NCBI RefSeq assembly: GCF_902148845.1 | Contig: NC_043762.1 | Coordinates: forward strand, 28,907,760-28,962,759 | Length of the DNA stretch: 55,000 nt | Origin: Salarias fasciatus | Taxonomy: Eukaryota | Reading direction: 5' to 3' | In this document: piece after piece, positions 1 through 55,000 of the stretch | Numbering within the stretch: the stretch's first letter is position 1 | Layout: the number at the start of each line of letters is the position of its first letter | The notes under the pieces: model-generated | Databases searched by the model: none | Seen by the model: only the letters and a program-made list of their open reading frames with translations | What the model was told of the DNA's origin: nothing | Program-made: the position numbers and the translations under genes

Positions 1-2179
1 AGATGTTCTGGAAGCGGTTTAGAGCAAAGCGAGGCTGTCAAACATGACCTGCAGTGGAAATCAGCCCGACAGAGAATCCCAGCTGACACGCAGGATAAAA
101 AGAAAGAAAAAACACCGGGAGGATTGTTCCACATTCACAATTACATTTTTCATCCACCGTTGTGTTTTCATGTCTCCTGAACATGATAACAGGAAACCTG
201 AAGACTCCTTTCCACGAGGCCTTCACCAGCCTCTGGATATGCGCTGCGCTTTTCTTACATTTCTATGAAGACATCAAACAAAATATCAATGAGACACAGA
301 CTCTCCGTTTGGCCGCGGCTGCTGGCGCTCTGCGTCCGGATGATTTATCGTTAGTGATAGGCTCATGGAACGAGGCGCAATGTAAACCTCAGCGGTCGAC
401 CAGGAGTTTCAGCTCGAACTCGAGGCGCATCTCGCAGCAGATGCTTTCAAACAAACACTGCGCTGCGCAGAACACGAGGAGAGCTGCTCTGGGGTCTGGG
501 ATCGTCTCTTCAGGCCTGGTTTTGGTCAGTATGACCAAATGGTGAAATATTCACTACGACACCTGAAGGAGGTATCACAGGGAACACATAGGAATGTTTT
601 GAGAAAGACGCCTGTCCACTAATGGATGTTGTTTTTTCTCTATATAATGATGATTAATGATGTGAGTGAGGTTCGTATATCTGCAGCCTGCAGGCAGTTT
701 CAGTGTGTAATTCAGCGTTTTCCACTTCATTCTGCCTGATGAAGACCTCAAAAACAGAAGTAATGGACGCGTTTGCTGCTCGGTCGAGCTATCTGTGCAG
801 GAATGAGTGTAATAAAAGAAGCTGTACATGCACGGAGCTCACGGCTGCCAGGAGATAACTACAGCTTTCTCCAAAGGACGGCCAAATCTTCGGAGTCGTG
901 TTGCAAATGCATGCAGGGGAAGGAACGAGACGCAGAGGACGGCAGGAACACAAAAACAGGCGCAACAGGCTATTTTTAAAAATCAATTACTGGTGTGTTT
1001 ACTGACACTTTTTCCAAACTGAAGTCTTAACTTCACAATGTGTCTTCAGGCCGAAACAATAGAGAATGACTGAAAAGCGACGTCTCTGCCCTGCAGCCCC
1101 GTATAGAAACGCTGCGGTATAGACTCTCCTCGGGGAGCAGACGAAACCATGTATGCTTACTTTACGGCTTGTGAGAGGCGTCATTAATCTTGACAGATCG
1201 CTCTAATGTAACGGCATTATTTGCTGTGCTTCTCCGTTGGCGGCTCCCTGCAATAATATTTGAACTATACGGCCACTACTCTCTGAATGTTGATCCTGCC
1301 GCTCGCTCTCGGCCCAACTCAAACCCGTACGTCATGCTGCCGCTGGCTGCGGCCGCACGCTCTGCGAGAAATGTCCCTCTAATTTGAATCAAGTCCTCAT
1401 TTTCTAATAATTGCGGGACAATTCCTCTTTGTTGTGGAGTTTACTTGGCGGTCTCCTTTCTGGGATATTGCTTATCCGTGCTGCATGGAATCAATCCCCG
1501 TTCTCTGGCTGCCGTAGCCTCGCCTCCCGCTGAAGACCTCACCAGAAATAAACTAATAAAGCTGCCCTGAGTGTCTTCATCTTCAAACGTCACTCAGCCA
1601 CCGAAAACAAAAGAGCTTTGTCGCGTTGCATCCAGGGCTATTTTAGCATGCCAAGGAACATCTTGCTCATAAACCTGCATAACCTGCCGTGTTGAGCGTG
1701 GCATTATCAGCGATGCTGGCGTTTCCCGCCGCGGCTCGCCGTTCCTTCATGTTGCAACATCAATCTGGCTTCAATAGAGACGAAAGCGGCTCTATAAATA
1801 CACCCAGCAGCACCTGCCAACCCACACAAATGGAAAATCCTATCTGGCAGCTACCTGGTGATCATACTTGGCGGAGCTGGCGGACAGCGCTGCAGCGGCT
1901 GGCACTGCTGCATCACGGCCGGCGGGGCCTGGGTTCGAGACCAAATAGGGGCCTTTCTATTCACTTGTTCACCGACTTCCTGCCATCATCTCAGGATCTG
2001 TATGCTCGATTAAAGGGTTACGCCAAACAGTCAGCAGGTGTGCATCATCGTATTTATCTGCACCGACTTGCCGCCACCTAAAGTCAGCTGGACGACTCAA
2101 CACAGAAAAGACTAGTCAGCGAATAAATTGAAGCTTTTACCAGCAACAGAAGAAGATATCTACCACAGGAGCAAGAGGC

Positions 2180-2182
<3 letters not shown>

Positions 2183-2217
<35 letters not shown>
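2183..2217 (+). repeat. (GA)n microsatellite
   Basis: agagagagag run. Confidence 0.95.
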
Positions 2218-2219
<2 letters not shown>

Positions 2220-5200
2220 AGTTTCCCCATCATGAAGTGGATTTATGCTCCTGCTGCAAAAACCGATCAGATCAGCTCCTGCTCAAAAATGACTCCATTC
2301 AAGTTTCCTTTAAATTTAAATGAAAAGAATGAATTCATACACTGCGTGCCTTCCACTGTGAGAACATAGTTCTTGAACAGATGATGCATTTATTTGAAAT
2401 GAATATAGAGATTAATATTTGATGCATAAACCTCTTTTTCTGGAGCTTTTTTTTTTTTTTTTCATTTTGCAAATATGTGACTGAAAATGTAATGAATGAA
2501 TGATTTGGACTGAATAGAGCGTAATTTAAATAGTTATATTTCCATACTTTGATATGCATACTACATTTAAATCCTGGGGGATAAATCCTCTGCAATGACT
2601 TTACTTTTTTGCGTACAAGGATAAATACTAAAAACCACATTAAAGTATTACATTTTAAAAAATGTGGAGATGTTTAGAGGCCCATACTAAAATGCCAAAC
2701 AGCGAATCTCATGTATGAAAAGAAGGTTTAGCTGCTTCTGGATATGAGCATGCACACACACACACACACACTCGCTGCCTCCCACTCATGTACGGCCAGA
2801 ACAACGTCAAGCGAGAACCTGGGGTTCATATTCCTCATTTACAGACGCTCTGTGATCAGACTAATTACCTGGACTTTGCTAAGAAGCAAAGTTCTGGGAG
2901 TCCAAACAGTTTCCCAGTTTAAACCTGATTTAAAAAGACATCAGCCTGAACTCGGGACGCGCCAGAAACCAATGTCGAAAGCGCTCGCTCTGATGCCTGC
3001 AGTGGGTTATATTACCCAGCTGTGTCACCCCTGGGTGTTGCAAAAGAGCCGTCGGCTCAGGCCAATGATAACATTTCTGAACCAAACCAAAATGAGCTGC
3101 GCTTGTAGGGCAATCACTGTTAATGTCCGTGAAAGGCATGCGGGGACCGGAGCGGAGCGCCGAGGAAAACAAGCGACGGGCCGACCGTTCGGGCGGCTCG
3201 CTGTGAATACAGAAACAGCTGTCAGAAAGCAGAGCTGAGAGCAGCTCGGGATCGGATGTGACAAACTCAGACTCCGGGCTGTTTTCTTTCTCTTTCAAAG
3301 ACATGGCAACAAATATTTATCTACGAGAGAGCAAATTATTTTCCTGCCTGACACTAATCCGTCCCAGATGAGCCCGGTCGCTCCGTGACTTTGAACCCCT
3401 CATCAAATATATTAGATCATCCTGTTCCGAATAACGTAAACACCAATATTAGAGTAATCCAGTGTTAACTGACTTCTACAAGGCCACCAGAGGGAATTAA
3501 CGAGCTGTTTCCATCTAAATATTGCTTGAATTAGAAATGAATATATTATTTGTTGAGAATCAGCAAACATTTGGTTCAATTCAAAAAAACAAACTGTGGG
3601 TGTAGCACGATTTCTAACATCGCCGTGTACTTTGTCGTGCTGTGTTCCCCATTTTCTGCTTTCTCTGTGTTTGTGCATTGTTTTTTAATTATTTTGAGAA
3701 TGGGGCTGTTGTGTAGTTCCCAAAGCGGGACCCTGGAGGGAGGCGCTGGAGACCACGGGGGGCCTGAGGTTTTGCCTGCTCCGAATTTGTCAAAGAAAAT
3801 CATAATAAGATTTGCACAGAGCCGTCAAACTGCTCAGTTCTCCTGTATGTTTGAGGGAGTCTGCATGTCTGCCAGAGTTCGGCTTCACTGGAGTATTCAG
3901 GCAAATTGCAGATTACAGAAGATGTTCGCACCCTTTCGTTTAATCAGTTTCTGCCTCCTGCACGTTATGCCAGGACTTGTCCAACTGAGATTAAAAAAAA
4001 AACTGTGCAACAAAAACCACACAAAACCTCAACAAGGTCCAATGGTTCCTCTATTGAACACACAATAATCATCAAATACAAGAAGCTGCAGGAAAACAGG
4101 ACCGACATTTATCTGTGCCTCATCAGAGCTGCAGAAATCTCCAAACGGCAAACAGAGGAGAGTCAGAGCTGAAGCAGGAGACATCTGGACGTCCACCGGC
4201 AGGAGGACACGGTGTGAATCGGGCCAAACAAAGAACCCACAATTGAGGTAAACCAAGAGGCCGGAGTCTGCACTATAATCTCAGGCCTGGTGAGATTCTG
4301 GGCTGCAGCTATGAAACGCATGACTAAAGACATCTGAAAGGAAATCATCAGGCAGATGGTTAATGCACACACCGGGGACAAAGCAACAGGTAGTCATTTC
4401 AAAAAAGGTGAAATAAAAAGGTCCACAGGGTTTTCTGGGATGCCGTTTGTGCACATCTAGGTTGAGTTTATGGAACAATCTAACCAGCGTCGTGCGACGG
4501 CACGCCATGGAGTGCAACACGACAAGCTGACCGAATCCTGCGGACCGTCTGACTGACCGTGGAGCAGAGTTAGGAGGGCTGCTCCGAGTCCTTCCACCTC
4601 CAGGATGAACTACCTGAACTCAGGACGGTTTGCGAAGATGTGGAAGCAGAAAAATGATGCTCAGCATGCGGGCACTAATTCAAAACTGTCAAAGTCGCTC
4701 TGGGTGACGACTTAAAATGCTGAGAGCCAACAGAGCTTATGTTGCATGATCTGAAATGTTCATATTTTTGGCAGCCTGGACGAACCTGAAGTTTTCATTA
4801 CTTTTTGAATAACAGTTAATAACACCAAGGCTTCACTGTAATAGAACAGTGGGATATATTTGCATATGGCATGCTTTAACTTCTCCGCCTTTTATAAAAG
4901 TCTGCAGTGTATCAGTGCAGCAGTGTGGGACTGGCTGCTCTCTGAACTCCTGCTTAAATATTTAAATCTCCCGTTCTCCGAAGGCCAGCTGAGGCCTGAC
5001 CATACTCTTTACCCCGAGGGCTCATCAGGAGGCCGGTCCAGCCCCGCTGTAACCCAATCACACATCTTAAATCTGGTGTTTACATTTTCAAAAGTCAGCG
5101 AAAGGAAAACAATCCAGTAAAACTGAAATGCTTTTGTTATTTTCTTCCCCTGGTGTGAAACTGAGGCGAACATACAGTCCATCTGCCAGGCCAAACAAAT

Positions 5201-6039
5201 ATTCTAGGTCGAAACAAATCCTGGCTTACTGCTGCTTCCCACTCGCAGTGCCATGCTCCATCTGAACACTTGAGCAAACAATCCGAGCATCTGCTCAAAC
5301 AATTGCTGAGTCGCTGGTATTGATCAAGAACTCCATCAACCCCTCAGACGCACATTAAAGTCATTTGGCACTTTGCAAAGCAGCACAAATCTCATCTGCG
5401 GCCCAGTTATCGGCCATGTATATAAGATTAGGTGAGGTAAGTAATCAAATTACCTCTGAGTTGACCCTGGTTGCGCACACCTCTGTGGGATGGGAAATCG
5501 GACTGAGGCCTGAGAATATAAACCATTATTCCCCAGCACAGGCTCAGTGTCAGAGATACCACCAGACTAATGATTAAAACAAGCCTCCTCATCTGCTGGA
5601 CTCTCAGAAAGCCAGATTTCCACCCCCTGCACGGCACTGCTCATTCCAGCAGCATTACATAAATCAGCAGAGGAGTGGAAAGGAAGAGTCCCATAAGTGA
5701 TGAGGGAGAAACTTATCACAAGAAACCATTAAGGCATGAGCTCAGCGCACACAGCAGCCCGGCCATCAATTCTCAAACCGTTGTGGCAATACTGCAACAG
5801 GTTATTGTGCAAGTCAAGATTTAGTGGTAAATACAAACCTCACTGCAGTTTGTCTCATTGATCTCAAGGCTCGAGGACTCTGTGATCCACCAACATGGTT
5901 CACGTCTCTCAGATCATTCATGTTCAGAGTTGGAGGAAAACAAGTCATTCAGTGACTTCATGAAGAGTTTAGTCCAGACGTTTAAAGCCAAACACCCAAC
6001 CTGAGCGGGAGCAGAGCGTCCTGAGAGCGGCTCTTCTTA

Positions 6040-6300
6040 CCGTGGCTCCGCGTCCATCACCGGCTGCTCGGACGCGTCCCTCGCGCTGCTGCACGCGGGT
6101 CGTACTTCCCAGCGGTCACTGCAGCGCGCTCCGCTCGCGAGCTGCGTCTGCTCTGCTGCTGCTGCCGCTGCGCACGCACTCACGCACGCAGAAACGAACG
6201 CTCCCCCCCTTCATCCCATCCCATCCCACATCCCACTGCACCCCCCGCAGACGCTGCTCCTGCGCGCGCTTCCTGTTTCACCAGAGCGACGAGAGGAGAC
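6040..6300 (-). promoter_or_regulatory. GC/CpG-rich block with a candidate first exon of an unidentified minus-strand gene (ATGGACGCGGAGCCACG followed by donor GTAAGA; ATG around 6057)
   Basis: CpG-dense, GC-rich stretch. On the minus strand it reads ...GCCGGTGATGGACGCGGAGCCACG|gtaaga. The rest of the gene (lower coordinates) is not recognised. Confidence 0.2.
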
Positions 6301-9059
6301 AACATGACAACAGACTCAGCTCAAATAGTGTTTGTTTGTCTTTGTCTTGAAATGAAACTACACAATGCTTCTATGGAGCCTTTCCGTGTTGAGTTTGCAT
6401 GTTCTCCCTGTGCACGTCTTGGAAGCGCTTGGTGTTAATTGGTGGTTTTAAGTTTCTATGAATGTGGGCACGTGTTAAAAAAACAACAACATATATTTAA
6501 AGTACAGTATGTTTTCATATTCCTGGCAGTGCAGTGGGCTGCGTATCGTCTCCAGCGGGGAGATGTGTGGAAAAAAGGAGTAAAAAAAAAGAGAGTCTGA
6601 CTTTTTCTCCTCTAGTTTTCTTATGATAGAGAGATTTGATGTTCCAGTTTGATTGGGAAACTTTTTGTCTCAGTTCCAGCGAGCACTTTCACACACAATC
6701 CATCTGAAATAAATCACACCAGTAGCGTGTTTTCCGTGACTTTAACACAGATCAGCATTAAAACCATCCTCTGCACGGCTGTCCCACTTTTCCTCTTACT
6801 GAGGACCATCATGTCAGGTTCAGTGATCCAGTCCACACTTTTATAAAATCACAACTCTCATTTTGTCATTCTGAAGTTCATAATTGCTCACAGAACACAT
6901 ATTAAAATGATTTGTCAACTTATCTTTAATTTTAGTTTAATTTTGTTGTTTTATTATCATCAGCTGAAATATCTGTGTATCGACTGGACTGCTGGTTTGT
7001 GGCTGGATGCATCGGTATCGATCATCTGAGAAGCCACGATGGAGTGAGGCCACGCGGTGAAGCTCGTCTGGGCCTCCTGTGATCATCAGCACCTGCTGCT
7101 CTTTCACCAAAACAAGTCATCAAACTTGAAAAAGCTCCAGATGTGAGCAGAAATAAAGTGACGCTACAGAAACGCATGTGCCAGAGCAACATATAACAGA
7201 GTGTTTTATGGCTCCTTCTCACACACGGTTTACCACTATTCATATGCAGTGACTGACAGTGACTTCATATTAAGCCTCTCTTCACTTTATAATATTTATA
7301 TTTCCAGTGGTTTCCCCTATAATTTTGTGTGCAGCATGTCTGAGGCGCTCGGTACCGACCGCACACTGACCATACTCTGGTTTACGGCCTCAACAGTTTC
7401 CTACGGCGTCTCGGCCTTCGTCACTTCTATAATTTAAAGTGGGGTGAAGACTAATGACATGCTCAGCTCTCCGTCACTGCCAGTGCCAGAGCAGGAGGTG
7501 AAAACTTCCCTCCGCTGCTTCCATTTCTGCACCACTCACATCGAGTCTCGAACACTTTGTATGATAGCTTGTCAAACGCTTCGTCCGTCCTCACTCTGCC
7601 AGTGCAGACAGGAATACACAAAGGAGGACAACAAGGACAACAACCTTTCATCTGTGTATATGATGACACAGCAAAAACTGCAAGTTACATTTGTGATTCC
7701 CGAGATGATGCACGGCTCTGTAAACAAGTCCTCGGGGACGGCGCTCCAAACAAAACCAGATGGGCAACAAACAATTCACAAAAGAACACATTCTCCAGGA
7801 GAAACTGCAACATGGGGGTTTCATCTGCTGAAAGCATACAGAAAACAGCTGGTACTGGTCTCCTCGAGGCACTGTCGTCCCTGTCCACTGTTCTTTAGAA
7901 AGCTAAGTGGCAGAATGAGAATATAAGTCATGAGTCGCACGAAGCGCGAAGCCTCAATGACACACACATCCTTCAGTATTTTGCAGCTCATTGACCTTTC
8001 GCTTAATGACATGCTGATGGCACAATTTGGAGACTAAAATAAGTACAACAGCTCCGGAGACTTTTTCATGTAAATACTTATTTTGTTGATATGTTATTTA
8101 AAAAAAAAAAAAAAATTGCAAATACATGGCAAGGTTCAATTGTCAGGAGTCCAGACAAAAAAAAACATAAAACTTTTTTCAATTCTGTGACAGATGTGGT
8201 GTAATACTTCTGTTTTGAAAGTGAAATAATGTAATGATTTAATTAAATGGATTACTCGGTTCAATTTCATTTGTATGACACCTTTTGATTAAGTGTGTCT
8301 GAGTTTTTATTGTGATTTCCTGAAAGATTTATCATTGGAGCCACTATAGACACCTTGCAAGTCTTTCTTGGGATTAAATAGTTGAGCAAAAACAAAGAAT
8401 AACAGTTTATATAAGAAAAGCAGACTGTTTAAATTGAAAAGAAATAACCTAAAACATCTTGTGTTCTGTTCCAGGGTCCAACTTGTTTCACTTGTGCCTT
8501 GAGCCTGTTGAGCAATGTTTCACAGATCCATAGCATCTTTCTCAACCTGTTGATGAATGCAGATTGTTGTTTTTGCTGTCAGCATGCAAACATTGTATGG
8601 CAACATCGCCACCTCCTGGTTGATTCATAAAGGATCATAAAAAAATAAAAGGATTCACAAAAGGACCGCTTGTGTAACTGCAAAACTACACAAGAACAGA
8701 AAAATAGCAACCAAAAACAGTTTCATAATCTAAACTAGTAATAATAACAGTCACCCGTTCAAACACACAGCTCGTCCACAAAGCTGCAAAAGATTGTTTT
8801 GCAAGGTTTTATTCCCATCTAAAAATTATATAATCAGTGCAGAAGCGTTCTGTCTTGGCTTTCAAAAATCAGTTATACATAATCAGGAAAGAGTCGCAGC
8901 ATCAAGAAGCTGCCGGCCTCTTCGCTAAATGTTCAGAGAGAAAGAAAATACTCCTCAAAGGCGATCAATTATATTTCTTGGCATTCAGATTTTCAAAGAC
9001 AACAGCTGTGTGTGTTTTCGGTACCAAGTCACACCGGTGAGAATCAGGGGGTCTCGTGT

Positions 9060-9279
9060 GAGTGTTCTCCCACAAACCCCGCCCCTTTGGAAAGCTCTCT
9101 GCTACAAAACCAGCGCTCCTGGAGGAGACTGCGCCATCGCCCGTTACGTTAGCTCAGAAGCTAAAAGAAAGCTAGCTCGCGGCTCAGGGGGGCAAATCGC
9201 TCGTGCTCTAAAAGGACGACCTAAGTAACTATTTGACCGATTTTATCCAAACCAAGCCATTTTGCTCGTAAAGGTCGTG
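9060..9279 (+). other. hnrnpc: Candidate non-coding 5' exon / TSS region of hnrnpc
   Basis: GC box CCCCGCCCC near 9077-9085. Exon-like segment ending ...AAAGGTCGTG|gtgagt around 9280, upstream of the first coding exon's acceptor at 12418. Confidence 0.3.
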
Positions 9280-12071
9280 GTGAGTATTTTGTTACCAGAC
9301 ATTTTTCATTTTTCCTTCCTTTTTCTTTTGTTTTTGGATTTTTTCTACGCCTTTTTTTTCCTCTATTTTGCGAGCGGACGTAATGTGCTGGCTAGCAGAG
9401 GTAGCTAGCTCATCCCCCCTTCAATAAAGCACACACGCTGGTTTAGAAACACGACGCTTTGGATGCATTCTAGCGACAGTTTTACATTTTTGCAAGTGTG
9501 CCTAGCTTGATTTTTTTGTAGTGTTTATTGTGAAGATTTTTCTTTGATGGGACTGAATTGTTTTTGGCTCGCCGGCCAGCTAATGTTAGCACTAGCTAAC
9601 AGCGTTGATGTGATAGCCGCAGCGTCATCCTCATCCCTGGTTGGTTGCAGAATATCGACTGCCAATTTATGAGAATTTTGCAGGCTTTGTTTTTCTTTTT
9701 GCGAGGAAAAGAGGGACTTGTCTGATTTTGGTGTATTTTTCATGCTTTTCAATGTGGTGGTTGGCTAACATTTCGCCATGCTAGCCGGCTTTGAGCTCCC
9801 GAGGCTGGCGCAGGGCCTGTATATCAAACTGAGGCCAGCAGGTGGCGCTGTCGGCGTGTGTTGTGGATGGTTTAGGTAATTTTTTTTCTTTCTTTTTTGT
9901 GATAATCCGTAGACTTCATTTTTCTGGCCTGGACAGTTGGTATTTTTTTCGTGGATTAGATTTTCTTCGTGATTTTTCTCGACCTCCAGTTATGCTTTTT
10001 TCTTTTTTTTTCCTCTGATTTTGGGATTTTGGAAGCTTTGGACTGTCTGCGGTTTCATGTTGCATAACGTTACTGAACACACTTCTGATTAAACGTTTCA
10101 CATGAAAGAGTATTATGACTGTTTATGTGAATCAGATCACCCCCTATGTATTCACTACTGGCCCACACACACGTGACACCCCACAACAATGGAGGGAAGA
10201 ATGATCCTAATTACTGTAAAACACAGTCAAGGGCAGCATTGCAAAATGTAACTTTTCAGTATTGTTTCCTCGTGCAACACGTCCTCACTCTGTAACTTCA
10301 TTATCTGATGAACTTCACATACATTTTTCTTTGTAGGATGACAGATTTTTATAAAGATGGAATTAGTCCTTCCCGCAGACCTGCCCCTAATTATTTTCCT
10401 TCACAGTGAAAGTGACACAATTCATCATTTAGTAAGCATTTAACATAAATTAAAACGGAGTCCAACAAAATGCAATCAAACACATTTCACTGGATTCCTT
10501 CGAGATTATTTATATAAGTATGTAAACCTCTCACACGTTTTGATTCGTGATACCCTTACCCCTGGTGTTGTTTGACAAATTCACTGCTCTGTCCCTGTTT
10601 TTTTTTTTAAAATGCTGATGGTTCAAATTTTGCGGATTTTTAAGGTTATTAGAAATACTTGCTTCATATCACTACACAACCAAATCCATTGTCGATAGGT
10701 TTTACTGCCCATTCTGTAAAGTAAAGGTAAAATGTTTTATTTAGACTGATTGCAGCACCACACACACAACACAGTGCCCCCTCTAAACTTATTTACTCAC
10801 TTTTTACTTACTTACTCTGCTCATGTAGGCATGAACAAATGGTCCCATGAACCAGTCTGCCATGAAAGGCATTTTAGTTTAAGAGCTTATAAATCAAATG
10901 TAAGACTGAAGATATGAGTCTTTGAAGGAAACTGCTAAAATGTTATTTCACACACACTGAACATGTGAACCGGTTGAGCAAACCCAGGCTAAATTCTTGT
11001 CAATGAGTACAAGGTTTCTGTCATTGTAGCCATTCTGTCACTGCGCACAGTTTATAATTAACGGCTCCACATTTCTTCCACATGCACAGAGGCCTAGTTG
11101 TAGTCTTGGAGATCCCCACGGCTCCTTGTTGTTTACTGGAGCTGTGTGGCGAATGTTTGCTGCACACATTCCCACCAGGTAAGACTTGGTACAAGATAAC
11201 CCTGCTCAGTTTGACTGAGGTGTGTTTTCTGTCACCTCAGTATAAATCGAGAGGGGCGAAGGTGAAGGTCGACACACCAGCCCAAACTGAACTGAGCCCA
11301 GCCCACAGTGTCAAACCTCAGACAGACGACTGCCCTGCACACAGACGCTATGGAGTGAGTGATGAATGTTAAACCCCATCAGACAGCCGGGGGGGTTCTG
11401 TCGATTCCACTGATGTTTTCATGTTTATTTCTCCTGTACAAAGTCGCACTGCAGGCTCTGGGCTTCACAGCGTGGAGGTTTCTTAGATCAGTGTTGCTGT
11501 GCTCCACAGCTATTTGCTGCTCTTCACCTGCAGCATCCTGTGAGACAAAGCCATCCACTCTTATATGCATTCAATAGATCTCATGAAGCAAAGAATCAAC
11601 AAACAAATCGTCTTTATTCAAAAAAACATGAAACGTGAGCCTGGGGAACCTCTGGTATGCACTGTTAGAACCCTCACTGAAACCTTTGTTTCACATGACT
11701 GTAACAGGAAGCTGTCACTTCACTGAATATGTTGGTTTTCTTTTCCTGAGGCTTCAGGTTTCTGTAAGATTAAACGTAATCTCACCTGGTTTGATGGTGA
11801 AAGAGCAGCACTGCATTCAGTTTGACACTTGGACTAATCTCTGCCCGCACCTTCAGATCGACTCCGGCTCTTAATGCTGGCTGACGGATGTTTGTTGAAG
11901 GAGTGGGGCCTTTCAGATAAAACATAACGATGTTGAGAAATGTTTTTAAGTGGCCCTTTATGTTCAGAGTTCAGCTTCAGAGAAAAATCGGACTCTTAAC
12001 TCACTCAAAAAACTCTGTGGGTTTAATGTTTGTATTTCACCGGGTTTTGAAATAAGATGATTGAGCATTAG

Positions 12072-12857
<786 letters not shown>

Positions 12858-13032
12858 GTCAGTCAGCTGCTGTTTCCACTGTCTGCAAACACGATAAGCT
12901 GCTGTGTGGCCGCTCAGGAATGCAACCAGGAAAAGAACAGCGAGGAGAAATCAGCTGGCACACAACAGAGCTGGAAAAACACTGTCATGCCGTCAGATTT
13001 TCTGACTTCGGTTCTTGTTTTTGGGTTTTTAG

Positions 13033-13086
13033 TAGCAGTTCCTCTTTCGACCTGGACTATGATTTCCAGAGAGATTATTACGACAG
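13033..13086 (+). CDS. hnrnpc: hnRNP C coding exon 3 (SSSSSFDLDYDFQRDYYD)
   Basis: Acceptor tttttag|, donor AG|gtgaga. 54 nt. SSFDLDYDFQRDYYDR matches hnRNP C exactly. Confidence 0.88.
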
Positions 13087-13168
13087 GTGAGAACTCATCC
13101 GTCCCCCGGCCCGTTCGCACCAGGACGGCGTCTCCTCAATGACCCGTCATTCTTAAATTAGGGGGTAG

Positions 13169-13444
<276 letters not shown>

Positions 13445-13806
13445 TGAACAGAAGTGATGTAGGGGTTTTTTTAACAAGCTCAGAACTCACCCATCTATAA
13501 AATGTTTAACGGAGCCGTAACGGCCAGAGGAATTCCTGCTGTCCACATAAAGTACCATCAGCTGGAGATAGTGTCTGTCTGGGTTTGGTCTGCGCTGTGT
13601 TCACACTTTAATCTGACCACACCAGAGTGTTTACAGCCGTACCGCGGCCTTGTTAAGATGATTGTTTCCTGCTCCAGGCTGCAGGTGAACAAAAAGCTCG
13701 TGAAGTGAGGCTGTCACTTTACAATACGATCCATAACGACCAGAGTTCTTCAAACTGGCATGAATGGACCCAGCGAGCGGTTGGGCTGGAGCCGGGTCCG
13801 TTCTGA

Positions 13807-13995
<189 letters not shown>

Positions 13996-14101
13996 TAATT
14001 TAAATGAAACTAAGCTCCACTGAAGCAAAAGTCTCTGCTGTTTAGCATTAATATGAAGTGCCATGATCTAACGGAACCGTGACGACTGTCGTTGTGGCCA
14101 G

Positions 14102-14268
14102 AAGTTAAGAGCTCGAAGACGGAGCCGGGAGAAGTGACCTCGCCTCCGCACTCCAGCAGCAAGAAGGACGACGGCCTGAAGAGGGACCGCGAGAACCAGG
14201 ACATGAACGACTCGGAGGAGGAGGAGGAGGAAGAGGAGGAGGAGGGAGACCTGCTGGAGGAGGAAGAG
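14102..14268 (+). CDS. hnrnpc: hnRNP C coding exon 6 ([56 protein letters not shown])
   Basis: Acceptor gtggccag|, donor GAG|gtgagc. 167 nt. Acidic region with GDLL(D/E) as in hnRNP C. Confidence 0.8.
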
Positions 14269-14391
14269 GTGAGCGCCGTCTGTCTTTCTGTAGTTTTTTC
14301 CTCCGGCCAGCAGAGGGCGCTGCTGAGCACTACAGAGCGATAACTCCAGGAACACAAACCCTTCAGATTTGGTGTATCTCTGCTCCTGCAG

Positions 14392-14502
14392 GTGAAGAGT
14401 CAGGAGAGGGGGGAGGGGGAGGAGGAGGAGGAAGAGGAGGAGGGCGAGCACGTGGAAGGAGACGACGACGCCGACAGTGTCAACGGCGACGAAGACTCGT
14501 AG
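14392..14502 (+). CDS. hnrnpc: hnRNP C terminal coding exon ([36 protein letters not shown] stop)
   Basis: Acceptor tgctcctgcag|. Ends ...SVNGDEDS then TAG at 14500-14502, compared with hnRNP C ...SANGEDDS stop. Confidence 0.85.
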   Translation: MKSQERGEGEEEEEEEEGEHVEGDDDADSVNGDEDS

Positions 14503-14592
14503 ACGCCGATCTCAGCAACGCATGCAGCTTTCTTGCAGCTTCCTGTTGGGACTTGGACTCTTGTTTAACACTCATGTTGTAGATAGAAACGT

Positions 14593-14594
<2 letters not shown>

Positions 14595-14627
<33 letters not shown>
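14595..14627 (+). repeat. (CA)n microsatellite in the hnrnpc 3' UTR
   Basis: acacacacac... run. Confidence 0.9.
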
Positions 14628-14630
<3 letters not shown>

Positions 14631-14960
14631 GCATGGTGCACACACACGCTGTCCTCACGTCCTTCCTGAATCTGCTCTACTTGGTTTCTCTCTGCCAGTG
14701 TCACAGTAACATGAATATCTAGCAGTGGGGGGGGGGGGGCCTTGTGTTTTTAGCGGTCTGCGAGACGAGGCAGGGACGTGGACTGTCGTTCTCAGAGACG
14801 ACGGCTCGACGGACGCGTCTCAACGCGAGGGCGGCGGCTCGGCTCCTCCAGACCATCGGTTTTAAGTTCAGTGCGTGTTTTTTCTCATCAGTGGGTTCGT
14901 TCGTCCGCGTGTGTCCGTTTTAATGTCAGTTTTTTATACACTTTCGTTCAACTGTAAAGG

Positions 14961-14976
14961 AATAAATTGCAATAAA
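14961..14976 (+). terminator. hnrnpc: Tandem AATAAA polyadenylation signals at the end of the hnrnpc 3' UTR
   Basis: ggaataaattgcaataaaatat about 460 nt after the stop codon. Confidence 0.6.
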
Positions 14977-16181
14977 ATATAAAAATTAGACTTTTTTGTT
15001 TGTTTTTGTTGGGACAGTTCAGTCCTTTCTCTCTCCTCACAGAAGGCACTGTTACTCAGATTTACCGTAAAGATAAGATTCTCAAGTAGAGATTTTCTCC
15101 TTGTTTGTCCTCTGATGGGCTGATAACCTCTTCGCCTCCCTAAACCTTTAACAGGTGAGTCACATTCACACATGCAGGGAATTTTAATGCCAGAAAATAT
15201 TTCACAGTTCCTCAAGCTGCAGGTTAGTGATTCTGATCTTTCTATTTAGCCGGATCTTATCAGGCTGAGCACACATGTCGAGTCAGTGGAAACTCTGCAG
15301 ATTGAAGAGATTGAGTTGGTGAACCTCACGCCGGTCAGCCGTGAGTTAACGTTACATAAGAAGTTAAACACTGAGGGTCTTCACGCTTCGCCAAGGTCCT
15401 TTACGCTGCTCAGATTTCATGGTCACTGAGCTGCATGTCGACGGTGTTGAGATATCGCCGACATCTGCAGCTCAACAAGATAGTTTAATCCAAAAATCCT
15501 GATGTCGGGGAGTTTTACTGTTCTCTCCTGTGATCAGCCAGGTTCACTAAGCCTCTATAGGGGCAACTGACCACGTTTCTGCAATTATTCCTGCCTCGTT
15601 AATGTAGAAATATTAATTTTTAAACATGCATCCAAGCCATATTTAAGCTCCATTGAAAATAAGATTCAGCAGGTATAGTCATAGATGGGTATATTCTCAG
15701 AAGTCCAGCGACAAATCCAAGCCATTCACAGGTTTCTTATTTTAGATGTAAATCCTGGAGGTTTAAACAGAAATTACACTGAAAATGAAATCTGTATAAT
15801 CTAAAAACAACCTTTTTTTGTTGTTTTGAAGCTTGCTCATTTTGGAAACCACTAAATTGCCTTTTAAAAAACAAATCACATGGAGCATGTTAAAACAATG
15901 TTATATTTTTTTCTCTTACACTTGCAGATTGTAATTTTGAAGCCTGTGTAAAGTTCTTACAATGAGAGCCATGGTGAAAATGAAAGAATAGTTGTATTTA
16001 TTTGTGTCATCTGTTCAACAGAAAGCTCACACAGTCAGTACGACAACATTCAAATAAGAAATCACAGCGAACGCCACCGTGCGTTGGCCTAGCTTCTCGT
16101 CCGGGACGGCGGCCGCCGTCGGCTCGGTCTCCTTCAAACCGAATGTTTCAGTGTGCGTGTGAAACAGAGTCTTTGGCGTCT

Positions 16182-16213
<32 letters not shown>

Positions 16214-16356
16214 ACGGTCCAAACGTGCCTTTTCCAACACACCAGCAGCTGATCAGGAGTGACAGACTGATAAAAAACAAAACAAATAGCTCATTGAAAA
16301 CACTTCATAAATAGTTTTGACACTCAATTTTCCTCTGGATGTAAATCTTCATTGTG

Positions 16357-16360
16357 TCTC

Positions 16361-16395
<35 letters not shown>
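16357..16395 (+). repeat. (GGGGTC)n hexanucleotide repeat, about 6 units
   Basis: ggggtcggggtcggggtc...; lies in the 3' UTR of the minus-strand DOMON gene. Confidence 0.9.
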
Positions 16396-16397
16396 TC

Positions 16398-16438
16398 TCA
16401 GACGGCCTTCAGGACGGACATCAGCAGGAGCAGCAGAG
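16398..16438 (-). CDS. DOMON-domain gene terminal exon: hydrophobic GPI-signal-like tail (ALLLLLMSVLKAV stop)
   Basis: Acceptor tcttctcctgcag|. A short hydrophobic C-terminus after the small-residue stretch SGAG, then TGA. Confidence 0.5.
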
Positions 16439-16524
16439 CTGCAGGAGAAGACATGGAGGACGTCTGTCAGAAACTTCCGTGGGATCAAAGAGAAAACAGC
16501 TGACCGGAGAGGAAGCCAGGCTAC

Positions 16525-16659
16525 CGTGAGGGGCGAAGGCGCGGCCCGCCCCGGACGTCGTCATTTCGGTGGCCGGCGTCGGCGTGGTGGAGGCGCCGCT
16601 CGGGTTGGAGACGTCCACGGGACTGCTGGTGCGGTTGACCATCAGGGCCCCGACCTCAG
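16525..16659 (-). CDS. DOMON-domain gene exon 5: Ser/Thr/Pro-rich stalk (TEVGALMVNRTSSPVDVSNPSGASTTPTPATEMTTSGAGRAFAPH)
   Basis: Acceptor ccctccccag|, donor G|gtagcc. 135 nt, phase 1 in and phase 1 out. Confidence 0.5.
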
Positions 16660-16750
16660 CTGGGGAGGGGGATTCAGAGTCAGTGACTGATGGTAAAGAA
16701 GGACAGGACGGCGTCGGGACAGACGGGCTGGCTCCCGTCTTTCCACGTAC

Positions 16751-16892
16751 TTCCGCTGGTGGTTCCGGTCCCGATGAGGATGGCGAAGGTGGTGGCGTCG
16801 GTGGTCCTGGTGCTGGTGGCGTTCACGCCGGGCACGGTGAACTCACACTGGATCAGGTCTCCGTCCACAGAGCTCCGGATGCCCGTCACTAT
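16751..16892 (-). CDS. DOMON-domain gene exon 4 (IVTGIRSSVDGDLIQCEFTVPGVNATSTRTTDATTFAILIGTGTTSG)
   Basis: Acceptor ccctgtccctcag|, donor A|gtacgt. 142 nt, leaves phase 1. Confidence 0.5.
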
Positions 16893-17006
16893 CTGAGGGA
16901 CAGGGAGACGAAAAGACATGAAAACCGTGATAGATTCTATCGTCTCCGTTTGATCGGTTCTCTGTTTTCGTCAGGAATCAAGGCGATGGAACGGGTCGAA
17001 CTTTAC

Positions 17007-17117
17007 CGTCTCCACTGCAGACAGCGTCGAGTCGGTGTTGTTTCTCAACATCGTGCGGAAGAAGAAGCTCCCGTTGTTCTGATTGTTCCGAGCACAGATG
17101 AAGATCAAGGCGGTGCC
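17007..17117 (-). CDS. DOMON-domain gene exon 3 (GTALIFICARNNQNNGSFFFRTMLRNNTDSTLSAVET)
   Basis: Acceptor tttcttttctcag|, donor ACG|gtaaag. 111 nt, phase 0. Confidence 0.55.
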
Positions 17118-18744
17118 CTGAGAAAAGAAACAAAGCAAACAAAAAAATAAAGCTGTGCTGAGAAGCTGGAATTTCCAGATACTGCACCAGTCAGAAAATG
17201 AGTAAATACAGTAACAGTACAGTGGAGACAGGAGTGGAGTTTCCGGCCGGTCTCGTTGGGGCTGTTCACCTGCCGTGACCCTGCCATGCTCTGAAAATGT
17301 TTCCTTGTTTCACTGTAAACGACGGCTTTTGTGTGAAGTTCAGGTTCTCACAGCTCTGGCTTCGGGGAGGGTTTGCAGATGATTGCAACACATTTCAGAT
17401 CTTCCAGTAATGCAAAACAATCCAAACTATTCATATGAAATGACAATAAGAGGATTTTATGACAGTGTTTTACAGCTGGAAACATCTGAATTAGCCACAG
17501 CATGTCTCAGACACCTGGTTTTAAAGCTGCTGTCTTCAAATAAAAGTAACGCCGGCCTGTCATTAAATGGAAAGGAACAATCATATGGCGCAGGGCTCGG
17601 CCGACCTTCAAGCTGAGCGACAATAAGGAAGATCTGAAACCGCATGAGAACAAATAAAGGAGTGCTCTCATTTGTCTTTTTTGTCCTCTAGTTACGGGAA
17701 ACGTTTGAGGGCAGTGAACAGAAAGCGGTGATGATATTCTACAATCACAGCCGCTGTTTGCTCTGGCTGTTTAAAGACCGCTTTACTACCCCGATAAGGA
17801 ACCTCCATGATGTTTGCTGAAGGTTTCTCCAGCGAGGATTAAACTTTAAAGAGCTGAAAAGGAGAAAACGTCCATTTGAGGTTTTAAGCTCAACTTGACC
17901 GTGCTCCAGTGTTCTGTTTGTTCCTCATTTGAGGAAGTAAACTGGTGACAGGCAGAAGATGAATATCGTGCCTCAGAAAAGCCCGACAGTGGAGCTCTGC
18001 CCGCCTCCCTGCTCAGAAACCGTCCTGCTGGCTGAACACCGTCACCTTTCATTGCAGCAGTTTTCTACTTCACTGTAATTTTCTTGGTCATTTTTGTTCT
18101 GTTTGTTGCTGTTCCTGTTTGCTCACCACTGTTCCTGGTTTTACTGTCCTGTAAAACACTCCGCCTGGACGCAGGACTCTTTAGAACCGAAACTGGCTCA
18201 GACTGAGAGCTGAACCCTGAAGTTTGGTCCCCCGATCCCTTCTGAGTGATGCTTTTAACTACAAATTACACTTAATTCTGTTTTTTATAGCTGACAGTTA
18301 TAGAATATGTGTGATTTTTGTTCATTTCAAGGATTCTTAAAACATTTGATCATATATAAATTCCACATTAGGGTGTTTATAAGACTCGTCTGCGTGGAAT
18401 AAAGTATAAGAAGTAAAATAAAATGAATAAACACATTTTAAACTGTACTTTAAATCAACTGATTTTGTTGATATGATTCCTGAAATGAATCATTTCTGAC
18501 AAAAAGCAGATCCATGCAGCCATTTTACTTTTGTAATAAAAGTGATGCTGGGATCAGTTCAGGTCAGGTTTTACGTAAATCCTTCTGGATTGTTTGATTT
18601 GTGTTTTATTACCGTCATTCAGCCGCACGACACGTAGAAATGACCAAACACTGTGTCTGTGTGGAAAGTTTTGCAGTTTGATCCGGCCTCCTGCTGTGAG
18701 CCCAGCTCTGGGTGTGCAGAGGGGGATCATGGGTAGTGTCTGAC

Positions 18745-18951
18745 CTGGGAGGCGTTGGCGGTCAGCCCCATGGCGATGTAGCCCGCGGACCGGCCGCTCA
18801 GCTCCACGGCCAGGTCGGTGCCGTTGGGCGCGGCGGGCGCGCTGGCGGTGACCGACGCGAAGAGGCAGGAGGAGTTCCCCGCCGGGTCGCAGGCCGCCGG
18901 CTCCTCCACACACACCTTGGTCGCCCCGCAGCCGTCGCGCGTGATGTTGAC
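18745..18951 (-). CDS. DOMON-domain gene exon 2 (VNITRDGCGATKVCVEEPAACDPAGNSSCLFASVTASAPAAPNGTDLAVELSGRSAGYIAMGLTANASQ)
   Basis: Acceptor ccgtctccag|, donor CAG|gtcaga. 207 nt, phase 0. The C-x4-C...C...C pattern and ...V.FELSG...GyiAmGls resemble the N-terminal half of DOMON domains (FRRS1L/FRRS1-like). Confidence 0.6.
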
Positions 18952-19036
18952 CTGGAGACGGGGGACGCAGCGGAGGCCCGGGTTTAACAGTCCGTTAGGC
19001 TCCTCTGCTGAGGCCGCCGCCCGGACCAACACCCAC

Positions 19037-19135
19037 CTGAGTGCTGTTGTCGAAAGACAGATGGTCGGTTCCTCGCACGCCGGGCGCCAGGAGAGCCACG
19101 ACCGCCGCCGCCAACACGATCAGTCCTCGCTGCAT
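19037..19135 (-). CDS. DOMON-domain gene exon 1: start codon and signal peptide (MQRGLIVLAAAVVALLAPGVRGTDHLSFDNSTQ)
   Basis: ATG at 19135 on the minus strand. Hydrophobic signal-peptide h-region followed by a cleavage-site-like VRG|T. Donor CAG|gtgggt. Confidence 0.65.
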
Positions 19136-20869
19136 TCTGACCTCTGACCCCGGAGACAGCAAGAGGACAAGTCACAAATCACACACTTTCTGAGGCACTA
19201 CTAAACACCCACGTCTGGATTTACAGGATCCCGTTATTTCTGCTTTCCCATTCATTCTTATTTAGGCAGTTGTTCTTTTTGTTCTCACTTGTTTCACTTT
19301 ATCAATCAGCTGCAAACAAATCATTTTGATTTAAACTCTATAAATGCTTTTATTCTTTTCAGTATCTGGAATAAATCCGTGATAGCTGGTCTCTTGATTC
19401 TCGGGGTGGAATTACCTGCAGCTCAGCCAGTAATCGGTTAAAAAGGCGAAGTGTTTGTTCCTCTAAAGGTCGTTGAGTTTAATGAAGTCTGTTTCTAGGC
19501 GCTGTCATGAAGCTCTTCCTGATCACAAGTCAGTTCGTTGCATCAGGAAATTAAAAAAAGCCCTCAGATAGGGAGACCCATAAATCCTTCAGTCTTCAGT
19601 TCAAATCTGTTCTGCTGAGCCTACTTATCAGAGAAAACCCAACAGCAGTCTGCTCAGAGGCAGAAAACACCTCCTTTCTGTCAGGATAATAATATTTTAT
19701 GAGTCAGTCGTTCAGCGTCAATTCATCACAACACAGATAATAAATCTGGTTCAATCACAAGAATACAGAGAATTAACTTAACAGAAAATACATCCACACA
19801 TAAAGACATGTTCATAAATAATGAGAACCAGGTGATTCCGGCTCAGCCTCTGGATTACATGAATTCTTGAAGGAGTCAGATTAAAGTCAGATTTGGACTC
19901 ACCTGATCCCTGAAGCTGTTTTCCTGGATGTTCTGGATGTTTCTCAGCGTCTGCGTCCGTCTGTCTGAGTCCCAGACATTTAAAGCAGCAGAGGTCAGCA
20001 TGCAGGTGATGCAGGGGGGGAGGGGGCGGGGCTTCAGGAACACACCTGCGTCACACCTCGCTCCAAGCATGTTCTTCATCACGAAGAATGCTTTGCTTCA
20101 TCATCATGTGCTGATTTTAAAAAGCGGCTCAGTTTCTGTCATTAGATGAGTCATGATCCCTTCTCACATGGTATTCTGAATTTCTCCACTTCAGAAGTTT
20201 GGCTGGATTCTTAAATTTTAAGCTGAAAACATTCACATTAAAAACCTTTACAAAAGCATTTTGAATGTTTAACTTGTTGGTGGATTTTTCCAATTTTTTG
20301 AATAAATATTTACATGTAAACTTCACTTCAGAGATAATAAAATTGTCGCTTTATCATATATTTTGTGCTTCATTCTACGTTGTTTGTTTTCAGATAAGCT
20401 CATAGATCCATTACAGGTCGTGAACACAGTGAGCAGAGTTTCTCTGGAACATTCTCACTTCGTCTTTGTTGTTATAAAACCTTCATGTTCGCTTGATTTG
20501 TCTTTGGCAAATAAAATAAACAATGTGGTTTGACGGCGACAGGAAGAAATCCCCGCCGTGCGTCTTTCTGTCAACTTATGGTCACATGCTGTGTGCTGAG
20601 CATTCCTTTCCGATCAGGTGTACCTGGCCTCTTTTTTTTTTCTTTGTCTTCAGTTTCCGAGCGAGAAGTTTCCTCTGAGTTTGCTGGAAACATGTGGAAG
20701 AAAATATTTGAGCACATGATCCCCTGTGGAGCAACGCAACATTAAAGCGCCACAAATTTTGCAGCATAAGGATCCCTGGAGTTTTGATGGGATTGCTGAG
20801 GTGAAGAGTGTGTGTTTCTCTCAGACAGTTCTTTGTTCTTTTGTTTTCTTTACTTTAAAACAGGGCAGG

Positions 20870-21770
20870 AACCTGCTTTGGCCTGCTTTTGGCTCGCTCC
20901 CCCATGAGACGCTCCGGGACGCATTCAGGTTCTTCCATGTCCCGGAGCGTATCAAGGCCGGTCAAGGCGTGAAAGTCAAAGTGGGTGGTTGAGGGTCCGC
21001 GATTGAACAGTGGGCTCCGACTAAGCTCAATAAGAGTGTTTATGGATGATGCGACTACATTAACAACTATGAAAGCATGCGCCAAACGGCTCCCGAACAA
21101 GCTCCAAGAAAACTTCCCACGGGCCAGGATGGAAATCAAACCCAGTAAATCTCGCGGCTCTCCAGTGTTTCAGCCTCAAGCGAGAAGCAATACCAACGGT
21201 GCAAGAGAAGCCCGTCAGAAGCCTTGGAAGGTGGTACAACGCTGAACTCAAAGACACTCAGCAAGTACAGGAGCTCAGGAGGGACATGGTCGAGGATTGA
21301 AGCAGACTGACAGCACTGCCCTGCCTGGAAACCTGAAGCTGTGGTGCTTTCAGTTCGGCTTACCGCTCCAACGTATGTGGCCAATTGCCCTGTATGAGGC
21401 GAGTCTTTCGCAGGCCAAACGGCTTGAGAGACTGGTGAACTCTCAGGTGAGGAAGTGGCCCGGGCTGCCGAGGTGCCCGAGCAGCACTGGGCTGTCTGGG
21501 AGGGGAGAACTGGTAGTGCCCGTTTCCAGTCTGCTCGAAGAATATAAGAGCGCTAAAACAAGACTGGAGATGATACTGACAGAATCTCGGGACCTGCTGG
21601 TAAGGGCAGTCGCACCGACTCTGGCCACAGGGAGAACATGGACTCCAGCTGCTGCAGTGGCAGAGACGCTGTGGACCACATCCAACAAGGCAGAGGGGGC
21701 TTTGGCCTGGGAGGATCAAGAACCACATGGCAAAAGGCTAACCCTGCAGAACGCCGACTCCTGCTGAGAG
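20870..21770 (+). mobile_element. 5'-truncated non-LTR retrotransposon (LINE) reverse-transcriptase / thumb region fragment, degenerate
   Basis: RT motif ...IRVFMDDATTL...RMEIKPSKSR (a YxDD-type motif C plus a GLKINxxKT-like segment). Downstream thumb-like LKLWCFQFGLPLQRMWPIALYEASLSQAKRLERLVNSQVRKW. Frame-shifted into two ORFs. Confidence 0.5.
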
Positions 21771-21775
21771 AGGAG

Positions 21776-22012
21776 GCGAGCCAGAGCCACTTCCCAGGGC
21801 CAGCAGGGCCAGCAGGGCCAGCAGGGCCAGCAGGGCCAGCAGGGCCAGCAGCAGGGCCAGCAGGGCCAGCAGCAGGGCCAGCAGGGCCAGCAGGGCCAGC
21901 AGGGCCTGCAGGGCCAGCAGGGCCAGCAGCAGGGCCAGCAGGGCCAGCAGCAGGGCCAGCAGGGCCAGCAGGGCCAGCAGGGCCAGCAGCAGGGCCAGCA
22001 GGGCCAGCAGGC
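21776..22012 (+). repeat. (CCAGCAGGG)n 9-bp minisatellite, about 25 units; probably the 3' tail of the LINE fragment
   Basis: Perfect or near-perfect tandem ccagcaggg units immediately 3' of the RT fragment. Produces spurious GPAGPA / poly-Leu ORFs on both strands. Confidence 0.85.
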
Positions 22013-22610
22013 CGCTGGACGGCACGGGATGATGCCGGAGAGGAGGAAGACCACCTGGACTGAGCCGTGGGGACTGGAGTCAGATGTGTTGAGCTTCATC
22101 ATCAGAGCAACATAAGATGTCCTGTCTGCTCCCACCAGCTCACATCTCTGGACGGCCCAGATCCAGCCTGTCCTCTGGCTCAGTCCCAGCTTCACTCCAG
22201 CACATCTCGGTAGGGTGCCTGACCAGTCTGACTCGGCCGTCCTCTTCAGAGAGTCTGTTGTGATAAATGGCAGAAACACTCAGTGAAGTTGAGGTACACA
22301 GCGGAAGATGTGTCAGGGTCGACCTCAGTCTGTTCTCATGATGGAAAGCAGTCTCTGGCCAGACGTGTGCTGAAACTCAGGGATTGTAAGATCAAGTCCT
22401 TTTCACGAATCTGTTGAAACACATCAGAATCAACAAAATGAAAAATTAAAAGCACATTGCCTCACAAAACCAAGACAGAAAACAAACTTTAAATGCTTTT
22501 TTTTAATCTGTCTTAACCAAACTGACCCACTCATAGATATAACACCATCAGTAACTGTAAATATCACTGGAAGTTTCTCTATTCTATCCTTAAAAAAAGC
22601 GGTTTCCCCA

Positions 22611-22662
22611 GATCCCTCCATCCCTCCATCCCTCCATCCCTCCATCCCTCCATCCCTCCATC
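22611..22662 (+). repeat. (TCCCTCCA)n 8-bp tandem repeat
   Basis: ccatccctccatccctccatccc... Confidence 0.85.
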
Positions 22663-22910
22663 CATGGGATATAATGGTTGACCGGGATTCGTTGTGTTTG
22701 GGAAACAGTTTCCTCTGGTGACACTTATTTAAAGGTTAAGCTTAAAGAGAGAAACAGGAAGTTCTGCAAAAAACTGAAGAGGAGCAATTATCTAGCGAGG
22801 GAAGTATCATCAGCCTGTTTCCTGACGGAAGACCGGCCATCAAATAGAAACCACCATTGTTATTAGTGTCAGATTTATTTTAAAATACTAATGACAGTAA
22901 AATATTATGA

Positions 22911-22971
<61 letters not shown>
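22911..22971 (+). repeat. (TG)n microsatellite, about 30 units
   Basis: gtgtgtgt run. Confidence 0.95.
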
Positions 22972-22973
<2 letters not shown>

Positions 22974-25900
22974 CAGGTTTCAAACTGCTTTAGATGATAT
23001 CGATCTGGCCTCAGGCAGTCTGCAGGGAAAACTGTCGCCTTTACCGTCACACGTGCACGCCGACGTGCACGCGCGTACTGTGAAAAGGCCAAACCCTGTG
23101 TGGTTTGAGAGGCTGAACAACCACGAAAAAAAAAAAAAAACACCTCACAAAGCACTGAAGCTTTTTCCTGAATGCAGCGTCGAGGCGCCGGACACGACGC
23201 GACACTGAAACTCTTTGAAAAACGCTGACCGTGATGACCTCTGACCCCAAACCCAGAGACAATAGAGCCACAGTGCTCCACCCTCTCAGTGAGTCACACA
23301 GGAGCGGAGCAGCTCTTCCTCATTCTCTCATCAGCGCTCCGACATCCAGCGTGTGACACCGATCTTCAGCCGCAGACGTGATGGAAAATATTTCCACGGT
23401 TTTATCTCCCCGAGGCGGTGTGAAATCACACCCGATGGAAACGGTACTTCAGCAGACAAGATCATTCATCTTATCCACGTGAAGAATCACTTCATTTATG
23501 AACACTTCTCTAGCAGCTGATTAAACCCGTCTGCCAAGGTGGATTATAACTGAAGAGTCCAGACCAGGGGTGTTCAACCTGCGGCTCGGGAGCCACATGG
23601 CCCTCTTCAGTCCCTCTGCAGCAGCTCCATGAAGCTTTGACAAGATGAAGCGTGAATGAGCACTTTAAGTTTTTTTTTTTTTCATAGCTACACACCACAG
23701 GACTCTTCAAAATGAGTTGTTTCTCTCGGTTCAAAAGGGATTCAAACAAAGGTTCAGTAAAGCTGGGAAAAAGTAGCTAAAACCACAAGAAGTGGGGAAA
23801 ACAAGTGATGGAACGTCTTAAAAAACTGTGAAATGTCTAGAATTTCGAACATCAATCTGGTCGGGAAAAATCGTGAAAAACTGTTCAAAAGGAGGAAAAA
23901 CGGTTGAAACAGCTAAAATTTAAAAATTGTCAAAAAAAAAGAAAAGAAAATAGGAGCAAAACTGTTAAATTCAGGTTAGAAAACAGGTTAAATCTAATAA
24001 AATGTTCACTATTCTGAACCCTAACTTCATAAAAGCATCATAACACATATTTTTTGCATGTGCATCAAAACTACATAATTTTCCTGAGCTGCATTCGCCT
24101 CATTTTAAAGGTTAAATGTTCTTTACGGCTCCAGAACAGCTGGACTGGCGGAAAGTCACTGAGACGGCTGTGTTGGTCACACAGGGTGCAGAACCCTGGT
24201 CCAGACTATAGAATCACTGAACAGCTGTGATCCGTGAGAGCGGAGCTGTGAGTGCATCAGGCCTGAAGGTCTGAGCTGCAGGACGCGGTGGAGTTTGCAT
24301 GTTTAAAATGAAGGTAAACCGCACTTCAGACATCGATCTTGGATCTAAATGCTGGTGTGTAACCGTCAGGAGCTTCCATCAGTAAACTGAAGCCACACAC
24401 TCTCACGGTGCAGTGTATTGTTGAGATGTGTACATTTCCCATGCTGCCTTTCTCCTGGCTGTACGTCATCGGCGCACGTCGTCTGGTTCCCAGAGCTTCA
24501 GGACATAAAGACCTGCAGTTCCACCGCCGGCGACTCGACACAAAGTGAATCAGGTCAGCTGGACTTGGTCTCATTCACCGGACCGGGCCGGCGGGTTTCC
24601 TGAGCTGTTGTGTAATCAGAAACATGACTAACAGTTTTGTTCTCCTGTGAAATGCCAGCGTCTCCAGAGTCAGGTTGCAAAAAAACAAGTATGTGCACTT
24701 TATGTCTCTGTCATGGTTGAAGGAAGTTATTACAACACAAGGAAGTTCCTCGCCGTCACGTTTTTATTTTTACCTAAGTGTTCCGTGTTGAGTCCATGTT
24801 TAAATCTAATTTCTGTGACGGACTGATGGATCTCCTCGATCAGCTGCGAGCAGAAGCAGCAGGCGGAGGTTTCACCTCTTATCTTTAGCATCACGCTGCC
24901 AGTTTCAGGAAGAGTCTGTTCCTGTTTCTGTCATCAGGACTGAAGCTCAGCGCAGCAGGCCTTCGTCTGCTTCAGCTGCCCGAGGTTCACATTTCAGCCC
25001 AGTGTCGTCCGGAGTGCATTGGAATGGGAAATATTTCCATAATAAGCTTTAAATTTTAAAGTTTTTCTTTGCTGTGGTGTGGAGTATACCTGATGAAAAT
25101 GTATATATTATCACAAAAACAAAGAAATACCACCAAAAATAACTACAATGTCAACATAAAGCCAGTATTAACGATTCATTTTGGAGCAAAATTGGAAGAG
25201 AAAACAAAACAGCGGTGTGATCACAACTTTTATGGCAGCATCTTCGACGTCTAAGTCCTCGGCTTTTAAGAAAATTGATTAAAAGAAGCTTTAAAAAAAA
25301 TAAACCATGTTTTTGTTTAAGTTCCTGCCCTTTGCTTGTCAGAATGGAACGTTTAATGTGGAAGTTCAATGAAAAATAAAACACAGAAGCATATATTTAT
25401 TCTGACGGTTGTGTTGGCTTAAAAAAAATTCTCAGAGGGTAAATTCTTGAAACTTATGTTTATTATTACTGTATCTTGACATTTGTTACAAATGTCTGCT
25501 AAAAAAAACCTCATCATGGTGACTCAGAGTATTTCTCTTTGTTGGATCTTTGGCGCCACCCAGTGGCGATCAGCAGAACTTTCTTTTAAAGTTTCCTTCT
25601 GTACATGCGTGTAGAGTCGTGCACGCGCAGGGACTGACTGAGTGAATAATGAATGAATGAAAAAACGGACAGAAAAGGGTAACTTGTAATAATTTATTAT
25701 CTCAGTTAGAAACCATCACCGCCGATGACAAGATTCACCCAGATATACAAAAACCCCGAGGGGCCGTATAAAAACATCACACACGTAAAAACGTAGCACA
25801 TTGAGAGGCTGGTCGTCTTAAATAAACCTGAAGAAGAGATGATGCTTGATAAAGTGCGCTGAGTGGAAAAATGTAACAGGAATAGAAAGCGCCGTCACTG

Positions 25901-26413
25901 AGAGACGTTCTGAGTTTGTACCTGAGATGAAACCAGCAACAAGCAGCGTTTCTTTAAAAGTTTTCACCAGTTTGACCCTGAAACACACAAACAGTATAAA
26001 AGACACCAAAAAAAAAGAAAAAGAAAAACAGGGTTTGATCTACAGCAAGTGTTTGATGATCTGCAGACGTTAATCAGCTCATGTTAAACAGCTGCAGCAG
26101 CAGTGGCTTAGAGAGGACTTGTTAGTGTTTAGTTTTTCAGTGAAATCTGATCACTGCCCGACGCAACCAGACCAGATCAGGGACCACTGAAGGACCGATT
26201 AGAACCAGCTGATTGAGCTCGGAGGGCCGGGAGCTCCGGCTCCATGTTTCCACTGTGTTTCTACTGAGTCAGTCCCGTCATGTGTGTTTAAGTAGAGTCG
26301 TACTGAAAACCCTCCGGGATGAGGATCAGGATCAGGATCAGGATCAGGATCAGGATCCAGGCTGTGATCCTGATGAAAGCTGCAGCTCTTCAGGCCGGCT
26401 GCTCCTGCTGGAG

Positions 26414-27982
26414 CTAGATGTAGAGCCCGTCTTCCAGCAGGGCGTTGGAGCGAGGTCTGGATCCTCGCCGGCTGTGGTGATGCTCTCTGCGATGGCTGCC
26501 GCCGTGCTCCCTCCTCCTCTCCTCCTCCTCCTCCTCCTCCTCCTCCTGCTCCTCTCTCCTGCTGCCTCTCCTCTGGCTCCGGTGGCTCCTGGTGGCATCC
26601 CGCCCGCTGCCGCCCCGGTCCCAGTCTGACTGCCCCCTGGTGGAGGCTGAGGCGTGGTGCGTCCGCTGCGCCTCCGTCTGGCCGTGCTCTCCTCGTCTGG
26701 ACCCGGGCCTCTGGTCCTCCGCTCTCCTCCTCCAGCTCTCCGTCCGGTCGTGGTCTCGGTCTCGGTGGGAGTGCCTGCCTCCTCCTCCCTCCTCCTCCCG
26801 GTCGCTCCGGCTGCTGTGCCTCCTCGTGCTCCTGCTGTCCGTCTCTCTCTCGGTGTTGACGGATCTCCACTCCGGCTTCGCTCCTCCTCCTCCCCCTCCT
26901 CCCCCTCCTCCTCCCCCTCCTCCTCCTCCTCCCTCCTCCTTGCTGCTGCTGCTCCTCCTCCGGCTCTCGCTGCCGGTTCTGTCCCACTCGCTGTAAGCTT
27001 TGACGCTCGTCTCGTGTCCTCTGGCGTCTCCTCTGCTGCTGGGCTCTGGTCTGGGCTCTGGTCTGGGCTCCGGTCTGGGCTCTGGTCTGGGCTCCGGTCT
27101 GGGCTCCGGTCTGGGCTCCGGTCTGGGCTCCGGTCTGGGCTCCGGTCTGGGCTCCGGTCTGGGCTCCGGTCTGGGCTCCGGTCTGGGCCCGTCTGCGTCT
27201 CGCTGACTCTCTCGTCTTCCGGCTGTGATCCGGTTCTCTGCCTCTTTCTCCTTCTTGGTTCCTCTCGGAAGCGGTTCTCCTGCTGGCTTCTCCTTGGCCT
27301 TCTTCTTCTCCTCCTCGTCGGTCTCTGATCTGGACTCGGAGCCGGCCTCGGACTGGTCCGTCTTCTCTCCCGGCTCGTCCTTCTCCTTCTCCTTGGCCTT
27401 CAGACTCTCCGCCTCCTTCGCCTCCCTGGCCCTCTGCTGCTCCTCGGCCAGCTTCCGGTCCAGCTTCTCCTCCAGCAGGTCCAGCTCCTGCTCCAGCTCC
27501 GCCAGCTTCTTGGGGTCGGACTCCAGCTCGTCCTCCACCTCCACCTCCACCTCCTCGATCTCCTCGTACTCCTCCACCTCGATGCCGTCCATGGTCTTCT
27601 GCAGCTGCGTCTTCACCTTGTTGAGCTCCAGCAGGCCGTCCTGCAGGTCTTTGCACACGTCCCGGATCTTGGAGGCGAACTTGGTCTTGGCGCCCTTGCG
27701 CAGCTTGTGCGAGTCCTTGGCGAGGAAGAAGATGTCGAGGGCGAGGAAGAGCGCCGACATGACCCCGGTGGTGACGCTGATGGCCTGGGCGGCCTTGGCC
27801 ACGCCGCCGGCGGCGCCCAGCACCTGCACGGTGCTGATGAGCTTGTCGGTGTTGATCATCAGGGCCTTCCCCGCCCGGCCGCCCTCCTTCATCACGTGCT
27901 TGATGTTGTGGTTCATGGCCTTGCTGGCGGCGCTCTGGGAGTACTTCTCGAAGTCCCACTCCTGCAGGGTGTCCATGCCTTC
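26414..27982 (-). CDS. APOL-A terminal coding exon: second half of the APOL domain plus about 390 aa of low-complexity Arg/Glu/Ser/Pro/Gly-rich tail (starts [60 protein letters not shown]...[35 protein letters not shown]...; ends ...[10 protein letters not shown] stop)
   Basis: Acceptor ccggctgcag|GAAGGCATG. The frame aligns with the intronless paralogue APOL-B (GAKSEFAAKIREVATQLHDGLVELN). Signature APOL motif GAK(T/S)(K/E)(F/T)A...EL. Stop TAG at 26414-26416. The tail contains (PEPR)12, poly-Gly, poly-Glu and RS/RD/RE dipeptide runs. Confidence 0.65.
27027..27195 (+). repeat. Perfect 12-bp tandem repeat (GGGCTCYGGTCT)x13 inside the APOL-A coding tail; encodes (PEPR)n on the minus strand
   Basis: ctctggtctgggctccggtctgggctc... 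periodicity 12. Confidence 0.9.
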
Positions 27983-28064
27983 CTGCAGCCGGCGGACAGG
28001 AGACAGCGGGGTCAGAGAACAGAGGCGAGGATACAGAAACGCCGCCGAGCGAACGCCCGCTGAC

Positions 28065-28479
28065 CTGCACGAACTCCATGCACTCGCGGATGTCCTTGAT
28101 CTCGTCCTGGTACTCCTGGATCATCTTCTCCAGCTTCTTGCGGTCCATGTTGGAGTGCACCGTGTCCGTGATGTTGGCGGTGGCCGAGGCGATGCTGCCG
28201 GCCGTCGCCACGCCGATGCCCACCGCCGTGACGATGATGGAGGCGCCGAAGGTGAAGGGCGCCAGGATGAGGCCGGTGATGGTGGTCACGCTGCCGGCCA
28301 CGCTGGCCACGCCGCCGCCCACCGCCGCCGTCGTCGTCTTCTTGTGGAACTGGTCGGCGGCGTCGGCGAGGGCCAGGAGCTCCAGGATGCGGTGCTGCAG
28401 CGACGCCCCCCGCTGGTTGAAGAGGTACACGAAGAAGCGGGCCGCCATATAGACCCGGTCGGCCGCCTGCTCCATCGCC
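28065..28479 (-). CDS. APOL-A coding exon: first half of the APOL domain ([139 protein letters not shown])
   Basis: Acceptor ttctctgcag| (phase 2), donor CAG|gtcagc. 415 nt. Gly/Ala/Ile/Thr-rich membrane hairpin ...ITGLxLAPxTxGxSLIVTAVGxGxATAG..., typical of APOL proteins. Colinear with APOL-B. Confidence 0.7.
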
Positions 28480-28553
28480 CTGCAGAGAACAGAACGCTGA
28501 GGAGGAGGAGCATTCCGCCACAAAGACGATGCGAACGAGAAAAAACAACTCAC

Positions 28554-28605
28554 GCTTCCTCATCCCCCTCCTCAAAGTTGGAAGACTCGCTCCACTCCGT
28601 CCAAC
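28554..28605 (-). CDS. APOL-A coding exon (GWTEWSESSNFEEGDEE)
   Basis: Acceptor gggttgccag|, donor GC|gtgagt. 52 nt, phase 1 in and phase 2 out. Positional and size match to the 52-nt exon of APOL-B. Confidence 0.55.
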
Positions 28606-28687
28606 CTGGCAACCCGCAGCACAGACAGCATCAGAGTGAGATAAAACTCCGATCAGTTCAGTGTGAGCAGAGGACAGAGAGACTGAC

Positions 28688-28727
28688 CTTTGACCGACTT
28701 CCACCACTCCATCAGCTCGTTGTTCTC
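28688..28727 (-). CDS. APOL-A coding exon (ENNELMEWWKSVK)
   Basis: Acceptor gtctctcag|, donor AAAG|gtcagt. 40 nt. Matches the APOL-B 40-nt exon DAEDLMDWWNTVE. Confidence 0.55.
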
Positions 28728-28819
28728 CTGAGAGACGAAAGAAGAGACGCGTCAGGACACGGTCTCTTATCTCTGGGATGGAAAAGTTCAGAAAAGTTCT
28801 GAAACTCTGGAAGACGCAC

Positions 28820-28894
28820 CTGCTCGGCCTGGAGCCGGGCCTCCTCGGTGGGATACGCCACCATCTCCACCGTCTCCGTCTCCACCGTGTTCTC
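28820..28894 (-). CDS. APOL-A coding exon (ENTVETETVEMVAYPTEEARLQAEQ)
   Basis: Acceptor ctgtttcccag|, donor CAG|gtgcgt. 75 nt, phase 0. Confidence 0.5.
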
Positions 28895-29011
28895 CTGGGA
28901 AACAGACGCAGCACAGCGTTAACCGCCGAGCCGCTGCTATTATCATCATCATCATTCGTTTTGCTGTGTTTGTTCTTGTGCTGCATTTCAGCTCCAGCTC
29001 GTCTTCCTGAC

Positions 29012-29074
29012 CTGCGCTGGGTTCATCTCCTGCAGCTCCACCGTCTCCTCAACCGTGGGCATCTTTTCTGAACT
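29012..29074 (-). CDS. APOL-A exon containing the first in-frame ATG (SSEK-MPTVEETVELQEMNPAQ). ATG at 29062
   Basis: Acceptor cctcctcag|AGTTCAGAAAAGATG; donor CAG|gtcagg. 63 nt, phase 0. The reading frame stays open upstream of the ATG back to the acceptor. Confidence 0.5.
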
Positions 29075-29367
29075 CTGAGGAGGAAAAACATTTAAAAGAA
29101 TAAAGTCCAGACTAACAGACATTTTGTTTGAGTACAAGTTAAAGTGAAGCAGAAATAAAACATCGTCTAACAGACGATACCTGCGACGACAAGTTAAGTT
29201 TGGGCATTCTCGGCAGAGTTTTCTTGACTCGGAAAGAAACGACCTGGAAAACAAACAGGAGACATTCATGAGGAGGAGATGTGATATTAAAGCCAGACTA
29301 ACGGTTGGTTTTATGTCCTGATTCATCTTCTTCTGCTCTTCGGCGTCTCCACATGCTGCAAACTGAC

Positions 29368-29439
29368 CCGCTGTTTCTTCTTGATGGTCCGCTTGCGCCT
29401 CAGTCCTGCTCCTGTCAGGGGCGCCGTGTCCTCACCCCC
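29368..29439 (-). CDS. Array-1 microexon 41, basic (GGEDTAPLTGAGLRRKRTIKKKQR)
   Basis: Acceptor ctcctctgcag|, donor CGG|gtcagt. 72 nt, phase 0. The last array exon, about 290 bp upstream of the APOL-A ATG exon. Confidence 0.45.
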
Positions 29440-29552
29440 CTGCAGAGGAGGACAGGGACGGTCTGCTCAGACTTGTGCTGATCACAGCAAACTCAATCAC
29501 CTCGCAGTATTTTGATCTAATCACCAAACGGCACTGATCAGATCGGCCGTAC

Positions 29553-29612
29553 CTGCTGCTCCTCGTTTTTCGGCGTCCTCCTGAACATCCCGGCAAAACC
29601 ACCTTTTCTCTC
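29553..29612 (-). CDS. Array-1 microexon 40, type B (ERKGGFAGMFRRTPKNEEQQ)
   Basis: Acceptor ttccggaacag|, donor CAG|gtacgg. 60 nt. Confidence 0.5.
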
Positions 29613-30143
29613 CTGTTCCGGAAAACACACCACGCAGAACTCATTTATCAGCTGGACTGATGTGTGTCCATGTAAAGGAAATATCACCGGACTGTAAAAC
29701 TCACCTTTGTGCCTGCAGAGTCAAGGTTTTCATTACTGGTTGATAATTCGCCGTGAGCGAAAGGATCATCCTAATGAATGAATGAATGAATGAATGAATG
29801 AGTGAGTGAGTAAGTACTCATAGTGAAGCAGAAGTACAGATACTTGAGCGGAACATGATCTGTTAACAATTCAGCTTCTTTACTGAAGTGAAAGTAAGAA
29901 ATGCGGTTATTACGTAATACTGGGTTATTACAGTTTACAAAGACGCATTTCATCTGGTAGTTTACTGTCAGACACTACATTAGTCTTGGAATGAAAAAAA
30001 AATCTGTTGACCCGGCCAGACTTTGTAAAGAAACCCTACAATTGATTCCATTTCCACCTTCCAAATCGCCATGAGTGTGACTTATTCCCTGAACTCTGAA
30101 CTGGTGGCGTTGGGCTGAATTCCAGCCTCTCGGAACGTCTCAC

Positions 30144-30203
30144 CTCTCCGGCGTCGCTCAGGCTGTCCACACTGGCCGAGCGCTTCGAGTCACTCAGAGG
30201 ATC
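30144..30203 (-). CDS. Array-1 microexon 39, type A (DPLSDSKRSASVDSLSDAGE)
   Basis: Acceptor ccttcccag|, donor GAG|gtgaga. 60 nt. Confidence 0.5.
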
Positions 30204-30389
30204 CTGGGAAGGAAAATAAGTTTAAGGTGTCTCTCCTCTCTCCAACAGCACTTTCCAGACACAAACGTTTAAATGTGTGACTTCTAGAGCAGAAACGGTC
30301 AGTAAAGCCTATTTGCTTTCCAGCTTCCAGGAAGCAGTGAAGGGATCGACTGCACAGCGTTCTGACACAAACTAACTTCATCTGCTCAC

Positions 30390-30461
30390 CTGCACGGCCG
30401 CCGACCGTTTGGCCGGTTTGGGAGACTTTCTGAAAATCCCTGCCAGTCCTCCAGACTTCTC
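30390..30461 (-). CDS. Array-1 microexon 38, type B (EKSGGLAGIFRKSPKPAKRSAAVQ)
   Basis: Acceptor gtgtttcag|, donor CAG|gtgagc. 72 nt. Confidence 0.5.
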
Positions 30462-30540
30462 CTGAAACACACACAGACCATAATGAGGCGTCGGAGGACG
30501 CAGAGGACGGAGGCTGGAGGTTGATCCTCGACGCCGGCAC

Positions 30541-30606
30541 CTTGGCTGCGGATCCCTCGGAGAGGTTTTCACTGCTGGCAGACAGCTTCTTCTCCTCGCC
30601 TGATTC
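30541..30606 (-). CDS. Array-1 microexon 37, type A (ESGEEKKLSASSENLSEGSAAK)
   Basis: Acceptor cttcctgctcag|, donor AAG|gtgccg. 66 nt. Confidence 0.5.
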
Positions 30607-30692
30607 CTGAGCAGGAAGAAAACACTTTGAGACAAATGTCACTAAAATAAACAGGTTCTGTTGTGAAGTTCATGGAAAAGTCACGGCCGTAC

Positions 30693-30746
30693 CTCGTCTG
30701 CTGGTTTCTGGGCTTTCTTGAACATCCCACTGAAGATGTTTTTCTC
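30693..30746 (-). CDS. Array-1 microexon 36, type B (EKNIFSGMFKKAQKPADE)
   Basis: Acceptor tttgattccag|, donor GAG|gtacgg. 54 nt. Confidence 0.5.
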
Positions 30747-30817
30747 CTGGAATCAAACAGCGAGCGCAGATCAGAAACCAGCTTCAGAGGCAGAGACGGC
30801 GGTCCAGCTGGATTTAC

Positions 30818-30883
30818 CTTGGTGCTGCTGCTTTCAGTCAAGTTCTCAGTGCTTGCTGAAAGCTCCTTCTGAGAGTCCCTGTC
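30818..30883 (-). CDS. Array-1 microexon 35, type A (DRDSQKELSASTENLTESSSTK)
   Basis: Acceptor gtttgttttgcag|, donor AAG|gtaaat. 66 nt. Confidence 0.5.
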
Positions 30884-31098
30884 CTGCAAAACAAACTCAA
30901 CTGTATGAAACTGAACTTATCTCCATCTGTTGATGATATGAACCACAGGGCAGCTGAGAGGAAAGCTTTTTGGCCCAGAGGTCTTCTGGGAACAAACACT
31001 TTCTCAGCGATGAAACTAAACCTGTGTTGTTTGGTGCTGAATGAATAAAGCTGAGCTGAACTGAAATCCAGTGAGTCCAGACCAGGGACCGGTCTCAC

Positions 31099-31164
31099 CT
31101 CCGCCTCGTCTCCTGACGCTCTGGTGGTTTTCTTGCGGCGTCCACCGAACAGGCCGCCGTTCTC
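31099..31164 (-). CDS. Array-1 microexon 34, type B (ENGGLFGGRRKKTTRASGDEAE)
   Basis: Acceptor ttctgtcctgcag|, donor GAG|gtgaga. 66 nt. Confidence 0.5.
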
Positions 31165-31440
31165 CTGCAGGACAGAAAAGAGCTGAATGAGGGAGTGTCT
31201 CAACACCATGACATTCAAATGATAAAGAAGGGACTGTTTTATAAGTTCATCTGTTACCATCATCTGGCTGTTCTCTCATTTAAAGTCAATTCAAATAACT
31301 GGATCAGTCTGAAGTTGGTCTAATCAATCTTTATTTCGTGTCACACGGGTTTAAAACTCTAATTTTAACAGTTAAACTACAAAGTACAGCTGAAATGCAC
31401 ACACACACTCTCACACTCACACACACACTCTTCCACTGAC

Positions 31441-31509
31441 CTCGTCAAACAGGTCAAACTCAATGCTGGCTGATCTCTTGAACATTTCCGCCAGCCCCCC
31501 TTTTTTCTC
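31441..31509 (-). CDS. Array-1 microexon 33, type B variant (EKKRGLAEMFKRSASIEFDLFDE)
   Basis: Acceptor tctgttttag|, donor GAG|gtcagt. 69 nt. Confidence 0.45.
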
Positions 31510-31778
31510 CTAAAACAGACAAACACACAAACAAACACAAACACACACTTGTGTCATGATGAGAAGCAAATCACACCCGTTTCCTTTGACAGAAGCAAAA
31601 AGGTTAAAGGTCACTGGGCCGTTTGTCACATCTACGAAGCTCTGACTGATTGACCCTCCGATTAGCGACCCGACACAACGCGAGTCGCTGCTCTAACCCT
31701 CCAGACTGATGTCTACTCCAGTTTCAGTTCGCTCAGGCTGCGGTCGGGGTGGCGGCGGCGGCGGCGGCGGCGCCGTAC

Positions 31779-31850
31779 CTTGGGGACGGTCGTGTCGGTC
31801 AGATTCTCAGAGCTGCCTGATAGCCGGTCGTCAGAGTTGAAATCCGAGTC
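31779..31850 (-). CDS. Array-1 microexon 32, type A (DSDFNSDDRLSGSSENLTDTTVPK)
   Basis: Acceptor ttgagtttag|, donor AAG|gtacgg. 72 nt. A (GGC)n repeat lies in the downstream intron. Confidence 0.45.
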
Positions 31851-31930
31851 CTAAACTCAAAAACAGAAAACGGTGAATAAAAGGAGACAAAAGATGTTTG
31901 AAACTGGACGCTCTTCAAACAGCCGCCGTA

Positions 31931-31984
31931 CCGCCTCTGCTGGTTTCTGCGGCCGCTTGAACATGTTGGTGAAGATGTTTTTCT
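31931..31984 (-). CDS. Array-1 microexon 31, type B (EKNIFTNMFKRPQKPAEA)
   Basis: Acceptor tttatcttttcag|, donor GCG|gtacgg. 54 nt. Confidence 0.5.
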
Positions 31985-32066
31985 CCTGAAAAGATAAACT
32001 GAAGTCAGTCCGTGATCCTTCCTCCTGTAATACGGAAACGTTAAGTGTTTGGTAAGCTACACTCAC

Positions 32067-32132
32067 TTTGCCGCCGGTATTCTCAGACAGGTCTTCACTG
32101 CTGGCTGACAGCTCCTTCCGACTCTCTCCGTC
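32067..32132 (-). CDS. Array-1 microexon 30, type A (DGESRKELSASSEDLSENTGGK)
   Basis: Acceptor ttttggtttcag|, donor AAA|gtgagt. 66 nt. Confidence 0.55.
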
Positions 32133-32202
32133 CTGAAACCAAAAGAAAGGTTGAGTTTGTGTGAAAGCTCTGAAGCTGTTGGGCACATGTCGGCTGGTTT
32201 AC

Positions 32203-32277
32203 CGGCGAGCCGCTCCTCTCTCCGGACGCTCTGGGAGTCTTCTTAAGGAGTCCACTGAACAGCCCTCCACCTTTCTC
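32203..32277 (-). CDS. Array-1 microexon 29, type B (EKGGGLFSGLLKKTPRASGERSGSP)
   Basis: Acceptor gtcttggtcag|, donor CCG|gtaaac. 75 nt. Confidence 0.5.
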
Positions 32278-32363
32278 CTGACCAAGACAGAAGAGGCCTT
32301 CAGGAGGGATCCAGACCAGGAACAGTGAGATCCTGGACCAGATGTCAGGTTTAACTTACTGAC

Positions 32364-32423
32364 CTGTTTGTTCTCAGACAAATTCTCGGTGCTGGCCGAG
32401 AGCTCAGAGTCAAGAGGCATGTC
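32364..32423 (-). CDS. Array-1 microexon 28, type A (DMPLDSELSASTENLSENKQ)
   Basis: Acceptor ttccttctcttccag|, donor CAG|gtcagt. 60 nt. Confidence 0.55.
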
Positions 32424-32522
32424 CTGGAAGAGAAGGAAAGAAAGAAGAGTTCAAAAGGTCTCAAAAGTTAAATAAAGCAGACAGTGACTGACACACAAAC
32501 TGGAAAAGATTCCCACGGATAC

Positions 32523-32594
32523 CTCCTCGGACTGAGCAGCTTCTGCGGGTTTATGAGGCTTCTTGAATATTCCGCTGAATAATCCTCCTTTTTC
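32523..32594 (-). CDS. Array-1 microexon 27, type B (EKGGLFSGIFKKPHKPAEAAQSEE)
   Basis: Acceptor ctctgtttcag|, donor GAG|gtatcc. 72 nt. Confidence 0.55.
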
Positions 32595-32792
32595 CTGAAA
32601 CAGAGCAGCCGGTGTTCATTTCCATGACAAGGCTGAGATCGTTCAGTAATGTCTGACAGAGCTGGGTGTTGCAGAAAGAGGATTTTAACTTGTTAAGAGA
32701 GTTATGGAATCAAAGTCAGACAAACACTGTCTCCCTGCTATCAGGAGTTAACGCTGTTTACCTGAAGGTCAGGAGTTTACACATCGTCATAC

Positions 32793-32846
32793 CTTGTTGT
32801 CGGTCGGGCCTTCAGCGCCGCCGTCATCCTCCTGAGACTTTCTCTC
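32793..32846 (-). CDS. Array-1 microexon 26, acidic (ERKSQEDDGGAEGPTDNK)
   Basis: Acceptor tctttttccag|, donor AAG|gtatga. 54 nt. Confidence 0.45.
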
Positions 32847-33155
32847 CTGGAAAAAGAGGACGACAGTCACAGTCTTGATTCCATTTTCTGGAAATAATCC
32901 CGATGAAATGTTCGGGTGATGAACCAGAGAGCTTCCTGCATCCGTCCTCCTGAGACGAAGGATGCTTTATCTTTTTTATTCCCTCTTGGGTGAAAACAAC
33001 AACTCATCCACAATATACAACACCACACACTGTACAGCAGCCGGCAACACCAGGAGGACGATGGTTAAAGCAACGCTGATGTTAAAGATATATTTCAATT
33101 AATAGAGATTAAAGATGAACTATTAAAATGCGTTTTTCCTGAGAGCCACACTGAC

Positions 33156-33221
33156 CTTTGTGTTTGGAGCATCAGTCAGACTGTCGGTACTGCCCGACAC
33201 GTCTTTAGCAGAAGAACTCTC
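33156..33221 (-). CDS. Array-1 microexon 25, type A (ESSSAKDVSGSTDSLTDAPNTK)
   Basis: Acceptor tttttgtttcag|, donor AAG|gtcagt. 66 nt. Confidence 0.5.
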
Positions 33222-33397
33222 CTGAAACAAAAACACAAACTGTCTGTTATCAAGGCGGGTGATGAAGACAGGTGTGGCCCAACAGAAGATGTTTTCTCAA
33301 AATGAATGTTGTTGTAATGTCCAGAACCAACAGAAGCCCTGGGGTTTCCTGCAGAGGGGCTCATAAATAACCTATAAAGAACATAAATAATCTTCAC

Positions 33398-33454
33398 CTC
33401 TGCCGCTGTTTTCGGAGTCTTTCGGAGGAGTCCACTGAACAACCTGCCTTTCTC
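33398..33454 (-). CDS. Array-1 microexon 24, type B (EKGRLFSGLLRKTPKTAAE)
   Basis: Acceptor ttttccttcctctgcag|, donor GAG|gtgaag. 57 nt. Confidence 0.55.
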
Positions 33455-33608
33455 CTGCAGAGGAAGGAAAAAAAAAAAGCAAACTCATTGTGGTTGGCGG
33501 TAGAATGACCAGGAAGTTCTTCCTCTGCAGCAGCTTGAAACACGAGTGCTGCTGTGGCGAGCGACTCATGGAGGAGGAAGCGTCCAGCGGTCGTGATGAG
33601 AGTCGAAC

Positions 33609-33665
33609 CTTGTTCTCCAGGCTGTCGGTGCTGGTGGAGAGCTCGCCGTGTAGCCGCTCCACGCC
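33609..33665 (-). CDS. Array-1 microexon 23, type A (GVERLHGELSTSTDSLENK)
   Basis: Acceptor gttgttttcag|, donor AAG|gttcga. 57 nt. A (CAA)n repeat lies in the upstream intron. Confidence 0.5.
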
Positions 33666-33887
33666 CTGAAAACAACAACAACAACAACAACAACATGGTG
33701 CCATGTGTGACATTTTTTATCAACAACATTTATTTTAAAGCAGATGAAGAAGGAACAAGAGAATCACACTAATATGGCATCAGCTGTGAGCTACAGCGAG
33801 AAAACAAGGCTGACAGATCATTAACGCAAATAAAAGTCAAATAAAGGAGAAACTTATGAAGGCTTAACAAGTGACAGTGAGATCTGC

Positions 33888-33941
33888 AGTGCATCACCTC
33901 CTCGGATGGTTTCGGTTTCTTAAACATTCCACTGAAAACGC
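33888..33941 (-). CDS. Array-1 microexon 22, type B (EKGGVFSGMFKKPKPSEE)
   Basis: Acceptor gcgtatcag|, donor GAG|gtgatg. 54 nt. Confidence 0.5.
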
Positions 33942-34034
33942 CACCTTTCTCCTGATACGCAAAGAAAAAAAGCATTTTGTCAGATGTGCCGTTTCCTGTA
34001 AAGCTTCAGAAGCTTGATTTGATAGTGTTCTTAC

Positions 34035-34097
34035 TTTGGTGCTGCTCTCAGAGAGATTCTCGCTGCTGGCCGACTTCGCAGCCTGCAGCGACTCATC
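34035..34097 (-). CDS. Array-1 microexon 21, type A (DESLQAAKSASSENLSESSTK)
   Basis: Acceptor cttgtgtttcag|, donor AAA|gtaaga. 63 nt. Confidence 0.55.
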
Positions 34098-34744
34098 CTG
34101 AAACACAAGCGAGTAACCCGATCAACACTCACATTGAGCTGGATTTATAAGCAGAAATCTATCATCGAAGGCAGGGAAGCCTGATTTCTGCCAATTACAT
34201 GTTTAAAAACAAGAAAATTGCTGAAAAAGTGGGGAAAAAAAATGAGTTTTAGAGGTTAAAAAAATGTAATTTAAATCATGAAATAAGTCAAGCAGTGTTT
34301 CAAAGTTACAGCTTATACCAAAGAGACACGTTGTTCATGTAATGTTGCTATAAATACTTTGACGTGGGAAGTAAATAAAGCTACGGCGAGCTGTGAGAGA
34401 CAAAACAAGAAGTGCAGCCAACAGGCAGCGGCACTTCAGAAAGTTTACACTTCTGCAGGAGTGTGTGTCACTGGAACGAATCACACCCGGCTTCCAGAGG
34501 ACAGACATGCAGACCCATAATGCAGTTTCTTTCATTAAACTAGAAAAAAGTAGAGTCTGTTCAGCTGCATGTGTTTTAAATGAGGTTTATTTTCATTATG
34601 GAGCCGATTGAAAACAGTCTGATTTAAGGGAAAGACAGACAAACAGGTTTTTCCAGGAAACCAGTCAGTTCACTTCCTCAGTGGCCTTCAGGGAGTCTGT
34701 TTGCTCAGCTCACCTCCATCAGCGCCAGAATCTAAACTCCTCAC

Positions 34745-34813
34745 CTGTGCAGGCGTCGCCTCTCCGGGAGTCTTGGGTGGTTTCCGTCGCATTCCGCCGA
34801 AAAAGCCTTTTTC
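34745..34813 (-). CDS. Array-1 microexon 20, type B (EKGFFGGMRRKPPKTPGEATPAQ)
   Basis: Acceptor cgtctgtctccag|, donor CAG|gtgagg. 69 nt. Confidence 0.5.
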
Positions 34814-34899
34814 CTGGAGACAGACGGACAGATGATACTGTGTTGATCGTGCTTATTAAATCCACGATGCAGCATTTTCCACCAGATTCACATTCAGAC

Positions 34900-34959
34900 C
34901 TTCGGCGGATTTTCAGTCAGACGGTCTTTGCTGCCGGAGAGCTCATCACACTGCTCGTC
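34900..34959 (-). CDS. Array-1 microexon 19, type A variant (DEQCDELSGSKDRLTENPPK)
   Basis: Acceptor ggtttgttttcag|, donor AAG|gtctga (weak). 60 nt. Confidence 0.4.
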
Positions 34960-35035
34960 CTGAAAACAAACCAGCCACATTTATTATCAGGCGACACACA
35001 GACTCACACATTTTATCTGATTCTCCAACAATCAC

Positions 35036-35098
35036 CTGATCAGCCTCAGCAGCTTCTGCTGGTTTCTTCTTGAACAGCCCACCGAATTTGCCTTTTTC
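35036..35098 (-). CDS. Array-1 microexon 18, type B (EKGKFGGLFKKKPAEAAEADQ)
   Basis: Acceptor tctgtgtttcag|, donor CAG|gtgatt. 63 nt. Confidence 0.5.
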
Positions 35099-35177
35099 CT
35101 GAAACACAGAGCAGGAAGCAGGTGTGATTTCCGCCGGTCGCAGGTCGGAGGTACTCGGTGTGTGTTATAATCTTCAC

Positions 35178-35240
35178 CTTGCTGCTTTCAGACAGACTGT
35201 CACTGCTGGCAGACAGTTCAGTCGCGACACTCAGATTATC
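35178..35240 (-). CDS. Array-1 microexon 17, type A (DNLSVATELSASSDSLSESSK)
   Basis: Acceptor tgcatttcag|, donor AAG|gtgaag. 63 nt. Confidence 0.5.
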
Positions 35241-35344
35241 CTGAAATGCAACAACAAGCAGAGTTCAGTCAGTGATAAAAGCTTTGTATGGATGGAGCAG
35301 TGAAGGATCCCGTTCTCCACAGCCGACGGCTCACCTGAGCAGGA

Positions 35345-35416
35345 ATGTCCTCTGCCGCCGGCTTGTTCGATTTTTTAAGCAGGCCGGAGAAGAAACCTCC
35401 TTTTTCCTGTCAAGAA
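35345..35416 (-). CDS. Array-1 microexon 16, type B (EKGGFFSGLLKKSNKPAAEDIPAQ)
   Basis: Acceptor tatttcttgacag|, donor CAG|gtgagc. 72 nt. Confidence 0.5.
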
Positions 35417-35583
35417 ATAAACAAGACGTAAACAGTTATGAACTGTAACAAGACTGTCGGTGGTGTTTCTGCAGAGCAGTGATCGGGACACTGAGTGAGG
35501 CATAACAATAATAATACACTTATTTATATTTTTCATTATTAAAACTGAGAGATCAGAGTTTCTGAACTGTGAACTTGACTCAC

Positions 35584-35646
35584 GTGCGTTTGATCAGTTT
35601 TCTCGTCTTCGTCTGAATCCTCGCTCTCGCCGTCTGCTTTGCTGAT
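35584..35646 (-). CDS. Array-1 microexon 15, acidic (ISKADGESEDSDEDEKTDQTH)
   Basis: Acceptor tgtgtgtgagcag|, donor CAC|gtgagt. 63 nt. Confidence 0.45.
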
Positions 35647-35741
35647 CTGCTCACACACAGTTACGAGAGTGAATGAAAAAGCGAGCCGACATTAAAAATA
35701 CGAGGTCAGGCTGAATGAAGAGGCGGGAGCGTTGAGGTTAC

Positions 35742-35813
35742 CGACAGCGCCGAAGACAAGGATTTATCTTTGGGTGCTTTGCGAAACATTCCAGCGAACA
35801 GACCTCCTTTGTC
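35742..35813 (-). CDS. Array-1 microexon 14, type B (DKGGLFAGMFRKAPKDKSLSSALS)
   Basis: Acceptor tgttttcttttatcag|, donor TCG|gtaacc. 72 nt. Confidence 0.5.
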
Positions 35814-35884
35814 CTGATAAAAGAAAACAACTTAAATATTTCTGTATATTTTAAAAGCTTTAACTTGCGTTTGTCTGTGAGTAC

Positions 35885-35989
35885 CGGTTTGGCCTCTGCG
35901 TTTCTCTCCGGCTTGTGTCGGTCTGCAGACTGCTCCTTCCCTGAGTCGTCTTCTTCTTCACGGGCTTCAGGACTCGGATCTCTGCTCGC
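35885..35989 (-). CDS. Array-1 microexon 13, type D (ASRDPSPEAREEEDDSGKEQSADRHKPERNAEAKP)
   Basis: Acceptor tgtttcctcag|, donor CCG|gtactc. 105 nt. Paralogous to microexon 11. Confidence 0.5.
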
Positions 35990-36151
35990 CTGAGGAAACA
36001 TCGCTCTGATTTCACTCAAGTCTCTGACATAAACCGAAATAAAACAGCTGCACGTCTGAATCATGTGTTGTTGCTGTGCGGACGCCGGTGAGGAATCAGA
36101 GCTTCTGAATTCATGTTAATCATGTGACTCGTGGTGTTTGGAGAGCGTTAC

Positions 36152-36220
36152 CCGAGGAGACTTTCCATCTGCTGCCTTGTGAGGCTTCTTCAGGATGCCA
36201 GAGAGGAAACCTCCTTTTTC
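36152..36220 (-). CDS. Array-1 microexon 12, type B (EKGGFLSGILKKPHKAADGKSPR)
   Basis: Acceptor catttttcttctcag|, donor CGG|gtaacg. 69 nt. Confidence 0.5.
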
Positions 36221-36449
36221 CTGAGAAGAAAAATGTTTCTAGTTATATAAACACATTTTCACAGCACAGCGTCTTGTTTTGGCCCGGACTGCCGCTGGAC
36301 TCATTCACTGAAAAACGTGTTGTTTTTCTGAAAGGCTTAGAATCTGCGATGCTCCGATACATCAACACAAAGAGAAAAGAAAAAACTACAGAAAGATTTT
36401 GTTTGGAAAAGCAGAAGCAGAACTTGGAGGCACTATTGTTGAATTGTAC

Positions 36450-36554
36450 CTGTTTGGGTTCTGCATTGTTTTCAGGCAGGTTCTTCTCTGCAGATTGTTC
36501 CTTTTCTGGACCTGCTTCCTCCGTCCGCGGGTCAGGACTCGGGTCTCTGCCGGG
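36450..36554 (-). CDS. Array-1 microexon 11, type D (PGRDPSPDPRTEEAGPEKEQSAEKNLPENNAEPKQ)
   Basis: Acceptor tttcgtctctcag|, donor CAG|gtacaa. 105 nt. Paralogous to microexon 13. Confidence 0.5.
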
Positions 36555-36885
36555 CTGAGAGACGAAACAACGGGATCATTCTGTGATTCAGGATAACTAT
36601 CAAACCTATCAGAGCGGAGGAGAAACTCATGTTGAGCCCACAGGTTAGAATTTCCCCGCCTTCATCTCCATCAGACCAAACATCAGATCTGAACCGGGCA
36701 AATGACATCTCTCACCGCGATTTGGAAACAAAGCGAGAGAAAAATTCTTAAAGCAAGATAAAATAGAAAAACACACTGGATTAACTGAGCGTGTCCCGTT
36801 GCCACCACCGAGGAAACCACAGCCGAGACAAGAGATGAGGCGCAGCAGCAGCCAGAGAGACACCAGCTCCCACAATGCTTCATAC

Positions 36886-36936
36886 CTTCGGGGCGGACTT
36901 GAAGTGTAACCCCTTCATCACTCCCTTCAGACCGCC
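36886..36936 (-). CDS. Array-1 microexon 10, basic (GGLKGVMKGLHFKSAPK)
   Basis: Acceptor tgtgatcggcag| (weak polypyrimidine tract), donor AAG|gtatga. 51 nt. Confidence 0.35.
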
Positions 36937-37116
36937 CTGCCGATCACAGTATCATCTCACAGTCTGCTTGACAACAGAGGCACACACACCTGAACACACA
37001 CATTCACACAGGGCTGGGCAGACGGGCTTCAGCGACCTTTAACCTGGATTCTGATGTCTCGTATCCCATGAGAATCTATGAGGAACAATGTGGTGTCCAG
37101 CGTTTTGGTGCCTGAT

Positions 37117-37154
<38 letters not shown>

Positions 37155-37174
37155 CCAGTCGAACCCACACATAC

Positions 37175-37249
37175 CGGTTTGCTGCCGGCAGCCTGTTTGA
37201 CTTGGACCTGGTCTGGACTCCCCTCGTCGGCGTTCGGACTCAGGTAGTT
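37175..37249 (-). CDS. Array-1 microexon 9 (NYLSPNADEGSPDQVQVKQAAGSKP)
   Basis: Acceptor gtcctctgcag|, donor CCG|gtatgt. 75 nt. A (CA)n repeat lies just downstream in the intron. Confidence 0.4.
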
Positions 37250-37974
37250 CTGCAGAGGACAAACAGCAGCTGTTGACCCTCAGAGTTCGGCAGAAAGCCT
37301 CAAACTCAGCGAGAGTCAGTGATTCCTCTACGTCTCAGCTCAGGAGATCTTCATTTACTCTCCAAGTTACCGAGACGACTGAGTCAGGAACGGCAGCTTC
37401 AACCTGCTGACACACTCCTACTGCATGGCTTTGTGCATGATCGTTCACACCCACACACACACACACACACACACAAACTCATCTGAAACCAGTTCAGCAG
37501 AGACAACAACAGATCTTCTCTGTATTTAAACATCGTTTCCACACAGAGAGACGTCCTGGTGTTCCGTCTTCTTCTCATTTCAGGAAACGCCCGTCTGGAC
37601 TTCTGGATGGAGAAACTCATCGTTTCACTACTTTGATGCTTCCTCTGAACGTTCATTTTTAAAGTAGAAGTCTGAAATTAGCATCAGACCTTCTGAAATC
37701 CTTTTACACTCCTAATGAACGGTGGTTATTGTTCAGGAAGATGGACATCAAACTAAATTTGCATGAAACAAATGACGCTCAGCTCAGAATCCAAAAGCAG
37801 AGCTGAAAACTGACTCGGTCATACAGAGAGTTTCGTCCAGTCTATTCAAGGCCCCGTTTACACGACAACATCACAAGTGGAAACGCATCAGACCTTTCGT
37901 TTGACAGCAGAAATACTGGAAGCGTCTGAGAGCCTTTCTCAGGCTGTGGAACTTTCAGGTTGTGCTTTTCTTAC

Positions 37975-38040
37975 TGTGAACGTAGGAACTTTCCCTTTTT
38001 GGCTCCGCTGAAACATCCCAGCCACTCCTCGCTGATTACT
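37975..38040 (-). CDS. Array-1 microexon 8, type B variant (SNQRGVAGMFQRSQKGKVPTFT)
   Basis: Acceptor gtgtgatattgcag|, donor ACA|gtaaga. 66 nt. Confidence 0.45.
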
Positions 38041-38133
38041 CTGCAATATCACACCAGAAAACAAAGCACGGCGTTGTCTGTAATCCAGAAAGACGAGGTC
38101 AGAACTGGGGGCTGAAGGCTGAAGGAGGAATAC

Positions 38134-38181
38134 CGATTTGAGGTCTGCTTCGTCTCGGGGATCCTCTGCTTGAGCCGATTT
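38134..38181 (-). CDS. Array-1 microexon 7, acidic (KSAQAEDPRDEADLKS)
   Basis: Acceptor tctctcttctctctcag|, donor TCG|gtattc. 48 nt. Confidence 0.45.
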
Positions 38182-38235
38182 CTGAGAGAGAAGAGAGAGA
38201 AACTGAGCAACTGGTGAAGAGAAGCTGTTTTCTAA

Positions 38236-38240
<5 letters not shown>

Positions 38241-38283
<43 letters not shown>
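38241..38283 (+). repeat. (TG)n microsatellite in the array-1 intron
   Basis: gtgtgtgt run. Confidence 0.95.
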
Positions 38284-38285
<2 letters not shown>

Positions 38286-38345
38286 CTGTGTGCCCTCGAC
38301 CTCGGCCCTCCTGAGCTGCCTGGAGACAGTGGTTGAGCTCATTTC
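38286..38345 (-). CDS. Array-1 microexon 6 (EMSSTTVSRQLRRAEVEGTQ)
   Basis: Acceptor gtgttttgtgcag|, donor CAG|gtacac. 60 nt. A (TG)n repeat lies in the downstream intron. Confidence 0.4.
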
Positions 38346-38518
38346 CTGCACAAAACACACAAAGGAACCAAAAAGAAAAGAAACATCAAGCGGCGCTCTC
38401 ACGTTCAGCTCTAAAATCCATATGAATCTGATTAATGACGATTTTTAAAACAATAAAAGAAAAGCATGTGTTGGATCTCACGTATATCTAAATAGAGACC
38501 GTCTTGGGGGGCGTCTAC

Positions 38519-38581
38519 CTTTTCGGTGGGCCTGGGAGGAATCACTGGAGTTGCAGGCAGCTTCACGTTTCCATTTGCTTG
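38519..38581 (-). CDS. Array-1 microexon 5, Pro-rich (QANGNVKLPATPVIPPRPTEK)
   Basis: Acceptor attttgtag|, donor AAG|gtagac. 63 nt. Confidence 0.4.
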
Positions 38582-38852
38582 CTACAAAATAATTCAGAAT
38601 CAAGGTTAGCATGACTAACCTAATAGGTCGTACTGTCATTCACAAAAAACACTTTTAGCTTTACATTCAACATTATTTTTCAATAGATGTTCCTCAAAAC
38701 ACCAGAACCCCTCTGTAACTGACAGTTCTGACACCTTCAGACAGTTTACTGGAACTTCTCACACGAAAAGCTTGAACTCAGAATCCACTGTAACCGTTTG
38801 TTCATTAAAGGAAACCGTCAGAAACAGACAGAAATAAAGGATTCAGTGACAC

Positions 38853-38906
38853 CTCATCGAAGACGGCGGCCAGTTGTTTCACTCTGTACTGTGTGTGAAC
38901 CAGCTC
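38853..38906 (-). CDS. Array-1 microexon 4 (ELVHTQYRVKQLAAVFDE)
   Basis: Acceptor gtgttttctgtgcag|, donor GAG|gtgtca. 54 nt. Confidence 0.4.
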
Positions 38907-39199
38907 CTGCACAGAAAACACACAAGAAGAGCTGACATGTTATTTTTCTCCAGTAAAACCCGTTTATAACGGCGCTGGCACCGTCTCCTTTTGGAACAAC
39001 ACCGAACGGACGCGTCACAGAAAACTGCCTGAATCCCTGTAAACTAAAAAAAAACTAAACTCTGATCAAATCAACAGGTTTGGTGCAGCGTTGTGTTGTA
39101 GTGGTGAGACGATTGAGAAGCTCATAAACAGGAGGTCTCTGCTGAATCTCTTATGGCCAGGCTGCTGTCGGCACTCAGGCTCGTTTGCGGTGGACTCAC

Positions 39200-39268
39200 G
39201 GCGTCTGTCGGCCGCGGCGGCGGCGCTGGAGCTGGTTTCTCAGGTCTCTCCGCCTCGTATCGTCCAAT
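39200..39268 (-). CDS. Array-1 microexon 3, Pro-rich (IGRYEAERPEKPAPAPPPRPTDA)
   Basis: Acceptor ctgtgtttacag|, donor GCC|gtgagt. 69 nt. Confidence 0.4.
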
Positions 39269-39353
39269 CTGTAAACACAGTTCCGTCATCTCTCCAACAT
39301 CCTGAAGCCAGGGGTTGAAACCGACCGGTCGACCTCAGGACTGATACTCTACC

Positions 39354-39380
39354 TCTGGAGGCTTCGGCGGCGCCGTCCTC
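39354..39380 (-). CDS. Array-1 microexon 2, 27 nt (RTAPPKPPE)
   Basis: Acceptor ctcctctctcctcgtcacag|, donor GAG|gtagag. 27 nt. Confidence 0.35.
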
Positions 39381-39677
39381 TGTGACGAGGAGAGAGGAGA
39401 AAACACGGCGTGAGAACGGCACGGCGGGTTCTCCATCCGATCATACTCGGTTCATCAGAATCCAAATGAAGAGTAATGGCAGTGAGAGCTCCACAGAAAC
39501 ATCCGATCAGTCTGAACACGTTGAAATGTTTGCTTTGATTTCCAGGATGTGAAAATCAATGAAACAGGATGTGAGTCCTCGGTTGTGTGTTTTCAGGTTT
39601 TCCAGCGGTGAGATGGAACCATCACACACTGCACATGCAGCGTCAGATCAGTGCATGCACGAAATGTGGCAGTTTTA

Positions 39678-39678
<1 letters not shown>

Positions 39679-39748
<70 letters not shown>
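39679..39748 (+). repeat. (TG)n microsatellite, about 35 units
   Basis: gtgtgt run. Confidence 0.95.
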
Positions 39749-39755
<7 letters not shown>

Positions 39756-39763
39756 ATTCTCAC

Positions 39764-39817
39764 CGGCCTGGGTTTGGGCTTCTTCTTGGCCTCAGGTTTC
39801 ACCATGCAGGCCTCCAT
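39764..39817 (-). CDS. Array-1 first coding exon with a Kozak-context ATG (MEACMVKPEAKKKPKPRP)
   Basis: gcaggATGG at 39817. Frame open to donor CCG|gtgaga. Stop codons in the other two frames. A (TG)35 repeat lies in the intron immediately downstream. Confidence 0.4.
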
Positions 39818-40439
39818 CCTGCCTGCTGCAGCGACACACACAGATTGCACATCATGCAGGGTAGTTAAACTCCGCTGGGGCTTAGTGTCTTGCTCAAGGA
39901 CACTTTGACACACGGACAGGACAAGGTGGGGGATCGCACCGCCGACCGTGAGAGTGGAAACAAATTCACTCGACCAACTGATCCACTGCTAAATCACAGA
40001 ACTGTCACGTCTGAACCAACAAAATCTGTTGCATCTCAGTGCAACTCCATCTGTTTAGGTCTGCTCTTTCCTTTGGTCCTGATCGAGACATAAAGGGTTA
40101 AACAGGACCAGTCTCAGGTGTGTGTGTCTGAAGTGAAGACATGTCCCAATGGTGTCCCTCCGTCTTGTCCAGACTTGTTTCAGGTTTTGAGTTGCCTTTT
40201 GACACAACAATAACGGACTGTTCCACATATATTGATTCATTAAGGGAAAATCTTTCAGTTGCATTTGTTAACAAGAAGCCTATTCGAGGTCACAATACGT
40301 GAAGCATGTTGGATTTCTGCCGATTTCTGAAATGCTTCTATTTTTATTTTGCATTCATCAAAAAACAACAAGAAATTTGGAAAAACTCAGCTGGAAACAA
40401 ACAGAAGCAATGTAAACAGAACCATTCATTCATTTTCTA

Positions 40440-40795
40440 CCGCTGGTCCCTTTCGGGGTCACGGGTGGCTGGAGCCGATCCAGCTGCTGTGGGCAAAGGC
40501 AGTGTCACCCTGGACAGGTCACCAGTCTGTCGCAGGGCTGACATACACAGACATACAATCATTCATACCTAGGGGCAACTTTAGGGTGACCAATTAACCT
40601 GACGTGCATGTTTTTGGACCGTGGGAGGAAGCCGGAGAACCCGGAGAGAACCCACGCACACACGGGGAGAACATGCAAACTCCACACAGAAAGGCCCCAA
40701 ACCCTGGCCAGTATTTGAACCCAGGACCTTCTTGCTGTGAGGCATGAGCGCTAACCACTGCACCACCGTGTGGCCCGAGAAACTACTGTAAGAAG
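40440..40795 (-). mobile_element. tRNA-derived SINE copy (common teleost family), minus orientation
   Basis: tRNA-like head on the minus strand: GGTGCAGTGGTTAGCGCTCATGCCTCACAGCAAGAAGGTCCTGGGTTCAAATAC (D-loop TGGTTAGCGC; T-loop GGTTCAAAT). Body ...GAGTTTGCATGTTCTCCCCGTGTG...CAGCCCTGCGACAGACTGGTGACCTGTCCAGGGTG...GCTGGATCGGCTCCAGCC. Confidence 0.8.
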
Positions 40796-40799
40796 CATA

Positions 40800-40904
40800 A
40801 TAGTCATTATATAAACACACACATATGTATATTATATATACACACACACATACACACACACACATATATATATATACATACATATATATATATATATGTA
40901 TATG

Positions 40905-40935
<31 letters not shown>

Positions 40936-41010
40936 ATAGATAGATAGATAGATAGATATAGATATAGATATATATATATATATATATACAGTATATAGAT
41001 AGATATAGAT
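40800..41010 (+). repeat. Compound microsatellite (TA)n/(CA)n/(TATG)n/(GATA)n adjacent to the SINE
   Basis: atatatatacatacatatatatatatatgtatatgtatatg...gatagatagatagatagat... Confidence 0.9.
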
Positions 41011-42295
41011 ATATAAATGTTAAAATGTTTTTTAGTTAATATCACACTGTATTGTGAGATAAATAGTTCTCGTTAACGTGTCTGCAATCTTCAAAGGAAG
41101 GCTAAAGTCTATTTAAACATATTTATTTGAAATGGTAAATGACGTAAACAGTTTCAAGAGTTCTGACTCTTAACTCTGTGTGTATTCTGGTTAGTTTGAC
41201 ACCACTTAGCCATAAATCTGATGGTATAAATGACAAGGACTGATTTACACTGATGAGAAGTCTCCTTTAAAATAAGGAAGCTTGAGTCACACATAATTGA
41301 GAGCCTGATAGAGAAATTAAAACTCACTAGGCCACACAGAAAAACAACAGCAACCGGTAAATGTCATGTTTGTTATATATTACATATTATCTGAATTAAT
41401 CTGATGATAAATGATCTGTGTAGAATCTGTACTGCAGCTCAGAGATAAACAAGCCTCCATGTTCAATAAGCTTCACTCACTGACAGGGGTTTATGAGTGA
41501 ATGAAGCCAGGAGTCCACAGTGTTTCCCTCTGAAGGACATGTAGAGCAGGTCTCGATTTGTTCAGACCAAATAATGAACTGACTGATGAATATTTGACAC
41601 TTCAGTGTTTCAGTCAAACTCAGTGAGTTGCGCAGAGGCTGGAAGATTCAGGTTCAAGCTCCCAACTCCTGTAAAAACCACGCTGTGAGTGTAAATACAG
41701 TAAATAAATCACTTTCCGTGGTCACTTCTGTTTAGCTTTGGAGCTAAAAACGTTTATCTAGCTGGCAGATTCCCGAAGGCACAAAAATGAAGATGACACG
41801 TCAAACAAAGTGACTTTAAACGTTTTAAAAACAATAAAACATAAACCCGGCCAGCGGGAGTTTACTTACAGGTGATCTAGAGACGCGTTCAGGCCGCTAC
41901 GCCTCCAGTTTGAGAGGAAAAAGGCTAAAAGCCGAGAGGAGCCGTCGCCTCCCGCACTGTCAACACATTCCCAGGAGTTTTAAAAACTTCACCACACCCT
42001 CAACATCTGCAGCGCGACGCCTTCACGGGCAGCGCCGCGGCTCGGAAATCCCAGCATTACAGCCGCCACCGTCGCTCACGTCCACTCACGGCTTTTTGAG
42101 GGGAAATTAAAAAGAAAATAGTAATTATATATATATTAAAAAAAAAAACGTTTTTCATGTTGAAAACAGAAAAAAGAATATATTTAAAGAATAAATTTGA
42201 TACACCCGCGATGAATAATCTATTTGAAATAATTTTCTTATTAAAATAAAGTTCAAAAAGGATAATTTCCCTCCATAAAATGAAAAACAATGAAG

Positions 42296-42625
42296 GGGGT
42301 GGCAGTGGTTTGCACTCTTGTTTTAAATACCTGAGGCTCTTTTTGTGCGGAGTTGGCATGTGTGTGTGAGTTTCCTCTGGGCACTAATGTTTCCTTCCAC
42401 AGTCAAAAAACAGGCCTGTGAAGTTTATTGGTGACAATAAATTGCCTCTCAGTGTGAGTGTGTGTGGTTGTCTGTTGCCCTGTGTTGGACTGGCGACCTG
42501 TCCGGGATCTATTCAGCCCACACCCAAAGTAAACTGGGACTGGCTCCGGCGCTCCACAAGAGCTTTTGCTGCACAGGATGATAATGTGGTACAGAAGATG
42601 AATGGATGGATGTAATCCCTTCATC
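42296..42625 (+). mobile_element. Second, more diverged copy of the same tRNA-derived SINE family, plus orientation
   Basis: GGTGGCAGTGGTTTGCACTCTTG...GCGGAGTTGGCATGTGTGTGTGAGTTTCCTCTGGG...GGTGACAATAAATTGCC...GTTGCCCTGTGTTGGACTGGCGACCTGTCCGGG...CTGGGACTGGCTCCGGCGC. Colinear with the 40440-40795 element but inverted. Confidence 0.65.
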
Positions 42626-45246
42626 CATGTGGTCGTCTTTGTTTCATCTGTGTTTTTCCCCTGCTTACAACATCACTCTTTGTTTCAAAAATATTATTTA
42701 CTGCAGAAGCACAAGCATCTTTATCTTTTTCCATTTTGAACTTGCAGTCTTCAATTTTTCATAAAAAGTTCTATGAAACTGTAATGCAGACATGGAGTAA
42801 AAGATAAAGGATTAATGCAATAATATAATGTATTATAATTAAGAAGCATGCTAGAAATCTACACTTTATAAAGATATAACTTAATTTCTGTATAGAAAAT
42901 GGAATTTCTTTTAAATAGCATGGACTTTGGGAGTTAAAGAGCAGAATGAGGGGGAAACCAGAAGAAACCTCTTTAATTATGAGAATGCAATAATATATAA
43001 ACTCAAACTCATTTCAGTCTGGGACAGCTGCTGATGCAGGTCCACTTCCCTTGTCAGGTTCCTGTGACCTTTATCTCTACCTGGCTTTCACCTGCGTCCA
43101 CATTAGGTAACACAGATTTCCCACACCACGTGAAGGCAGCGTCGCTTCACCAGTGGAACAAAGCATCTTAAACAGGAAAACACGCCCAGACAGCTCCTGA
43201 GCCCCGGATCCTCCCAACAAAACCTGTTACATGATCAGGAGAGTCACCGCACCAACAAAGACGGAAAGCCAGTCCACGGCTCACCTCGACTCACAGCAGA
43301 AGATGGGGGGAAGGACAGGAGCTGCCAGCCTTTGTCTCTCTCCAGCCTTCTGTGGACTCACCTGGGAGAGGGCGTGGCCAGTGTGAGGGTTACCTGAGAG
43401 ACTGACTCACCAGTTTCACAAGAATCATGTGAATACTTCTGAAACATGACGAGGGTTGCTCCAAAAATAGAAATAAAAAACCCTCAGTCATCCAGACAGA
43501 AACCGTCAGTGACTGGAGTGAGTCACGGTGGATTTTCAGATCACACATCATTTTAATTTGATCACACATCATTTTAATCAATCAGTGAGTCAATCAATCT
43601 TCTGTTCATCTCTGCTTTATTCTGTTCAGGGTCACAGAGCGCTGGAGGTGAAGGCAGAGCATCATGTCTGTGCATCATTCCAAGCTTCATGAATAAATCA
43701 CTGTAGTTTCACTGGAAACCTTTAAAGTCTCTAAACTAGACACGAAGGCCTCGATCCAGACCAGACAGCTCAGCTGTACCTGGATCCTGAAAGATTTACA
43801 TTTTTTAGCCACAACATGTAATCAAGATGCGGAATTTAAAATTTAAATTGAGTATATGATTTCATATAATGACTCTTTGTGGGTCTTTACTGGCAGATCT
43901 CCATTCCTTAAATACGTTTTTTTTAATTGACTTTTAACTCTTCAAATTGTGCCTGTGGTATTTTTTAGACTTGATCAGCACTCTGGGTTATTTGAAAACA
44001 AGACCAAAAAAAAATCTTCAGCCGAGAAGAAGACTCAATTCTGCTTAGAATAACTGGATTGATCAAACCGCAACTTCAATATTTAAAACAGAACTATACT
44101 TTCTGAACTTAATCTGACCTTTCTAAACTCTGCAACTTTTGAAACCTAAACATGGACAATTTAGTTTCAGGCCATTAGAGGTACATGTGGACTCCTCAAA
44201 CTGAACCAGACACTGTAAACAGACCTCATGCTTGTAAAACAATAAATCTAATCTATCTTTCATCAGAACCCCATAAACCAGAGCTTTTCTTAAAGTTAAT
44301 ATGCAAATCTGAAATAAAAAATCTCTGTGTTCTCCCCAGTCTGTAGAATAAAAGCTCTATAGCTGTCACATAATCTTAATGTGAACCTTGTCATTTTTGA
44401 TCCCAGCCTTGCTTTTCCTCTCCTCCGCTGCCGTTTCTTCTCCCCTGACTGCAGAGCTGGAGGTGTGGTCGACACACAGCTGACTTGCAGCCTCGTCGCC
44501 AGGAGAACGTTTTCTTGTTGCTGCTTTGTTTGTTCGGCCTTTTTGTGTGTTTATGAATTAACCGTACGTCACATCTACGAAACGACACGAGTGACGACAG
44601 AGCAGTGAAAAAAATAAATCAACAAGCCTGAAGAGATGCTGCTTTTCGACGGGTACACACTCGAGGAGACATCCCTCACCTGCTTATCTCAGAGTGCCGG
44701 AATGAGAGCAAACAGCGGTGAAGTCCATGCAGACTGGCCGAGTCAATACCGGCTCACTTCAGCGCACGGTGCGAGTGTTTACACATCCGCAGGTAGCAAA
44801 TGAAAACAGACGGGAGGTGATGCTAAGGCCTTTAATCTCACATTTACATTCAATTCTCTGAAACTTTTCATAGTATTGCACATAAAAAGGAATCAGTGAA
44901 TAAACACGTCCGCCCTGAACGGAGGAAAATAAATAAAAATGACGTATTCTGACTACAGCGGGGAGCACAAGTGACATGTGGAAGAACAACAGCAGTGTCA
45001 ACAGGAGTAAACATGATAAAGAAAAGAAAATCAGCAGAGACCAGCAGCGCCGCTCAGCTCTGACTGGTTTACTGAGGCCGTCTAATTCTGCATCTGGAGA
45101 GCATTAAAACATTCCAGCCGAGAGAAAACGGGAGGCGAATGAGGAAACACGGCGAGGCGTCACGAAGGGCTCGAGGCGTTATGAATATAAAGGCACTAAG
45201 CGGCCTCTGCGTTCCCATCAGGCCACAGTGTTTCAGTGTCTCAGGC

Positions 45247-46219
45247 TCAGACGTACTCCCTGTTCTCATACTCCTTCTTGATGGCCTTCTTGATGCGGTC
45301 GATCTCGTCCTCGCTGGAGCTGTCGCGGTGGTCGTGGTCGTCTTTCTCCTTCTTCTCCTCCTCCTGGTTGGCGTTCCCGGCCGGAGCGTCCTCGGCCCTG
45401 CCCTCCGGCGTGGTGGACTGCAGCTCCTCCCGGATGGTGTTCAGCTCCACCAGGCCGTCGTGCAGCTGCGTCGCCACCTCCCGGATTTTGGCGGCAAACT
45501 CCGACTTGGCGCCTTTCTTGAGGATTTTGGAATCCTTGGCCACGAAGTAGATGTCCATGCCCACGAAGAGTCCGGTGAGCACGCCGGTGGCCATGCTGGC
45601 GATCTGCACCGCCCTGGCCGCCGTGCTGCCCGCCACGTTGGCGATCTGCACCACGCGCATGATCTCGTTGGCGTTGATGAGGATGGCCTTGCCCGCCATG
45701 GCGCCGTCCTCGTAGAAGCTGCTGGTGAGCGCGGGGAAGTCCTGGTTGTAGGCGTGGTTCTTCATCTTCATCAGGTCGAAGCGCCGCAGGTTCTCGATGC
45801 CTTGCTTGATGAACTTCAGGCACTTGTTGAGGTCGGCGATCTTCTCCTGGTAGTCCTCCACGATCTTCTCCACCTTCTTGCGGTCCATGGAGTTGTTGAC
45901 CTGGTTGGAGATGCCGGCGCCCGCCGACGTCAGGCCGCCCGCCGTGGCGATGCCCAGCCCCACCGCCGTCACGATGAGGGAGGTTCCCATGGTGACGGGC
46001 GCCAGGGCCAGGCCGGTGATGGTGGCCACGCCCCCGATGGCGCTGGTGGACCCCCCGGTGATCTGGGCGATCTTGGTGTTCTTGTTGAACTTGTCGAGTC
46101 CGTCTGCGATGGCGTTGAGGTCGATGACGTGCTGCCACAGCGACTCGGCGCGCTCCGAGAACAGCTTGTTGAAGACGCGGATGCCTTTCTGCACCTTGTC
46201 CGCCGTGACGGCGAAGGCC
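45247..46219 (-). CDS. APOL-B terminal coding exon: complete APOL domain without an intron (...AFAVTADKVQKGIRVFNKLFSERAESLWQHVIDLNAIADGLDKFNKNTKIAQITGGSTSAIGGVATITGLALAPVTMGTSLIVTAVGLGIATAGGLTSAGAGISNQVNNSMDRKKVEKIVEDYQEKIADLNKCLKFIKQGIENLRRFDLMKMKNHAYNQDFPALTSSFYEDGAMAGKAILINANEIMRVVQIANVAGSTAARAVQIASMATGVLTGLFVGMDIYFVAKDSKILKKGAKSEFAAKIREVATQLHDGLVELNTIREELQSTTPEGRAEDAPAGNANQEEEKKEKDDHDHRDSSSEDEIDRIKKAIKKEYENREYV stop)
   Basis: Acceptor cctcttcctcgcag| (phase 2). Hallmark APOL membrane-hairpin and GAKSExAxxxxExAxxL motifs. Stop TGA at 45247-45249. Confidence 0.8.
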
Positions 46220-46372
46220 CTGCGAGGAAGAGGCCGGGGTCAGCACACTGAGACGGTTCTGATGCTTCACATTTCTACCCTCCACTGCAGCGATGAGGCG
46301 CATTTCAGACGAGAACCAAACACACTCCTCAACTGACCTTAAATCATGACGTATGAAGTGCGGTTCACTTAC

Positions 46373-46424
46373 TTAGCTTCCTCTTTTTCCGTCAGGTCTT
46401 CATCCTCTGGCCGGTCCTCCCATG
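46373..46424 (-). CDS. APOL-B coding exon (PWEDRPEDEDLTEKEEA)
   Basis: Acceptor cctttgtcag|, donor AA|gtaagt. 52 nt, phase 1 in and phase 2 out. Same size and phase as the APOL-A 52-nt exon. Confidence 0.55.
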
Positions 46425-46796
46425 CTGACAAAGGAAACGAGGGATTTTATTTTGAAACACTGCATAAACTGATGGGTGAAAACTATGTGGACACATCACA
46501 CAACAGGTTTATTAATCTGCCTCTGAAAGTTGTGACACTAATCCGTACTAATCCATACGACTGCAGAAGCATTTTATCTTCAGGCTTAATTTTCTCATCT
46601 TGCTGCAATCACTGTTTGTTATTATGATGTAAAACAGTTTATCTTATATTACTGTATGGATGCTGAGTAGCAGACGCAGTAGTGATCCTGTTTCTTTACT
46701 ATATATTTTTTTTTAATAAGAAATGCCACATTAGGATATATTGTTTAGAAATATTCAAATTCAAACCATAATTAACTCAATTAATCCGATACTTAC

Positions 46797-46836
46797 GCTC
46801 CACAGTGTTCCACCAGTCCATGAGATCCTCAGCATC
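46797..46836 (-). CDS. APOL-B coding exon (DAEDLMDWWNTVE)
   Basis: Acceptor gtgtttcag|, donor C|gtaagt. 40 nt. Paralogous to APOL-A ENNELMEWWKSVK. Confidence 0.55.
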
Positions 46837-46896
46837 CTGAAACACACCATCAGATTTGTACGTTTCTGTTCCTTTGTTGAATTGAATCAGTGGACT

Positions 46897-46898
46897 AC

Positions 46899-46957
<59 letters not shown>

Positions 46958-46960
46958 CCC
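46897..46960 (+). repeat. (AT)n followed by a poly-T/poly-C tract in the APOL-B intron
   Basis: atatatat...tttttttttttttttttttcccc. Confidence 0.9.
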
Positions 46961-46985
46961 AAAACGATCTGCTGTAAAGACCAAC

Positions 46986-47069
46986 CTGCGTGTCCTGGGG
47001 GGTTTCAGGGTTTCCAGGGTCACGATATTCCTCCAGCTGGTCGAACAAGGATCTGTTTGCCCCTTCGCT
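46986..47069 (-). CDS. APOL-B coding exon (SEGANRSLFDQLEEYRDPGNPETPQDTQ)
   Basis: Acceptor gttgtctcag|, donor CAG|gttggt. 84 nt, phase 0. No ATG in the exon, and an in-frame stop lies just upstream of the acceptor, so this is an internal exon. Confidence 0.5.
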
Positions 47070-47379
47070 CTGAGACAACACAAGTCATCCATCTTTAGAA
47101 TTCAATAAAAACAACTGGATGAACAGTTTTTCAGTGGTGTGTGTGGGAAAAAGTAAAATCAACCAAATCTGTCGTCACGTTTCAGTTGTAAGTGTTTTTT
47201 CGCTCCACTTTTTCTGGTTTATACTCAGATAAATAGGGGGAAGTTGGAGCAGGAGCCAGTCCGGCTGTGTTGATGTCTTTCTGCTGTTTTTTGCAGAAGT
47301 AAAAGAGACCACAGCGTTGCAGGGAGCACATTCAAAAGGGAAGCAGAGAAACAAGTCCGGGCACATTGCAGCCTAATCT

Positions 47380-47660
47380 CAGCTCATCTTCCACGGCGAA
47401 GGCCGAGCAGGAGCCCCGGCCGGCGGGGCGGGGCGGGGCGGGCGCGGTGGGGTTCGTGTCGGCAGGGGAAAGGAAACAAACGCAAAAACAAGAAACACAT
47501 GTTGGCGAGGGCGAGAGAGAGAGAGAGCGGGGCCGGACGGCCTCCAGACAAACTCTGTCGATGACTGGGAGAATGTGGGCGGAGCAGCACGGGTCAGGTG
47601 ACCGAGACGGAGCTTCGGCAACAAACAACCACAACAAGCACAGACTCAGTCGGCCTGGGA
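47380..47660 (-). promoter_or_regulatory. GC/CpG-rich block (GGGGCGGGGCGGGGCGGGCGCGG GC boxes) between array-2 and the APOL-B exons: candidate internal or alternative promoter
   Basis: High CpG density. Sp1-like GC boxes at 47415-47445. GAGA tract at 47505-47530. Confidence 0.3.
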
Positions 47661-47737
47661 AACACGCCGACACCAAGGGCTGGCTTGAGTTTACATAATC
47701 ACAGCAGAAACGCCGTCACGGCTGTTTCCTTTATTAC

Positions 47738-47785
47738 CTCTTCGTTCCCTGCAGCGCCGTGCTTCGTCCTCTGCATGACTTTACC
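47738..47785 (-). CDS. APOL-B exon with the first in-frame ATG (GKV-MQRTKHGAAGNEE). ATG around 47776
   Basis: Acceptor ctgctttcag|GGTAAAGTCATG; donor GAG|gtaata. 48 nt, phase 0. Confidence 0.4.
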
Positions 47786-47920
47786 CTGAAAGCAGTGAAC
47801 ACAACACACACAGTTAAAGCCCTGATAACACTGGTCTCTGGTTTTCAGCTGTATCTGTAACACAACTCAGTCATCTGCTCATAAACCGGACCGGACTCTG
47901 CTACAGAAACACACACAAGG

Positions 47921-47999
47921 AAATAACACAGCAAGACGGGAAATTATATCACACACAAGTCATTTCAGAGACGTATACGTCTCTATAATTTCCCGTCTT
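47921..47999. repeat. Nested perfect palindrome: 17-bp inverted repeats (caagacgggaaattata ... tataatttcccgtcttg) flanking an inner 16-bp palindrome (gagacgtatacgtctc)
   Basis: Read directly from the sequence. Predicts an extended hairpin of about 79 nt. Confidence 0.8.
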
Positions 48000-48621
48000 G
48001 CGGACAGAGCAAGGATTTCAGCATAATGCCATGTCAGTGGAAATTAATTCCACATAAGCAGTTTCATAATAACAAAGAGCTGTAGTCAGGAAATCATCGT
48101 GATTTGGAAGAAATTAAGTGTAAGACTGCCTGAAAAGTTGTAAAAATGCTTTGAACGGACTCTTAAGTAGTTATTGATGCATATCTCTTTTAAAACTGAT
48201 TCAGGGATTCAAACCCCAAACTCAAGGAGAACACTTGACTCGATGTGTCTGGTTAATTCTGTCATTATATAATGACAGTGTGTTTCTTACGGATTGTTTC
48301 TTACATAGTGATAATCTTACCATCATTATAAAGGTAAATGTATAATAAGAGTATAATTCAGTGATAATGTTAATCTATAATAATCCAGATCAATACATCC
48401 AGTGACAGATAAAGTTAACCACATCCATAAGAAGATGGCGTCTCCTGGATTTAGTTCCACTGATTTCATAATGATTTAAGAGAGAATAAATGGAACCGTT
48501 AACAGCTGGTTGAAAGAGAGCCGCTCCAGCAGAGAGAACATGTTCTTGTCATGTTGTTTGTTGTAATGGAGGGTATTTCAGCGGCGCAGAGAAAGGCAGG
48601 TCTGAGCAGGTCACATGTTAC

Positions 48622-48672
48622 CTTGACGCGAGGCATGAAGGGGTTGTGCTTCTTGTATTTCTTGACTTTGGG
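48622..48672 (-). CDS. Array-2 microexon 23, basic NPF (PKVKKYKKHNPFMPRVK)
   Basis: Acceptor tctctttctag|, donor AAG|gtaaca. 51 nt. Confidence 0.5.
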
Positions 48673-48824
48673 CTAGAAAGAGAGATCGACATCAATACAC
48701 CGCTCCCTGGAGGAGGTGGTTCAGGTTCACACACTCTCTGCTGCTTTTCAGTCAGAAACCGTGGTTCTGTTCAGAAACTTTCGTTCATTCAACAGACACG
48801 AGGAACAGGACTGATCAGAAGGAC

Positions 48825-48917
48825 CTTTGGTGTTTTCTCCTGGCCTTCCTCTTCTTTCTTTTCCTCTTTTGATGAAGACTCATCCTCATCTTTCAGGCCT
48901 TCATCGTCAGAGGCAGC
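48825..48917 (-). CDS. Array-2 microexon 22, acidic (AASDDEGLKDEDESSSKEEKKEEEGQEKTPK)
   Basis: Acceptor tctgtgttttcag|, donor AAG|gtcctt (weak). 93 nt. Confidence 0.4.
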
Positions 48918-49013
48918 CTGAAAACACAGAGTCACCATGACAGTGAAATAAAGAAACGATAACGTGTTTCATTTGGACGGCCGTGTCTGTCAGAACTTAG
49001 CGGGCGTTCTTTA

Positions 49014-49061
49014 CCTTGTCTGCAGAACGCGGCATGAAAGGATTCGGCTTCTTGTGTTTCT
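49014..49061 (-). CDS. Array-2 microexon 21, basic NPF (KKHKKPNPFMPRSADK)
   Basis: Acceptor ccccacag|, donor AAG|gtaaag. 48 nt. Confidence 0.5.
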
Positions 49062-49624
49062 TCTGTGGGGAGAATTTGGCACAATCGCAAAGCGTTACGT
49101 GACACGAAGAGCAACAACTGGAAGAGCAGCATTTTATTCCAGGCGTTGGTGATTTGTCTTTAAACGGAGGAACAGTATCGGGGCTTCAGCAGTCACAGAA
49201 AACGGTCATCAGCCACTTCCCCAGAAACAGAAAACACTCTCCGATAAGCACAAAACGCACTGTTTCCACTGACATTTGACTGTTTTATATACATATATTA
49301 AAGGAAGTTTTTCTCTGTGATTGTATCTGCAGGTGTCAGGTGTCTTTTGCATGTTCACGCCATGAAATAACCGATAAGGAGGAAGCAGGAACTAGAAAAG
49401 TTAGATCCTGGCAGAGGAGCTTTCCTCTGCCTGCTGCAGTCGGGCAGAGGTCAGAGCATTAAACAAACAAAACAAAAACAAGTTCAGTGTTCTCAAAAAC
49501 ACACAGAAATAAATACAAACAGATGATCTTAATTAATTTATCAAAAGAATGGCAAAATTGCTTTTTATGCATTTAGGAAAATACATGTTAAGTTCTACCT
49601 ATCCTGCCTGATCATCATGACGAA

Positions 49625-49714
49625 GCGTACTTACTGCTGTGTTCTCTGGAATGTTCATCTCTTCACCGTTTTCAGCAGCAGCAGCAGACTCGTCTCCCTC
49701 AGTGCCTTCATCCC
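49625..49714 (-). CDS. Array-2 microexon 20, acidic (NQSGDEGTEGDESAAAAENGEEMNIPENTA)
   Basis: Acceptor catgtgccgcag|, donor GCA|gtaagt. 90 nt. Confidence 0.45.
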
Positions 49715-49866
49715 CGGACTGGTTCTGCGGCACATGGAGCTGATCAGTTCATTATTTTCGTCTCATAGGAAAGAAAAACACACTAATGCTTGATATTTGA
49801 AAGCTAATACTCTCCACTGACATTCTATATTATCTTAACTTGTATTCTGTGCACATGGAAACATAC

Positions 49867-49920
49867 CTGGTGTCTGGTTCTCTGCTTCTGTAGATCACGA
49901 GTTCTCGTTCTGCTCATCTC
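49867..49920 (-). CDS. Array-2 microexon 19, basic (EMSRTRTRDLQKQRTRHQ)
   Basis: Acceptor ggttttatttcag|, donor CAG|gtatgt. 54 nt. Confidence 0.45.
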
Positions 49921-50000
49921 CTGAAATAAAACCACAGATGGTATTTAAACGACCGTGGTCTACAGCAGACCTTCCAGATCCAGAGGCCGAAATAAACCAC

Positions 50001-50081
50001 CTGCTCAGACGGTCTGGCTGGGATTTCAGGAGTCTCCTCAGGACTTTCTTGTCTCTGTCGGGGGATCACGTCTTTGCTTTC
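50001..50081 (-). CDS. Array-2 microexon 18 (ESKDVIPRQRQESPEETPEIPARPSEQ)
   Basis: Acceptor cattttctgtag|, donor CAG|gtggtt. 81 nt. Confidence 0.4.
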
Positions 50082-50185
50082 CTACAGAAAATGAAAGTAA
50101 ATCCATGTGACGAAGCCTGTTTCATGTCGGCAAAGCTCGACTTCACAAAATCAACTCTGTGAACAAAGGCAGCTGAGAAGGGTAC

Positions 50186-50245
50186 CTTATCGTACTGAGG
50201 TCGTCTTGATTTGTCTCTGTCGTCTGCGGACGTCCTCTTCATCTC
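50186..50245 (-). CDS. Array-2 microexon 17 (EMKRTSADDRDKSRRPQYDK)
   Basis: Acceptor ccgtgttccag|, donor AAG|gtaccc. 60 nt. Confidence 0.45.
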
Positions 50246-50324
50246 CTGGAACACGGCGAAACAGAGTCAGACCGAGCAGAATCCACCAGGGACTCAGGAG
50301 GACCAGATCTGACTGCAGGCTAAC

Positions 50325-50402
50325 CTTCTCTGCTGGTCTGGGAGGGACCCAAGACGCTCCACGTCTGTCCGGGTTCTCTGGCTGGCTCGTGTTGCTCTTG
50401 AC
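50325..50402 (-). CDS. Array-2 microexon 16 (VKSNTSQPENPDRRGASWVPPRPAEK)
   Basis: Acceptor cttgtcag|, donor AAG|gttagc. 78 nt. Flanked by (CA)n and (TG)n microsatellites in the introns. Confidence 0.4.
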
Positions 50403-50410
50403 CTGACAAG

Positions 50411-50451
<41 letters not shown>

Positions 50452-50525
50452 AAACGAAGAAAGTCAGTCAGTGTACTGGAGCAGGCTGGAGGTAAGGAGG
50501 ATGTGGTGAAGATACAGCTAATCAG

Positions 50526-50528
<3 letters not shown>

Positions 50529-50577
<49 letters not shown>
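50529..50577 (+). repeat. (TG)n microsatellite in the array-2 intron
   Basis: tgtgtgtg run. A (CA)n run at 50411-50452 lies nearby. Confidence 0.95.
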
Positions 50578-50615
50578 TCGCGGGTGACTCAGAGGGATGC
50601 AGTAAATAGACTCAC

Positions 50616-50681
50616 CGGCTTTGGCTTCTCTTTCACTTGTTGCTCGCTGTCCTTGAGGCTCTCTCCGTCCTCCGTCTCTTT
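50616..50681 (-). CDS. Array-2 microexon 15, acidic (KETEDGESLKDSEQQVKEKPKP)
   Basis: Acceptor tcctttattcag|, donor CCG|gtgagt. 66 nt. Confidence 0.45.
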
Positions 50682-51024
50682 CTGAATAAAGGACAGGAAT
50701 TCCTTTTTAAATTGCATCGATCAAAATAGACCTCTTTAATAACATCTATTAAAAAACACGTCATTGGAAAGACTACTGGAGTTCCTGAATGCGGCTCCCT
50801 TCTTCTTCCCATGTCATTAACTCTAAATAAATCTGTATGGTACAATAATCATATTGAGAAGTGAGAAAAAAAAAAGAACACTTTGCAACACAGCAGTCAC
50901 CCACACTGGTGAAATGGTTAGTAGACGTGTGACAACGACTCAAAGCCTGATCACATGCAGCCGAACCACGACCCCCACGACCCCCACCACCACCACCACC
51001 CGACACGTCTGACACCATATTTAC

Positions 51025-51078
51025 TTTATTGGCAGAACGGAAAGGGTTCAGTTTGGACATGGCTCCGGCCACGGCGCT
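51025..51078 (-). CDS. Array-2 microexon 14, NPF (SAVAGAMSKLNPFRSANK)
   Basis: Acceptor tgttcctttcag|, donor AAA|gtaaat. 54 nt. Confidence 0.5.
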
Positions 51079-51526
51079 CTGAAAGGAACACACACCCGCA
51101 CAGCGTTCAGGTGGATTTCAGAACATTTCAGTCCGTCCTCGGTCGGAGAGCCACACACCGACCCAGCGATGAATTAAATCATGGAGCGGTGACCATGAAA
51201 ACACAGCGCTAATGTCATCCAACAGCAGACTAACAAAACATCGCTCATCTCCTCAGCAGGTAAATATTTAGGAAGGTTGTTTATTGCAAAAAATGTCGTT
51301 TATTTCAGAACATGAGAGCTTGGTTTATTCAAGATCTTCATGTTTTTTGACATATTTTGTGATTTTTTTTTTTAATGATTTTATAAACTATTGACTGGAT
51401 CAATAGAACTCAGAAGGTGTTTTGTGTATTAAAAGTGATTTCAGAATACAAACGGAGTCTTCAGCACAAAGAGAATTGGCTGAATGTCAAACTGAGTGAA
51501 ACAGGAAGTAGGGACTCTGGAAGCAC

Positions 51527-51595
51527 CTGTTTGTGAGCCGATGGTTTCTCGCTGGCAGCTGGATCCTCCTCGTCTGAGCTCATCTGCTTCTCATG
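51527..51595 (-). CDS. Array-2 microexon 13, acidic (HEKQMSSDEEDPAASEKPSAHKQ)
   Basis: Acceptor gttttcttggcag|, donor CAG|gtgctt. 69 nt. Confidence 0.45.
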
Positions 51596-51723
51596 CTGCC
51601 AAGAAAACACAGAACACAGAAACTCTTCATCAAAAGCACATAAATTCAGCTTTTAAAGTCATTTTACGGAAGCTGCAGTCTGTCCTCCACTAGAGTCAGC
51701 CAGCAGGAAGCGCAGCAGCTTAC

Positions 51724-51777
51724 TTTGTGGACGCCTCGAAAGGGATTGAGCTTGGTCATGGCTCCTGCCAGCTTGTT
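51724..51777 (-). CDS. Array-2 microexon 12, NPF (NKLAGAMTKLNPFRGVHK)
   Basis: Acceptor cccgactcag|, donor AAA|gtaagc. 54 nt. Paralogous to microexon 14. Confidence 0.5.
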
Positions 51778-51861
51778 CTGAGTCGGGACGAAAGAGGAAC
51801 AAAACATTAACCAACAGCAGTATCAATGACATCTCTAAACTACGAGACATTAAATAGGAAC

Positions 51862-51927
51862 CTGTTTAGGACCAGTCTGGTTGTCTTCGCTGTCTGATGC
51901 CTCCTCGTCAGAGTTCGGGCTCTTTTC
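51862..51927 (-). CDS. Array-2 microexon 11, acidic (EKSPNSDEEASDSEDNQTGPKQ)
   Basis: Acceptor ccttcctctgcag|, donor CAG|gttcct. 66 nt. Confidence 0.45.
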
Positions 51928-51998
51928 CTGCAGAGGAAGGACACTTTACGTAAATACAGAACAAAATAAACGGAATTTGGCTGTATTTCACCTCTCAC

Positions 51999-52046
51999 CT
52001 TCTTGTCGGTGTGAAATGTACTCTTCATCATGGCAGTGAACCCAAA
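51999..52046 (-). CDS. Array-2 microexon 10 (FGFTAMMKSTFHTDKK)
   Basis: Acceptor gtcttgttccag|, donor AAG|gtgaga. 48 nt. Confidence 0.45.
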
Positions 52047-52126
52047 CTGGAACAAGACGAAGATGATCACGTTAAAAATAAAAATAAAAACACGACGAAT
52101 AAAAGTTACTTTGTTATCAAAACCAA

Positions 52127-52180
52127 CCTGCTTAGTTTTGGGCTTCTCTGCAGTGGCGTCCTCTGAGTTTTCACTCTTCT
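52127..52180 (-). CDS. Array-2 microexon 9, acidic (EKSENSEDATAEKPKTKQ)
   Basis: Acceptor ctttcctcag|, donor CAG|gttggt. 54 nt. Confidence 0.45.
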
Positions 52181-52260
52181 CCTGAGGAAAGACAAATGAA
52201 CACATGGTCAATATATCCGCTCCTGAAAAGCACATCGGAGGAAACGAGCTTGACCCCTGA

Positions 52261-52326
52261 CCTTTGACGGCTTCTCCGTGTGACCTTTACCCTCTGCGGA
52301 CGGTTCTGCGTCCATGGACAAGTCGT
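52261..52326 (-). CDS. Array-2 microexon 8, acidic (DDLSMDAEPSAEGKGHTEKPSK)
   Basis: Acceptor tctccctgtaaag|, donor AAG|gtcagg. 66 nt. Confidence 0.4.
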
Positions 52327-53359
52327 CCTTTACAGGGAGAAACAGCAAAAAGTCACAAAATGAACGAGGAAAAGAGCTTCCAGAAAAAATAACCATTTTC
52401 AGAGGAAGCAAAAACGATCACATTCAAGAGCAGAATGAAAGAATCGTCCTGAAGCAGATCTGAGGCGAGATGTGCAACGAGACACACGACAAAACTGTCG
52501 CTAATAAAACTAACATGTTTAGATCAACCGTCTTATTCTGTGGCAATAACACAGATTATAATTAAACTTGTATCATAGTTATAAGTTACAAACTAAACAC
52601 AGAACTAATGTTAATTAAAACTGTTAAGATTGAAAGGATGTATTTAGAAACTGGAGGTTCAGCATCGCTAATATAACTTGATCACTCTTGAATCTGTAAA
52701 CCTCTGCTGCTTCAGGGCGGAGAATTATTATCGTCACATGATTTGAGCCGTAACTGAGGTTTTGCTAATAACAACAACAACAACAACAACAACAATAATA
52801 GTAACTCTCTGAAGAGGGTAAAGTCTGTTTCCTAAGAGTCTCCCATTGCTCTGAACTCCACTCCAACATTTCGCTCTCATGAATGAAAACCTGCTGAAAG
52901 TAGAAAAGTGAAGTAAAAGCTGTGCTGAAGGAGTTAAATCAGACACGGAGAGAGAAACAAACTGCTTCAGACCAGTGAGCTGTGTCACTGTCCGACTGAA
53001 CCGGGCAGGATGCCGAGCCTTTAGATCTCAGCTGATAGTTTAAAGACGGGAGTCACTGCCGTCACATCCAGAATGTCGTCTCTGTGTAAAACATTCAAGC
53101 CGTCAGCGATAAGAAGACCTTTGTATGTCTGAGTGTTCTGTTACTTTCCAACGCCTCACATGACAATGCGTCACAATTTGTTTGACCACACCTAAACACA
53201 AAGCCAACACACCCACGACCGTACAGATACGATTTGTATCTGAACAGCGTCGAACCAGCACCGGCGTCCAAAAAATAAAAAGATCTCTGTTCTTTAAGGG
53301 CTGCATTCATTTCACTGTAGCTTTTTCACCATATTTAAAAGTAGTTCCTTCAGACGTAC

Positions 53360-53419
53360 CTGAGACTGAGACCTGGCAGCCTTCTTTCTGAACACCCCAC
53401 TGAAGAGCCCTCCTTTCTC
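53360..53419 (-). CDS. Array-2 microexon 7, type B (EKGGLFSGVFRKKAARSQSQ)
   Basis: Acceptor tgtgttctcag|, donor CAG|gtacgt. 60 nt. Confidence 0.55.
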
Positions 53420-53508
53420 CTGAGAACACAGGAAACCTGCTGCTGTCACGACCTCGTTCACAGCTGAGGCTGGAGGCTGGATGGAGCTACAGCAAAGATC
53501 AGACTCAC

Positions 53509-53574
53509 CTTCGACGGGTTCTCGTCCAGGTTTTCGCTGCTGCCGGAGAGCTTGCCGTCTGCAGACAAATCCTC
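53509..53574 (-). CDS. Array-2 microexon 6, type A (EDLSADGKLSGSSENLDENPSK)
   Basis: Acceptor ctcgtctgcag|, donor AAG|gtgagt. 66 nt. Confidence 0.55.
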
Positions 53575-53664
53575 CTGCAGACGAGAATCGAGCCAGGATA
53601 ACCGATCAGAGCGGATATAAACAGAGGCAGACGGCGATACGGCGGCGGCGGCGTCAGTACATGC

Positions 53665-53727
53665 CTGAGACTGCGTCCTGTGCTTGTGGCCCTTTTTAAA
53701 CATCCCAGAGAACATCCCTCCCGACTC
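53665..53727 (-). CDS. Array-2 microexon 5, type B (ESGGMFSGMFKKGHKHRTQSQ), with a non-canonical GC donor
   Basis: Acceptor tggcccagcag|. The donor position reads CAG|gcatgt where sister exons have CAG|gt(a/g)xgt. 63 nt. Confidence 0.4.
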
Positions 53728-53815
53728 CTGCTGGGCCACAAGTCACATTAAACACCGGCCGAGAGCAGAACAGGAACAGCGACGACCGAAAGACTTCACA
53801 TCTCTGCGGATGTAC

Positions 53816-53884
53816 CTTAGCGTTGCTGTTGACAGCCAGGCCGTCGCTGCTGCCGGAGAGCTCGCCGTCTGCAGACAGGTCGTC
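53816..53884 (-). CDS. Array-2 microexon 4, type A (DDLSADGELSGSSDGLAVNSNAK)
   Basis: Acceptor gtggcctccag|, donor AAG|gtacat. 69 nt. Confidence 0.55.
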
Positions 53885-53968
53885 CTGGAGGCCACAAACA
53901 GGCTCAAACACGTCAACATGCAGGGAAACACGGCGAGATGAGAAATCAGCAGCGCGCTAAACACACAC

Positions 53969-54040
53969 CTGAGACTGTGTCCTCACTCCTAAACGCTTTG
54001 GTGGCTTCTTGAAGAGTCCGCTGAACACCCCGCCCGACTC
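53969..54040 (-). CDS. Array-2 microexon 3, type B (ESGGVFSGLFKKPPKRLGVRTQSQ)
   Basis: Acceptor tggactccag|, donor CAG|gtgtgt. 72 nt. Confidence 0.55.
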
Positions 54041-54159
54041 CTGGAGTCCAGACACAACCAAAACAAAACCGTCATTCAGGAAGCTTCCTCCGTGGTGGAG
54101 GATCACAGAGAACGTTTCCATCCTGCAGCAACACCAGTAAAAGCTTCTACAGAGCTCAC

Positions 54160-54216
54160 CTTCGCGTTGAGGTTGTCAGCGCTGCCGGAAAGCTCGCTGG
54201 GAGCAGATAAATCCTC
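54160..54216 (-). CDS. Array-2 microexon 2, type A (EDLSAPSELSGSADNLNAK)
   Basis: Acceptor ttgttgttttccag|, donor AAG|gtgagc. 57 nt. Confidence 0.55.
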
Positions 54217-54312
54217 CTGGAAAACAACAAAACAGGTTTTTAAATTCGACCGTTTGAAAACAGAAAGTCAGATCATTTTAAAGAAAAGAAAAGAGACGGA
54301 AGAGACGGATAC

Positions 54313-54384
54313 CTGAGACTGAGCCTGGGCTGCAGAGAGCTTCGGAGACTTTTTAAACATCCCACTGAACACGCCTCCAGATTC
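54313..54384 (-). CDS. Array-2 microexon 1 as seen (type B: ESGGVFSGMFKKSPKLSAAQAQSQ). The array probably continues upstream, beyond the window
   Basis: Acceptor tttgatctgcag|, donor CAG|gtatcc. 72 nt. Confidence 0.55.
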
Positions 54385-54540
54385 CTGCAGATCAAAATAA
54401 CTTTACGTCCACATCAGAAATCAAAGTCCGTTTTCTGAAAGTTCTCAAAACTACGTCTTTTTTAAAAACTAGTGATGCAGAAGCCAGATGGACGGACGGC
54501 CACGGTGTGTTCCAAACAACAGACTGCAGTTTAATCAAAC

Positions 54541-54557
54541 TGCTGATGTGTGCACGT

Positions 54558-54588
<31 letters not shown>

Positions 54589-54589
54589 G

Positions 54590-54621
<32 letters not shown>

Positions 54622-54640
54622 CACACACACACAAAAGTGT
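54541..54640 (+). repeat. Compound (TC)n/(CA)n microsatellite
   Basis: tctctctctcacacacacacacacacagacacacacacacac... Confidence 0.95.
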
Positions 54641-54921
54641 CAATTGAAACACTGAGCCGCTGCCTCCACAGCTACTGTCGGTCACATCCTGCAGACACAT
54701 TTCCACCATGAAACACACACTTCACATAAGATTTCCATTACATTTAACCATTTAAATATTTTTTATTGCAATATTTGCATTAATATTTACAAGTAAACGC
54801 ATTGAATAATGAAAATCATTGCTCATGTAGTTCAGTTTCCACGGCATTTTTTCCATCTTACAGGTACTGAGATATTTAAATGTTTTCATGTGCAATATAA
54901 ATGTCATTACTGGTTAATAAT

Positions 54922-54927
<6 letters not shown>

Positions 54928-54998
<71 letters not shown>

Positions 54999-55000
54999 TA
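54928..55000 (+). repeat. (AAT)n microsatellite running to the window edge
   Basis: aataataataat... Confidence 0.95.

Follow-up and report, generated by a model that had tools for sequence, protein, structure and literature searches.

The long C-terminal tail of apold1a in Salarias fasciatus: a probably translated region of a kind common in teleosts, with repeat runs of its own

The open frame that follows the apolipoprotein L (ApoL) helix of APOL-A in Salarias fasciatus was, with a probability of about 0.8, a genuine translated C-terminal region of teleost apold1a, placed entirely within the last coding exon. The analysis covered one stretch of 55,000 nucleotides (contig NC_043762.1, 28,907,760 to 28,962,759; hereafter the window). 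Coding status was supported by a terminus conserved in orthologues, a profile match specific to one frame, the spliced transcript of a relative and the terminal exon of Channa argus. A long tail in this gene is of a kind already known from teleost apold1a, genuine but ordinary. The preliminary description of this DNA had the frame running on for about 390 codons past the helix, and it did so for 394 codons after ...KVKTQLQ (26417-27598, minus strand), up to a stop codon at 26414-26416. The span given there, 26414-27330, held for the distal tail but not for the whole post-helix tail, which extended to 27598, and the gene lay on the minus strand.

On sequence similarity, APOL-A is orthologous to teleost apold1a (apolipoprotein L domain containing 1a). 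Its closest proteins were named apold1a (identity 86-90% across about 330 aa), matches named apold1b ranked below these and had tails of about 55 aa, and identity to apol1 was just 40% (C-terminal half of the ApoL domain). The Pfam ApoL profile (PF05461) matched the last-exon product alone with 31.2 bits (cut-off 25.9; E = 2e-7; profile positions 224-297), and was present in all homologues. The ORF in the last exon (26414..27976, minus strand) encoded 520 aa, and an exact look-up of it in public assemblies found no identical protein. In database records, apold1a was also filed as si:rp71-1g18.13, as "uncharacterized", and under names of the "myb-like protein X" and "neurofilament medium polypeptide" type.

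The penultimate coding exon (Table 1) had an AG acceptor and a GT donor in the sequence and a consistent phase, and was aligned by tblastn with orthologues P0024 (Mastacembelus) and P0022 at 86% and 73% identity, respectively. The spliced product across the short intron (EFVQ/EGMD, with the slash at the intron) agreed with the orthologue proteins. Exon structure was compared with the genome of Channa argus (protein P0011), which had the same layout of a 138-codon exon followed by a single terminal exon with the whole tail (aa 449-990, contiguous); the window exons 28479-28065 and 27982-26414 corresponded to 8738-9151 and 9562-11187 of Channa argus L002. The first AATAAA downstream of the stop would give apold1a a 3'UTR of about 0.7 kb.

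Table 1. Features of apold1a and apol1 in the window.
Feature	Position	Strand	Description
apold1a penultimate coding exon	28065..28479	minus	138 codons; N-terminal half of ApoL domain, including hydrophobic hairpin
Short apold1a intron	27983..28064	minus	82 nt, GT...AG
apold1a last exon, coding part	26414..27982	minus	522 codons plus stop; C-terminal half of ApoL domain and whole tail
Proximal tail	27383..27598	minus	Acidic stretch, then conserved helix; near-invariant across 25 orthologues
(PRPE)x12	27044..27187	minus	12-bp tandem repeat; 9 CCG units and 3 CCA units
Gly17	26882..26932	minus	Interrupted (GGA)n/(GGG) run; found in the window only
Conserved island AKPEWRSVN...	26801..26881	minus	Contains basophilic-kinase-type RRxS site; from alignment
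Glu9	26519..26545	minus	Pure (GAG)9
Conserved terminal module	26417..26488	minus	Last Ile invariant; Leu at -2 at least 90% conserved; -1 variable
Candidate poly(A) signal	25693..25698	minus	First AATAAA 3' of stop; pattern scan
apol1 (APOL-B), large terminal coding exon	45247..46194	minus	Short conserved C-terminus ...IDRIKKAIKKEYENREYV-stop

The profile comparison separated the reading frames. A hidden Markov model built from the distal tails of 20 orthologues, with the window sequence left out, matched the APOL frame only (64.4 bits; E = 5.4e-22; 317 residues), and the other five frames scored below zero. An RNA-derived Logan contig from a relative (SRR28473478_4436) carried at least four exon equivalents and the whole tail in one ORF, followed by about 1 kb of 3'UTR with an AATAAA beyond the tail ORF. 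A pattern scan for AATAAA and ATTAAA found neither inside the tail. The apold1a tail should be annotated as coding here, and trimming it as a low-complexity 3'UTR would be wrong.

Orthologues with tails of about 300-470 aa numbered at least 31 and ranged from bonefish and salmonids to percomorphs; their tails ended in [L/F]-x-Ile-COOH, mostly as DGL[Y/N/D/H]I. In an alignment of 25 sequences the final Ile was invariant, Leu at -2 was conserved in at least 90%, and position -1 was free (Y/N/D/H/S). Conserved islands were collinear across orthologues, and the PRPE array and Gly17 aligned as insertions. A profile of the terminal module gave 15 matches in 1.84 billion representatives, all of them teleost ApoL proteins or fragments and always at the extreme C-terminus, with no named match outside teleosts. 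Because bonefish, salmonids and percomorphs all have the tail, it is old. Besides the identity of the ApoL domain, the window gene shared with other teleost apold1a the exon structure, the neighbour apol1, the acidic stretch and helix, and a charged disordered tail with the same island order and a ...DGL-x-I C-terminus; it differed in that only the window had (PRPE)12, Gly17 and Glu9, in a shortened counterpart of the VKDWRAEMAK... segment, and in residue composition (Lys 6% vs 9-21% in orthologues, Arg 16%, Pro 8%).

APOL-B is placed by its closest proteins (apolipoprotein L1 or "Apolipoprotein L, 1", 84-89% identity) as teleost apol1, an ancient neighbouring paralogue of apold1a rather than a recent duplicate, and its C-terminal end agreed with that of Eleginops apol1. 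In the window apol1 adjoined apold1a at 18 kb on the same strand, and the locus tags of the two genes were consecutive in Etheostoma, Cyprinus, Albula and Leuciscus. Teleost apol1 resembled apold1a in its ApoL domain, but had a large exon without an intron, a C-terminus of its own and a separate, ancient orthology group. APOL-B had been described as stopping about 60 residues past the helix and as lacking the long tail; 56 residues followed its equivalent ...ELQ and closed in a conserved end of their own. The description of the APOL-A tail as an extension relative to a comparable paralogue did not stand, as many teleosts have long apold1a tails and APOL-B is another gene, itself ancient. The proper labels of APOL-A and APOL-B are apold1a and apol1.

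Cypriniform apold1a models stopped 70-100 aa past the helix, and therefore the long tail is either not universal or alternatively processed. Production of both tailed and tail-less isoforms in this gene, the latter by joining a donor in or near the helix or acidic region with an acceptor past the stop, was considered unlikely. Some fish models do stop soon after the helix (e.g., Perca with ...LDRKFTVNIAG, and cyprinids), although such short database models may be truncated predictions, and no transcript supported the tail-less form. A scan with a crude position-weight matrix drawn from general knowledge returned a donor-like site at 27616 in the helix codons (score 7.5; real donors of the gene 5.3-8.4), but this position falls in invariant coding sequence (NKVKTQ). 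The same scan gave weaker donor-like sites at 27538-27577 in the VEVEVE codons, and acceptor-like sites at 25859 and 25828 in the 3' region; acceptor-like sites were absent from the purine-rich tail itself.

In the full-length tail, the proximal part was followed in order by (PRPE)x12, Gly17, stretches rich in R, S, D and E, Glu9 and the stop. The helix of the proximal tail is probably a coiled-coil. AlphaFold2 placed it at residues 157-200 of the last-exon product, at a pLDDT of about 88; from about residue 205 to the end at 522, most positions had pLDDT 35-45. The approximately 320 residues C-terminal of the helix are predicted to be an intrinsically disordered, near-neutral polyampholyte (about 46% charged residues, 4% hydrophobic). 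The island at 26801..26881 aligned with Channa, Mastacembelus, Cottoperca and others, and [RK][RK]x[ST] occurred there in 9 of 21 sequences. The protein would run from a membrane-inserting ApoL domain through the acidic stretch and the roughly 44-residue helix to a disordered part with a few conserved short motifs and a conserved end.

The PRPE array was absent from all 31 orthologue tails, and (PRPE)12, Gly17 and Glu9 were seen in the Salarias fasciatus genome alone among the sequences compared. The longest Gly run in orthologues was 4, and Gly17 sat in an alignment gap. Tandem Repeats Finder (TRF) delimited the 12-bp repeat at 27039-27188 (period 12, 12.5 copies, 97% matches). Nine units read CCCAGACCGGAG and three read CCCAGACCAGAG; all differences among units were synonymous (CCG/CCA, Pro), and eight consecutive units were identical. 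The repeat had been described as perfect over 27027-27195, a perfection that held for the peptide; the DNA was near-perfect, with three variant units and the narrower limits of Table 1. Recent expansion inside a coding exon, also proposed at the outset, agreed with the confinement of the array to the window (0 of 31 orthologues) and with the eight identical units, and the array is, judged by its distribution, a recent insertion in one lineage. Expansion by replication slippage probably gave (PRPE)12 from the 12-bp unit, as well as Gly17 and Glu9.

There is a small chance, slightly below that of a tail-less isoform, that the tail is real and that the copy numbers of its runs (12 PRPE, Gly17, Glu9) are partly assembly artefacts. 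Perfect short tandem arrays at 65-67% GC are error-prone in assembly, and a single sequence was available; however, the arrays were short (27-144 nt) and inside read length, and none of them broke the frame before the conserved terminus.

The open APOL frame taken alone was weak evidence of translation, with weak significance. The tail sense strand had 53 T in 1185 nt (4.5%), its second frame was also stop-free and its third had one stop, and 36 of 2000 dinucleotide-preserving shuffles (1.8%) left the APOL frame without a stop. These figures, and the presence of long ORFs on the plus strand as well, would fit an mRNA that ended or shifted frame soon after the APOL helix, with 26414-27400 untranslated and stop-free for want of T. 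A chance ORF in simple sequence had been offered as an alternative in the preliminary description. That alternative was rejected and is very improbable: the orthologue-tail profile fitted the APOL frame alone (E = 5e-22), 31 species kept the terminal motif down to its final residue, the tail was carried by the relative's spliced transcript and the Channa terminal exon, and a poly(A) signal was absent within it. Homology, and not the open frame, showed the tail to be more than chance. An antisense gene was also considered and rejected; the plus-strand ORFs at 26213-26629, 26592-26996 and 26654-27328 had no Pfam match and looked compositional.

Tail GC was 0.67 in the window vs 0.50 in Channa, and Arg stood in place of consensus Lys at 9 of 40 columns in the window vs 1-3 in four control species. 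A GC-driven shift from Lys to Arg, together with the repeat expansions, probably produces the look of perfect repeats and of RS/RD/RE runs. That look had prompted a comparison with splicing-factor and nuclear-speckle regions, which proved superficial. An RS-type low-complexity domain targeting nuclear speckles or the splicing machinery is hardly credible here: R, S, D and E were abundant and short RS/RD/RE runs occurred, but RS/SR dipeptides were too sparse (17 in 402 residues, with no stretch of 50 aa holding more than 6), the protein had an ApoL membrane domain and no RRM, and Lys stood in orthologues at the Arg positions of this species, which makes the resemblance partly a compositional by-product. 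RS domains of SR proteins have a dense RS/SR run and an accompanying RRM, and the tail had neither; Pfam matched the last-exon product to neither an RRM nor any other RNA-binding domain. An RRM ORF at 12105-12803 belonged to a different gene on the opposite strand.

A protein search with the tail alone returned just unrelated prokaryotic linker proteins rich in Pro and Glu (TonB-like, PF05887-type) and no relatives, because its PRPE words swamped the search. The Pfam match to Trypan_PARP (20.6 bits vs a cut-off of 100) was a compositional likeness and not homology. The Glu-Pro/Lys-Pro linker of TonB and the EP repeats of trypanosome procyclin resemble the array in that Pro alternates with a charged residue, but have no homology to the tail, where the array is recent and confined to a single lineage.

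As a translated region, the apold1a tail may function as a charged spacer with a PDZ-ligand-like end. Its disordered part would be a flexible spacer in the cytoplasm, open to phosphorylation and able to drift in exact sequence, with selection acting on short motifs and on the hydrophobic-x-Ile end. That end, L-Y-I, follows the class II PDZ ligand pattern, with positions 0 and -2 conserved, and could tether the membrane protein to a scaffold. Like class II PDZ-binding C-termini (hydrophobic-x-hydrophobic-COOH), the apold1a end has hydrophobic residues at both key positions, and it closes the long, disordered, presumably cytoplasmic tail of a membrane protein; the likeness is a pattern match. 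Both the PDZ-ligand and the phosphorylation role are suggested by motif patterns. A stronger version, in which nothing in the spacer is strictly selected except a few RRxS phosphorylation islands and a hydrophobic-x-Ile end that docks to a PDZ scaffold, for example at endothelial junctions, is speculative and rather doubtful, if less so than a tail-less isoform.

Human APOLD1 is short (about 279 aa) and is not known to have a tail of the apold1a kind. The literature searched made no mention of apold1a. Human APOLD1 combines three transmembrane domains with a coiled-coil, and mammalian APOLD1 is reported at endothelial junctions and Weibel-Palade bodies and has been linked to endothelial junctions and bleeding (PMC9973481). 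Fish apold1a and mammalian APOLD1/VERGE, likened through the names given by the sources, are both ApoL-domain membrane proteins with transmembrane segments followed by a coiled-coil.

If the stronger version were true, fish apold1a would be a scaffold-tethered version of APOLD1, and the (PRPE)12, Gly17 and Glu9 microsatellites would tune spacer length and stiffness between lineages or individuals. A specialist would find none of the tail findings very surprising. The tail is a clean case of a conserved disordered region: its sequence has drifted, its simple repeats have grown and GC pressure has probably turned Lys into Arg, yet the frame, some short motifs and the final residues have been kept for very long. 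For work on what the apold1a family does, the invariant ...L-x-I end and the RRxS islands are candidate handles.

By splice-site reading in the window, the open reading frame of APOL-A, the apold1a orthologue, was part of a multi-exon gene, with an 82-nt intron between a 138-codon exon and the last coding exon (see table). The last-exon product contained the C-terminal part of the ApoL domain above threshold (Pfam PF05461, 31.2 bits vs. 25.9). After the conserved APOL C-terminal helix the frame continued for 394 further codons (the tail), in the order acidic stretch, helix-forming segment, K/E/S-rich part, (PRPE)x12, Ser run, Gly17, R/S/D/E/H-rich sequence, Glu9, conserved ending and stop; every item listed for the tail in the preliminary description was present. 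Upstream, apold1a was a row of small exons, each with a copy of an EK(S/K)GG(L/F)AG(I/M)F(K/R)K(S/T)PKP-like motif, which looks like an exon-level tandem repeat; the repeated N-terminal module was also found in three orthologous proteins (P0022, P0024, P0245). The GC content was 0.60-0.65 at 26000-29000 (last two apold1a exons and surroundings) vs. about 0.37-0.52 across most of the window, and 0.98 at third codon positions where the last exon encodes the domain. A hexamer array lay 57 nt downstream of the stop, in the presumed 3'UTR.

Positions of apold1a features and of other features of the window
Feature	Position	Strand	Basis or description
520-aa open reading frame	27976 down to stop at 26414-26416	minus	ORF reading
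apold1a exon, 138 codons, GT donor at end	28479-28065	minus	splice-site reading
apold1a last coding exon, product EGMDTLQEW...	27982 (after AG acceptor) to 26414	minus	splice-site reading
(PRPE)x12 12-bp array	27044-27187	minus	nine CCCAGACCGGAG and three CCCAGACCAGAG units
Gly17	26882-26932	minus	interrupted GGA/GGG run
Glu9	26519-26545	minus	pure (GAG)9
Small upstream apold1a exons	28500-35100	minus	
Hexamer array	26317-26357	plus	(GGATCA), about 7 copies
APOL-B terminal exon	45247-46194	minus	
apol1 gene (APOL-B)	45250-50700	minus	about 5.5 kb
9-bp repeat	21795-22011		CAGGGCCAG, about 22 copies, TRF score 292-398
ORF with RNA-recognition motif	12105-12803	plus	Pfam RRM_1, E 3.5e-13

A search with the two-exon product matched 427 fish proteins. 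The best matches were named apold1a (apolipoprotein L domain containing 1a), with 86-90% identity over the 330-aa domain region, or carried names that are uninformative and stem from low complexity ('myb-like protein X', 'neurofilament medium polypeptide', 'eIF3 subunit A-like'). Among the 120 matches listed, at least 31 had roughly 300-470 residues after the helix and an [L/F]-x-Ile ending, most of these 31 finishing in DGL[Y/N/D/H]I. Endings were NALLGDGLYI in Channa, NAVLGDGLYI in Mastacembelus, KVLLEDGLNI in Cottoperca, KALLRDGLDI in cichlids, NAVLSDGLDI in Merluccius, VLMDDGLYI in Stigmatopora, RMTEDGLYI in Cynoglossus, ALRHDGLNI in poeciliids, ...CQFYI in salmonid-type contigs and ...REPLSI in Albula. 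The final Ile was invariant and Leu at -2 at least 90% conserved (25-sequence alignment). Aligned with MAFFT, 21 tails shared collinear islands between the window and other fishes: the acidic stretch and helix, KKDKEAENxITAGKE, KPEWRSVN..., RTESWRR, SHRS, EKRGSRxESxRRxFERAGGEE (weak in the window) and the terminal module; (PRPE)12 and Gly17 were insertions of the window only. Searched with a profile built from the final 85 residues, 1.84 billion representative proteins gave 15 matches, every one at the extreme C-terminus (named matches: Solea, Anabas, Oncorhynchus, Pholidichthys, Dunckerocampus); all five long proteins scanned had an ApoL domain, and the others were short fragments. As far as these data go, the terminal module is thus specific to the apold1a family and to teleosts.

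The neighbouring APOL-B was not part of apold1a but the terminal exon of another gene. In many teleosts its nearest proteins (84-89% identical) went by the name apolipoprotein L1 or 'Apolipoprotein L, 1', and its end, ...IDRIKKAIKKEYENREYV, was itself conserved. Consecutive locus tags of apold1a and apol1 in Etheostoma, Cyprinus, Albula and Leuciscus indicate that the two are ancient neighbours, not recent duplicates. The tail-less APOL-B was therefore uninformative on a recent gain of the tail in APOL-A. Unlike in apold1a, the ApoL domain of apol1 was encoded without a short intron; apol1 proteins of Eleginops and Nibea aligned with small upstream exons of the gene. Elsewhere in the window, a 9-bp repeat was open in several frames, the plus strand reading (GPA)n and the minus strand giving Leu/Ala-rich or Cys/Trp/Pro-rich repeats, with no Pfam match, and neighbouring ORFs matched no family. 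The ORF with an RNA-recognition motif presumably belongs, as an exon, to a neighbouring gene on the opposite strand. An antisense gene was rejected as a candidate, plus-strand ORFs across the tail region being without family match.

Production of a tail-less isoform beside the tailed one is improbable: a possible donor, AAG|GTGAAG at 27616, scored as high as the gene's real donors with a crude matrix and acceptor-like sites lay beyond the stop (25859, 25828), but within the tail, which is purine-rich, the splice-site scan found no acceptor-like sites. A pattern scan along apold1a on the minus strand found no poly(A) hexamer before 25698. Among the matches listed, cypriniform and some other database models ended 55-100 residues past the helix; possible causes are genuine loss, alternative processing and truncated prediction. 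The cypriniform models P0060-P0101 stopped in K-rich sequence, 70-100 residues beyond the helix, and did not have the ...DGL-x-I terminus; a long tail was retained in models from elopomorphs, salmonids and percomorphs.

Of the 1185 nt of the tail's sense strand, 53 were T. Two of its three frames, the APOL frame and one other, had no stop, and the third had one. The APOL frame stayed open in 36 of 2000 dinucleotide-preserving shuffles. Taken alone, its openness was barely more than chance, and was therefore not used as evidence for coding. An HMM of the distal tails of 20 orthologues (window, strongly conserved acidic part and helix excluded), searched against the six-frame translation of 26300-27372, matched the APOL frame only (64.4 bits after composition correction, E 5.4e-22, 317 residues); the remaining five frames scored below zero. 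In a relative, the 3056-nt Logan contig SRR28473478_4436 was a single ORF uniting counterparts of four or more window exons (...LMEWWNTVKGWAEWNE...EFVQAGMDTLEEW...) and covering the entire tail to ...ALLEDGLNI-stop; a 3'UTR of about 1 kb, with AATAAA at its end, followed, and the contig is therefore a spliced, mRNA-derived assembly. In the Channa argus genome, tail and domain ran on without a break in one terminal exon (aa 449-990); the exon before it had 138 codons, exactly as in the window. The fortuitous ORF through simple sequence, offered as an alternative in the preliminary description, is thus contradicted by homology (conserved ending, islands, exclusive module), the frame test, the relative's spliced contig and the Channa structure, and is very unlikely; the apold1a tail is conserved coding sequence.

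The 12-bp array, described earlier as perfect, was perfect as peptide and only near-perfect as DNA because two unit types were mixed; all unit differences were synonymous. Eight consecutive units were identical and the PEPR unit occurred in none of the 31 orthologue tails, so the array fits a recent expansion by slippage. The longest Gly run in these 31 tails was 4, vs. Gly17 in the window. Other tails had their own local repeats (His8 in Brachionichthys; Glu8-10 in Cynoglossus and Albula), and K/E-rich blocks were duplicated in Cottoperca and Stigmatopora; on this evidence, the tail seems generally prone to repeat turnover.

Tail GC was 0.67 in the window vs. 0.50 in Channa. The window tail had 6% Lys (orthologues 9-21%) and 16% Arg, with Arg at 9 of 40 columns where at least half of the orthologues had Lys (1-3 in four control species). 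This Lys-to-Arg shift, probably driven by local GC pressure at 26000-29000, gives much of the "RS/RD/RE" appearance of the tail. Its likeness to splicing-factor or nuclear-speckle RS domains is hardly tenable, the RS/SR dipeptide density being too low and the product having no RRM (Pfam).

AlphaFold2, run on the last-exon product with the 25-sequence alignment, predicted a confident helix at residues 157-200 (pLDDT about 88) and no secondary structure from about residue 205 to the end (pLDDT mostly 35-45; PRPE block slightly higher, 55-61). The distal tail, a disordered polyampholyte, was 46% charged (orthologues 48-55%), with a net charge of about +1 and 4% hydrophobic residues. Conserved RRxS-type sites lay inside islands (RRHS, RRGS), and [RK][RK]x[ST] occurred at further columns in most orthologues. 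At the C-terminus, positions 0 and -2 were kept and -1 was variable, as is characteristic of class II PDZ ligands. Beyond this observed anatomy and conservation, we infer an ApoL domain that would sit in a membrane, a helix that may mediate oligomerisation, and a disordered tail that would serve as a flexible spacer open to phosphorylation, with a C-terminal end that would dock onto a scaffold protein. Human APOLD1 has been described with three transmembrane domains and a coiled-coil (PMC9973481).

The apold1a tail is real; the preliminary description saw it correctly and misread it in part. Public gene models of many fishes already include both the gene and its long tail, and apold1a was not mentioned in the literature searched. 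What is new is the species-specific coding microsatellite expansions and the compositional shift within a conserved disordered tail, and the invariant hydrophobic-x-Ile motif, exclusive to the apold1a family, in which that tail ends.

What the first reader, a model, noticed from the sequence alone, without database searches (positions are those of the whole stretch)
29368..39817. About 10.4-kb array of at least 41 symmetric phase-0 microexons alternating acidic phosphoserine-cluster and basic FSGMFKK peptides, directly upstream of an APOL gene
On the minus strand there is a long series of very short exons, 27-105 nt and mostly 54-72 nt. Every length is a multiple of 3. Each has a polypyrimidine-AG acceptor and a GT(A/G)AG-like donor. 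Two peptide types alternate. Type A is (D/E)xxxxxLSASSENLSExxxxK, which is rich in CK2/Fam20C-like S-x-E phospho-acceptor motifs. Type B is EKGG(L/V/F)FSGMFKKP(K/H)KPxxE, a basic amphipathic patch reminiscent of membrane- or calmodulin-binding effector domains. Further 5' there are additional exon types: two 105-nt xxRDPSPExxEE...KEQSAxxxxPExNAExKx exons alternating with type-B exons (a local exon-pair duplication), then Pro-rich exons, then an ATG exon at 39817 (MEACMVKPEAKKKPKPRP) in good Kozak context. I cannot match this architecture to any protein family I know. It behaves like a giant intrinsically disordered modular protein, of at least about 880 aa from the array alone. It could expand or contract by unequal crossing-over, because every exon is symmetric.
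Basis: seen in the sequence. Interest (0 to 1): 0.9.

Follow-up and report, generated by a model that had tools for sequence, protein, structure and literature searches.

The report
Short-exon array inside a fish ApoL gene
The run of tiny exons is real, but it is not a separate gene: it encodes the long, floppy N-terminal half of a fish-specific apolipoprotein-L-domain protein that is predicted in many fish genomes and that I could not find described in the literature I searched.

Summary
On the minus strand, 39817..29368 holds 42 short exons of 27-105 nt. All lengths are multiples of 3 and all introns are AG/GT. Acidic Ser-rich 'A' peptides alternate with basic 'B' peptides of the GGLFSGMFKK type.

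The interpretation needs one major correction. The array is not upstream of an APOL gene; it is part of one. Three more phase-0 exons and four larger exons continue the same frame into a Pfam ApoL domain and a low-complexity tail. Together they give a 49-exon, 1661-aa model (39817..26414).

Orthologues of 1100-1740 aa, array plus ApoL domain, are predicted across teleosts. NCBI calls them 'apold1a', 'si:rp71-1g18.13', or gives misnomers such as 'titin-like'. Exon order, lengths and phases are shared with a pomfret and with the eel. dN/dS is 0.26. Annotated isoforms differ by whole units.

A profile of the A+B unit finds only 92 clusters among 1.84 billion representatives. Every named one I checked is a teleost except one weak nematode hit, and all long ones but that hit carry ApoL. 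AlphaFold gives no structure for the array. A paralogous gene with its own array lies upstream in the window.

What the array does remains inference: probably a multivalent, splice-tunable disordered arm on a membrane-anchored ApoL protein.

The parts
39764..39817 (-). Exon 1: ATG exon, MEACMVKPEAKKKPKPRP, 54 nt
   Evidence: N-terminal consensus MExCxxxPExKKK in orthologue alignments. BLASTN match to Pampus DNA.
39353..39379 (-). Exon 2: RTAPPKPPE, 27 nt, phase 0
   Evidence: The 2/3 junction is supported by 30 homologues. The 1/2 junction is not supported.
39200..39268 (-). Exon 3: Pro-rich, 69 nt, phase 0
   Evidence: Pairs with Pampus exon 2 of identical length.
38853..38906 (-). Exon 4: ELVHTQYRVKQLAAVFDE, 54 nt
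   Evidence: The 3/4 junction is supported by 43 homologues.
38519..38581 (-). Exon 5: Pro-rich, 63 nt
38286..38345 (-). Exon 6: 60 nt
   Evidence: Pairs with Pampus exon 4 of the same length.
38134..38181 (-). Exon 7: 48 nt
37975..38040 (-). Exon 8: degenerate B-like (GVAGMFQRSQKGK), 66 nt
37175..37249 (-). Exon 9: 75 nt
   Evidence: The 8/9 and 9/10 junctions are supported by 32 and 34 homologues.
36886..36936 (-). Exon 10: GGLKGVMKGLHFKSAPK, 51 nt
36450..36554 (-). Exon 11: first 105-nt exon (…RDPSPD…EKEQSAE…AEPKQ)
   Evidence: 28/35 residues identical to Pampus exon 7, which is also 105 nt.
36152..36220 (-). Exon 12: B-type, EKGGFLSGILKKPHK…, 69 nt
35885..35989 (-). Exon 13: second 105-nt exon, an old duplicate of exon 11 (66% DNA identity)
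35742..35813 (-). Exon 14: B-type, 72 nt
35584..35646 (-). Exon 15: acidic (net charge -7), 63 nt, with a tandem acceptor 3 nt upstream
35335..35406 (-). Exon 16: B-type, 72 nt
35178..35240 (-). Exon 17: A-type, …ELSASSDSLSESSK, 63 nt
35036..35098 (-). Exon 18: B-type, 63 nt
34900..34959 (-). Exon 19: A-type (degenerate), 60 nt
34745..34813 (-). Exon 20: B-type, 69 nt
34035..34097 (-). Exon 21: A-type, 63 nt
   Evidence: The 21/22 junction is supported by 30 homologues.
33898..33951 (-). Exon 22: B-type, EKGGVFSGMFKKPKPSEE, 54 nt
33609..33665 (-). Exon 23: A-type, 57 nt
33398..33454 (-). Exon 24: B-type, 57 nt
33156..33221 (-). Exon 25: A-type, 66 nt
32793..32846 (-). Exon 26: acidic, without the A core motif, 54 nt
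32523..32594 (-). Exon 27: B-type, 72 nt
32364..32423 (-). Exon 28: A-type, 60 nt
32203..32277 (-). Exon 29: B-type, 75 nt
32067..32132 (-). Exon 30: A-type, 66 nt
31932..31985 (-). Exon 31: B-type (EKNIFTNMFKR…), 54 nt
31779..31850 (-). Exon 32: A-type, 72 nt
31441..31509 (-). Exon 33: B-type variant with the conserved tail KRSASI..(D/F)LFDE, 69 nt
   Evidence: Consensus.
31099..31164 (-). Exon 34: B-type, 66 nt
30818..30883 (-). Exon 35: A-type, 66 nt
30693..30746 (-). Exon 36: B-type, 54 nt
30541..30606 (-). Exon 37: A-type, 66 nt
30390..30461 (-). Exon 38: B-type, 72 nt
   Evidence: 19/24 identical to Pampus.
30144..30203 (-). Exon 39: A-type, 60 nt
29705..29770 (-). Exon 40: A-type, 66 nt
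29553..29612 (-). Exon 41: B-type, 60 nt
29368..29439 (-).
   Evidence: The 42/43 junction is supported by 97 homologues.
29181..29243 (-). Exon 43: VVSFRVKKTLPRMPKLNLSSQ, 63 nt, phase 0
   Evidence: 18/21 identical to Pampus.
29012..29074 (-). Exon 44: 63 nt, phase 0
28820..28894 (-). Exon 45: 75 nt; last of the 45 consecutive phase-0 exons
28688..28727 (-). Exon 46: ENNELMEWWKSVK, 40 nt; the frame leaves phase 0 here
   Evidence: The same 40-nt exon is present in Pampus and eel.
28554..28605 (-). Exon 47: 52 nt, phase 1
28065..28479 (-). Exon 48: 415 nt, first half of the ApoL domain, including the hydrophobic stretch at aa 1058-1100
   Evidence: Pfam PF05461, E = 2.3e-32. Exon is 415 nt in Pampus and eel too. 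Hydropathy.
26414..27982 (-). Exon 49: second half of the ApoL domain, an acidic coiled stretch, a low-complexity tail ((PEPR)x12, Gly run, Glu run), the conserved C-terminus LLEDGLYI and the stop codon
45250..54385 (-). Upstream paralogous ApoL gene with its own alternating B/A short-exon array (54385..~52230). It belongs to the same gene family but is not part of this transcript; its 5' end is probably cut by the window end.
   Evidence: tblastn with P0095 and P0088, sequence reading, motif scan, BLASTP of the two ApoL domains at 44% identity.

Best explanation
The array is the 5' two-thirds of one protein-coding gene on the minus strand (39817..26414; 49 exons; 1661 aa in my model). This is the teleost long ApoL-domain gene that NCBI labels 'apold1a' and Ensembl/UniProt label 'si:rp71-1g18.13'.

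Shown:
- Forty-five consecutive short phase-0 exons encode about 970 residues that are predicted to be disordered.
- Acidic Ser-rich modules (core E-L-S-A-S-x-D/E-S/N-L-S-E) alternate with basic-hydrophobic modules (core E-K-G-G-h-F-S-G-M-F-K-K-x-P-K-P).
- They run in frame into a highly conserved helical ApoL domain with two hydrophobic stretches, followed by a low-complexity tail.
- The modules are held by purifying selection across teleosts.
- Each module is its own symmetric exon, and annotated isoforms in other fish drop whole modules.

Inferred:
- The ApoL domain anchors the protein in an intracellular membrane.
- The N-terminal chain stays in the cytosol, because there is no signal peptide.
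- The chain acts as a multivalent arm with alternating charge. The B modules would be the contact elements, for a membrane surface or for a partner protein. The A modules would be acidic, probably phosphorylatable spacers that could mask the B modules electrostatically.
- Cassette splicing would set the number of modules without breaking the frame.
For: Gene model:
- One open frame runs through 49 exons, all with AG/GT introns.
- ApoL domain PF05461 scores E = 2.3e-32, 113 bits against a cutoff of 25.9.

Family:
- 170 homologues were found; of the 120 listed, nearly all are 1000-1740 aa and carry PF05461 together with the array.
- The A+B unit occurs 4-18 times in every one of them. The consensus comes from 1272 units.

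Exon structure:
- The Pampus annotated model maps to 41 exons, 37 of them short and phase 0.
- 36 window exons pair in order with Pampus exons; dN/dS is 0.26; identity by codon position is 0.81/0.81/0.60.
- The eel orthologue has 34 phase-0 short exons followed by the same 40/52/415-nt exons.
- Exons are 70% covered by cross-species BLASTN hits and introns 8%.
- 44 of 48 junctions are bridged without a gap by at least one homologous annotated protein.

Splicing:
- Isoforms in O. latipes, L. crocea and Simochromis differ by exact blocks of 23-25, 45 and 179 aa.
- A 4159-nt Logan contig carries the paralogue type as one intronless 992-aa ORF, with B and A exons abutting.
- A 904-nt Logan contig carries 248 aa of an apold1a-like array with no room for introns.

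Disorder and topology:
- AlphaFold pLDDT is about 30-40 with no secondary structure over 374 array and linker residues; helices start at the ApoL part.
- The array has no hydrophobic segment; there are two in the ApoL domain.
- Exon charges alternate.

Restriction:
- The unit profile finds only 92 clusters among 1.84 billion representatives. All long ones but one weak spurious hit have ApoL. Every named one checked except that hit is a teleost.
Against: - There is no transcript evidence from this species.
- Four junctions (1/2, 6/7, 12/13, 31/32) lack support from homologue alignments.
- The functional part is untested. The helical hydrophobic moment of the B core is modest (about 0.30), so an amphipathic membrane helix is not clearly indicated.
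- CK2-type sites are not enriched.
- No known domain or motif family matches the modules.
- Shorter ApoL-only isoforms from an internal promoter cannot be excluded. For example, Betta splendens isoforms range from 706 to 1180 aa.
Confidence: 0.8

Rival explanations
1. The array is a separate gene encoding a free-standing disordered protein, and it merely lies upstream of an independent APOL gene.
For: A few database entries hold the array without an ApoL domain: P0020 (866 aa), P0042 (571 aa), P0058 (729 aa), P0062 (838 aa). Zebrafish apol1 has been studied as a short protein encoded by a 2.6-kb locus (PMC4492502).
Against: - The frame is continuous from exon 42 into the ApoL exons, with canonical splice sites and no intervening stop.
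- Nearly all of the 120 listed homologues carry both parts.
- Junctions 42/43 to 48/49 are each bridged by 35-107 homologous proteins.
- The same exon chain is found in eel and Pampus.
- The array-only entries look like partial models.
Confidence: 0.05
2. The segments are a decayed tandem repeat or pseudo-exons in an intron or UTR, not coding sequence.
For: There is no RNA evidence from this species. A crude splice/ORF filter is only about two-fold enriched over the opposite strand.
Against: - dN/dS is 0.26 and third codon positions are far less conserved.
- Conservation is confined to the exons.
- There is no DNA-level tandem repeat; units are only about 66-78% identical at DNA level and their introns are unrelated.
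- Phase and length are conserved back to the eel.
- Spliced contigs exist in other fish.
Confidence: 0.02
3. The array is an extracellular or lumenal acidic phosphoprotein region: a Fam20C substrate like the SCPP or starmaker proteins, working in mineral or calcium binding.
For: - S-x-[DE] is enriched, 33 against 19.8 in shuffles.
- NCBI names one paralogue 'starmaker-like' and another 'dentin sialophosphoprotein'.
- SCPP genes also have many short symmetric exons (my own knowledge).
Against: - There is no signal peptide and no hydrophobic N-terminus.
- S-x-E itself is only marginally enriched, 19 against 13.1.
- Half of the modules are basic and hydrophobic, not acidic.
- The array is fused to an ApoL domain, whose non-secreted family members sit on the cytosolic face of membranes (PMC8557400).
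- Those NCBI names are automatic labels driven by composition.
Confidence: 0.05
4. The gene identity is as above, but the B modules are repeated docking motifs for one specific folded partner (for example a cytoskeletal or trafficking protein) rather than membrane-binding patches, and the A modules are recognition sites of their own.
For: - Conservation is very strong and position-specific in both cores. In B: F 78%, G 85%, F 74%, K/R 97%, K 85%. In A: L 84%, S 89%, S 95%, D/E 94%, L 91%. That is more typical of short linear binding motifs than of generic charge patches.
- The amphipathic moment is modest.
Against: No match to any Pfam family, including WH2-type motifs. No partner is known. 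Nothing here discriminates this from membrane binding.
Confidence: 0.3

Closest known systems
Teleost predicted proteins labelled 'uncharacterized protein apold1a' or 'si:rp71-1g18.13' (e.g. Gasterosteus, Alosa, Sardina, Osmerus, O. mykiss; also mislabelled 'titin-like', 'futsch', 'myb-like protein X', 'claspin-like')
   Same: - The whole architecture is shared: N-terminal consensus MExCxxxPExKKK, Pro-rich exons, alternating A/B modules, the basic linker RRKRTIKKK-VVSFRVK, the ELMEWW motif, the ApoL domain, the low-complexity tail and the C-terminus DGLYI.
- The exon structure is the same in Pampus and eel.
- The neighbours are the same in Pampus.
   Different: The best identity over the array is only 53-58%, so this species' protein is not in the database. 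The number of units varies from 4 to 18. The window has an extra, old copy of the 105-nt/B exon pair relative to the Pampus model.
Teleost 'apolipoprotein L1' / 'Apolipoprotein L, 1' predicted proteins (about 550-1200 aa), the tandem paralogue, also present at 54385..45250 in this window
   Same: An N-terminal array of the same A and B modules, each on its own short exon, followed by an ApoL domain. The two genes sit next to each other in eel, moray, shad, Pampus and this window.
   Different: - The ApoL domains are only about 44% identical.
- There are fewer units, a different middle region (NPF(M/R)P(R)VK repeats) and a different C-terminus (…REYV).
- In the window the whole ApoL domain of the paralogue appears to lie in one exon.
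Amniote APOLD1 (VERGE) and human APOL1-6
   Same: The Pfam ApoL domain with its Gly/Ala/Val-rich hydrophobic helices.
   Different: - Amniote APOLD1 proteins are mostly 226-352 aa (one 465-aa model) and have no A/B array.
- The window's ApoL domain is only 30-32% identical to them over 123-141 aligned residues, less than the window's paralogue (35-38%).
- Orthology to APOLD1 is therefore a label, not a demonstrated fact.
- APOL1-6 were not compared here.
Titin PEVK region, collagen triple-helix exons and tropoelastin (arrays of short in-frame exons that each encode one module of an extended or disordered chain)
   Same: Works alike at the gene level (my own knowledge of these genes): many consecutive short symmetric exons, one peptide module per exon, and module number varied by cassette splicing without a frameshift.
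   Different: There is no sequence relationship. Here two unlike module types alternate with opposite charge, and the array is attached to a membrane-insertion domain rather than to a sarcomeric or extracellular protein.
MARCKS effector domain and other basic-aromatic membrane patches
   Same: The B core (F-S-G-M-F-K-K) mixes Phe and Lys as the MARCKS segment does (…FSFKKSFKLSGFSFKK…, from my own knowledge). The nearby acidic, phosphorylatable residues suggest an electrostatic switch.
   Different: A B module has about 2 aromatic and 3-5 basic residues, not about 5 and 12. No myristoylation signal is present (the N-terminus is MEAC, not MG). There is no homology, and lipid binding is untested.
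Schistosome micro-exon genes (MEGs)
   Same: Most of the coding sequence is built from many short symmetric exons, which allows combinatorial skipping (my own knowledge).
   Different: MEG exons are 6-36 nt, the products are small secreted proteins with a signal peptide, and the taxon is unrelated. Here exons are 27-105 nt and there is no signal peptide.

Membership tests
ApoL family (Pfam PF05461) | Significant match to the ApoL domain profile above the curated cutoff | tested here: met
   E = 2.3e-32, 113.1 bits against a cutoff of 25.9, profile positions 47-297 of 298, in exons 48-49.
ApoL family (Pfam PF05461) | The array and the ApoL domain belong to one reading frame and one gene | tested here: met
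   One continuous 1661-aa frame through 49 AG/GT exons. Junctions 42/43 to 48/49 are each bridged by 35-107 homologous proteins.
Teleost 'apold1a / si:rp71-1g18.13' orthologue group | Full-length similarity (array plus linker plus ApoL plus tail) to proteins carrying that label | tested here: met
   Hits with 97-100% query coverage to Sardina, Alosa, Larimichthys, Solea and other proteins of 1600-1740 aa, E down to 1e-275. Shared consensus along the whole length.
Teleost 'apold1a / si:rp71-1g18.13' orthologue group | Conserved exon structure (number, order, length and phase of exons) | tested here: met
   36 exons pair in order with Pampus and 13 have identical length. Eel has 34 phase-0 short exons followed by 40/52/415-nt exons in phases 0/1/2, the same lengths and phases as window exons 46-48.
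Teleost 'apold1a / si:rp71-1g18.13' orthologue group | Conserved neighbours | tested here: met
   There is an upstream ApoL paralogue and a downstream RRM gene (hnRNP C-like) both in Pampus L001 and in the window.
Orthologue of amniote APOLD1 | Closest relationship of the ApoL domain to APOLD1 rather than to other ApoL genes, over the full domain | tested here: inconclusive
   Only 30-32% identity over 123-141 residues to human-like, emu and alligator APOLD1. The window's other paralogue is closer (35-38%), and the two paralogues are closest to each other (44%). No tree with APOL1-6 or non-teleost fish was built.
Orthologue of amniote APOLD1 | Comparable protein architecture | tested here: not met
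   Amniote APOLD1 proteins are mostly 226-352 aa (one 465-aa model) with no array. The unit profile finds no amniote protein.
Secreted Fam20C-substrate phosphoproteins (SCPP / starmaker-like) | N-terminal signal peptide | tested here: not met
   The maximum 8-residue Kyte-Doolittle mean in the first 30 aa is 0.41, and the maximum 19-residue mean over aa 1-970 is 0.18. This is a simple hydropathy test, not a dedicated predictor.
Secreted Fam20C-substrate phosphoproteins (SCPP / starmaker-like) | Strong enrichment of S-x-E | tested here: inconclusive
   19 observed against 13.1 ± 3.2 in shuffles (93 of 2000 shuffles reach it). S-x-[DE] is 33 against 19.8 (2 of 2000).
CK2 substrate clusters | Enrichment of S/T-x-x-D/E | tested here: not met
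   24 observed against 28.9 ± 4.4 in shuffles.
MARCKS-type effector domain | About 25-residue segment with about 12 basic and about 5 aromatic residues, plus N-myristoylation of the protein | tested here: not met
   B modules have 3-5 basic and about 2 aromatic residues. The N-terminus is MEAC…, with no Gly at position 2. Lipid binding itself cannot be tested here.
Known protein domain or repeat families in general (Pfam-A) | Any profile match over the array | tested here: not met
   No families at E ≤ 0.01 for the 903-aa array, nor for array-only homologues P0020, P0042 and P0062.
Micro-exon genes in the strict sense | Exons of 30 nt or less (or 6-36 nt in schistosome MEGs) | tested here: not met
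   Lengths are 27-105 nt with a median of 63; only one exon is 30 nt or shorter.

The most novel reading that the evidence does not exclude
Early teleosts built a new kind of ApoL protein. Two unlike 20-residue modules, one acidic and Ser-rich and one basic and hydrophobic, were placed on separate symmetric exons and amplified into a 30-45-exon array. This gives a membrane-anchored ApoL domain a roughly 900-residue arm of alternating charge. Its number of binding sites would be set by cassette splicing and its stickiness by phosphorylation: in effect a splice-programmable tether or condensate scaffold on an organelle membrane. If so, the fish 'apol1' and 'apold1a' genes are not simple stand-ins for human APOL1 or APOLD1.
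Probability: 0.3. Interest if true: 0.6.

Novelty: new variant of a known kind. Interest (0 to 1): 0.45.

Why it matters
ApoL proteins matter for human kidney disease, trypanosome resistance and endothelial biology, and zebrafish apol1 has been used as a model of human APOL1. That work treated the fish protein as a short ApoL-only product (PMC4492502, PMC4854397).

The results here show that across teleosts both tandem ApoL genes are predicted to encode proteins mostly two to six times longer than amniote APOLD1. The extra part is a conserved array of two alternating peptide modules. It has no counterpart in amniote APOLD1 and no match in Pfam. I also found no mention of it in the literature I could search.

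The locus is also a clean vertebrate example of one module per symmetric exon, with 45 phase-0 exons in a row. That makes it a good system for studying how exon-level modularity, cassette splicing and unit duplication shape a disordered region.

It does not settle a long-standing question, and the gene models already sit in public databases, so the interest is moderate.

Tried and rejected
- Tandem Repeats Finder over 28-41 kb found only microsatellites. The array is not a DNA-level tandem repeat. Units are 66-78% identical at DNA level and their introns are unrelated.
- Pfam gave no hit on the array or on array-only homologues. PF26369, precomputed for P0042, was not reproduced.
- Exact look-ups for P0002 and P0017 were not on record. 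P0008, P0066, P0135, P0109 and P0149 were found.
- My spliced mapper failed on P0135/L003, the Alosa paralogue. I dropped it.
- A conserved 'intronic' block at 37395-37481 proved to be a shared (TG)n microsatellite.
- Literature searches for apold1a, rp71-1g18.13 and the motif strings returned nothing. The general ApoL/teleost searches returned nothing relevant.
- A search seeded with the catfish protein, meant to reach zebrafish, listed no Danio protein. Whether zebrafish keeps the array is undetermined.
- Ideas considered and not supported by the sequence: WH2 actin-binding motifs (no Pfam hit; the spacing is wrong), PP2A-B56 LxxIxE, the PP1 RVxF motif, canonical LIR, FFAT, and AP-2 DPF (present once in the window exon but not conserved in Pampus). 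These were checked by eye against the consensus only.
- An amphipathic-helix reading of the B core is weak (muH about 0.30).
- ORF lists for 1-9 kb and 15-26.4 kb showed nothing clearly coding.

Full report
**1. What is in the sequence**

I read the minus strand from 40200 down to 25000. I listed every AG…GT segment with an open frame and then curated a chain of exons.

Every length is a multiple of three. Every acceptor is a pyrimidine tract followed by AG, and every donor starts with GT.

The chain does not stop at 29368. Three more phase-0 exons follow (29243..29181, 29074..29012, 28894..28820), then exons of 40, 52, 415 and 1569 nt. The whole gives one open frame of 1661 codons that ends at a TAG at 26414.

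The last two exons carry a Pfam ApoL domain (PF05461, E = 2.3e-32, 113 bits against a curated cutoff of 25.9). So the 'APOL gene directly downstream' and the array are one gene.

The 45 short exons have a median length of 63 nt and sum to 2910 nt. The introns between them have a median length of about 120 nt.

**2. Is it more than chance?**

- A six-frame scan for the two peptide cores gave 17 B-type and 12 A-type hits. All were on the minus strand and none on the plus strand.
- Net charge alternates from exon to exon. The lag-1 product is -162 against a shuffle mean of +9.6, and 0 of 5000 shuffles reach it.
- A crude splice-plus-ORF filter alone is only about two-fold enriched: 40 candidates on the minus strand, 21 on the plus strand and 5-21 in shuffles.

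I therefore rest the case on the motifs, the chained frame and cross-species evidence. Tandem Repeats Finder sees no long-period repeat. At DNA level the units are only 66-78% identical and their introns are unrelated. The array is old, not a recent tandem duplication.

**3. Relatives**

The first 1000 residues of the model found 170 proteins. Of the 120 listed, nearly all are teleost proteins of 1000-1740 aa that carry PF05461 as well.

Their names are 'uncharacterized protein apold1a', 'si:rp71-1g18.13', 'uncharacterized protein LOC…', or composition-driven misnomers ('titin-like', 'futsch', 'myb-like protein X', 'claspin-like').

The best identity is only 53-58%, so this species' protein is not in the database.

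A weaker group of about 1000-1100 aa, named 'apolipoprotein L1', is a paralogue (see section 8).

**4. Exon structure is conserved**

*Pampus punctatissimus.* I fetched the genomic locus of the orthologue (L001) and mapped its annotated protein exactly. It has 41 exons, of which 37 are short and phase 0.
- Thirty-six window exons pair in order with Pampus exons.
- dN/dS over the paired codons is 0.26 (dN 0.22, dS 0.84).
- Identity by codon position is 0.81, 0.81 and 0.60.
- BLASTN hits between the two loci cover 70% of exon bases and 8% of intron bases.

*European eel.* This is a member of the earliest-branching teleost group. Its orthologue (L002) has 34 phase-0 short exons that alternate A and B. 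They are followed by exons of 40, 52 and 415 nt in phases 0, 1 and 2, the same lengths and phases as window exons 46-48.

*Junction support.* For 44 of the 48 junctions in my model, at least one homologous annotated protein aligns across the junction without a gap and with at least 6 of 12 identities. Junctions 1/2, 6/7, 12/13 and 31/32 lack such support.

**5. Evidence for splicing and cassette use**

There is no RNA from this species. The evidence comes from other fish.
- Annotated isoforms of the same gene are identical except for exact blocks of 23, 24, 24, 25, 45 and 179 residues, that is, whole units (O. latipes, L. crocea, Simochromis).
- A 4159-nt Logan contig (SRR27393481) carries a 992-aa ORF of the paralogue type with no introns. 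Its nucleotides 824-890 and 887-937 match window 54378-54312 and 54219-54169. A B exon and the next A exon therefore abut in that molecule although about 90 nt separate them in the genome.
- A 904-nt Logan contig carries 248 residues of an apold1a-like array, from B-like units to the …VSYRVKRTL linker. That leaves no room for introns.

**6. The repeat unit and its distribution**

An HMM of ten window A+B units found 4-18 units in each of the 120 homologues. From 1272 units the consensus is E-L-S-A/G-S-x-D/E-S/N-L-S-E/D-N-x-x-K | E-K-G-G-h-F-S-G-M/I-F-K-K-S/T-P-K-P.

Conservation at the best-kept positions:

| Module | Residue and frequency |
|---|---|
| A | S 95%, D/E 94%, L 91%, S 89%, L 84% |
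| B | K/R 97%, G 85%, K 85%, F 78%, F 74% |

The B modules are better conserved than the A modules between species.

A profile of 60 diverse units was scored against 1.84 billion representative proteins. It found only 92 with E ≤ 0.001. Every long one carries an ApoL domain, except one weak hit (E = 1e-4) in a nematode that I regard as spurious.

Apart from that nematode hit and one unnamed Logan contig, every one of the 20 clusters whose names I looked up is a teleost: eels, moray, bonefish, halosaur, shad, catfish, salmonids, Polymixia, opah, grenadier, seahorse, pufferfish, goby, Betta and a poeciliid.

Amniote APOLD1 proteins are mostly 226-352 aa (one 465-aa model) and none appears among the unit hits. 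Within the limits of the library, the array is a teleost feature.

**7. Turnover of units**

Among percomorphs the units are one-to-one and colinear. Eight of ten window units have their best match in Pampus or Larimichthys rather than elsewhere in the window's own array.

At greater depth (sardine, trout, eel) positional orthology fades. Some lineages show near-identical neighbouring units: mean unit identity is 0.80 in the catfish Neoarius, and the maximum is 0.86 in sardine and 0.93 in the Morone paralogue.

In the window's lineage the array is stable. The one local duplication, of the 105-nt exon and a B exon, is old (66% DNA identity).

**8. Surroundings**

Upstream on the same strand, from about 54385 to 45250, lies a second ApoL gene with its own array: ESGGVFSGMFKKSPK… | EDLSAPSELSGSADNLNAK | ESGGVFSGLFKKPPK… and so on. 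It belongs to the 'apolipoprotein L1' group. Its ApoL domain is 44% identical to that of the gene under study.

The same pair of neighbouring genes is seen in Pampus. Consecutive locus tags suggest the same in eel and moray.

Downstream, on the plus strand at about 11.1-14.9 kb, is an RRM gene whose first exon reads like hnRNP C. Pampus also has an RRM gene at this position.

**9. Relation to APOLD1**

The label 'apold1a' suggests orthology to APOLD1. I fetched real APOLD1 sequences, using the human sequence recalled from memory as bait; it was 100% identical to a database entry over 89% of its length. I then compared domains.

The window's ApoL domain is 30-32% identical to human-like, emu and alligator APOLD1 over only 123-141 residues. 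The paralogue is 35-38% identical. I did not build a tree with APOL1-6 or with non-teleost fish, so orthology is unresolved. The architecture clearly differs.

**10. Physical character and likely mechanism**

The 970-residue array consists of 34% charged residues, 11% Ser, 8% Gly and 8% Pro, and its mean hydropathy is -1.16. It has no hydrophobic segment and no signal-peptide-like N-terminus. The only hydrophobic stretches of the protein are at aa 1058-1100 and 1203-1227, inside the ApoL domain.

AlphaFold2 was run on the orthologous Pampus fragment with a 55-sequence alignment. It gives pLDDT of about 30-40 and no secondary structure for all 374 array and linker residues. Helices start where the ApoL part starts. 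Low confidence is not proof of disorder, but it agrees with the composition.

On phosphorylation motifs: S-x-[DE] is enriched (33 against 19.8), S-x-E only marginally (19 against 13.1), and S/T-x-x-D/E is not (24 against 28.9). The helical hydrophobic moment of the B core is modest (about 0.30).

My best reading is as follows. The ApoL domain anchors the protein in a membrane, as in other non-secreted ApoL proteins that sit on the cytosolic face of the ER (PMC8557400). The N-terminal chain is a cytosolic, multivalent arm of alternating charge.
- The strongly conserved B cores are the contact elements, for a membrane surface or for a partner.
- The A cores are acidic segments, probably phosphorylated, that could pair with and mask the B cores.
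- Because every module is a symmetric exon, cassette splicing changes the number of modules without breaking the frame.

The gene identity, exon architecture, conservation and predicted disorder are shown. The topology, the binding role of B, the phospho-switch role of A and the functional use of splicing are inferred.

**11. Literature**

- Searches for apold1a, rp71-1g18.13 and the motif strings returned no paper.
- A study of ApoL family evolution covers mammals and APOLD1 back to amniotes and does not describe fish arrays (PMC8557400).
- I could not establish whether zebrafish itself keeps the array. A search seeded with a catfish protein listed characins (626-690 aa), a knifefish (599 aa) and catfishes (547-1011 aa), but no Danio protein.

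**12. Verdict**

It is wrong on one structural point, because the array is not a separate gene but the N-terminal part of the ApoL gene itself.

The gene belongs to a teleost-wide family that already exists as uncharacterised predicted proteins. I found no description of its architecture in the literature I could search: 45 phase-0 exons in a row, two alternating modules, fused to an ApoL domain, and present in two tandem paralogues. I rate it a new variant of a known kind, of moderate interest.

Noticed in passing
window 45250-54385, minus strand: A second ApoL gene, of the 'apolipoprotein L1' teleost group, has its own alternating B/A short-exon array. The expected first exon (MERYD…LDLECDGGG) was not found, so its 5' end is probably cut off by the window end. 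Its ApoL domain is 44% identical to that of the gene studied.
   Followed up: partly
window 53671-53733, minus strand: One B-type exon of the upstream paralogue (ESGGMFSGMFKKGHKHRTQSQ) is followed by GC instead of GT (cag|gcatgt). This is either a GC-AG intron or a different boundary.
   Followed up: no
window ~11100-14900, plus strand: An RRM gene whose first coding exon reads [58 protein letters not shown]…, which looks like hnRNP C. Pampus also has an RRM gene in the same position next to the orthologous ApoL gene.
   Followed up: partly
e.g. window 34097/34091, 33951/33948, 33454/33451, 32277/32274, 31985/31982, 30746/30743, 28894/28891 (minus strand): About eleven exons begin with GAG right after a CAG acceptor (CAG|GAG), which gives tandem NAGNAG acceptors. 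Use of the second AG would drop the leading Glu without changing the frame.
   Followed up: no
window 26414-27300, minus strand: The C-terminal tail of the gene is low-complexity: a 12-nt repeat x12.5 encoding (PEPR)n at 27039-27188, a Gly run at 26881-26961 and a Glu run at 26510-26573. The last residues, LLEDGLYI, are conserved across orthologues, whereas the paralogue group ends in …REYV.
   Followed up: partly
window 15000-26400: The gap between the end of the ApoL gene and the hnRNP C-like gene is about 11.4 kb here but only about 2.4-2.9 kb in Pampus. The extra DNA includes a GC-rich stretch at 21-22 kb with a (GPA)n-like repeat. No clear gene was seen in ORF lists.
   Followed up: partly
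window 31441-31509, minus strand (exon 33): One B-type exon has a distinct, conserved tail: KRSASI(E/D)..LFDE, with orthologue consensus EKKGGLAGIFKRSxSxDNLxDE. It combines a basophilic-kinase-like R-S-x-S site with an acidic-hydrophobic motif and breaks the A/B alternation (it is followed directly by another B exon).
   Followed up: no
window 37395-37481 and introns at 39680-39748, 38238-38283, 37119-37152: (TG)n/(CA)n microsatellites lie in several introns. The one at 37395-37481 is shared with Pampus and produced a spurious 'conserved intronic block'.
   Followed up: yes
L002 (Anguilla anguilla) and P0142 (Neoarius graeffei): In eel and especially in catfish, neighbouring units are much more alike (up to 0.74 and 0.93 identity) than in the window. 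This indicates lineage-specific unit duplication or homogenisation.
   Followed up: partly

Follow-up and report, generated by a model that had tools for sequence, protein, structure and literature searches.

The window, the whole 55,000-nt stretch of DNA that was analysed, carries two paralogous genes in tandem on the minus strand. The 3' four-fifths of gene B, the Salarias fasciatus (blenny) RefSeq gene named 'apolipoprotein L1', occupies positions 55000-45247, and gene A (39817-26414, minus strand), whose orthologues are named apold1a, lies 5 kb downstream. Three RefSeq isoforms of gene B (XP_029971356/57/58, 1026-1044 aa) exist as computational Gnomon models. A 28-exon model of 895 aa was built by hand by joining the array exons to the exon at 47785-47738 and the latter to the APOL exons, and was found to be 100% identical to XP_029971357.1 (apolipoprotein L1 isoform X2) over 100% of its length. 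Gene B is not novel: it corresponds to an existing public RefSeq gene model. Its features are as follows (a vertical bar within a motif marks a splice junction).

54313-54384 (-): exon w1, first inside the window, basic G-type, ESGGVFSGMFKKSPKLSAAQAQSQ; 72 nt, phase 0-0, charge +2; identical to XP_029971357.1
54160-54216 (-): exon w2, acidic S-type, EDLSAPSELSGSADNLNAK; 57 nt, charge -3
53969-54040 (-): exon w3, G-type, ESGGVFSGLFKKPPKRLGVRTQSQ; 72 nt, charge +4
53816-53884 (-): exon w4, S-type, DDLSADGELSGSSDGLAVNSNAK; 69 nt, charge -4
53665-53727 (-): exon w5, G-type, ESGGMFSGMFKKGHKHRTQSQ; 63 nt, charge +3; GC donor; the RefSeq protein uses the junction QSQ|EDLSADGK
53509-53574 (-): exon w6, S-type, EDLSADGKLSGSSENLDENPSK; 66 nt, charge -4
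53360-53419 (-): exon w7, G-type, EKGGLFSGVFRKKAARSQSQ; 60 nt, charge +4
52262-52327 (-): exon w8, acidic, DDLSMDAEPSAEGKGHTEKPSK; 66 nt, charge -3; preceded by a 1032-nt intron
52128-52181 (-): exon w9, EKSENSEDATAEKPKTKQ; 54 nt, charge -1
51999-52046 (-): exon w10, hydrophobic/basic, FGFTAMMKSTFHTDKK; 48 nt, charge +2
51862-51927 (-): exon w11, acidic Ser-rich, EKSPNSDEEASDSEDNQTGPKQ; 66 nt, charge -5
51724-51777 (-): exon w12, basic, NPF motif, NKLAGAMTKLNPFRGVHK; 54 nt, charge +4; N390-P391-F392-R393 at least 90% conserved
51527-51595 (-): exon w13, acidic, HEKQMSSDEEDPAASEKPSAHKQ; 69 nt, charge -3
51025-51078 (-): exon w14, basic, NPF motif, SAVAGAMSKLNPFRSANK; 54 nt, charge +3; annotated cassette exon
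50616-50681 (-): exon w15, KETEDGESLKDSEQQVKEKPKP; 66 nt, charge -2
50325-50402 (-): exon w16, VKSNTSQPENPDRRGASWVPPRPAEK; 78 nt; first half of the PPRPxEK|EM motif common to gene A exons 5/6
50186-50245 (-): exon w17, EMKRTSADDRDKSRRPQYDK; 60 nt
50001-50081 (-): exon w18, ESKDVIPRQRQESPEETPEIPARPSEQ; 81 nt, charge -3; second copy of the P(A/P)RPxE(K/Q)|EM pair
49867-49920 (-): exon w19, EMSRTRTRDLQKQRTRHQ; 54 nt, charge +4
49635-49724 (-): exon w20, strongly acidic, NQSGDEGTEGDESAAAAENGEEMNIPENTA; 90 nt, charge -9
49015-49062 (-): exon w21, basic, NPF motif, KKHKKPNPFMPRSADK; 48 nt, charge +5
48825-48917 (-): exon w22, acidic, AASDDEGLKDEDESSSKEEKKEEEGQEKTPK; 93 nt, charge -7
48622-48672 (-): exon w23, last of the array, basic, NPF motif, PKVKKYKKHNPFMPRVK; 51 nt, charge +7
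47786-48621 (-): intron 23; 836 nt, 38% GC against 47% in the whole window
47738-47785 (-): exon w24, internal linker, GKVMQRTKHGAAGNEE; 48 nt, phase 0-0
46986-47069 (-): exon w25, SEGANRSLFDQLEEYRDPGNPETPQDTQ; 84 nt, phase 0-0
46797-46836 (-): exon w26, DAEDLMDWWNTVE; 40 nt, phase 0 to 1; length and phase as in gene A exon 46
46373-46424 (-): exon w27, PWEDRPEDEDLTEKEEA(K); 52 nt, phase 1 to 2; length and phase as in gene A exon 47
45247-46219 (-): exon w28, terminal coding exon, 973 nt including the stop; ApoL domain (Pfam PF05461) with the acid-free hydrophobic hairpin STSAIGGVATITGLALAPVTMGTSLIVTAVGLGIATAGGLTSAGAGI
44872-45246 (-): minimum extent of the putative 3' UTR, from the alignment of the 3' end of transcript contig L001 to 45129-44872

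The array in the window consists of exactly 23 exons (54384-48622, minus strand) of 48-93 nt, each a multiple of three in length, phase 0-0 and open in frame 0. The sequence-only reading had placed at least 23 phase-0 exons before APOL-B on the same strand, and both its count and its coordinates held. AG acceptors border all 23 exons and GT donors 22 of them; the donor of w5 (53727-53665) is GC ('gcatgt'), a point absent from that reading. If exon lengths were random with respect to 3, the probability of 25 consecutive symmetric exons (w1-w25) arising by chance would be ~1e-12. Of the 23 array exons, only three do not exceed 51 nt, and all are longer than 27 nt; the earlier label 'microexon' is a loose term.

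The seven 5'-most exons (w1-w7, 54384-53360) alternate between two types, as had been noticed before: ESGG/EKGGxFSGxFKK and D/E-DLSAxxELSGSSxxL. Each array exon encodes one charge block, and the net charge alternates from exon to exon (w1-w23: +2,-3,+4,-4,+3,-4,+4,-3,-1,+2,-5,+4,-3,+3,-2,+2,+2,-3,+4,-9,+5,-7,+7). The basic/aromatic blocks are of the form E[KS]GGxFSGxFKK or are K-rich with NPF, and the acidic, Ser-rich blocks are of the form D/E-LSxxxELSGSS[DE]NL or SDDEGLKDED. The array passes the window edge, as had been stated: the RefSeq protein has 148 further N-terminal residues, encoded beyond the window, which keep the same alternation. The exon just upstream of w1 is absent from 55000-54300. 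The best-conserved array exon is w23, with a mean identity of 75% and found in 28/29 orthologues. Because all array exons are symmetric, the skipping of any one leaves the reading frame intact. S. fasciatus isoform X3 (XP_029971358.1) lacks exactly exon 14, and eight isoform pairs from eight other species differ by indels of whole exons or units only, with 0 mismatches.

At the 3' end of the array, w23 (48672-48622) is in phase 0 and ends ...NPFMPRVK|gtaaca. The next exon is w24, which has the acceptor ctgctttcag|GGTAAAGTCATG... and a frame open upstream of its ATG at 47776; the stop of gene B ends at 45247. These details had been read correctly, as had the 0.8-kb AT-rich gap between the two exons, in which we found neither AATAAA nor ATTAAA and no plausible terminal exon. 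The layout could be taken for two transcription units, an array-only gene ending before 47.8 kb and a separate APOL-B starting at the ATG of w24, or, in a weaker form, for an internal promoter in intron 23 that adds an APOL-only isoform. The ATG in S. fasciatus is compatible with this, and so are the zebrafish 'apol1' of the literature, a short model (NP_001025309.1) from a 2.6-kb locus (PMC4492502), and the lengths of 442-690 aa only in some catfish and characin orthologues or isoforms. However, no more than 2 of 30 orthologues have the Met of w24, thus w24 is an internal exon and not the start exon it had been called. Moreover, the frame is open through the junction, intron 23 lacks a polyA signal and a terminal exon, and exon 23 is joined to exon 24 in all three RefSeq isoforms, in more than 100 orthologues and in two transcript contigs. 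Taking these observations into account, two units are very improbable; an additional, shorter APOL-only isoform from an internal promoter may nevertheless exist.

The two Logan transcript contigs, L001 (3926 bp) and L002 (4159 bp), are from fishes other than S. fasciatus. Both read across the array-to-APOL junction without introns and thus provide transcript evidence for the succession of exons 23, 24 and 25. L001 is collinear with w1-w28 except for w16 (50402-50325) and linker w24, which are too diverged from it for blastn and are both within the continuous ORF of P0010; one intron of gene B (51861-51778, after w11) is retained in L001. More than 100 orthologues from teleosts, 900-1200 aa in length, have the same layout with both PF05461 and the N-terminal array, and NPFMPRVK directly precedes the equivalent of exon 24 in 28/29 aligned orthologues. 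Together with the full match to RefSeq, these data bear out the proposed in-frame splicing of the array into APOL-B. The junction is real, but what had been described as an association of the array with an APOL gene is one gene.

Linker w24, which is not conserved, is followed by four exons; these code for a conserved W-W motif (W697 and W698 in w26, both invariant) and for the ApoL domain. The Pfam match of this domain scored 126.6 bits (cut-off 25.9), and its hydrophobic hairpin contains no D or E. The hairpin is described as the hallmark of the family, and for hairpins without acidic residues insertion at neutral pH is predicted (PMC11726835). The N-terminal region comprises ~650 aa, derived from the 23 window exons and ~148 aa encoded upstream. 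The protein has no signal peptide and no hydrophobic segment within its first 700 aa, and no Pfam family was matched by the arrays of gene A and gene B. An AlphaFold2 model (30 orthologues) had no secondary structure in residues 1-660 (pLDDT 31-44) and was helical in residues 669-1040; it is a low-confidence model (mean pLDDT 41.6, ApoL part 50-66) in which the hairpin appears as coil. The array-encoded region is predicted to be disordered. No evidence against the single-gene model was found, and gene B is very probably one gene, in which ~23 short in-frame exons form a long disordered, charge-striped tail spliced onto an APOL membrane domain.

Gene A has the same plan:

28820-39817 (-): gene A exons 1-45, all phase 0-0, 27-105 nt
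29553-35406 (-): gene A G/S array, exons 16-41
26414-28727 (-): gene A exons 46-49; a 40-nt and a 52-nt exon precede the ApoL domain, which is divided by one additional intron

Earlier G-type exons of gene A (8, 12 and 14) alternate with other acidic exons, and its ApoL domain is followed by a long low-complexity C-terminal tail including (EPRP)n. The two genes share the pair of 40-nt and 52-nt exons with phases 0/1/2, and, aligned over 304 aa, their ApoL domains have 42% identity. When they were compared as DNA, as had been suggested, the sole alignable stretch was the ApoL exon (~70% identity); introns and array exons were dissimilar, and the other matches were microsatellites or 23-33-nt exon fragments. 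NPF exons occur in gene B, which has four NPF motifs, but not in gene A. The PPRPxEK|EM exon pair is N-terminal to the G/S array in A and C-terminal in B, and the G-exon signature is EKGG...KPAE in A, whereas it is ESGG...RTQSQ in B.

Adjacency, common strand and common architecture would also be expected if the second unit resulted from mis-assembly or had been copied very recently from the first by segmental duplication, possibly homogenised by concerted evolution. This is scarcely conceivable: it is refuted by the divergence of A and B, alignable as DNA in a single exon and 42% identical in the ApoL protein domain, and by the separate A and B orthologue sets within the same species, whose locus tags are adjacent in eel, tarpon, turbot and O. 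javanicus. The presence of both genes in eels and tarpon (Elopomorpha), together with the ApoL identity and the dissimilar introns and array exons, shows an ancient duplication rather than a recent or concerted one. Thus, the tandem duplication of an [array]->[APOL] module stands as far as the common plan is concerned, but it is old and the arrays differ in content and order; concerted evolution between them has to be abandoned. Neither of the outcomes that the sequence-only reading had held against itself, an array transcript ending before 47.8 kb or a mis-assembly, was encountered.

It is quite possible, although we would stop short of calling it probable, that the arrays expanded independently, an ancestor with one or a few G/S exon pairs having been duplicated before exon pairs multiplied within each copy. 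The dissimilarity of A and B array exons as DNA, set beside the 76-85% identity of some exons within B, is consistent with such a course, as are the gene-specific G-exon signatures, the different motif order and a unit number that differs among close species and among isoforms. The closest relatives in gar, paddlefish, bichir and caecilian (286-417 aa) have a short N-terminal extension at most, but these short non-teleost models may be incomplete annotations. In contrast, long forms of A and B already occur in Elopomorpha and Clupeiformes. Both genes are also built from the same two types of exon, with identical phase-0 boundaries, and in both an intron interrupts the PPRPxEK|EM motif at one and the same position; at least these elements are therefore older than the duplication.

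No expression, localisation or binding data were found for the gene B protein, and the function proposed for its tail draws on analogies of short motifs. The MARCKS effector domain binds acidic lipids, NPF motifs recruit EH-domain proteins, and acidic Ser stretches are CK2/casein-kinase-type sites. The C-terminal ApoL domain would act as an intracellular-membrane anchor via its hairpin, and the disordered tail as a multivalent platform, in which the basic-aromatic GxFSGMFKK blocks might bind acidic lipids as the MARCKS effector domain does, EH-domain trafficking proteins might be recruited by the four NPF motifs, and the acidic Ser blocks, as putative casein-kinase-type phosphorylation sites, might modulate binding. 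The valency of the tail would be set by exon skipping and by the gain or loss of exon pairs. The function that we infer for gene B is that of a membrane-anchored APOL domain bearing a multivalent tail that is tunable by splicing.

The minus strand between 45 and 55 kb was read and scanned for open segments bounded by AG and GT, and an explicit exon list was assembled. The main units are located as follows.

54384-48622, minus strand: array of gene B, 23 exons of 48-93 nt (exons 1-23)
47785-47738, minus strand: exon 24 of gene B, taken in the sequence-only reading as the start of APOL-B
47069-46986, minus strand: exon 25 of gene B
39817-26414, minus strand: gene A, the neighbouring array plus APOL unit

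All coordinates that had been proposed for the gene B array and for APOL-B were correct. The lengths of the array exons are all divisible by 3, and all exons are open in frame 0. All 23 acceptors have AG with a pyrimidine-rich tract upstream, and 22 of the 23 donors are GT; exon 5 (53727-53665) has a GC donor (cag/gcatgt, 53664, minus strand), which is the site used by the RefSeq model. An alternative GT donor lies 24 nt 3' of the GC site; its use would preserve the frame and insert ACTDAAAA. Exons 24 and 25 are also phase 0-0, making gene B a symmetric-exon cassette array of 25 consecutive exons with lengths divisible by 3 (p ~1e-12 if phases were random). GC content is 54% in the exons and 43% in the introns of the gene. 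The name "microexon" previously given to the array exons is loose: by the usual limits (≤27 nt, or ≤51 nt in laxer usage), 3 of the 23 exons fall within the wider limit and none within the narrower one.

In the seven 5'-most exons two block types had been described as alternating, and this was found to be so: basic G exons (ESGG/EKGGxFSGxFKK) take turns with acidic, Ser-rich S exons (D/E-DLSAxxELSGSSxxL). Alternation of the charge sign continues beyond these seven along the whole array, the net charges of exons 1-23 being +2, -3, +4, -4, +3, -4, +4, -3, -1, +2, -5, +4, -3, +3, -2, +2, +2, -3, +4, -9, +5, -7 and +7. The array region contains 13% K, 13% S, 11% E and 14% hydrophobic residues (mean hydropathy -1.47). 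Its four NPF motifs are all in basic exons (12, 14, 21 and 23), and conservation of the first, NPF(R), is 90% or more. The AT-rich gap of 0.8 kb ahead of exon 24 does lack a plausible terminal exon, as had been noted: intron 23 is 836 nt long with 38% GC, compared with 47% for the window, it contains no AATAAA or ATTAAA, and reading on past the donor of exon 23 leads to a stop after ~40 codons. A tandem-repeat scan of 44-55 kb detected intronic microsatellites only, and an Rfam scan of the whole window detected no RNA family.

Exons 1-28 give a conceptual product of 895 aa, which was used as query against 5.8 billion proteins. The best match (P0001; XP_029971357.1, "apolipoprotein L1 isoform X2 [Salarias fasciatus]", 1043 aa) was 100% identical over 100% of the query, which makes the array and APOL-B one gene, already annotated. 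Of the array-to-APOL unit proposed earlier, the in-frame joining is thus supported, both by the RefSeq identity and by transcript contigs, whereas an association between separate entities is not, the two being one gene. XP_029971357.1 has 148 extra N-terminal residues (MDRYDDLDLDLECEE...AIFGGMFKK...), in which the same alternation is carried on, so that the array, as had been supposed, reaches beyond the window edge; the next exon upstream of exon 1 was absent from 55000-54300. The full query was matched with 52-80% identity by over 100 teleost proteins about 900-1200 aa long, whose sources range from eels to pufferfish relatives, and PF05461 was present in all of them. In S. fasciatus, gene B represents the teleost "apol1" group of RefSeq and Ensembl, whose orthologues are labelled "apolipoprotein L1" or "Apolipoprotein L, 1".

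Two further matches were on Logan contigs too short to accommodate the introns, L001 (3926 bp, SRR28040515) and L002 (4159 bp, SRR27393481). The alignment of L001 to the window went from exon to exon and skipped the introns, of which only intron 11 (51861-51778) was kept. Because all but one of the ~27 introns are missing, the two contigs appear to be derived from RNA. The retained intron (~1385-1450 in L001) brings in an in-frame stop, which splits the ORF of the contig; retention of these 84 nt in a contig from a related blenny could reflect an unspliced pre-mRNA fragment or a regulated event. Positions 2194-2250 of L001 correspond to exon 23 and positions 2298-2385 to exon 25, and the intervening 47 nt correspond to exon 24. 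In the encoded proteins the junction region reads ...NPFMPRVKGKLIQRTVQGASENAENEGANRSLFDQLEEY... (database protein P0010) and ...NPFMPRVKGKGLQRKTQDD...NRSLFDQLEDF... (P0091). The Met of GKVMQRT in exon 24 is found in only 2 sequences of a 30-species alignment, with V, I, K and other residues elsewhere, and the equivalent of exon 24 comes right after NPFMPRVK in 28 of 29 orthologues. On these observations exon 24 is an internal linker within the gene and not the exon in which APOL-B starts.

The ApoL family profile PF05461 matched the 895-aa model with 126.6 bits (cut-off 25.9, E = 1.7e-36), residues 578-832 aligning to positions 43-297 of the 298-position profile. A hydrophobic hairpin was assigned at residues 629-675 (STSAIGGVATITGLALAPVTMGTSLIVTAVGLGIATAGGLTSAGAGI), where hydropathy (Kyte-Doolittle, 19-residue window) rises to 1.81 and D and E are absent; this assignment is sequence-based, as AlphaFold2 did not build the hairpin as helices. 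A double-stranded hydrophobic hairpin helix that has transmembrane potential counts as the hallmark of APOLs including APOLD1, and insertion at neutral pH has been argued for acid-free hairpins (Pays, PMC11726835). The full protein begins with MDRYDDLDLDLECEEG... and, since the highest 15-residue hydropathy in the first 700 residues is 0.35, it has no signal peptide of the kind found in secreted APOL1. A Pfam scan of the arrays of both genes alone (E ≤ 10) gave nothing meaningful, the best hit being Mdv1 with E = 8.6. In an AlphaFold2 prediction made from a 30-sequence alignment, and used only to support disorder given its mean pLDDT of 41.6, residues 1-660 had no secondary structure (pLDDT 31-44), and residues 669-1040 contained helices (pLDDT 50-66). 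Taken together, the data show one gene encoding a disordered, charge-alternating tail and an ApoL domain with hairpin, without a signal peptide.

Three isoforms are modelled in S. fasciatus. The first difference between them is one Gln encoded outside the window; XP_029971358.1 differs by the skipping of exactly exon 14 (51078-51025, SAVAGAMSKLNPFRSANK). Isoform pairs in eight other species showed no mismatches, only indels of whole exons or of G/S, NPF/acidic or PxRP/EM units (e.g. 141, 91, 48 and 43 aa). A run of symmetric exons allows differences of just this whole-exon kind. These isoforms, here and in the other species, are computational models, and they show a tail that is predicted to be skippable exon by exon.

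Gene A, modelled by the same procedure as gene B, has 49 exons coding for 1661 aa. Its first 45 exons are all phase 0-0 and are followed, as in gene B, by exons of 40 and 52 nt with phases 0->1->2; its ApoL domain has one extra intron and is succeeded by a long low-complexity tail. In this tail (27200-27050 and 26950-26480, minus strand) ~13 tandem EPRP copies (gagcccagaccg) were seen, and after them Gly-, Glu- and Arg/Ser-rich low-complexity runs. Orthologues of gene A are 1100-1740 aa long and are labelled "apold1a" or "si:rp71-1g18.13". When gene A was the query against the 5.8-billion-protein database, no protein of the same species was retrieved and the best match, from Larimichthys, was 58% identical; the S. 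fasciatus annotation may lack gene A or model it wrongly.

The two genes are tandem paralogues: they are adjacent on the same strand, their domains are homologous, and intron positions and phases are common to both. Identity is 42% between the ApoL regions (304 aa, one gap) and ~32% between the arrays in protein alignment. When the DNA of 45-55 kb was dot-plotted against that of 26-40 kb, the ApoL exon alone aligned (~70% identity), the only other signals being CA/GT microsatellites and exon fragments of 23-33 nt. With DNA similarity limited in this way, a recent duplication and concerted evolution between the arrays, the latter raised in the sequence-only reading, were both ruled out. Mis-assembly had been considered as well, but in four more species the A and B genes are adjacent and numbered consecutively by locus tag: eel (ANANG_G00169490/480), tarpon (MATL_G00251840/830), turbot (F2P81_000285/286) and O. 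javanicus (OJAV_G00166160/150). In burbot, a protein of 1337 aa (P0216, Lota lota CAL8278845.1) joins a B-type array and linker exons to an A-type ApoL domain and tail. This is probably a chimeric model across the tandem pair and not a natural fusion of B array and A domain, and as such it places A and B in the same order and on the same strand in this species. The separate orthologues with adjacent tags and the weak DNA similarity show that the pair is older than the teleost radiation, neither recent nor homogenized by concerted evolution, and no assembly artefact.

The proposed tandem duplication of the whole module holds in that A and B are a paralogous pair on one strand, but the duplication is ancient and the content and order of the arrays differ. 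Common to both arrays are G and S exon types with the same boundaries and a PPRPxEK/EM motif that an intron interrupts at an identical position. In A this motif comes N-terminal to the G/S array, in B it comes C-terminal; only B has NPF exons, and the G exons bear signatures specific to each gene. In gar, paddlefish, bichir and a caecilian the closest relatives measure 286-417 aa. Mostly independent expansion of the two arrays after the duplication is a possibility to which we give somewhat less than even weight.

Other features were seen in the window. An ORF at 12105-12803 (plus strand, continuing to ~14.5 kb), with a stretch of 81 protein letters (not shown), is presumably the first coding exon of an hnRNP C/RALY-type RRM protein, and an ORF at 18727-19032 (minus strand, ...NGTDLAVELSGRSAGYIAMGLTANASQ...) is reminiscent of an exon of a DOMON-domain protein. 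Transposon-like ORFs lie at ~21.3-22.3 kb, with a (GPA)n/(LLA)n repeat at 21.6-22.1 kb, and a tRNA-derived SINE-like element (ggccacacggtggtgcagtggttagcgc...) at 40.4-40.8 kb, between genes B and A.

Human APOL1-6 belong to the same Pfam family (PF05461) as gene B, but none of them is known to have an array-encoded disordered extension, and the human APOL cluster, which adjoins MYH9, differs from gene B in that the latter sits in tandem with an apold1a-type gene. Human APOLD1, a short protein of 279 aa, resembles gene B in having an ApoL domain with an acid-free hydrophobic hairpin and no signal peptide, and is unlike it in having no known repetitive N-terminal region. Human APOL1 is secreted and forms a pH-gated pore, with acidic residues in the hairpin (PMC7891394, PMC8557400), and APOLD1 (VERGE) is an ApoL-domain protein of the endothelium that belongs to cell junctions and to Weibel-Palade bodies (PMC9973481; PMC11726835). 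The link of A and B to APOLD1 consists of database names, "apold1a" for orthologues of A and "apolipoprotein L domain containing 1b" for a gar relative of B; the only other recognisable genes of the window, the hnRNP C-like and DOMON-like ORFs, gave no support for synteny with human APOLD1.

A third teleost ApoL family, of the si:cabz01007807.1 or "apold1b" type (database proteins P0250, P0241, P0223, P0235, P0267 and P0284), is like gene B in having a long repetitive N-terminus, then the LMEWWNTVEQWD motif and a C-terminal ApoL domain, in a total of 700-1450 aa. Its repeats differ in kind from those of gene B: they are K/SxDIFQ, DLFQ, DPF and NPF repeats, which look like endocytic-adaptor motifs, and no G/S charge blocks. 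In this family the N-terminus measures 600-1100 aa, and a conserved box, VFEDILLIGQEKCVEDWPEDSP, follows the repeats ahead of the terminal LMEWWNTVEQWD and ApoL module. Two other systems have a similar architecture. Treacle (TCOF1) and NOLC1 are nucleolar proteins with one repeat per exon and alternating acidic Ser-rich and basic blocks, without a membrane domain; what they share with gene B (one exon per block, acidic/basic alternation, disorder) is compositional only, without sequence homology. Several orthologues of gene B were named "nucleolar protein dao-5-like" or "nucleolar and coiled-body phosphoprotein 1-like" by Gnomon. The micro-exon genes (MEGs) of Schistosoma likewise have long runs of symmetric exons allowing combinatorial skipping, but their exons are of 6-36 nt and their products are secreted proteins with signal peptides, whereas gene B has exons of 48-93 nt and no signal peptide.

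For the function of gene B we infer a scheme in which the ApoL hairpin would serve as the anchor in an intracellular membrane, the blocks of basic-aromatic type, GxFSGMFKK, would bind acidic lipids, and the NPF motifs would recruit EH-domain proteins of endocytosis and recycling. Phosphorylation of the acidic Ser blocks would counteract binding, and exon skipping together with gain or loss of units would set the valency. The GxFSGMFKK blocks resemble the MARCKS effector domain, and recruitment of EH domains by NPF is established motif biology. Such a scheme would fit proposals that APOLs and APOLD1 act in membrane remodelling and trafficking (PMC11726835, PMC9973481). Rather unlikely, in our estimate, is the wider idea that at least three paralogous teleost lineages of APOL(D1) type evolved their arrays as a combinatorial "valency dial", with the corollary that fish apol1 would be an APOLD1-like paralogue. 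Each symmetric exon would then add a basic-aromatic lipid- or EH-binding block, or an acidic phospho-block, to a hairpin-anchored disordered tail, and tissue-specific skipping would adjust the strength of engagement with membranes and the trafficking machinery. If this were true, the full-length product of fish apol1, including the zebrafish disease-model gene, would be ~3 times longer than the protein studied.

Zebrafish apol1 serves as a model of APOL1 nephropathy; those studies work with a short protein whose locus measures 2.6 kb, and the papers make no mention of an N-terminal array (PMC4492502, PMC4854397). The locus is at chr2:37,674,122-37,676,731 in Zv9 (NP_001025309.1; PMC4492502). 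Most teleost orthologues of gene B span >10 kb and code for ~1000 aa; those of otophysans (catfish, characin), isoforms included, range from 442 to 1011 aa. A homology search seeded with a catfish orthologue retrieved catfishes, characins and a knifefish, and no orthologue of gene B from Danio. Danio LOC560271 (382-409 aa, 43% identity), which came up in a cluster look-up, was set aside as another member of the family. The zebrafish apol1 model may be truncated at its 5' end, or the array may have been shortened in otophysans. Truncation of the zebrafish model and an APOLD1-like nature of fish "apol1" are leads, not results.

RefSeq and Ensembl/UniProt already give the gene model publicly, so that as an annotation gene B is not new; the locus is annotated correctly in RefSeq, and the sequence-only reading reproduced this gene. 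The names apold1a and si:rp71-1g18.13 were not mentioned in the searchable literature. A paper on APOL evolution deals with primates and mouse only and traces APOLD1 no further than chicken/amniotes (PMC8557400), and the word "fish" is absent from a review on membrane remodelling by APOLs (PMC11726835). What remains of value is descriptive: teleosts have ApoL-domain genes with disordered extensions of 500-1000 residues, made of symmetric, charge-alternating exons with NPF motifs, which are undiscussed in the searchable literature. If zebrafish apol1 is built in the same way, the morpholino and CRISPR work on APOL1 nephropathy would have hit only the C-terminal third of a larger protein, one that may be closer to APOLD1 than to APOL1.

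Follow-up and report, generated by a model that had tools for sequence, protein, structure and literature searches.

The minus strand of the window, a 55,000-nucleotide stretch of Salarias fasciatus DNA (NC_043762.1, positions 28,907,760 to 28,962,759), carries a teleost 'apolipoprotein L1-like' gene, and positions 48622-52046 are part of its coding region. It comprises at least 28 exons between 54384 and 45247, the last of which contains the ApoL domain (Table 1). The array of small exons is wider than 48622-52046, extending 5' to at least 54384 and beyond the end of the window and 3' into the ApoL exon. All array exons are phase 0 with AG/GT boundaries, and the reading frame is unbroken into the ApoL exon. 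The earlier note had considered NPF repeats fused to, or co-expressed with, an APOL; the NPF-containing segments do share one reading frame with the ApoL domain.

Table 1. Features of the minus-strand ApoL gene, in order of transcription.
Feature	Coordinates	Strand	Peptide and properties	Basis
Upstream part of array	52128..54384	-		Predicted exons and L001 cDNA
Exon pair at upstream end of reported interval	51862..52046 (52046-51999; 51927-51862)	-	FGFTAMMKSTFHTDKK; acidic exon EKSPNSDEEASDSEDNQTGPKQ	
Type-A NPF exon 1	51724..51777	-	NKLAGAMTKLNPFRGVHK; 54 nt, phase 0	Peptide and boundaries; L001 block 1310-1508
Acidic Ser/Asp/Glu exon	51527..51595	-	HEKQMSSDEEDPAASEKPSAHKQ; net -3	L001 block 1509-1580
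Type-A NPF exon 2	51025..51078	-	SAVAGAMSKLNPFRSANK; 54 nt, phase 0	L001 block 1588-1634
Mixed/acidic exon	50616..50681	-	KETEDGESLKDSEQQVKEKPKP; net -2	Boundaries, cDNA, charge
Five exons between type A and type B	50402-50325, 50245-50186, 50081-50001, 49920-49867, 49724-49635	-	Phase 0	cDNA block for each
Type-B NPF exon 1	49015..49062	-	KKHKKPNPFMPRSADK; 48 nt, phase 0, net +5	L001 block 2069-2118
Acidic exon	48825..48917	-	AASDDEGLKDEDESSSKEEKKEEEGQEKTPK; net -7	Peptide, boundaries, charge
Type-B NPF exon 2, nearest ApoL domain	48622..48672	-	PKVKKYKKHNPFMPRVK; 51 nt, phase 0, net +7	L001 block 2194-2250, 96.5% identity
Linker exons, last NPF exon to ApoL exon	46373..47785	-		Frame continuity and cDNA blocks
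Linker exon	47785-47738	-	GKVMQRTKHGAAGNEE	
Linker exon	47069-46986	-	SEGANRSLFDQLEEYRDPGNPETPQDTQ	
Linker exon	46836-46797	-	DAEDLMDWWNTVE	
Linker exon	46424-46373	-	(P)WEDRPEDEDLTEKEEA	
Terminal coding exon	45247..46219	-	ApoL domain (predicted Gly/Ala/Thr-rich hydrophobic hairpin) and stop codon	Pfam PF05461

Membership in the ApoL family follows from the Pfam profile PF05461, which matches residues 578-832 of the conceptual protein over profile positions 43-297 of 298 (E=1.7e-36; 126.6 bits against a curated cutoff of 25.9 bits) and is also found in the homologues. [quoted passage not shown] The linker exons form the first predicted helices of that model, and their residues F, L, L, M, W, W and V are nearly invariant among 54 sequences.

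Upstream of the linker lies an N-terminal tail of at least about 570 residues, made of small frame-neutral exons in which basic/hydrophobic peptides alternate with acidic Ser/Asp/Glu peptides. Exon net charge alternates nearly perfectly along the array (+-+-+-+--+-+-+-++-+-+-++-). In the upstream part, four ESGGxFSGxFKK...QSQ basic/hydrophobic exons alternate with [DE]DLSxDGELSGSSxNL acidic exons, and there are two more acidic exons; the five exons between the two types of NPF exon include a conserved ...VPPRPxEEEMK... segment and a strongly acidic exon (net -9), and are conserved in homologues. The true N-terminus falls outside the window, and its start (MDRYDDLDLDLECEEG...) is seen only in the transcript contig L001. 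Homologues begin MDRYD.LDL.LECDGG and have no hydrophobic signal sequence. The tail is rich in E, K, S, D, G and P, and residues 1-297 of the AF2 model of P0001 have no secondary structure at a pLDDT of 30-45, in a model that is weak throughout (mean pLDDT 42). The tail is thus predicted to be without stable structure, on the grounds of low model confidence and composition only.

All six peptides quoted in the earlier note, basic NPF and acidic, were found on the minus strand where it had placed them. The four NPF exons are each bounded by AG...GT and divisible by 3 in length, and at 48 to 54 nt they are better described as small frame-preserving exons than as the microexons the note had called them, since they sit at or above the usual limits for that term (about 27-30 nt, or up to 51 nt for some authors). 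The note had also placed an acidic exon after every NPF exon. This is so for three of the four, where the next exon is net-acidic, but GKVMQRTKHGAAGNEE, the exon after the last one, has a net charge of +1. Its view that the basic-NPF/acidic pair is itself duplicated stands as regards the repetition, though not the order for the KKxKxHNPFMPR type: here the acidic exon comes before the NPF exon, and acidic exon 48825..48917 plus type-B NPF exon 2 form a unit repeated 1-4 times in other species (the 2-4-copy species being represented by P0012, P0008 and P0010).

These segments are spliced in a transcript of a related species. The Logan contig L001, a spliced transcript from a related fish, is colinear with every predicted exon and includes all four NPF exons; it matches the ApoL exon at 87% nucleotide identity over 978 nt, and retains an 84-nt intron (51861-51778). 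In Hypomesus, the orthologue of type-A NPF exon 2 is annotated as a cassette exon (isoforms X1 and X3, P0074 vs P0075), both isoform models being automated predictions.

The 571-aa N-terminal region contains four NPF tripeptides where composition predicts 0.04, and none of 2000 shuffles reached four, a count to be read with the fact that the four exons are two paralogous pairs and hence fewer than four independent events. Fifty-three fish homologues share both the N-terminal region, at 38-50% identity, and PF05461. Homologues keep the motif rather than drifting through it, NPF occupying 56/61 type-B and 20/22 type-A slots defined by their flanks. Neither of the outcomes that the note had named as refuting, drift through NPF or segments left unspliced, is thus borne out. 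Type-B NPF exon 2, the most conserved of the NPF exons, is present in nearly all teleost homologues, including catfish, shad, smelt and halosaur; in this distal exon N is kept in 28/29 rows and P, F and M in 29/29 each, after two mis-anchored cichlid sequences were left out. The invariant NPFM of alignment A2 is circular, its segments having been picked by 'NPFM', and is not counted as evidence. Across 19 exon instances from 5 sources the NPF codons vary synonymously (AAT 13, AAC 6; CCC 8, CCG 6, CCT 4, CCA 1; TTC 14, TTT 5), which argues for selection on the peptide and not on the RNA.

The NPF module is found in Elopomorpha, Clupeiformes, Siluriformes, Osmeriformes, Gadiformes and acanthomorphs. 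It occurs in three exon classes whose flanks differ and which have in common no more than the NPF and a basic residue close to it. In the window species there are two type-A exons (AGAMSKL-NPF-R; class consensus xAGAMSKL-NPF-R/K xAxK) and two type-B exons (KVKKPKxH-NPF-MPR), while type C (GKILK-NPF-xSS) is found in many other teleosts. Some type-A copies have decayed (KPNLF, KLNPL, KLNLF, KLISF), usually with NPF still present in the other copy. The tail itself has 25 matches among 1.84 billion representatives, all of them fish where checked and carrying automated names; the repeat array has no characterised relatives among these database matches, which are teleost-only. A paralogous gene (gene 1) in the same window has a similar basic/acidic array with no NPF in its array frames, so the general function of the array needs no NPF. 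Gene 1 offers no equivalent of the motif, as its local alignment with the NPF gene shares only ELMEWW.

All EH domains bind NPF, and proteins with several NPFs are typical EH partners (PMC13282721; PMC3570524). The tail matches a class I EH ligand in having the N-P-F tripeptide, in four copies, and in conserving it beyond its surroundings. Selectivity is a different matter. The published selectivity rule for EHD domains concerns acidic residues directly after the NPF, as in NPFEEEEED of MICAL-L1 (PMC13282721 section 8.2; PMC4398442), and the earlier note had read NPF followed by acidic residues as a fit to EHD1-4. That reading fails: residues +1 to +3 are RGV, RSA, MPR and MPR, so that a basic R or MPR directly follows each NPF, and at these positions none of the four has more than one acidic residue. 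Acidic clusters begin 6-19 residues after the NPF, the first acidic residue lying at least six positions downstream or in the next exon. We therefore rejected an EHD1-4-selective ligand. Because the residues directly after the NPF are basic and not acidic, an EH domain that bound the tail would more probably belong to an Eps15-, Eps15R-, intersectin- or REPS-type protein than to EHD1-4. The conserved blocks, of about 15 residues in type A and the whole 17-residue exon in type B, are much longer than the EH core, which suggests that extra or different constraints may act on them.

A scan of the tail for the clathrin box, DP[FW], FxDxF, WxxF-acidic, YxxPhi and acidic di-leucine motifs gave 0 matches each. 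The AP-2 beta2-appendage helical motif, [DE]x1-2 F xx [FL] xxx R, likewise has no match in the tail in its strict form. As a separate observation, the relaxed pattern FxxLxxxR has one match, SLFDQLEEYR (0.04 expected), in a predicted helix with F and L nearly invariant; we regard this as a lead only.

We propose, with roughly even confidence, that the NPF tripeptides are selected short linear motifs for multivalent, low-affinity docking of EH-domain proteins by the APOL tail. Since homologues lack a hydrophobic signal sequence, the tail is expected on the cytosolic side, with the hairpin sitting in the membrane. From this position the NPFs would dock EH-domain proteins, each contact being of low affinity, and through this docking the membrane hairpin of the APOL would be linked to the machinery of endocytosis and recycling. 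The number of NPFs present may be set by exon skipping together with exon copy number. In this proposal we infer that the tail is disordered and lies in the cytosol, that it binds EH domains and that it acts in trafficking. The fuller picture, in which a teleost APOL hairpin protein with an alternatively spliced multivalent NPF tail is plugged into the EH network (Eps15, intersectin, REPS, possibly EHD), is put forward more tentatively, at somewhat less than even odds.

Several other explanations would account for part of the same evidence. Since the NPF exons fill the 'basic' slot of the charge pattern (net +3 to +7, with 2-5 hydrophobic residues), they may be variants of the GGxFSGMFKK-type membrane peptide of the array, which would bind acidic phospholipids electrostatically, insert F, M and L into the bilayer and be switched by phosphorylation of the adjoining acidic Ser-rich exons; NPF would then be a turn or helix cap and a hydrophobic anchor, not a docking site. 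Intermediates to GGxFSGMFKK exons in other species (e.g. PSGFGAIFKNPFGARAPSQ vs GGVFSGMFKKSPKPFGARTQSQ), conserved blocks that exceed the EH core and the NPF-free array of gene 1 all fit this explanation. However, N-to-S/T/K and F-to-L/M/W substitutions would be tolerated in a lipid-binding role, whereas N, P and F hardly vary in three different flank contexts, and ordinary GGxFSGMFKK exons do without NPF. We consider it unlikely, though deserving of serious attention. Membrane-peptide and EH-docking roles are not mutually exclusive.

Explanations confined to the type-B exons are weakened by the other two classes. Class I SH3 ligands have the pattern [RK]xxPxxP (ELM LIG_SH3_1), and type-B exons (K-[KR]-H-N-P-F-M-P-R) could be such ligands, with NPF just part of the PxxP core. 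It is improbable that they are: the second proline is replaced by A, L, S, T or H in 12/71 unique type-B contexts that keep NPF, and in types A and C, where there is only one proline, NPF is equally conserved. Both type-B exons of the window do carry the pattern, an enrichment (2 vs 0.45 expected) that is not significant (P about 0.075), and K or R stands at -2 from the N in 30/31 species rows. It is very improbable that the type-B polybasic KVKKPKRH serves as a classical nuclear localisation signal, or as some other charge-only signal, with NPF incidental. Its lysine positions are highly conserved and K[KR]x[KR] occurs in both type-B exons, but the count is not above composition (3 vs 1.9 expected), it leaves unexplained why types A and C, without a polybasic run, conserve NPF, and a hairpin-anchored membrane protein would be unlikely importin cargo. 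Finally, the motif could be conserved through constraint on the RNA, such as splicing enhancers, or could have persisted by chance once the exons were duplicated, with no peptide function at all. Small exons often depend on strong splicing signals within the exon, and the four NPFs do stem from two exon duplications. Against this, the three codons change while their amino acids stay fixed, NPF is kept from Elopomorpha to acanthomorphs while other residues of the tail diverge, and it is common to three classes of unrelated nucleotide context; we give this explanation the slimmest of chances.

Human APOL1 has medical weight through its kidney-risk variants and trypanosome lysis, and the basic cellular role of APOLs is debated. 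Recent reviews place APOLs in membrane fission, fusion and vesicle trafficking, and favour a controlling role in these processes (PMC11726835; PMC10937811). The APOL reviews and zebrafish apol1 papers that we searched describe neither a multi-exon basic/acidic N-terminal tail nor NPF motifs; literature searches gave no paper joining APOL proteins to NPF motifs, and nothing on the peptide FSGMFKK. The fish APOL NPF tail is a new candidate in a known motif class, and a conserved multivalent NPF module provides a concrete, cheaply testable idea for coupling APOL to the endocytic network. Zebrafish kidney work used a short domain-only model (PMC4492502); the protein encoded by a teleost 'apol1' gene can be far longer. 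If the tail does engage the EH network, it would be the first motif-level link between the apolipoproteins L and the endocytic and recycling machinery, and would suggest that the ancestral job of APOL was vesicle trafficking and not pore-mediated killing, and that the fish 'apol1' of kidney-disease models may serve as a trafficking adaptor where human APOL1 does not. Even without EH binding, a short motif conserved across teleosts in a fast-evolving, exon-shuffled tail is documented here.

Among known systems, Nopp140/dao-5, treacle and DMP1 resemble the fish tail in alternating basic and acidic Ser-rich segments from repeated exons; they have no detectable homology to the fish proteins, which end in an ApoL domain, and their appearance as automated names on these proteins was transferred from low-complexity similarity. 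The internal loop of EHD2, KPFRKLNPF, has no acidic flank and is proposed to bind EH domains in adjacent dimers (PMC4398442); its K-L-N-P-F is identical to the type-A core (…SKLNPFR…), a five-residue likeness in an unrelated protein and context that may be coincidence. Epsin, Rabenosyn-5, Rab11-FIP2, MICAL-L1, the syndapins, EHBP1 and Numb bind EH-domain proteins through multiple NPFs; in them, as in the fish tail, several NPFs kept as short motifs lie in a predicted unstructured region of a membrane-attached protein. Unlike EHD1 partners such as MICAL-L1, the fish tail, a putative EH ligand, has basic flanks (NPF-R, NPF-MPR) and not acidic ones, and it differs from known multi-NPF ligands in its 15-17-residue conserved blocks and in having no accompanying classical endocytic motifs. 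Among the database matches the multi-exon basic/acidic tail occurs only in teleosts, and the APOL reviews searched do not describe it. What the fish gene has in common with mammalian APOL2, APOL3, APOL6 and the intracellular APOL1 isoforms is the ApoL Pfam domain with its predicted flexible hydrophobic hairpin, and the mammalian intracellular APOLs, like the fish homologues, are mostly without a signal peptide.

The four NPF tripeptides of gene 2, the teleost apolipoprotein L1-like gene of array-2, are carried by small exons with consistent splice borders. Six-frame translation of the window located all six of the peptides quoted in the earlier note on the minus strand, and by exact matching on that strand each NPF segment has AG...GT borders and a length that is a multiple of three. 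The segments lie inside a chain of 25 small phase-0 exons, an architecture that permits cassette use of every array exon. Net exon charge along the array runs +-+-+-+--+-+-+-++-+-+-++-, a near-unbroken alternation. At 48-54 nt the NPF exons are small exons and not strict microexons, as they had been called. The acidic exon said to follow each of them does follow the first three, but the exon after the fourth is near-neutral; likewise, the duplicated NPF/acidic pair does exist as a repeated unit, but for the KKxKxHNPFMPR type the order is acidic exon, then NPF exon. The 571-residue tail contains four NPFs against 0.04 expected from amino-acid composition, a number reached in 0 of 2000 shuffles, although the four comprise two paralogous exon pairs and the bare count overstates their independence. 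One array exon, ESGGMFSGMFKKGHKHRTQSQ, has GC (cag/gcatgt) instead of GT at its donor, apparently in a GC-AG intron, and is found in the related-species cDNA. Microsatellites occur in several introns, and two of them (50412-50452 and 50527-50576) flank the intron between exons 50681-50616 and 50402-50325.

Features of the window and of the pooled homologues
Feature	Coordinates	Strand	Detail
NPF peptide 1, type A	51777-51724	minus	six-frame translation
NPF peptide 2, type A	51078-51025	minus	six-frame translation
NPF peptide 3, type B	49062-49015	minus	six-frame translation
NPF peptide 4, type B	48672-48622	minus	six-frame translation
Chain of 25 small exons	54384 to 46986	minus	phase 0
Linker exons, in order		minus	GKVMQRTKHGAAGNEE; SEGANRSLFDQLEEYR...; DAEDLMDWWNTVE; (P)WEDRPEDEDLTEKEEA; frame continuity
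Linker motifs	46797-46836; 46986-47069	minus	near-invariant
Terminal ApoL exon	46219-45247	minus	973 nt
Position of class-C exon	52261-52182		80-nt intron
Intron kept in L001	51861-51778		84 nt
GC-donor exon	53665-53727	minus	ESGGMFSGMFKKGHKHRTQSQ
GC-/CpG-rich block	47380-47600		ccgccccgccccgccccgccggccgg...
Intronic microsatellites	50412-50452; 50527-50576; 54569-54633; 54915-55000; 46899-46938		(AC)n, (TG)n, (CA)n, (TAA)n, (AT)n
Gene 1 (array-1)	~36219-26414	minus	~15 exon pairs
Exon-like ORF, neighbouring gene	12105-12803	plus	RNA recognition motif (Pfam RRM_1, 49.6 bits)
Class A NPF exon			xAGAMSKL-NPF-[RK]xAxK; VAGAMSKLNPFRSANK; pooled homologues
Class B NPF exon			KVKKPK[KR]H-NPF-[ML]P[RQH]VK; KVKKPKRHNPFMPRVK; pooled homologues
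Class C NPF exon			GxxGKIL[KR]-NPF-xS[ST]AQ; GKILKNPFTSSAQ; pooled homologues

From the last NPF exon the reading frame stays open through four linker exons into the terminal exon, which scores 126.6 bits against Pfam ApoL (cutoff 25.9); by this criterion gene 2 belongs to the ApoL family. When the NPF-bearing portion alone served as query, a database search matched 53 fish proteins, the majority named 'apolipoprotein L1', and in nearly all of them the homologous N-terminal region is joined to PF05461. The best match, P0001, is encoded by L001, a 3926-nt Logan contig of a related fish (run SRR28040515). Because its consecutive alignment blocks in the window coincide with every predicted exon, including the four NPF exons and the ApoL exon, L001 is a spliced transcript of the related species, and the view that the NPF segments are spliced exons is borne out there. 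L001 keeps one intron (within its block 1310-1508), which adds a stop and leaves the contig ORF in two pieces; either the transcript was not fully processed or the retention is regulated. The contig also places the true N-terminus, MDRYDDLDLDLECEEG..., and several further repeat exons past the window end. Between exons 47785-47738 and 47069-46986 the intron holds a GC-/CpG-rich block, possibly the internal promoter of a short isoform without the NPF array.

Conservation was assessed by anchoring homologue slots on their flanks only, with the tripeptide left free (polybasic...xxx...[MT][PASLH] and AGAMSK-x-xxx). NPF occupies 56 of 61 polybasic slots and 20 of 22 AGAMSK slots, and each exception is a single substitution (SPF, TPF, NNF, DPS, NLF, NIF). 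In the APOL-proximal NPF exon, which keeps a fixed spacing of ~30 residues to the conserved SLFDQLEDFR segment, N is retained in 28/29 and P, F and M each in 29/29, counting one sequence per genus and leaving out two mis-anchored cichlid rows that both do have KKKKRHNPFMPDVK. Taxon sampling was set by the proteins retrieved, and the invariance of NPFM in alignment A2, whose segments were picked by 'NPFM', is circular and not evidence. Among 19 exon instances from the window, cDNA and genomic orthologues of Limanda, Diretmus and Boleophthalmus, the codons are AAT/AAC, CCC/CCG/CCT/CCA and TTC/TTT. Codons change synonymously while the peptide stays fixed, which is the opposite of the drift through the motif that the earlier note had asked about; NPF is under amino-acid-level selection across teleosts.

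The flanks of the three exon classes are unrelated, and all that they have in common is NPF and a basic residue 1-2 positions upstream. A juxta-APOL profile searched against 1.84 billion representative proteins gave only 25 matches and detected no non-teleost protein. The matches come from Aldrovandia affinis (a halosaur, Elopomorpha; four NPFs), Alosa (shad; five), the catfishes Neoarius and Silurus (only the distal NPF), Hypomesus, Lota, pipefishes, dragonets and many percomorphs; the repeat-array search returned teleost proteins only, under miscellaneous automated names. Many teleosts, Elopomorpha and Clupeiformes among them, have the class-C exon (GGVAAKILKNPFTSSAQ-like); the window species and the related-species cDNA do not, so that one NPF has been lost in a lineage-specific manner. 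In homologues with one decayed type-A copy (KPNLF, KLNPL, KLNLF, KLISF, KTKPF), NPF is usually kept in the other, a pattern that would be expected of redundant multivalent motifs. The Hypomesus isoforms X1 and X3, both automated predictions, differ solely by an 18-residue block, NVVVGAMSKLNPFRSAPK, so that the annotation treats one type-A NPF exon as a cassette exon. Both the copy number of exons and their annotated skipping make the number of NPFs variable. In many species (homologues P0018, P0023, P0029 and others) the canonical repeat exon is GGVFSGMFKKSPKPFGARTQSQ and has KPF; the EHD literature lists KPF, GPF and DPF as weaker EH-binding variants. Its Xiphophorus equivalent, ...GAIFKNPFGARAPSQ, suggests that NPF may arise from canonical repeat exons.

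The paralogous gene 1 has no NPF at all. Its EKGGLFSGxFKK / ...ELSASSENLSE... exon pairs feed another ApoL exon, and its juxta-APOL region has only the ELMEWWKSV motif in common with that of gene 2. At its end the ApoL exon of gene 1 has a long low-complexity tail of PEPR repeats, poly-Gly and poly-Glu. One Lota lota gene model (P0060, CAL8278845.1) runs from an NPF-bearing gene-2-type array through a ...GLMEWWSTVE exon into a gene-1-type ApoL domain with a long tail. Either its annotation reads through tandem paralogues or is a chimera of them, or the rearrangement is real in Gadiformes. The exon-like ORF of a neighbouring gene resembles hnRNP C or RALY.

Several readings of the tripeptide other than EH binding have to be weighed. 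RNA-level constraint or neutral persistence is contradicted by the phylogenetic depth of NPF and by the synonymous variation of its codons, which also speaks against a purely splicing-enhancer constraint. A rival explanation treats the NPF exons as basic/hydrophobic membrane-binding peptides of a membrane switch: they hold the basic/hydrophobic slot of the array, intermediate forms connect them with GGxFSGMFKK exons, and their conserved blocks exceed an EH core in length. Lipid binding, however, would not keep N, P and F constant across three separate contexts. The motif patterns used for SH3, AP-2 and clathrin serve as leads only. Both type-B exons match the SH3 class I pattern [RK]xxPxxP, but among 71 unique contexts with NPF retained, 12 have lost the second proline, and in types A and C there is only one. 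Those two types are also left unexplained if the polybasic K[KR]x[KR] is a nuclear localisation signal, a pattern without enrichment (3 matches, 1.9 expected).

NPF is bound by all EH domains, and those at the C-terminus of EHD1-4 select NPF with directly following acidic residues, as in MICAL-L1 NPFEEEEED (PMC13282721 section 8.2; PMC4398442; PMC3570524). The earlier note had argued for EHD1-4 from NPF followed by acidic residues. This argument fails because the residues at +1 to +3 are RGV, RSA, MPR and MPR, acidic in 0 of 4; acidic clusters start 6-19 residues past NPF, mostly in the next exon. On this feature the EHD-selective ligand subclass is excluded. The tripeptides are nevertheless present, multiple, conserved and probably accessible, and by these sequence criteria are candidate class I EH ligands; the most economical reading is a candidate partner of the Eps15, intersectin or REPS EH type. 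Within the linker, SLFDQLE[ED][FY]R is a relaxed FxxLxxxR match and a predicted helix, and DLM[DE]WWNTVE has an invariant WW. WW/FW peptides are class II EH-binding peptides (PMC3570524), and both motifs could be further docking sites.

We propose that the tail is disordered and cytosolic and that its NPFs would recruit EH-domain proteins. The AF2 model of P0001, weak as a whole (mean pLDDT 42), has no secondary structure over residues 1-297 (pLDDT 30-45) and its first helices at SLFDQLEEY and DLMDWWNTVE. A cytosolic location is suggested by an N-terminus without a signal-like hydrophobic stretch; the zebrafish protein is reported to have no secretory domain (PMC4492502).

Orthologous gene models are already in public annotation, which means that the exons as such were known before. 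Our literature searches found no paper that pairs APOL with NPF motifs and none with the repeat peptide; fish go unmentioned in the APOL review searched, and in the work on zebrafish apol1 the gene is a 2.6-kb locus that does not have the NPF-bearing tail (PMC4492502). The gene 2 product is a new candidate among NPF-motif-bearing proteins, with a conserved motif that is well supported and a partner that is speculative. As a curiosity, the proposed EH-binding loop of EHD2, KPFRKLNPF, has KLNPF in common with type A (PMC4398442). In the current view APOLs regulate membrane fission, fusion and trafficking and have a flexible transmembrane hairpin at their core (PMC11726835; PMC10937811), and an EH-docking tail would fit that picture.
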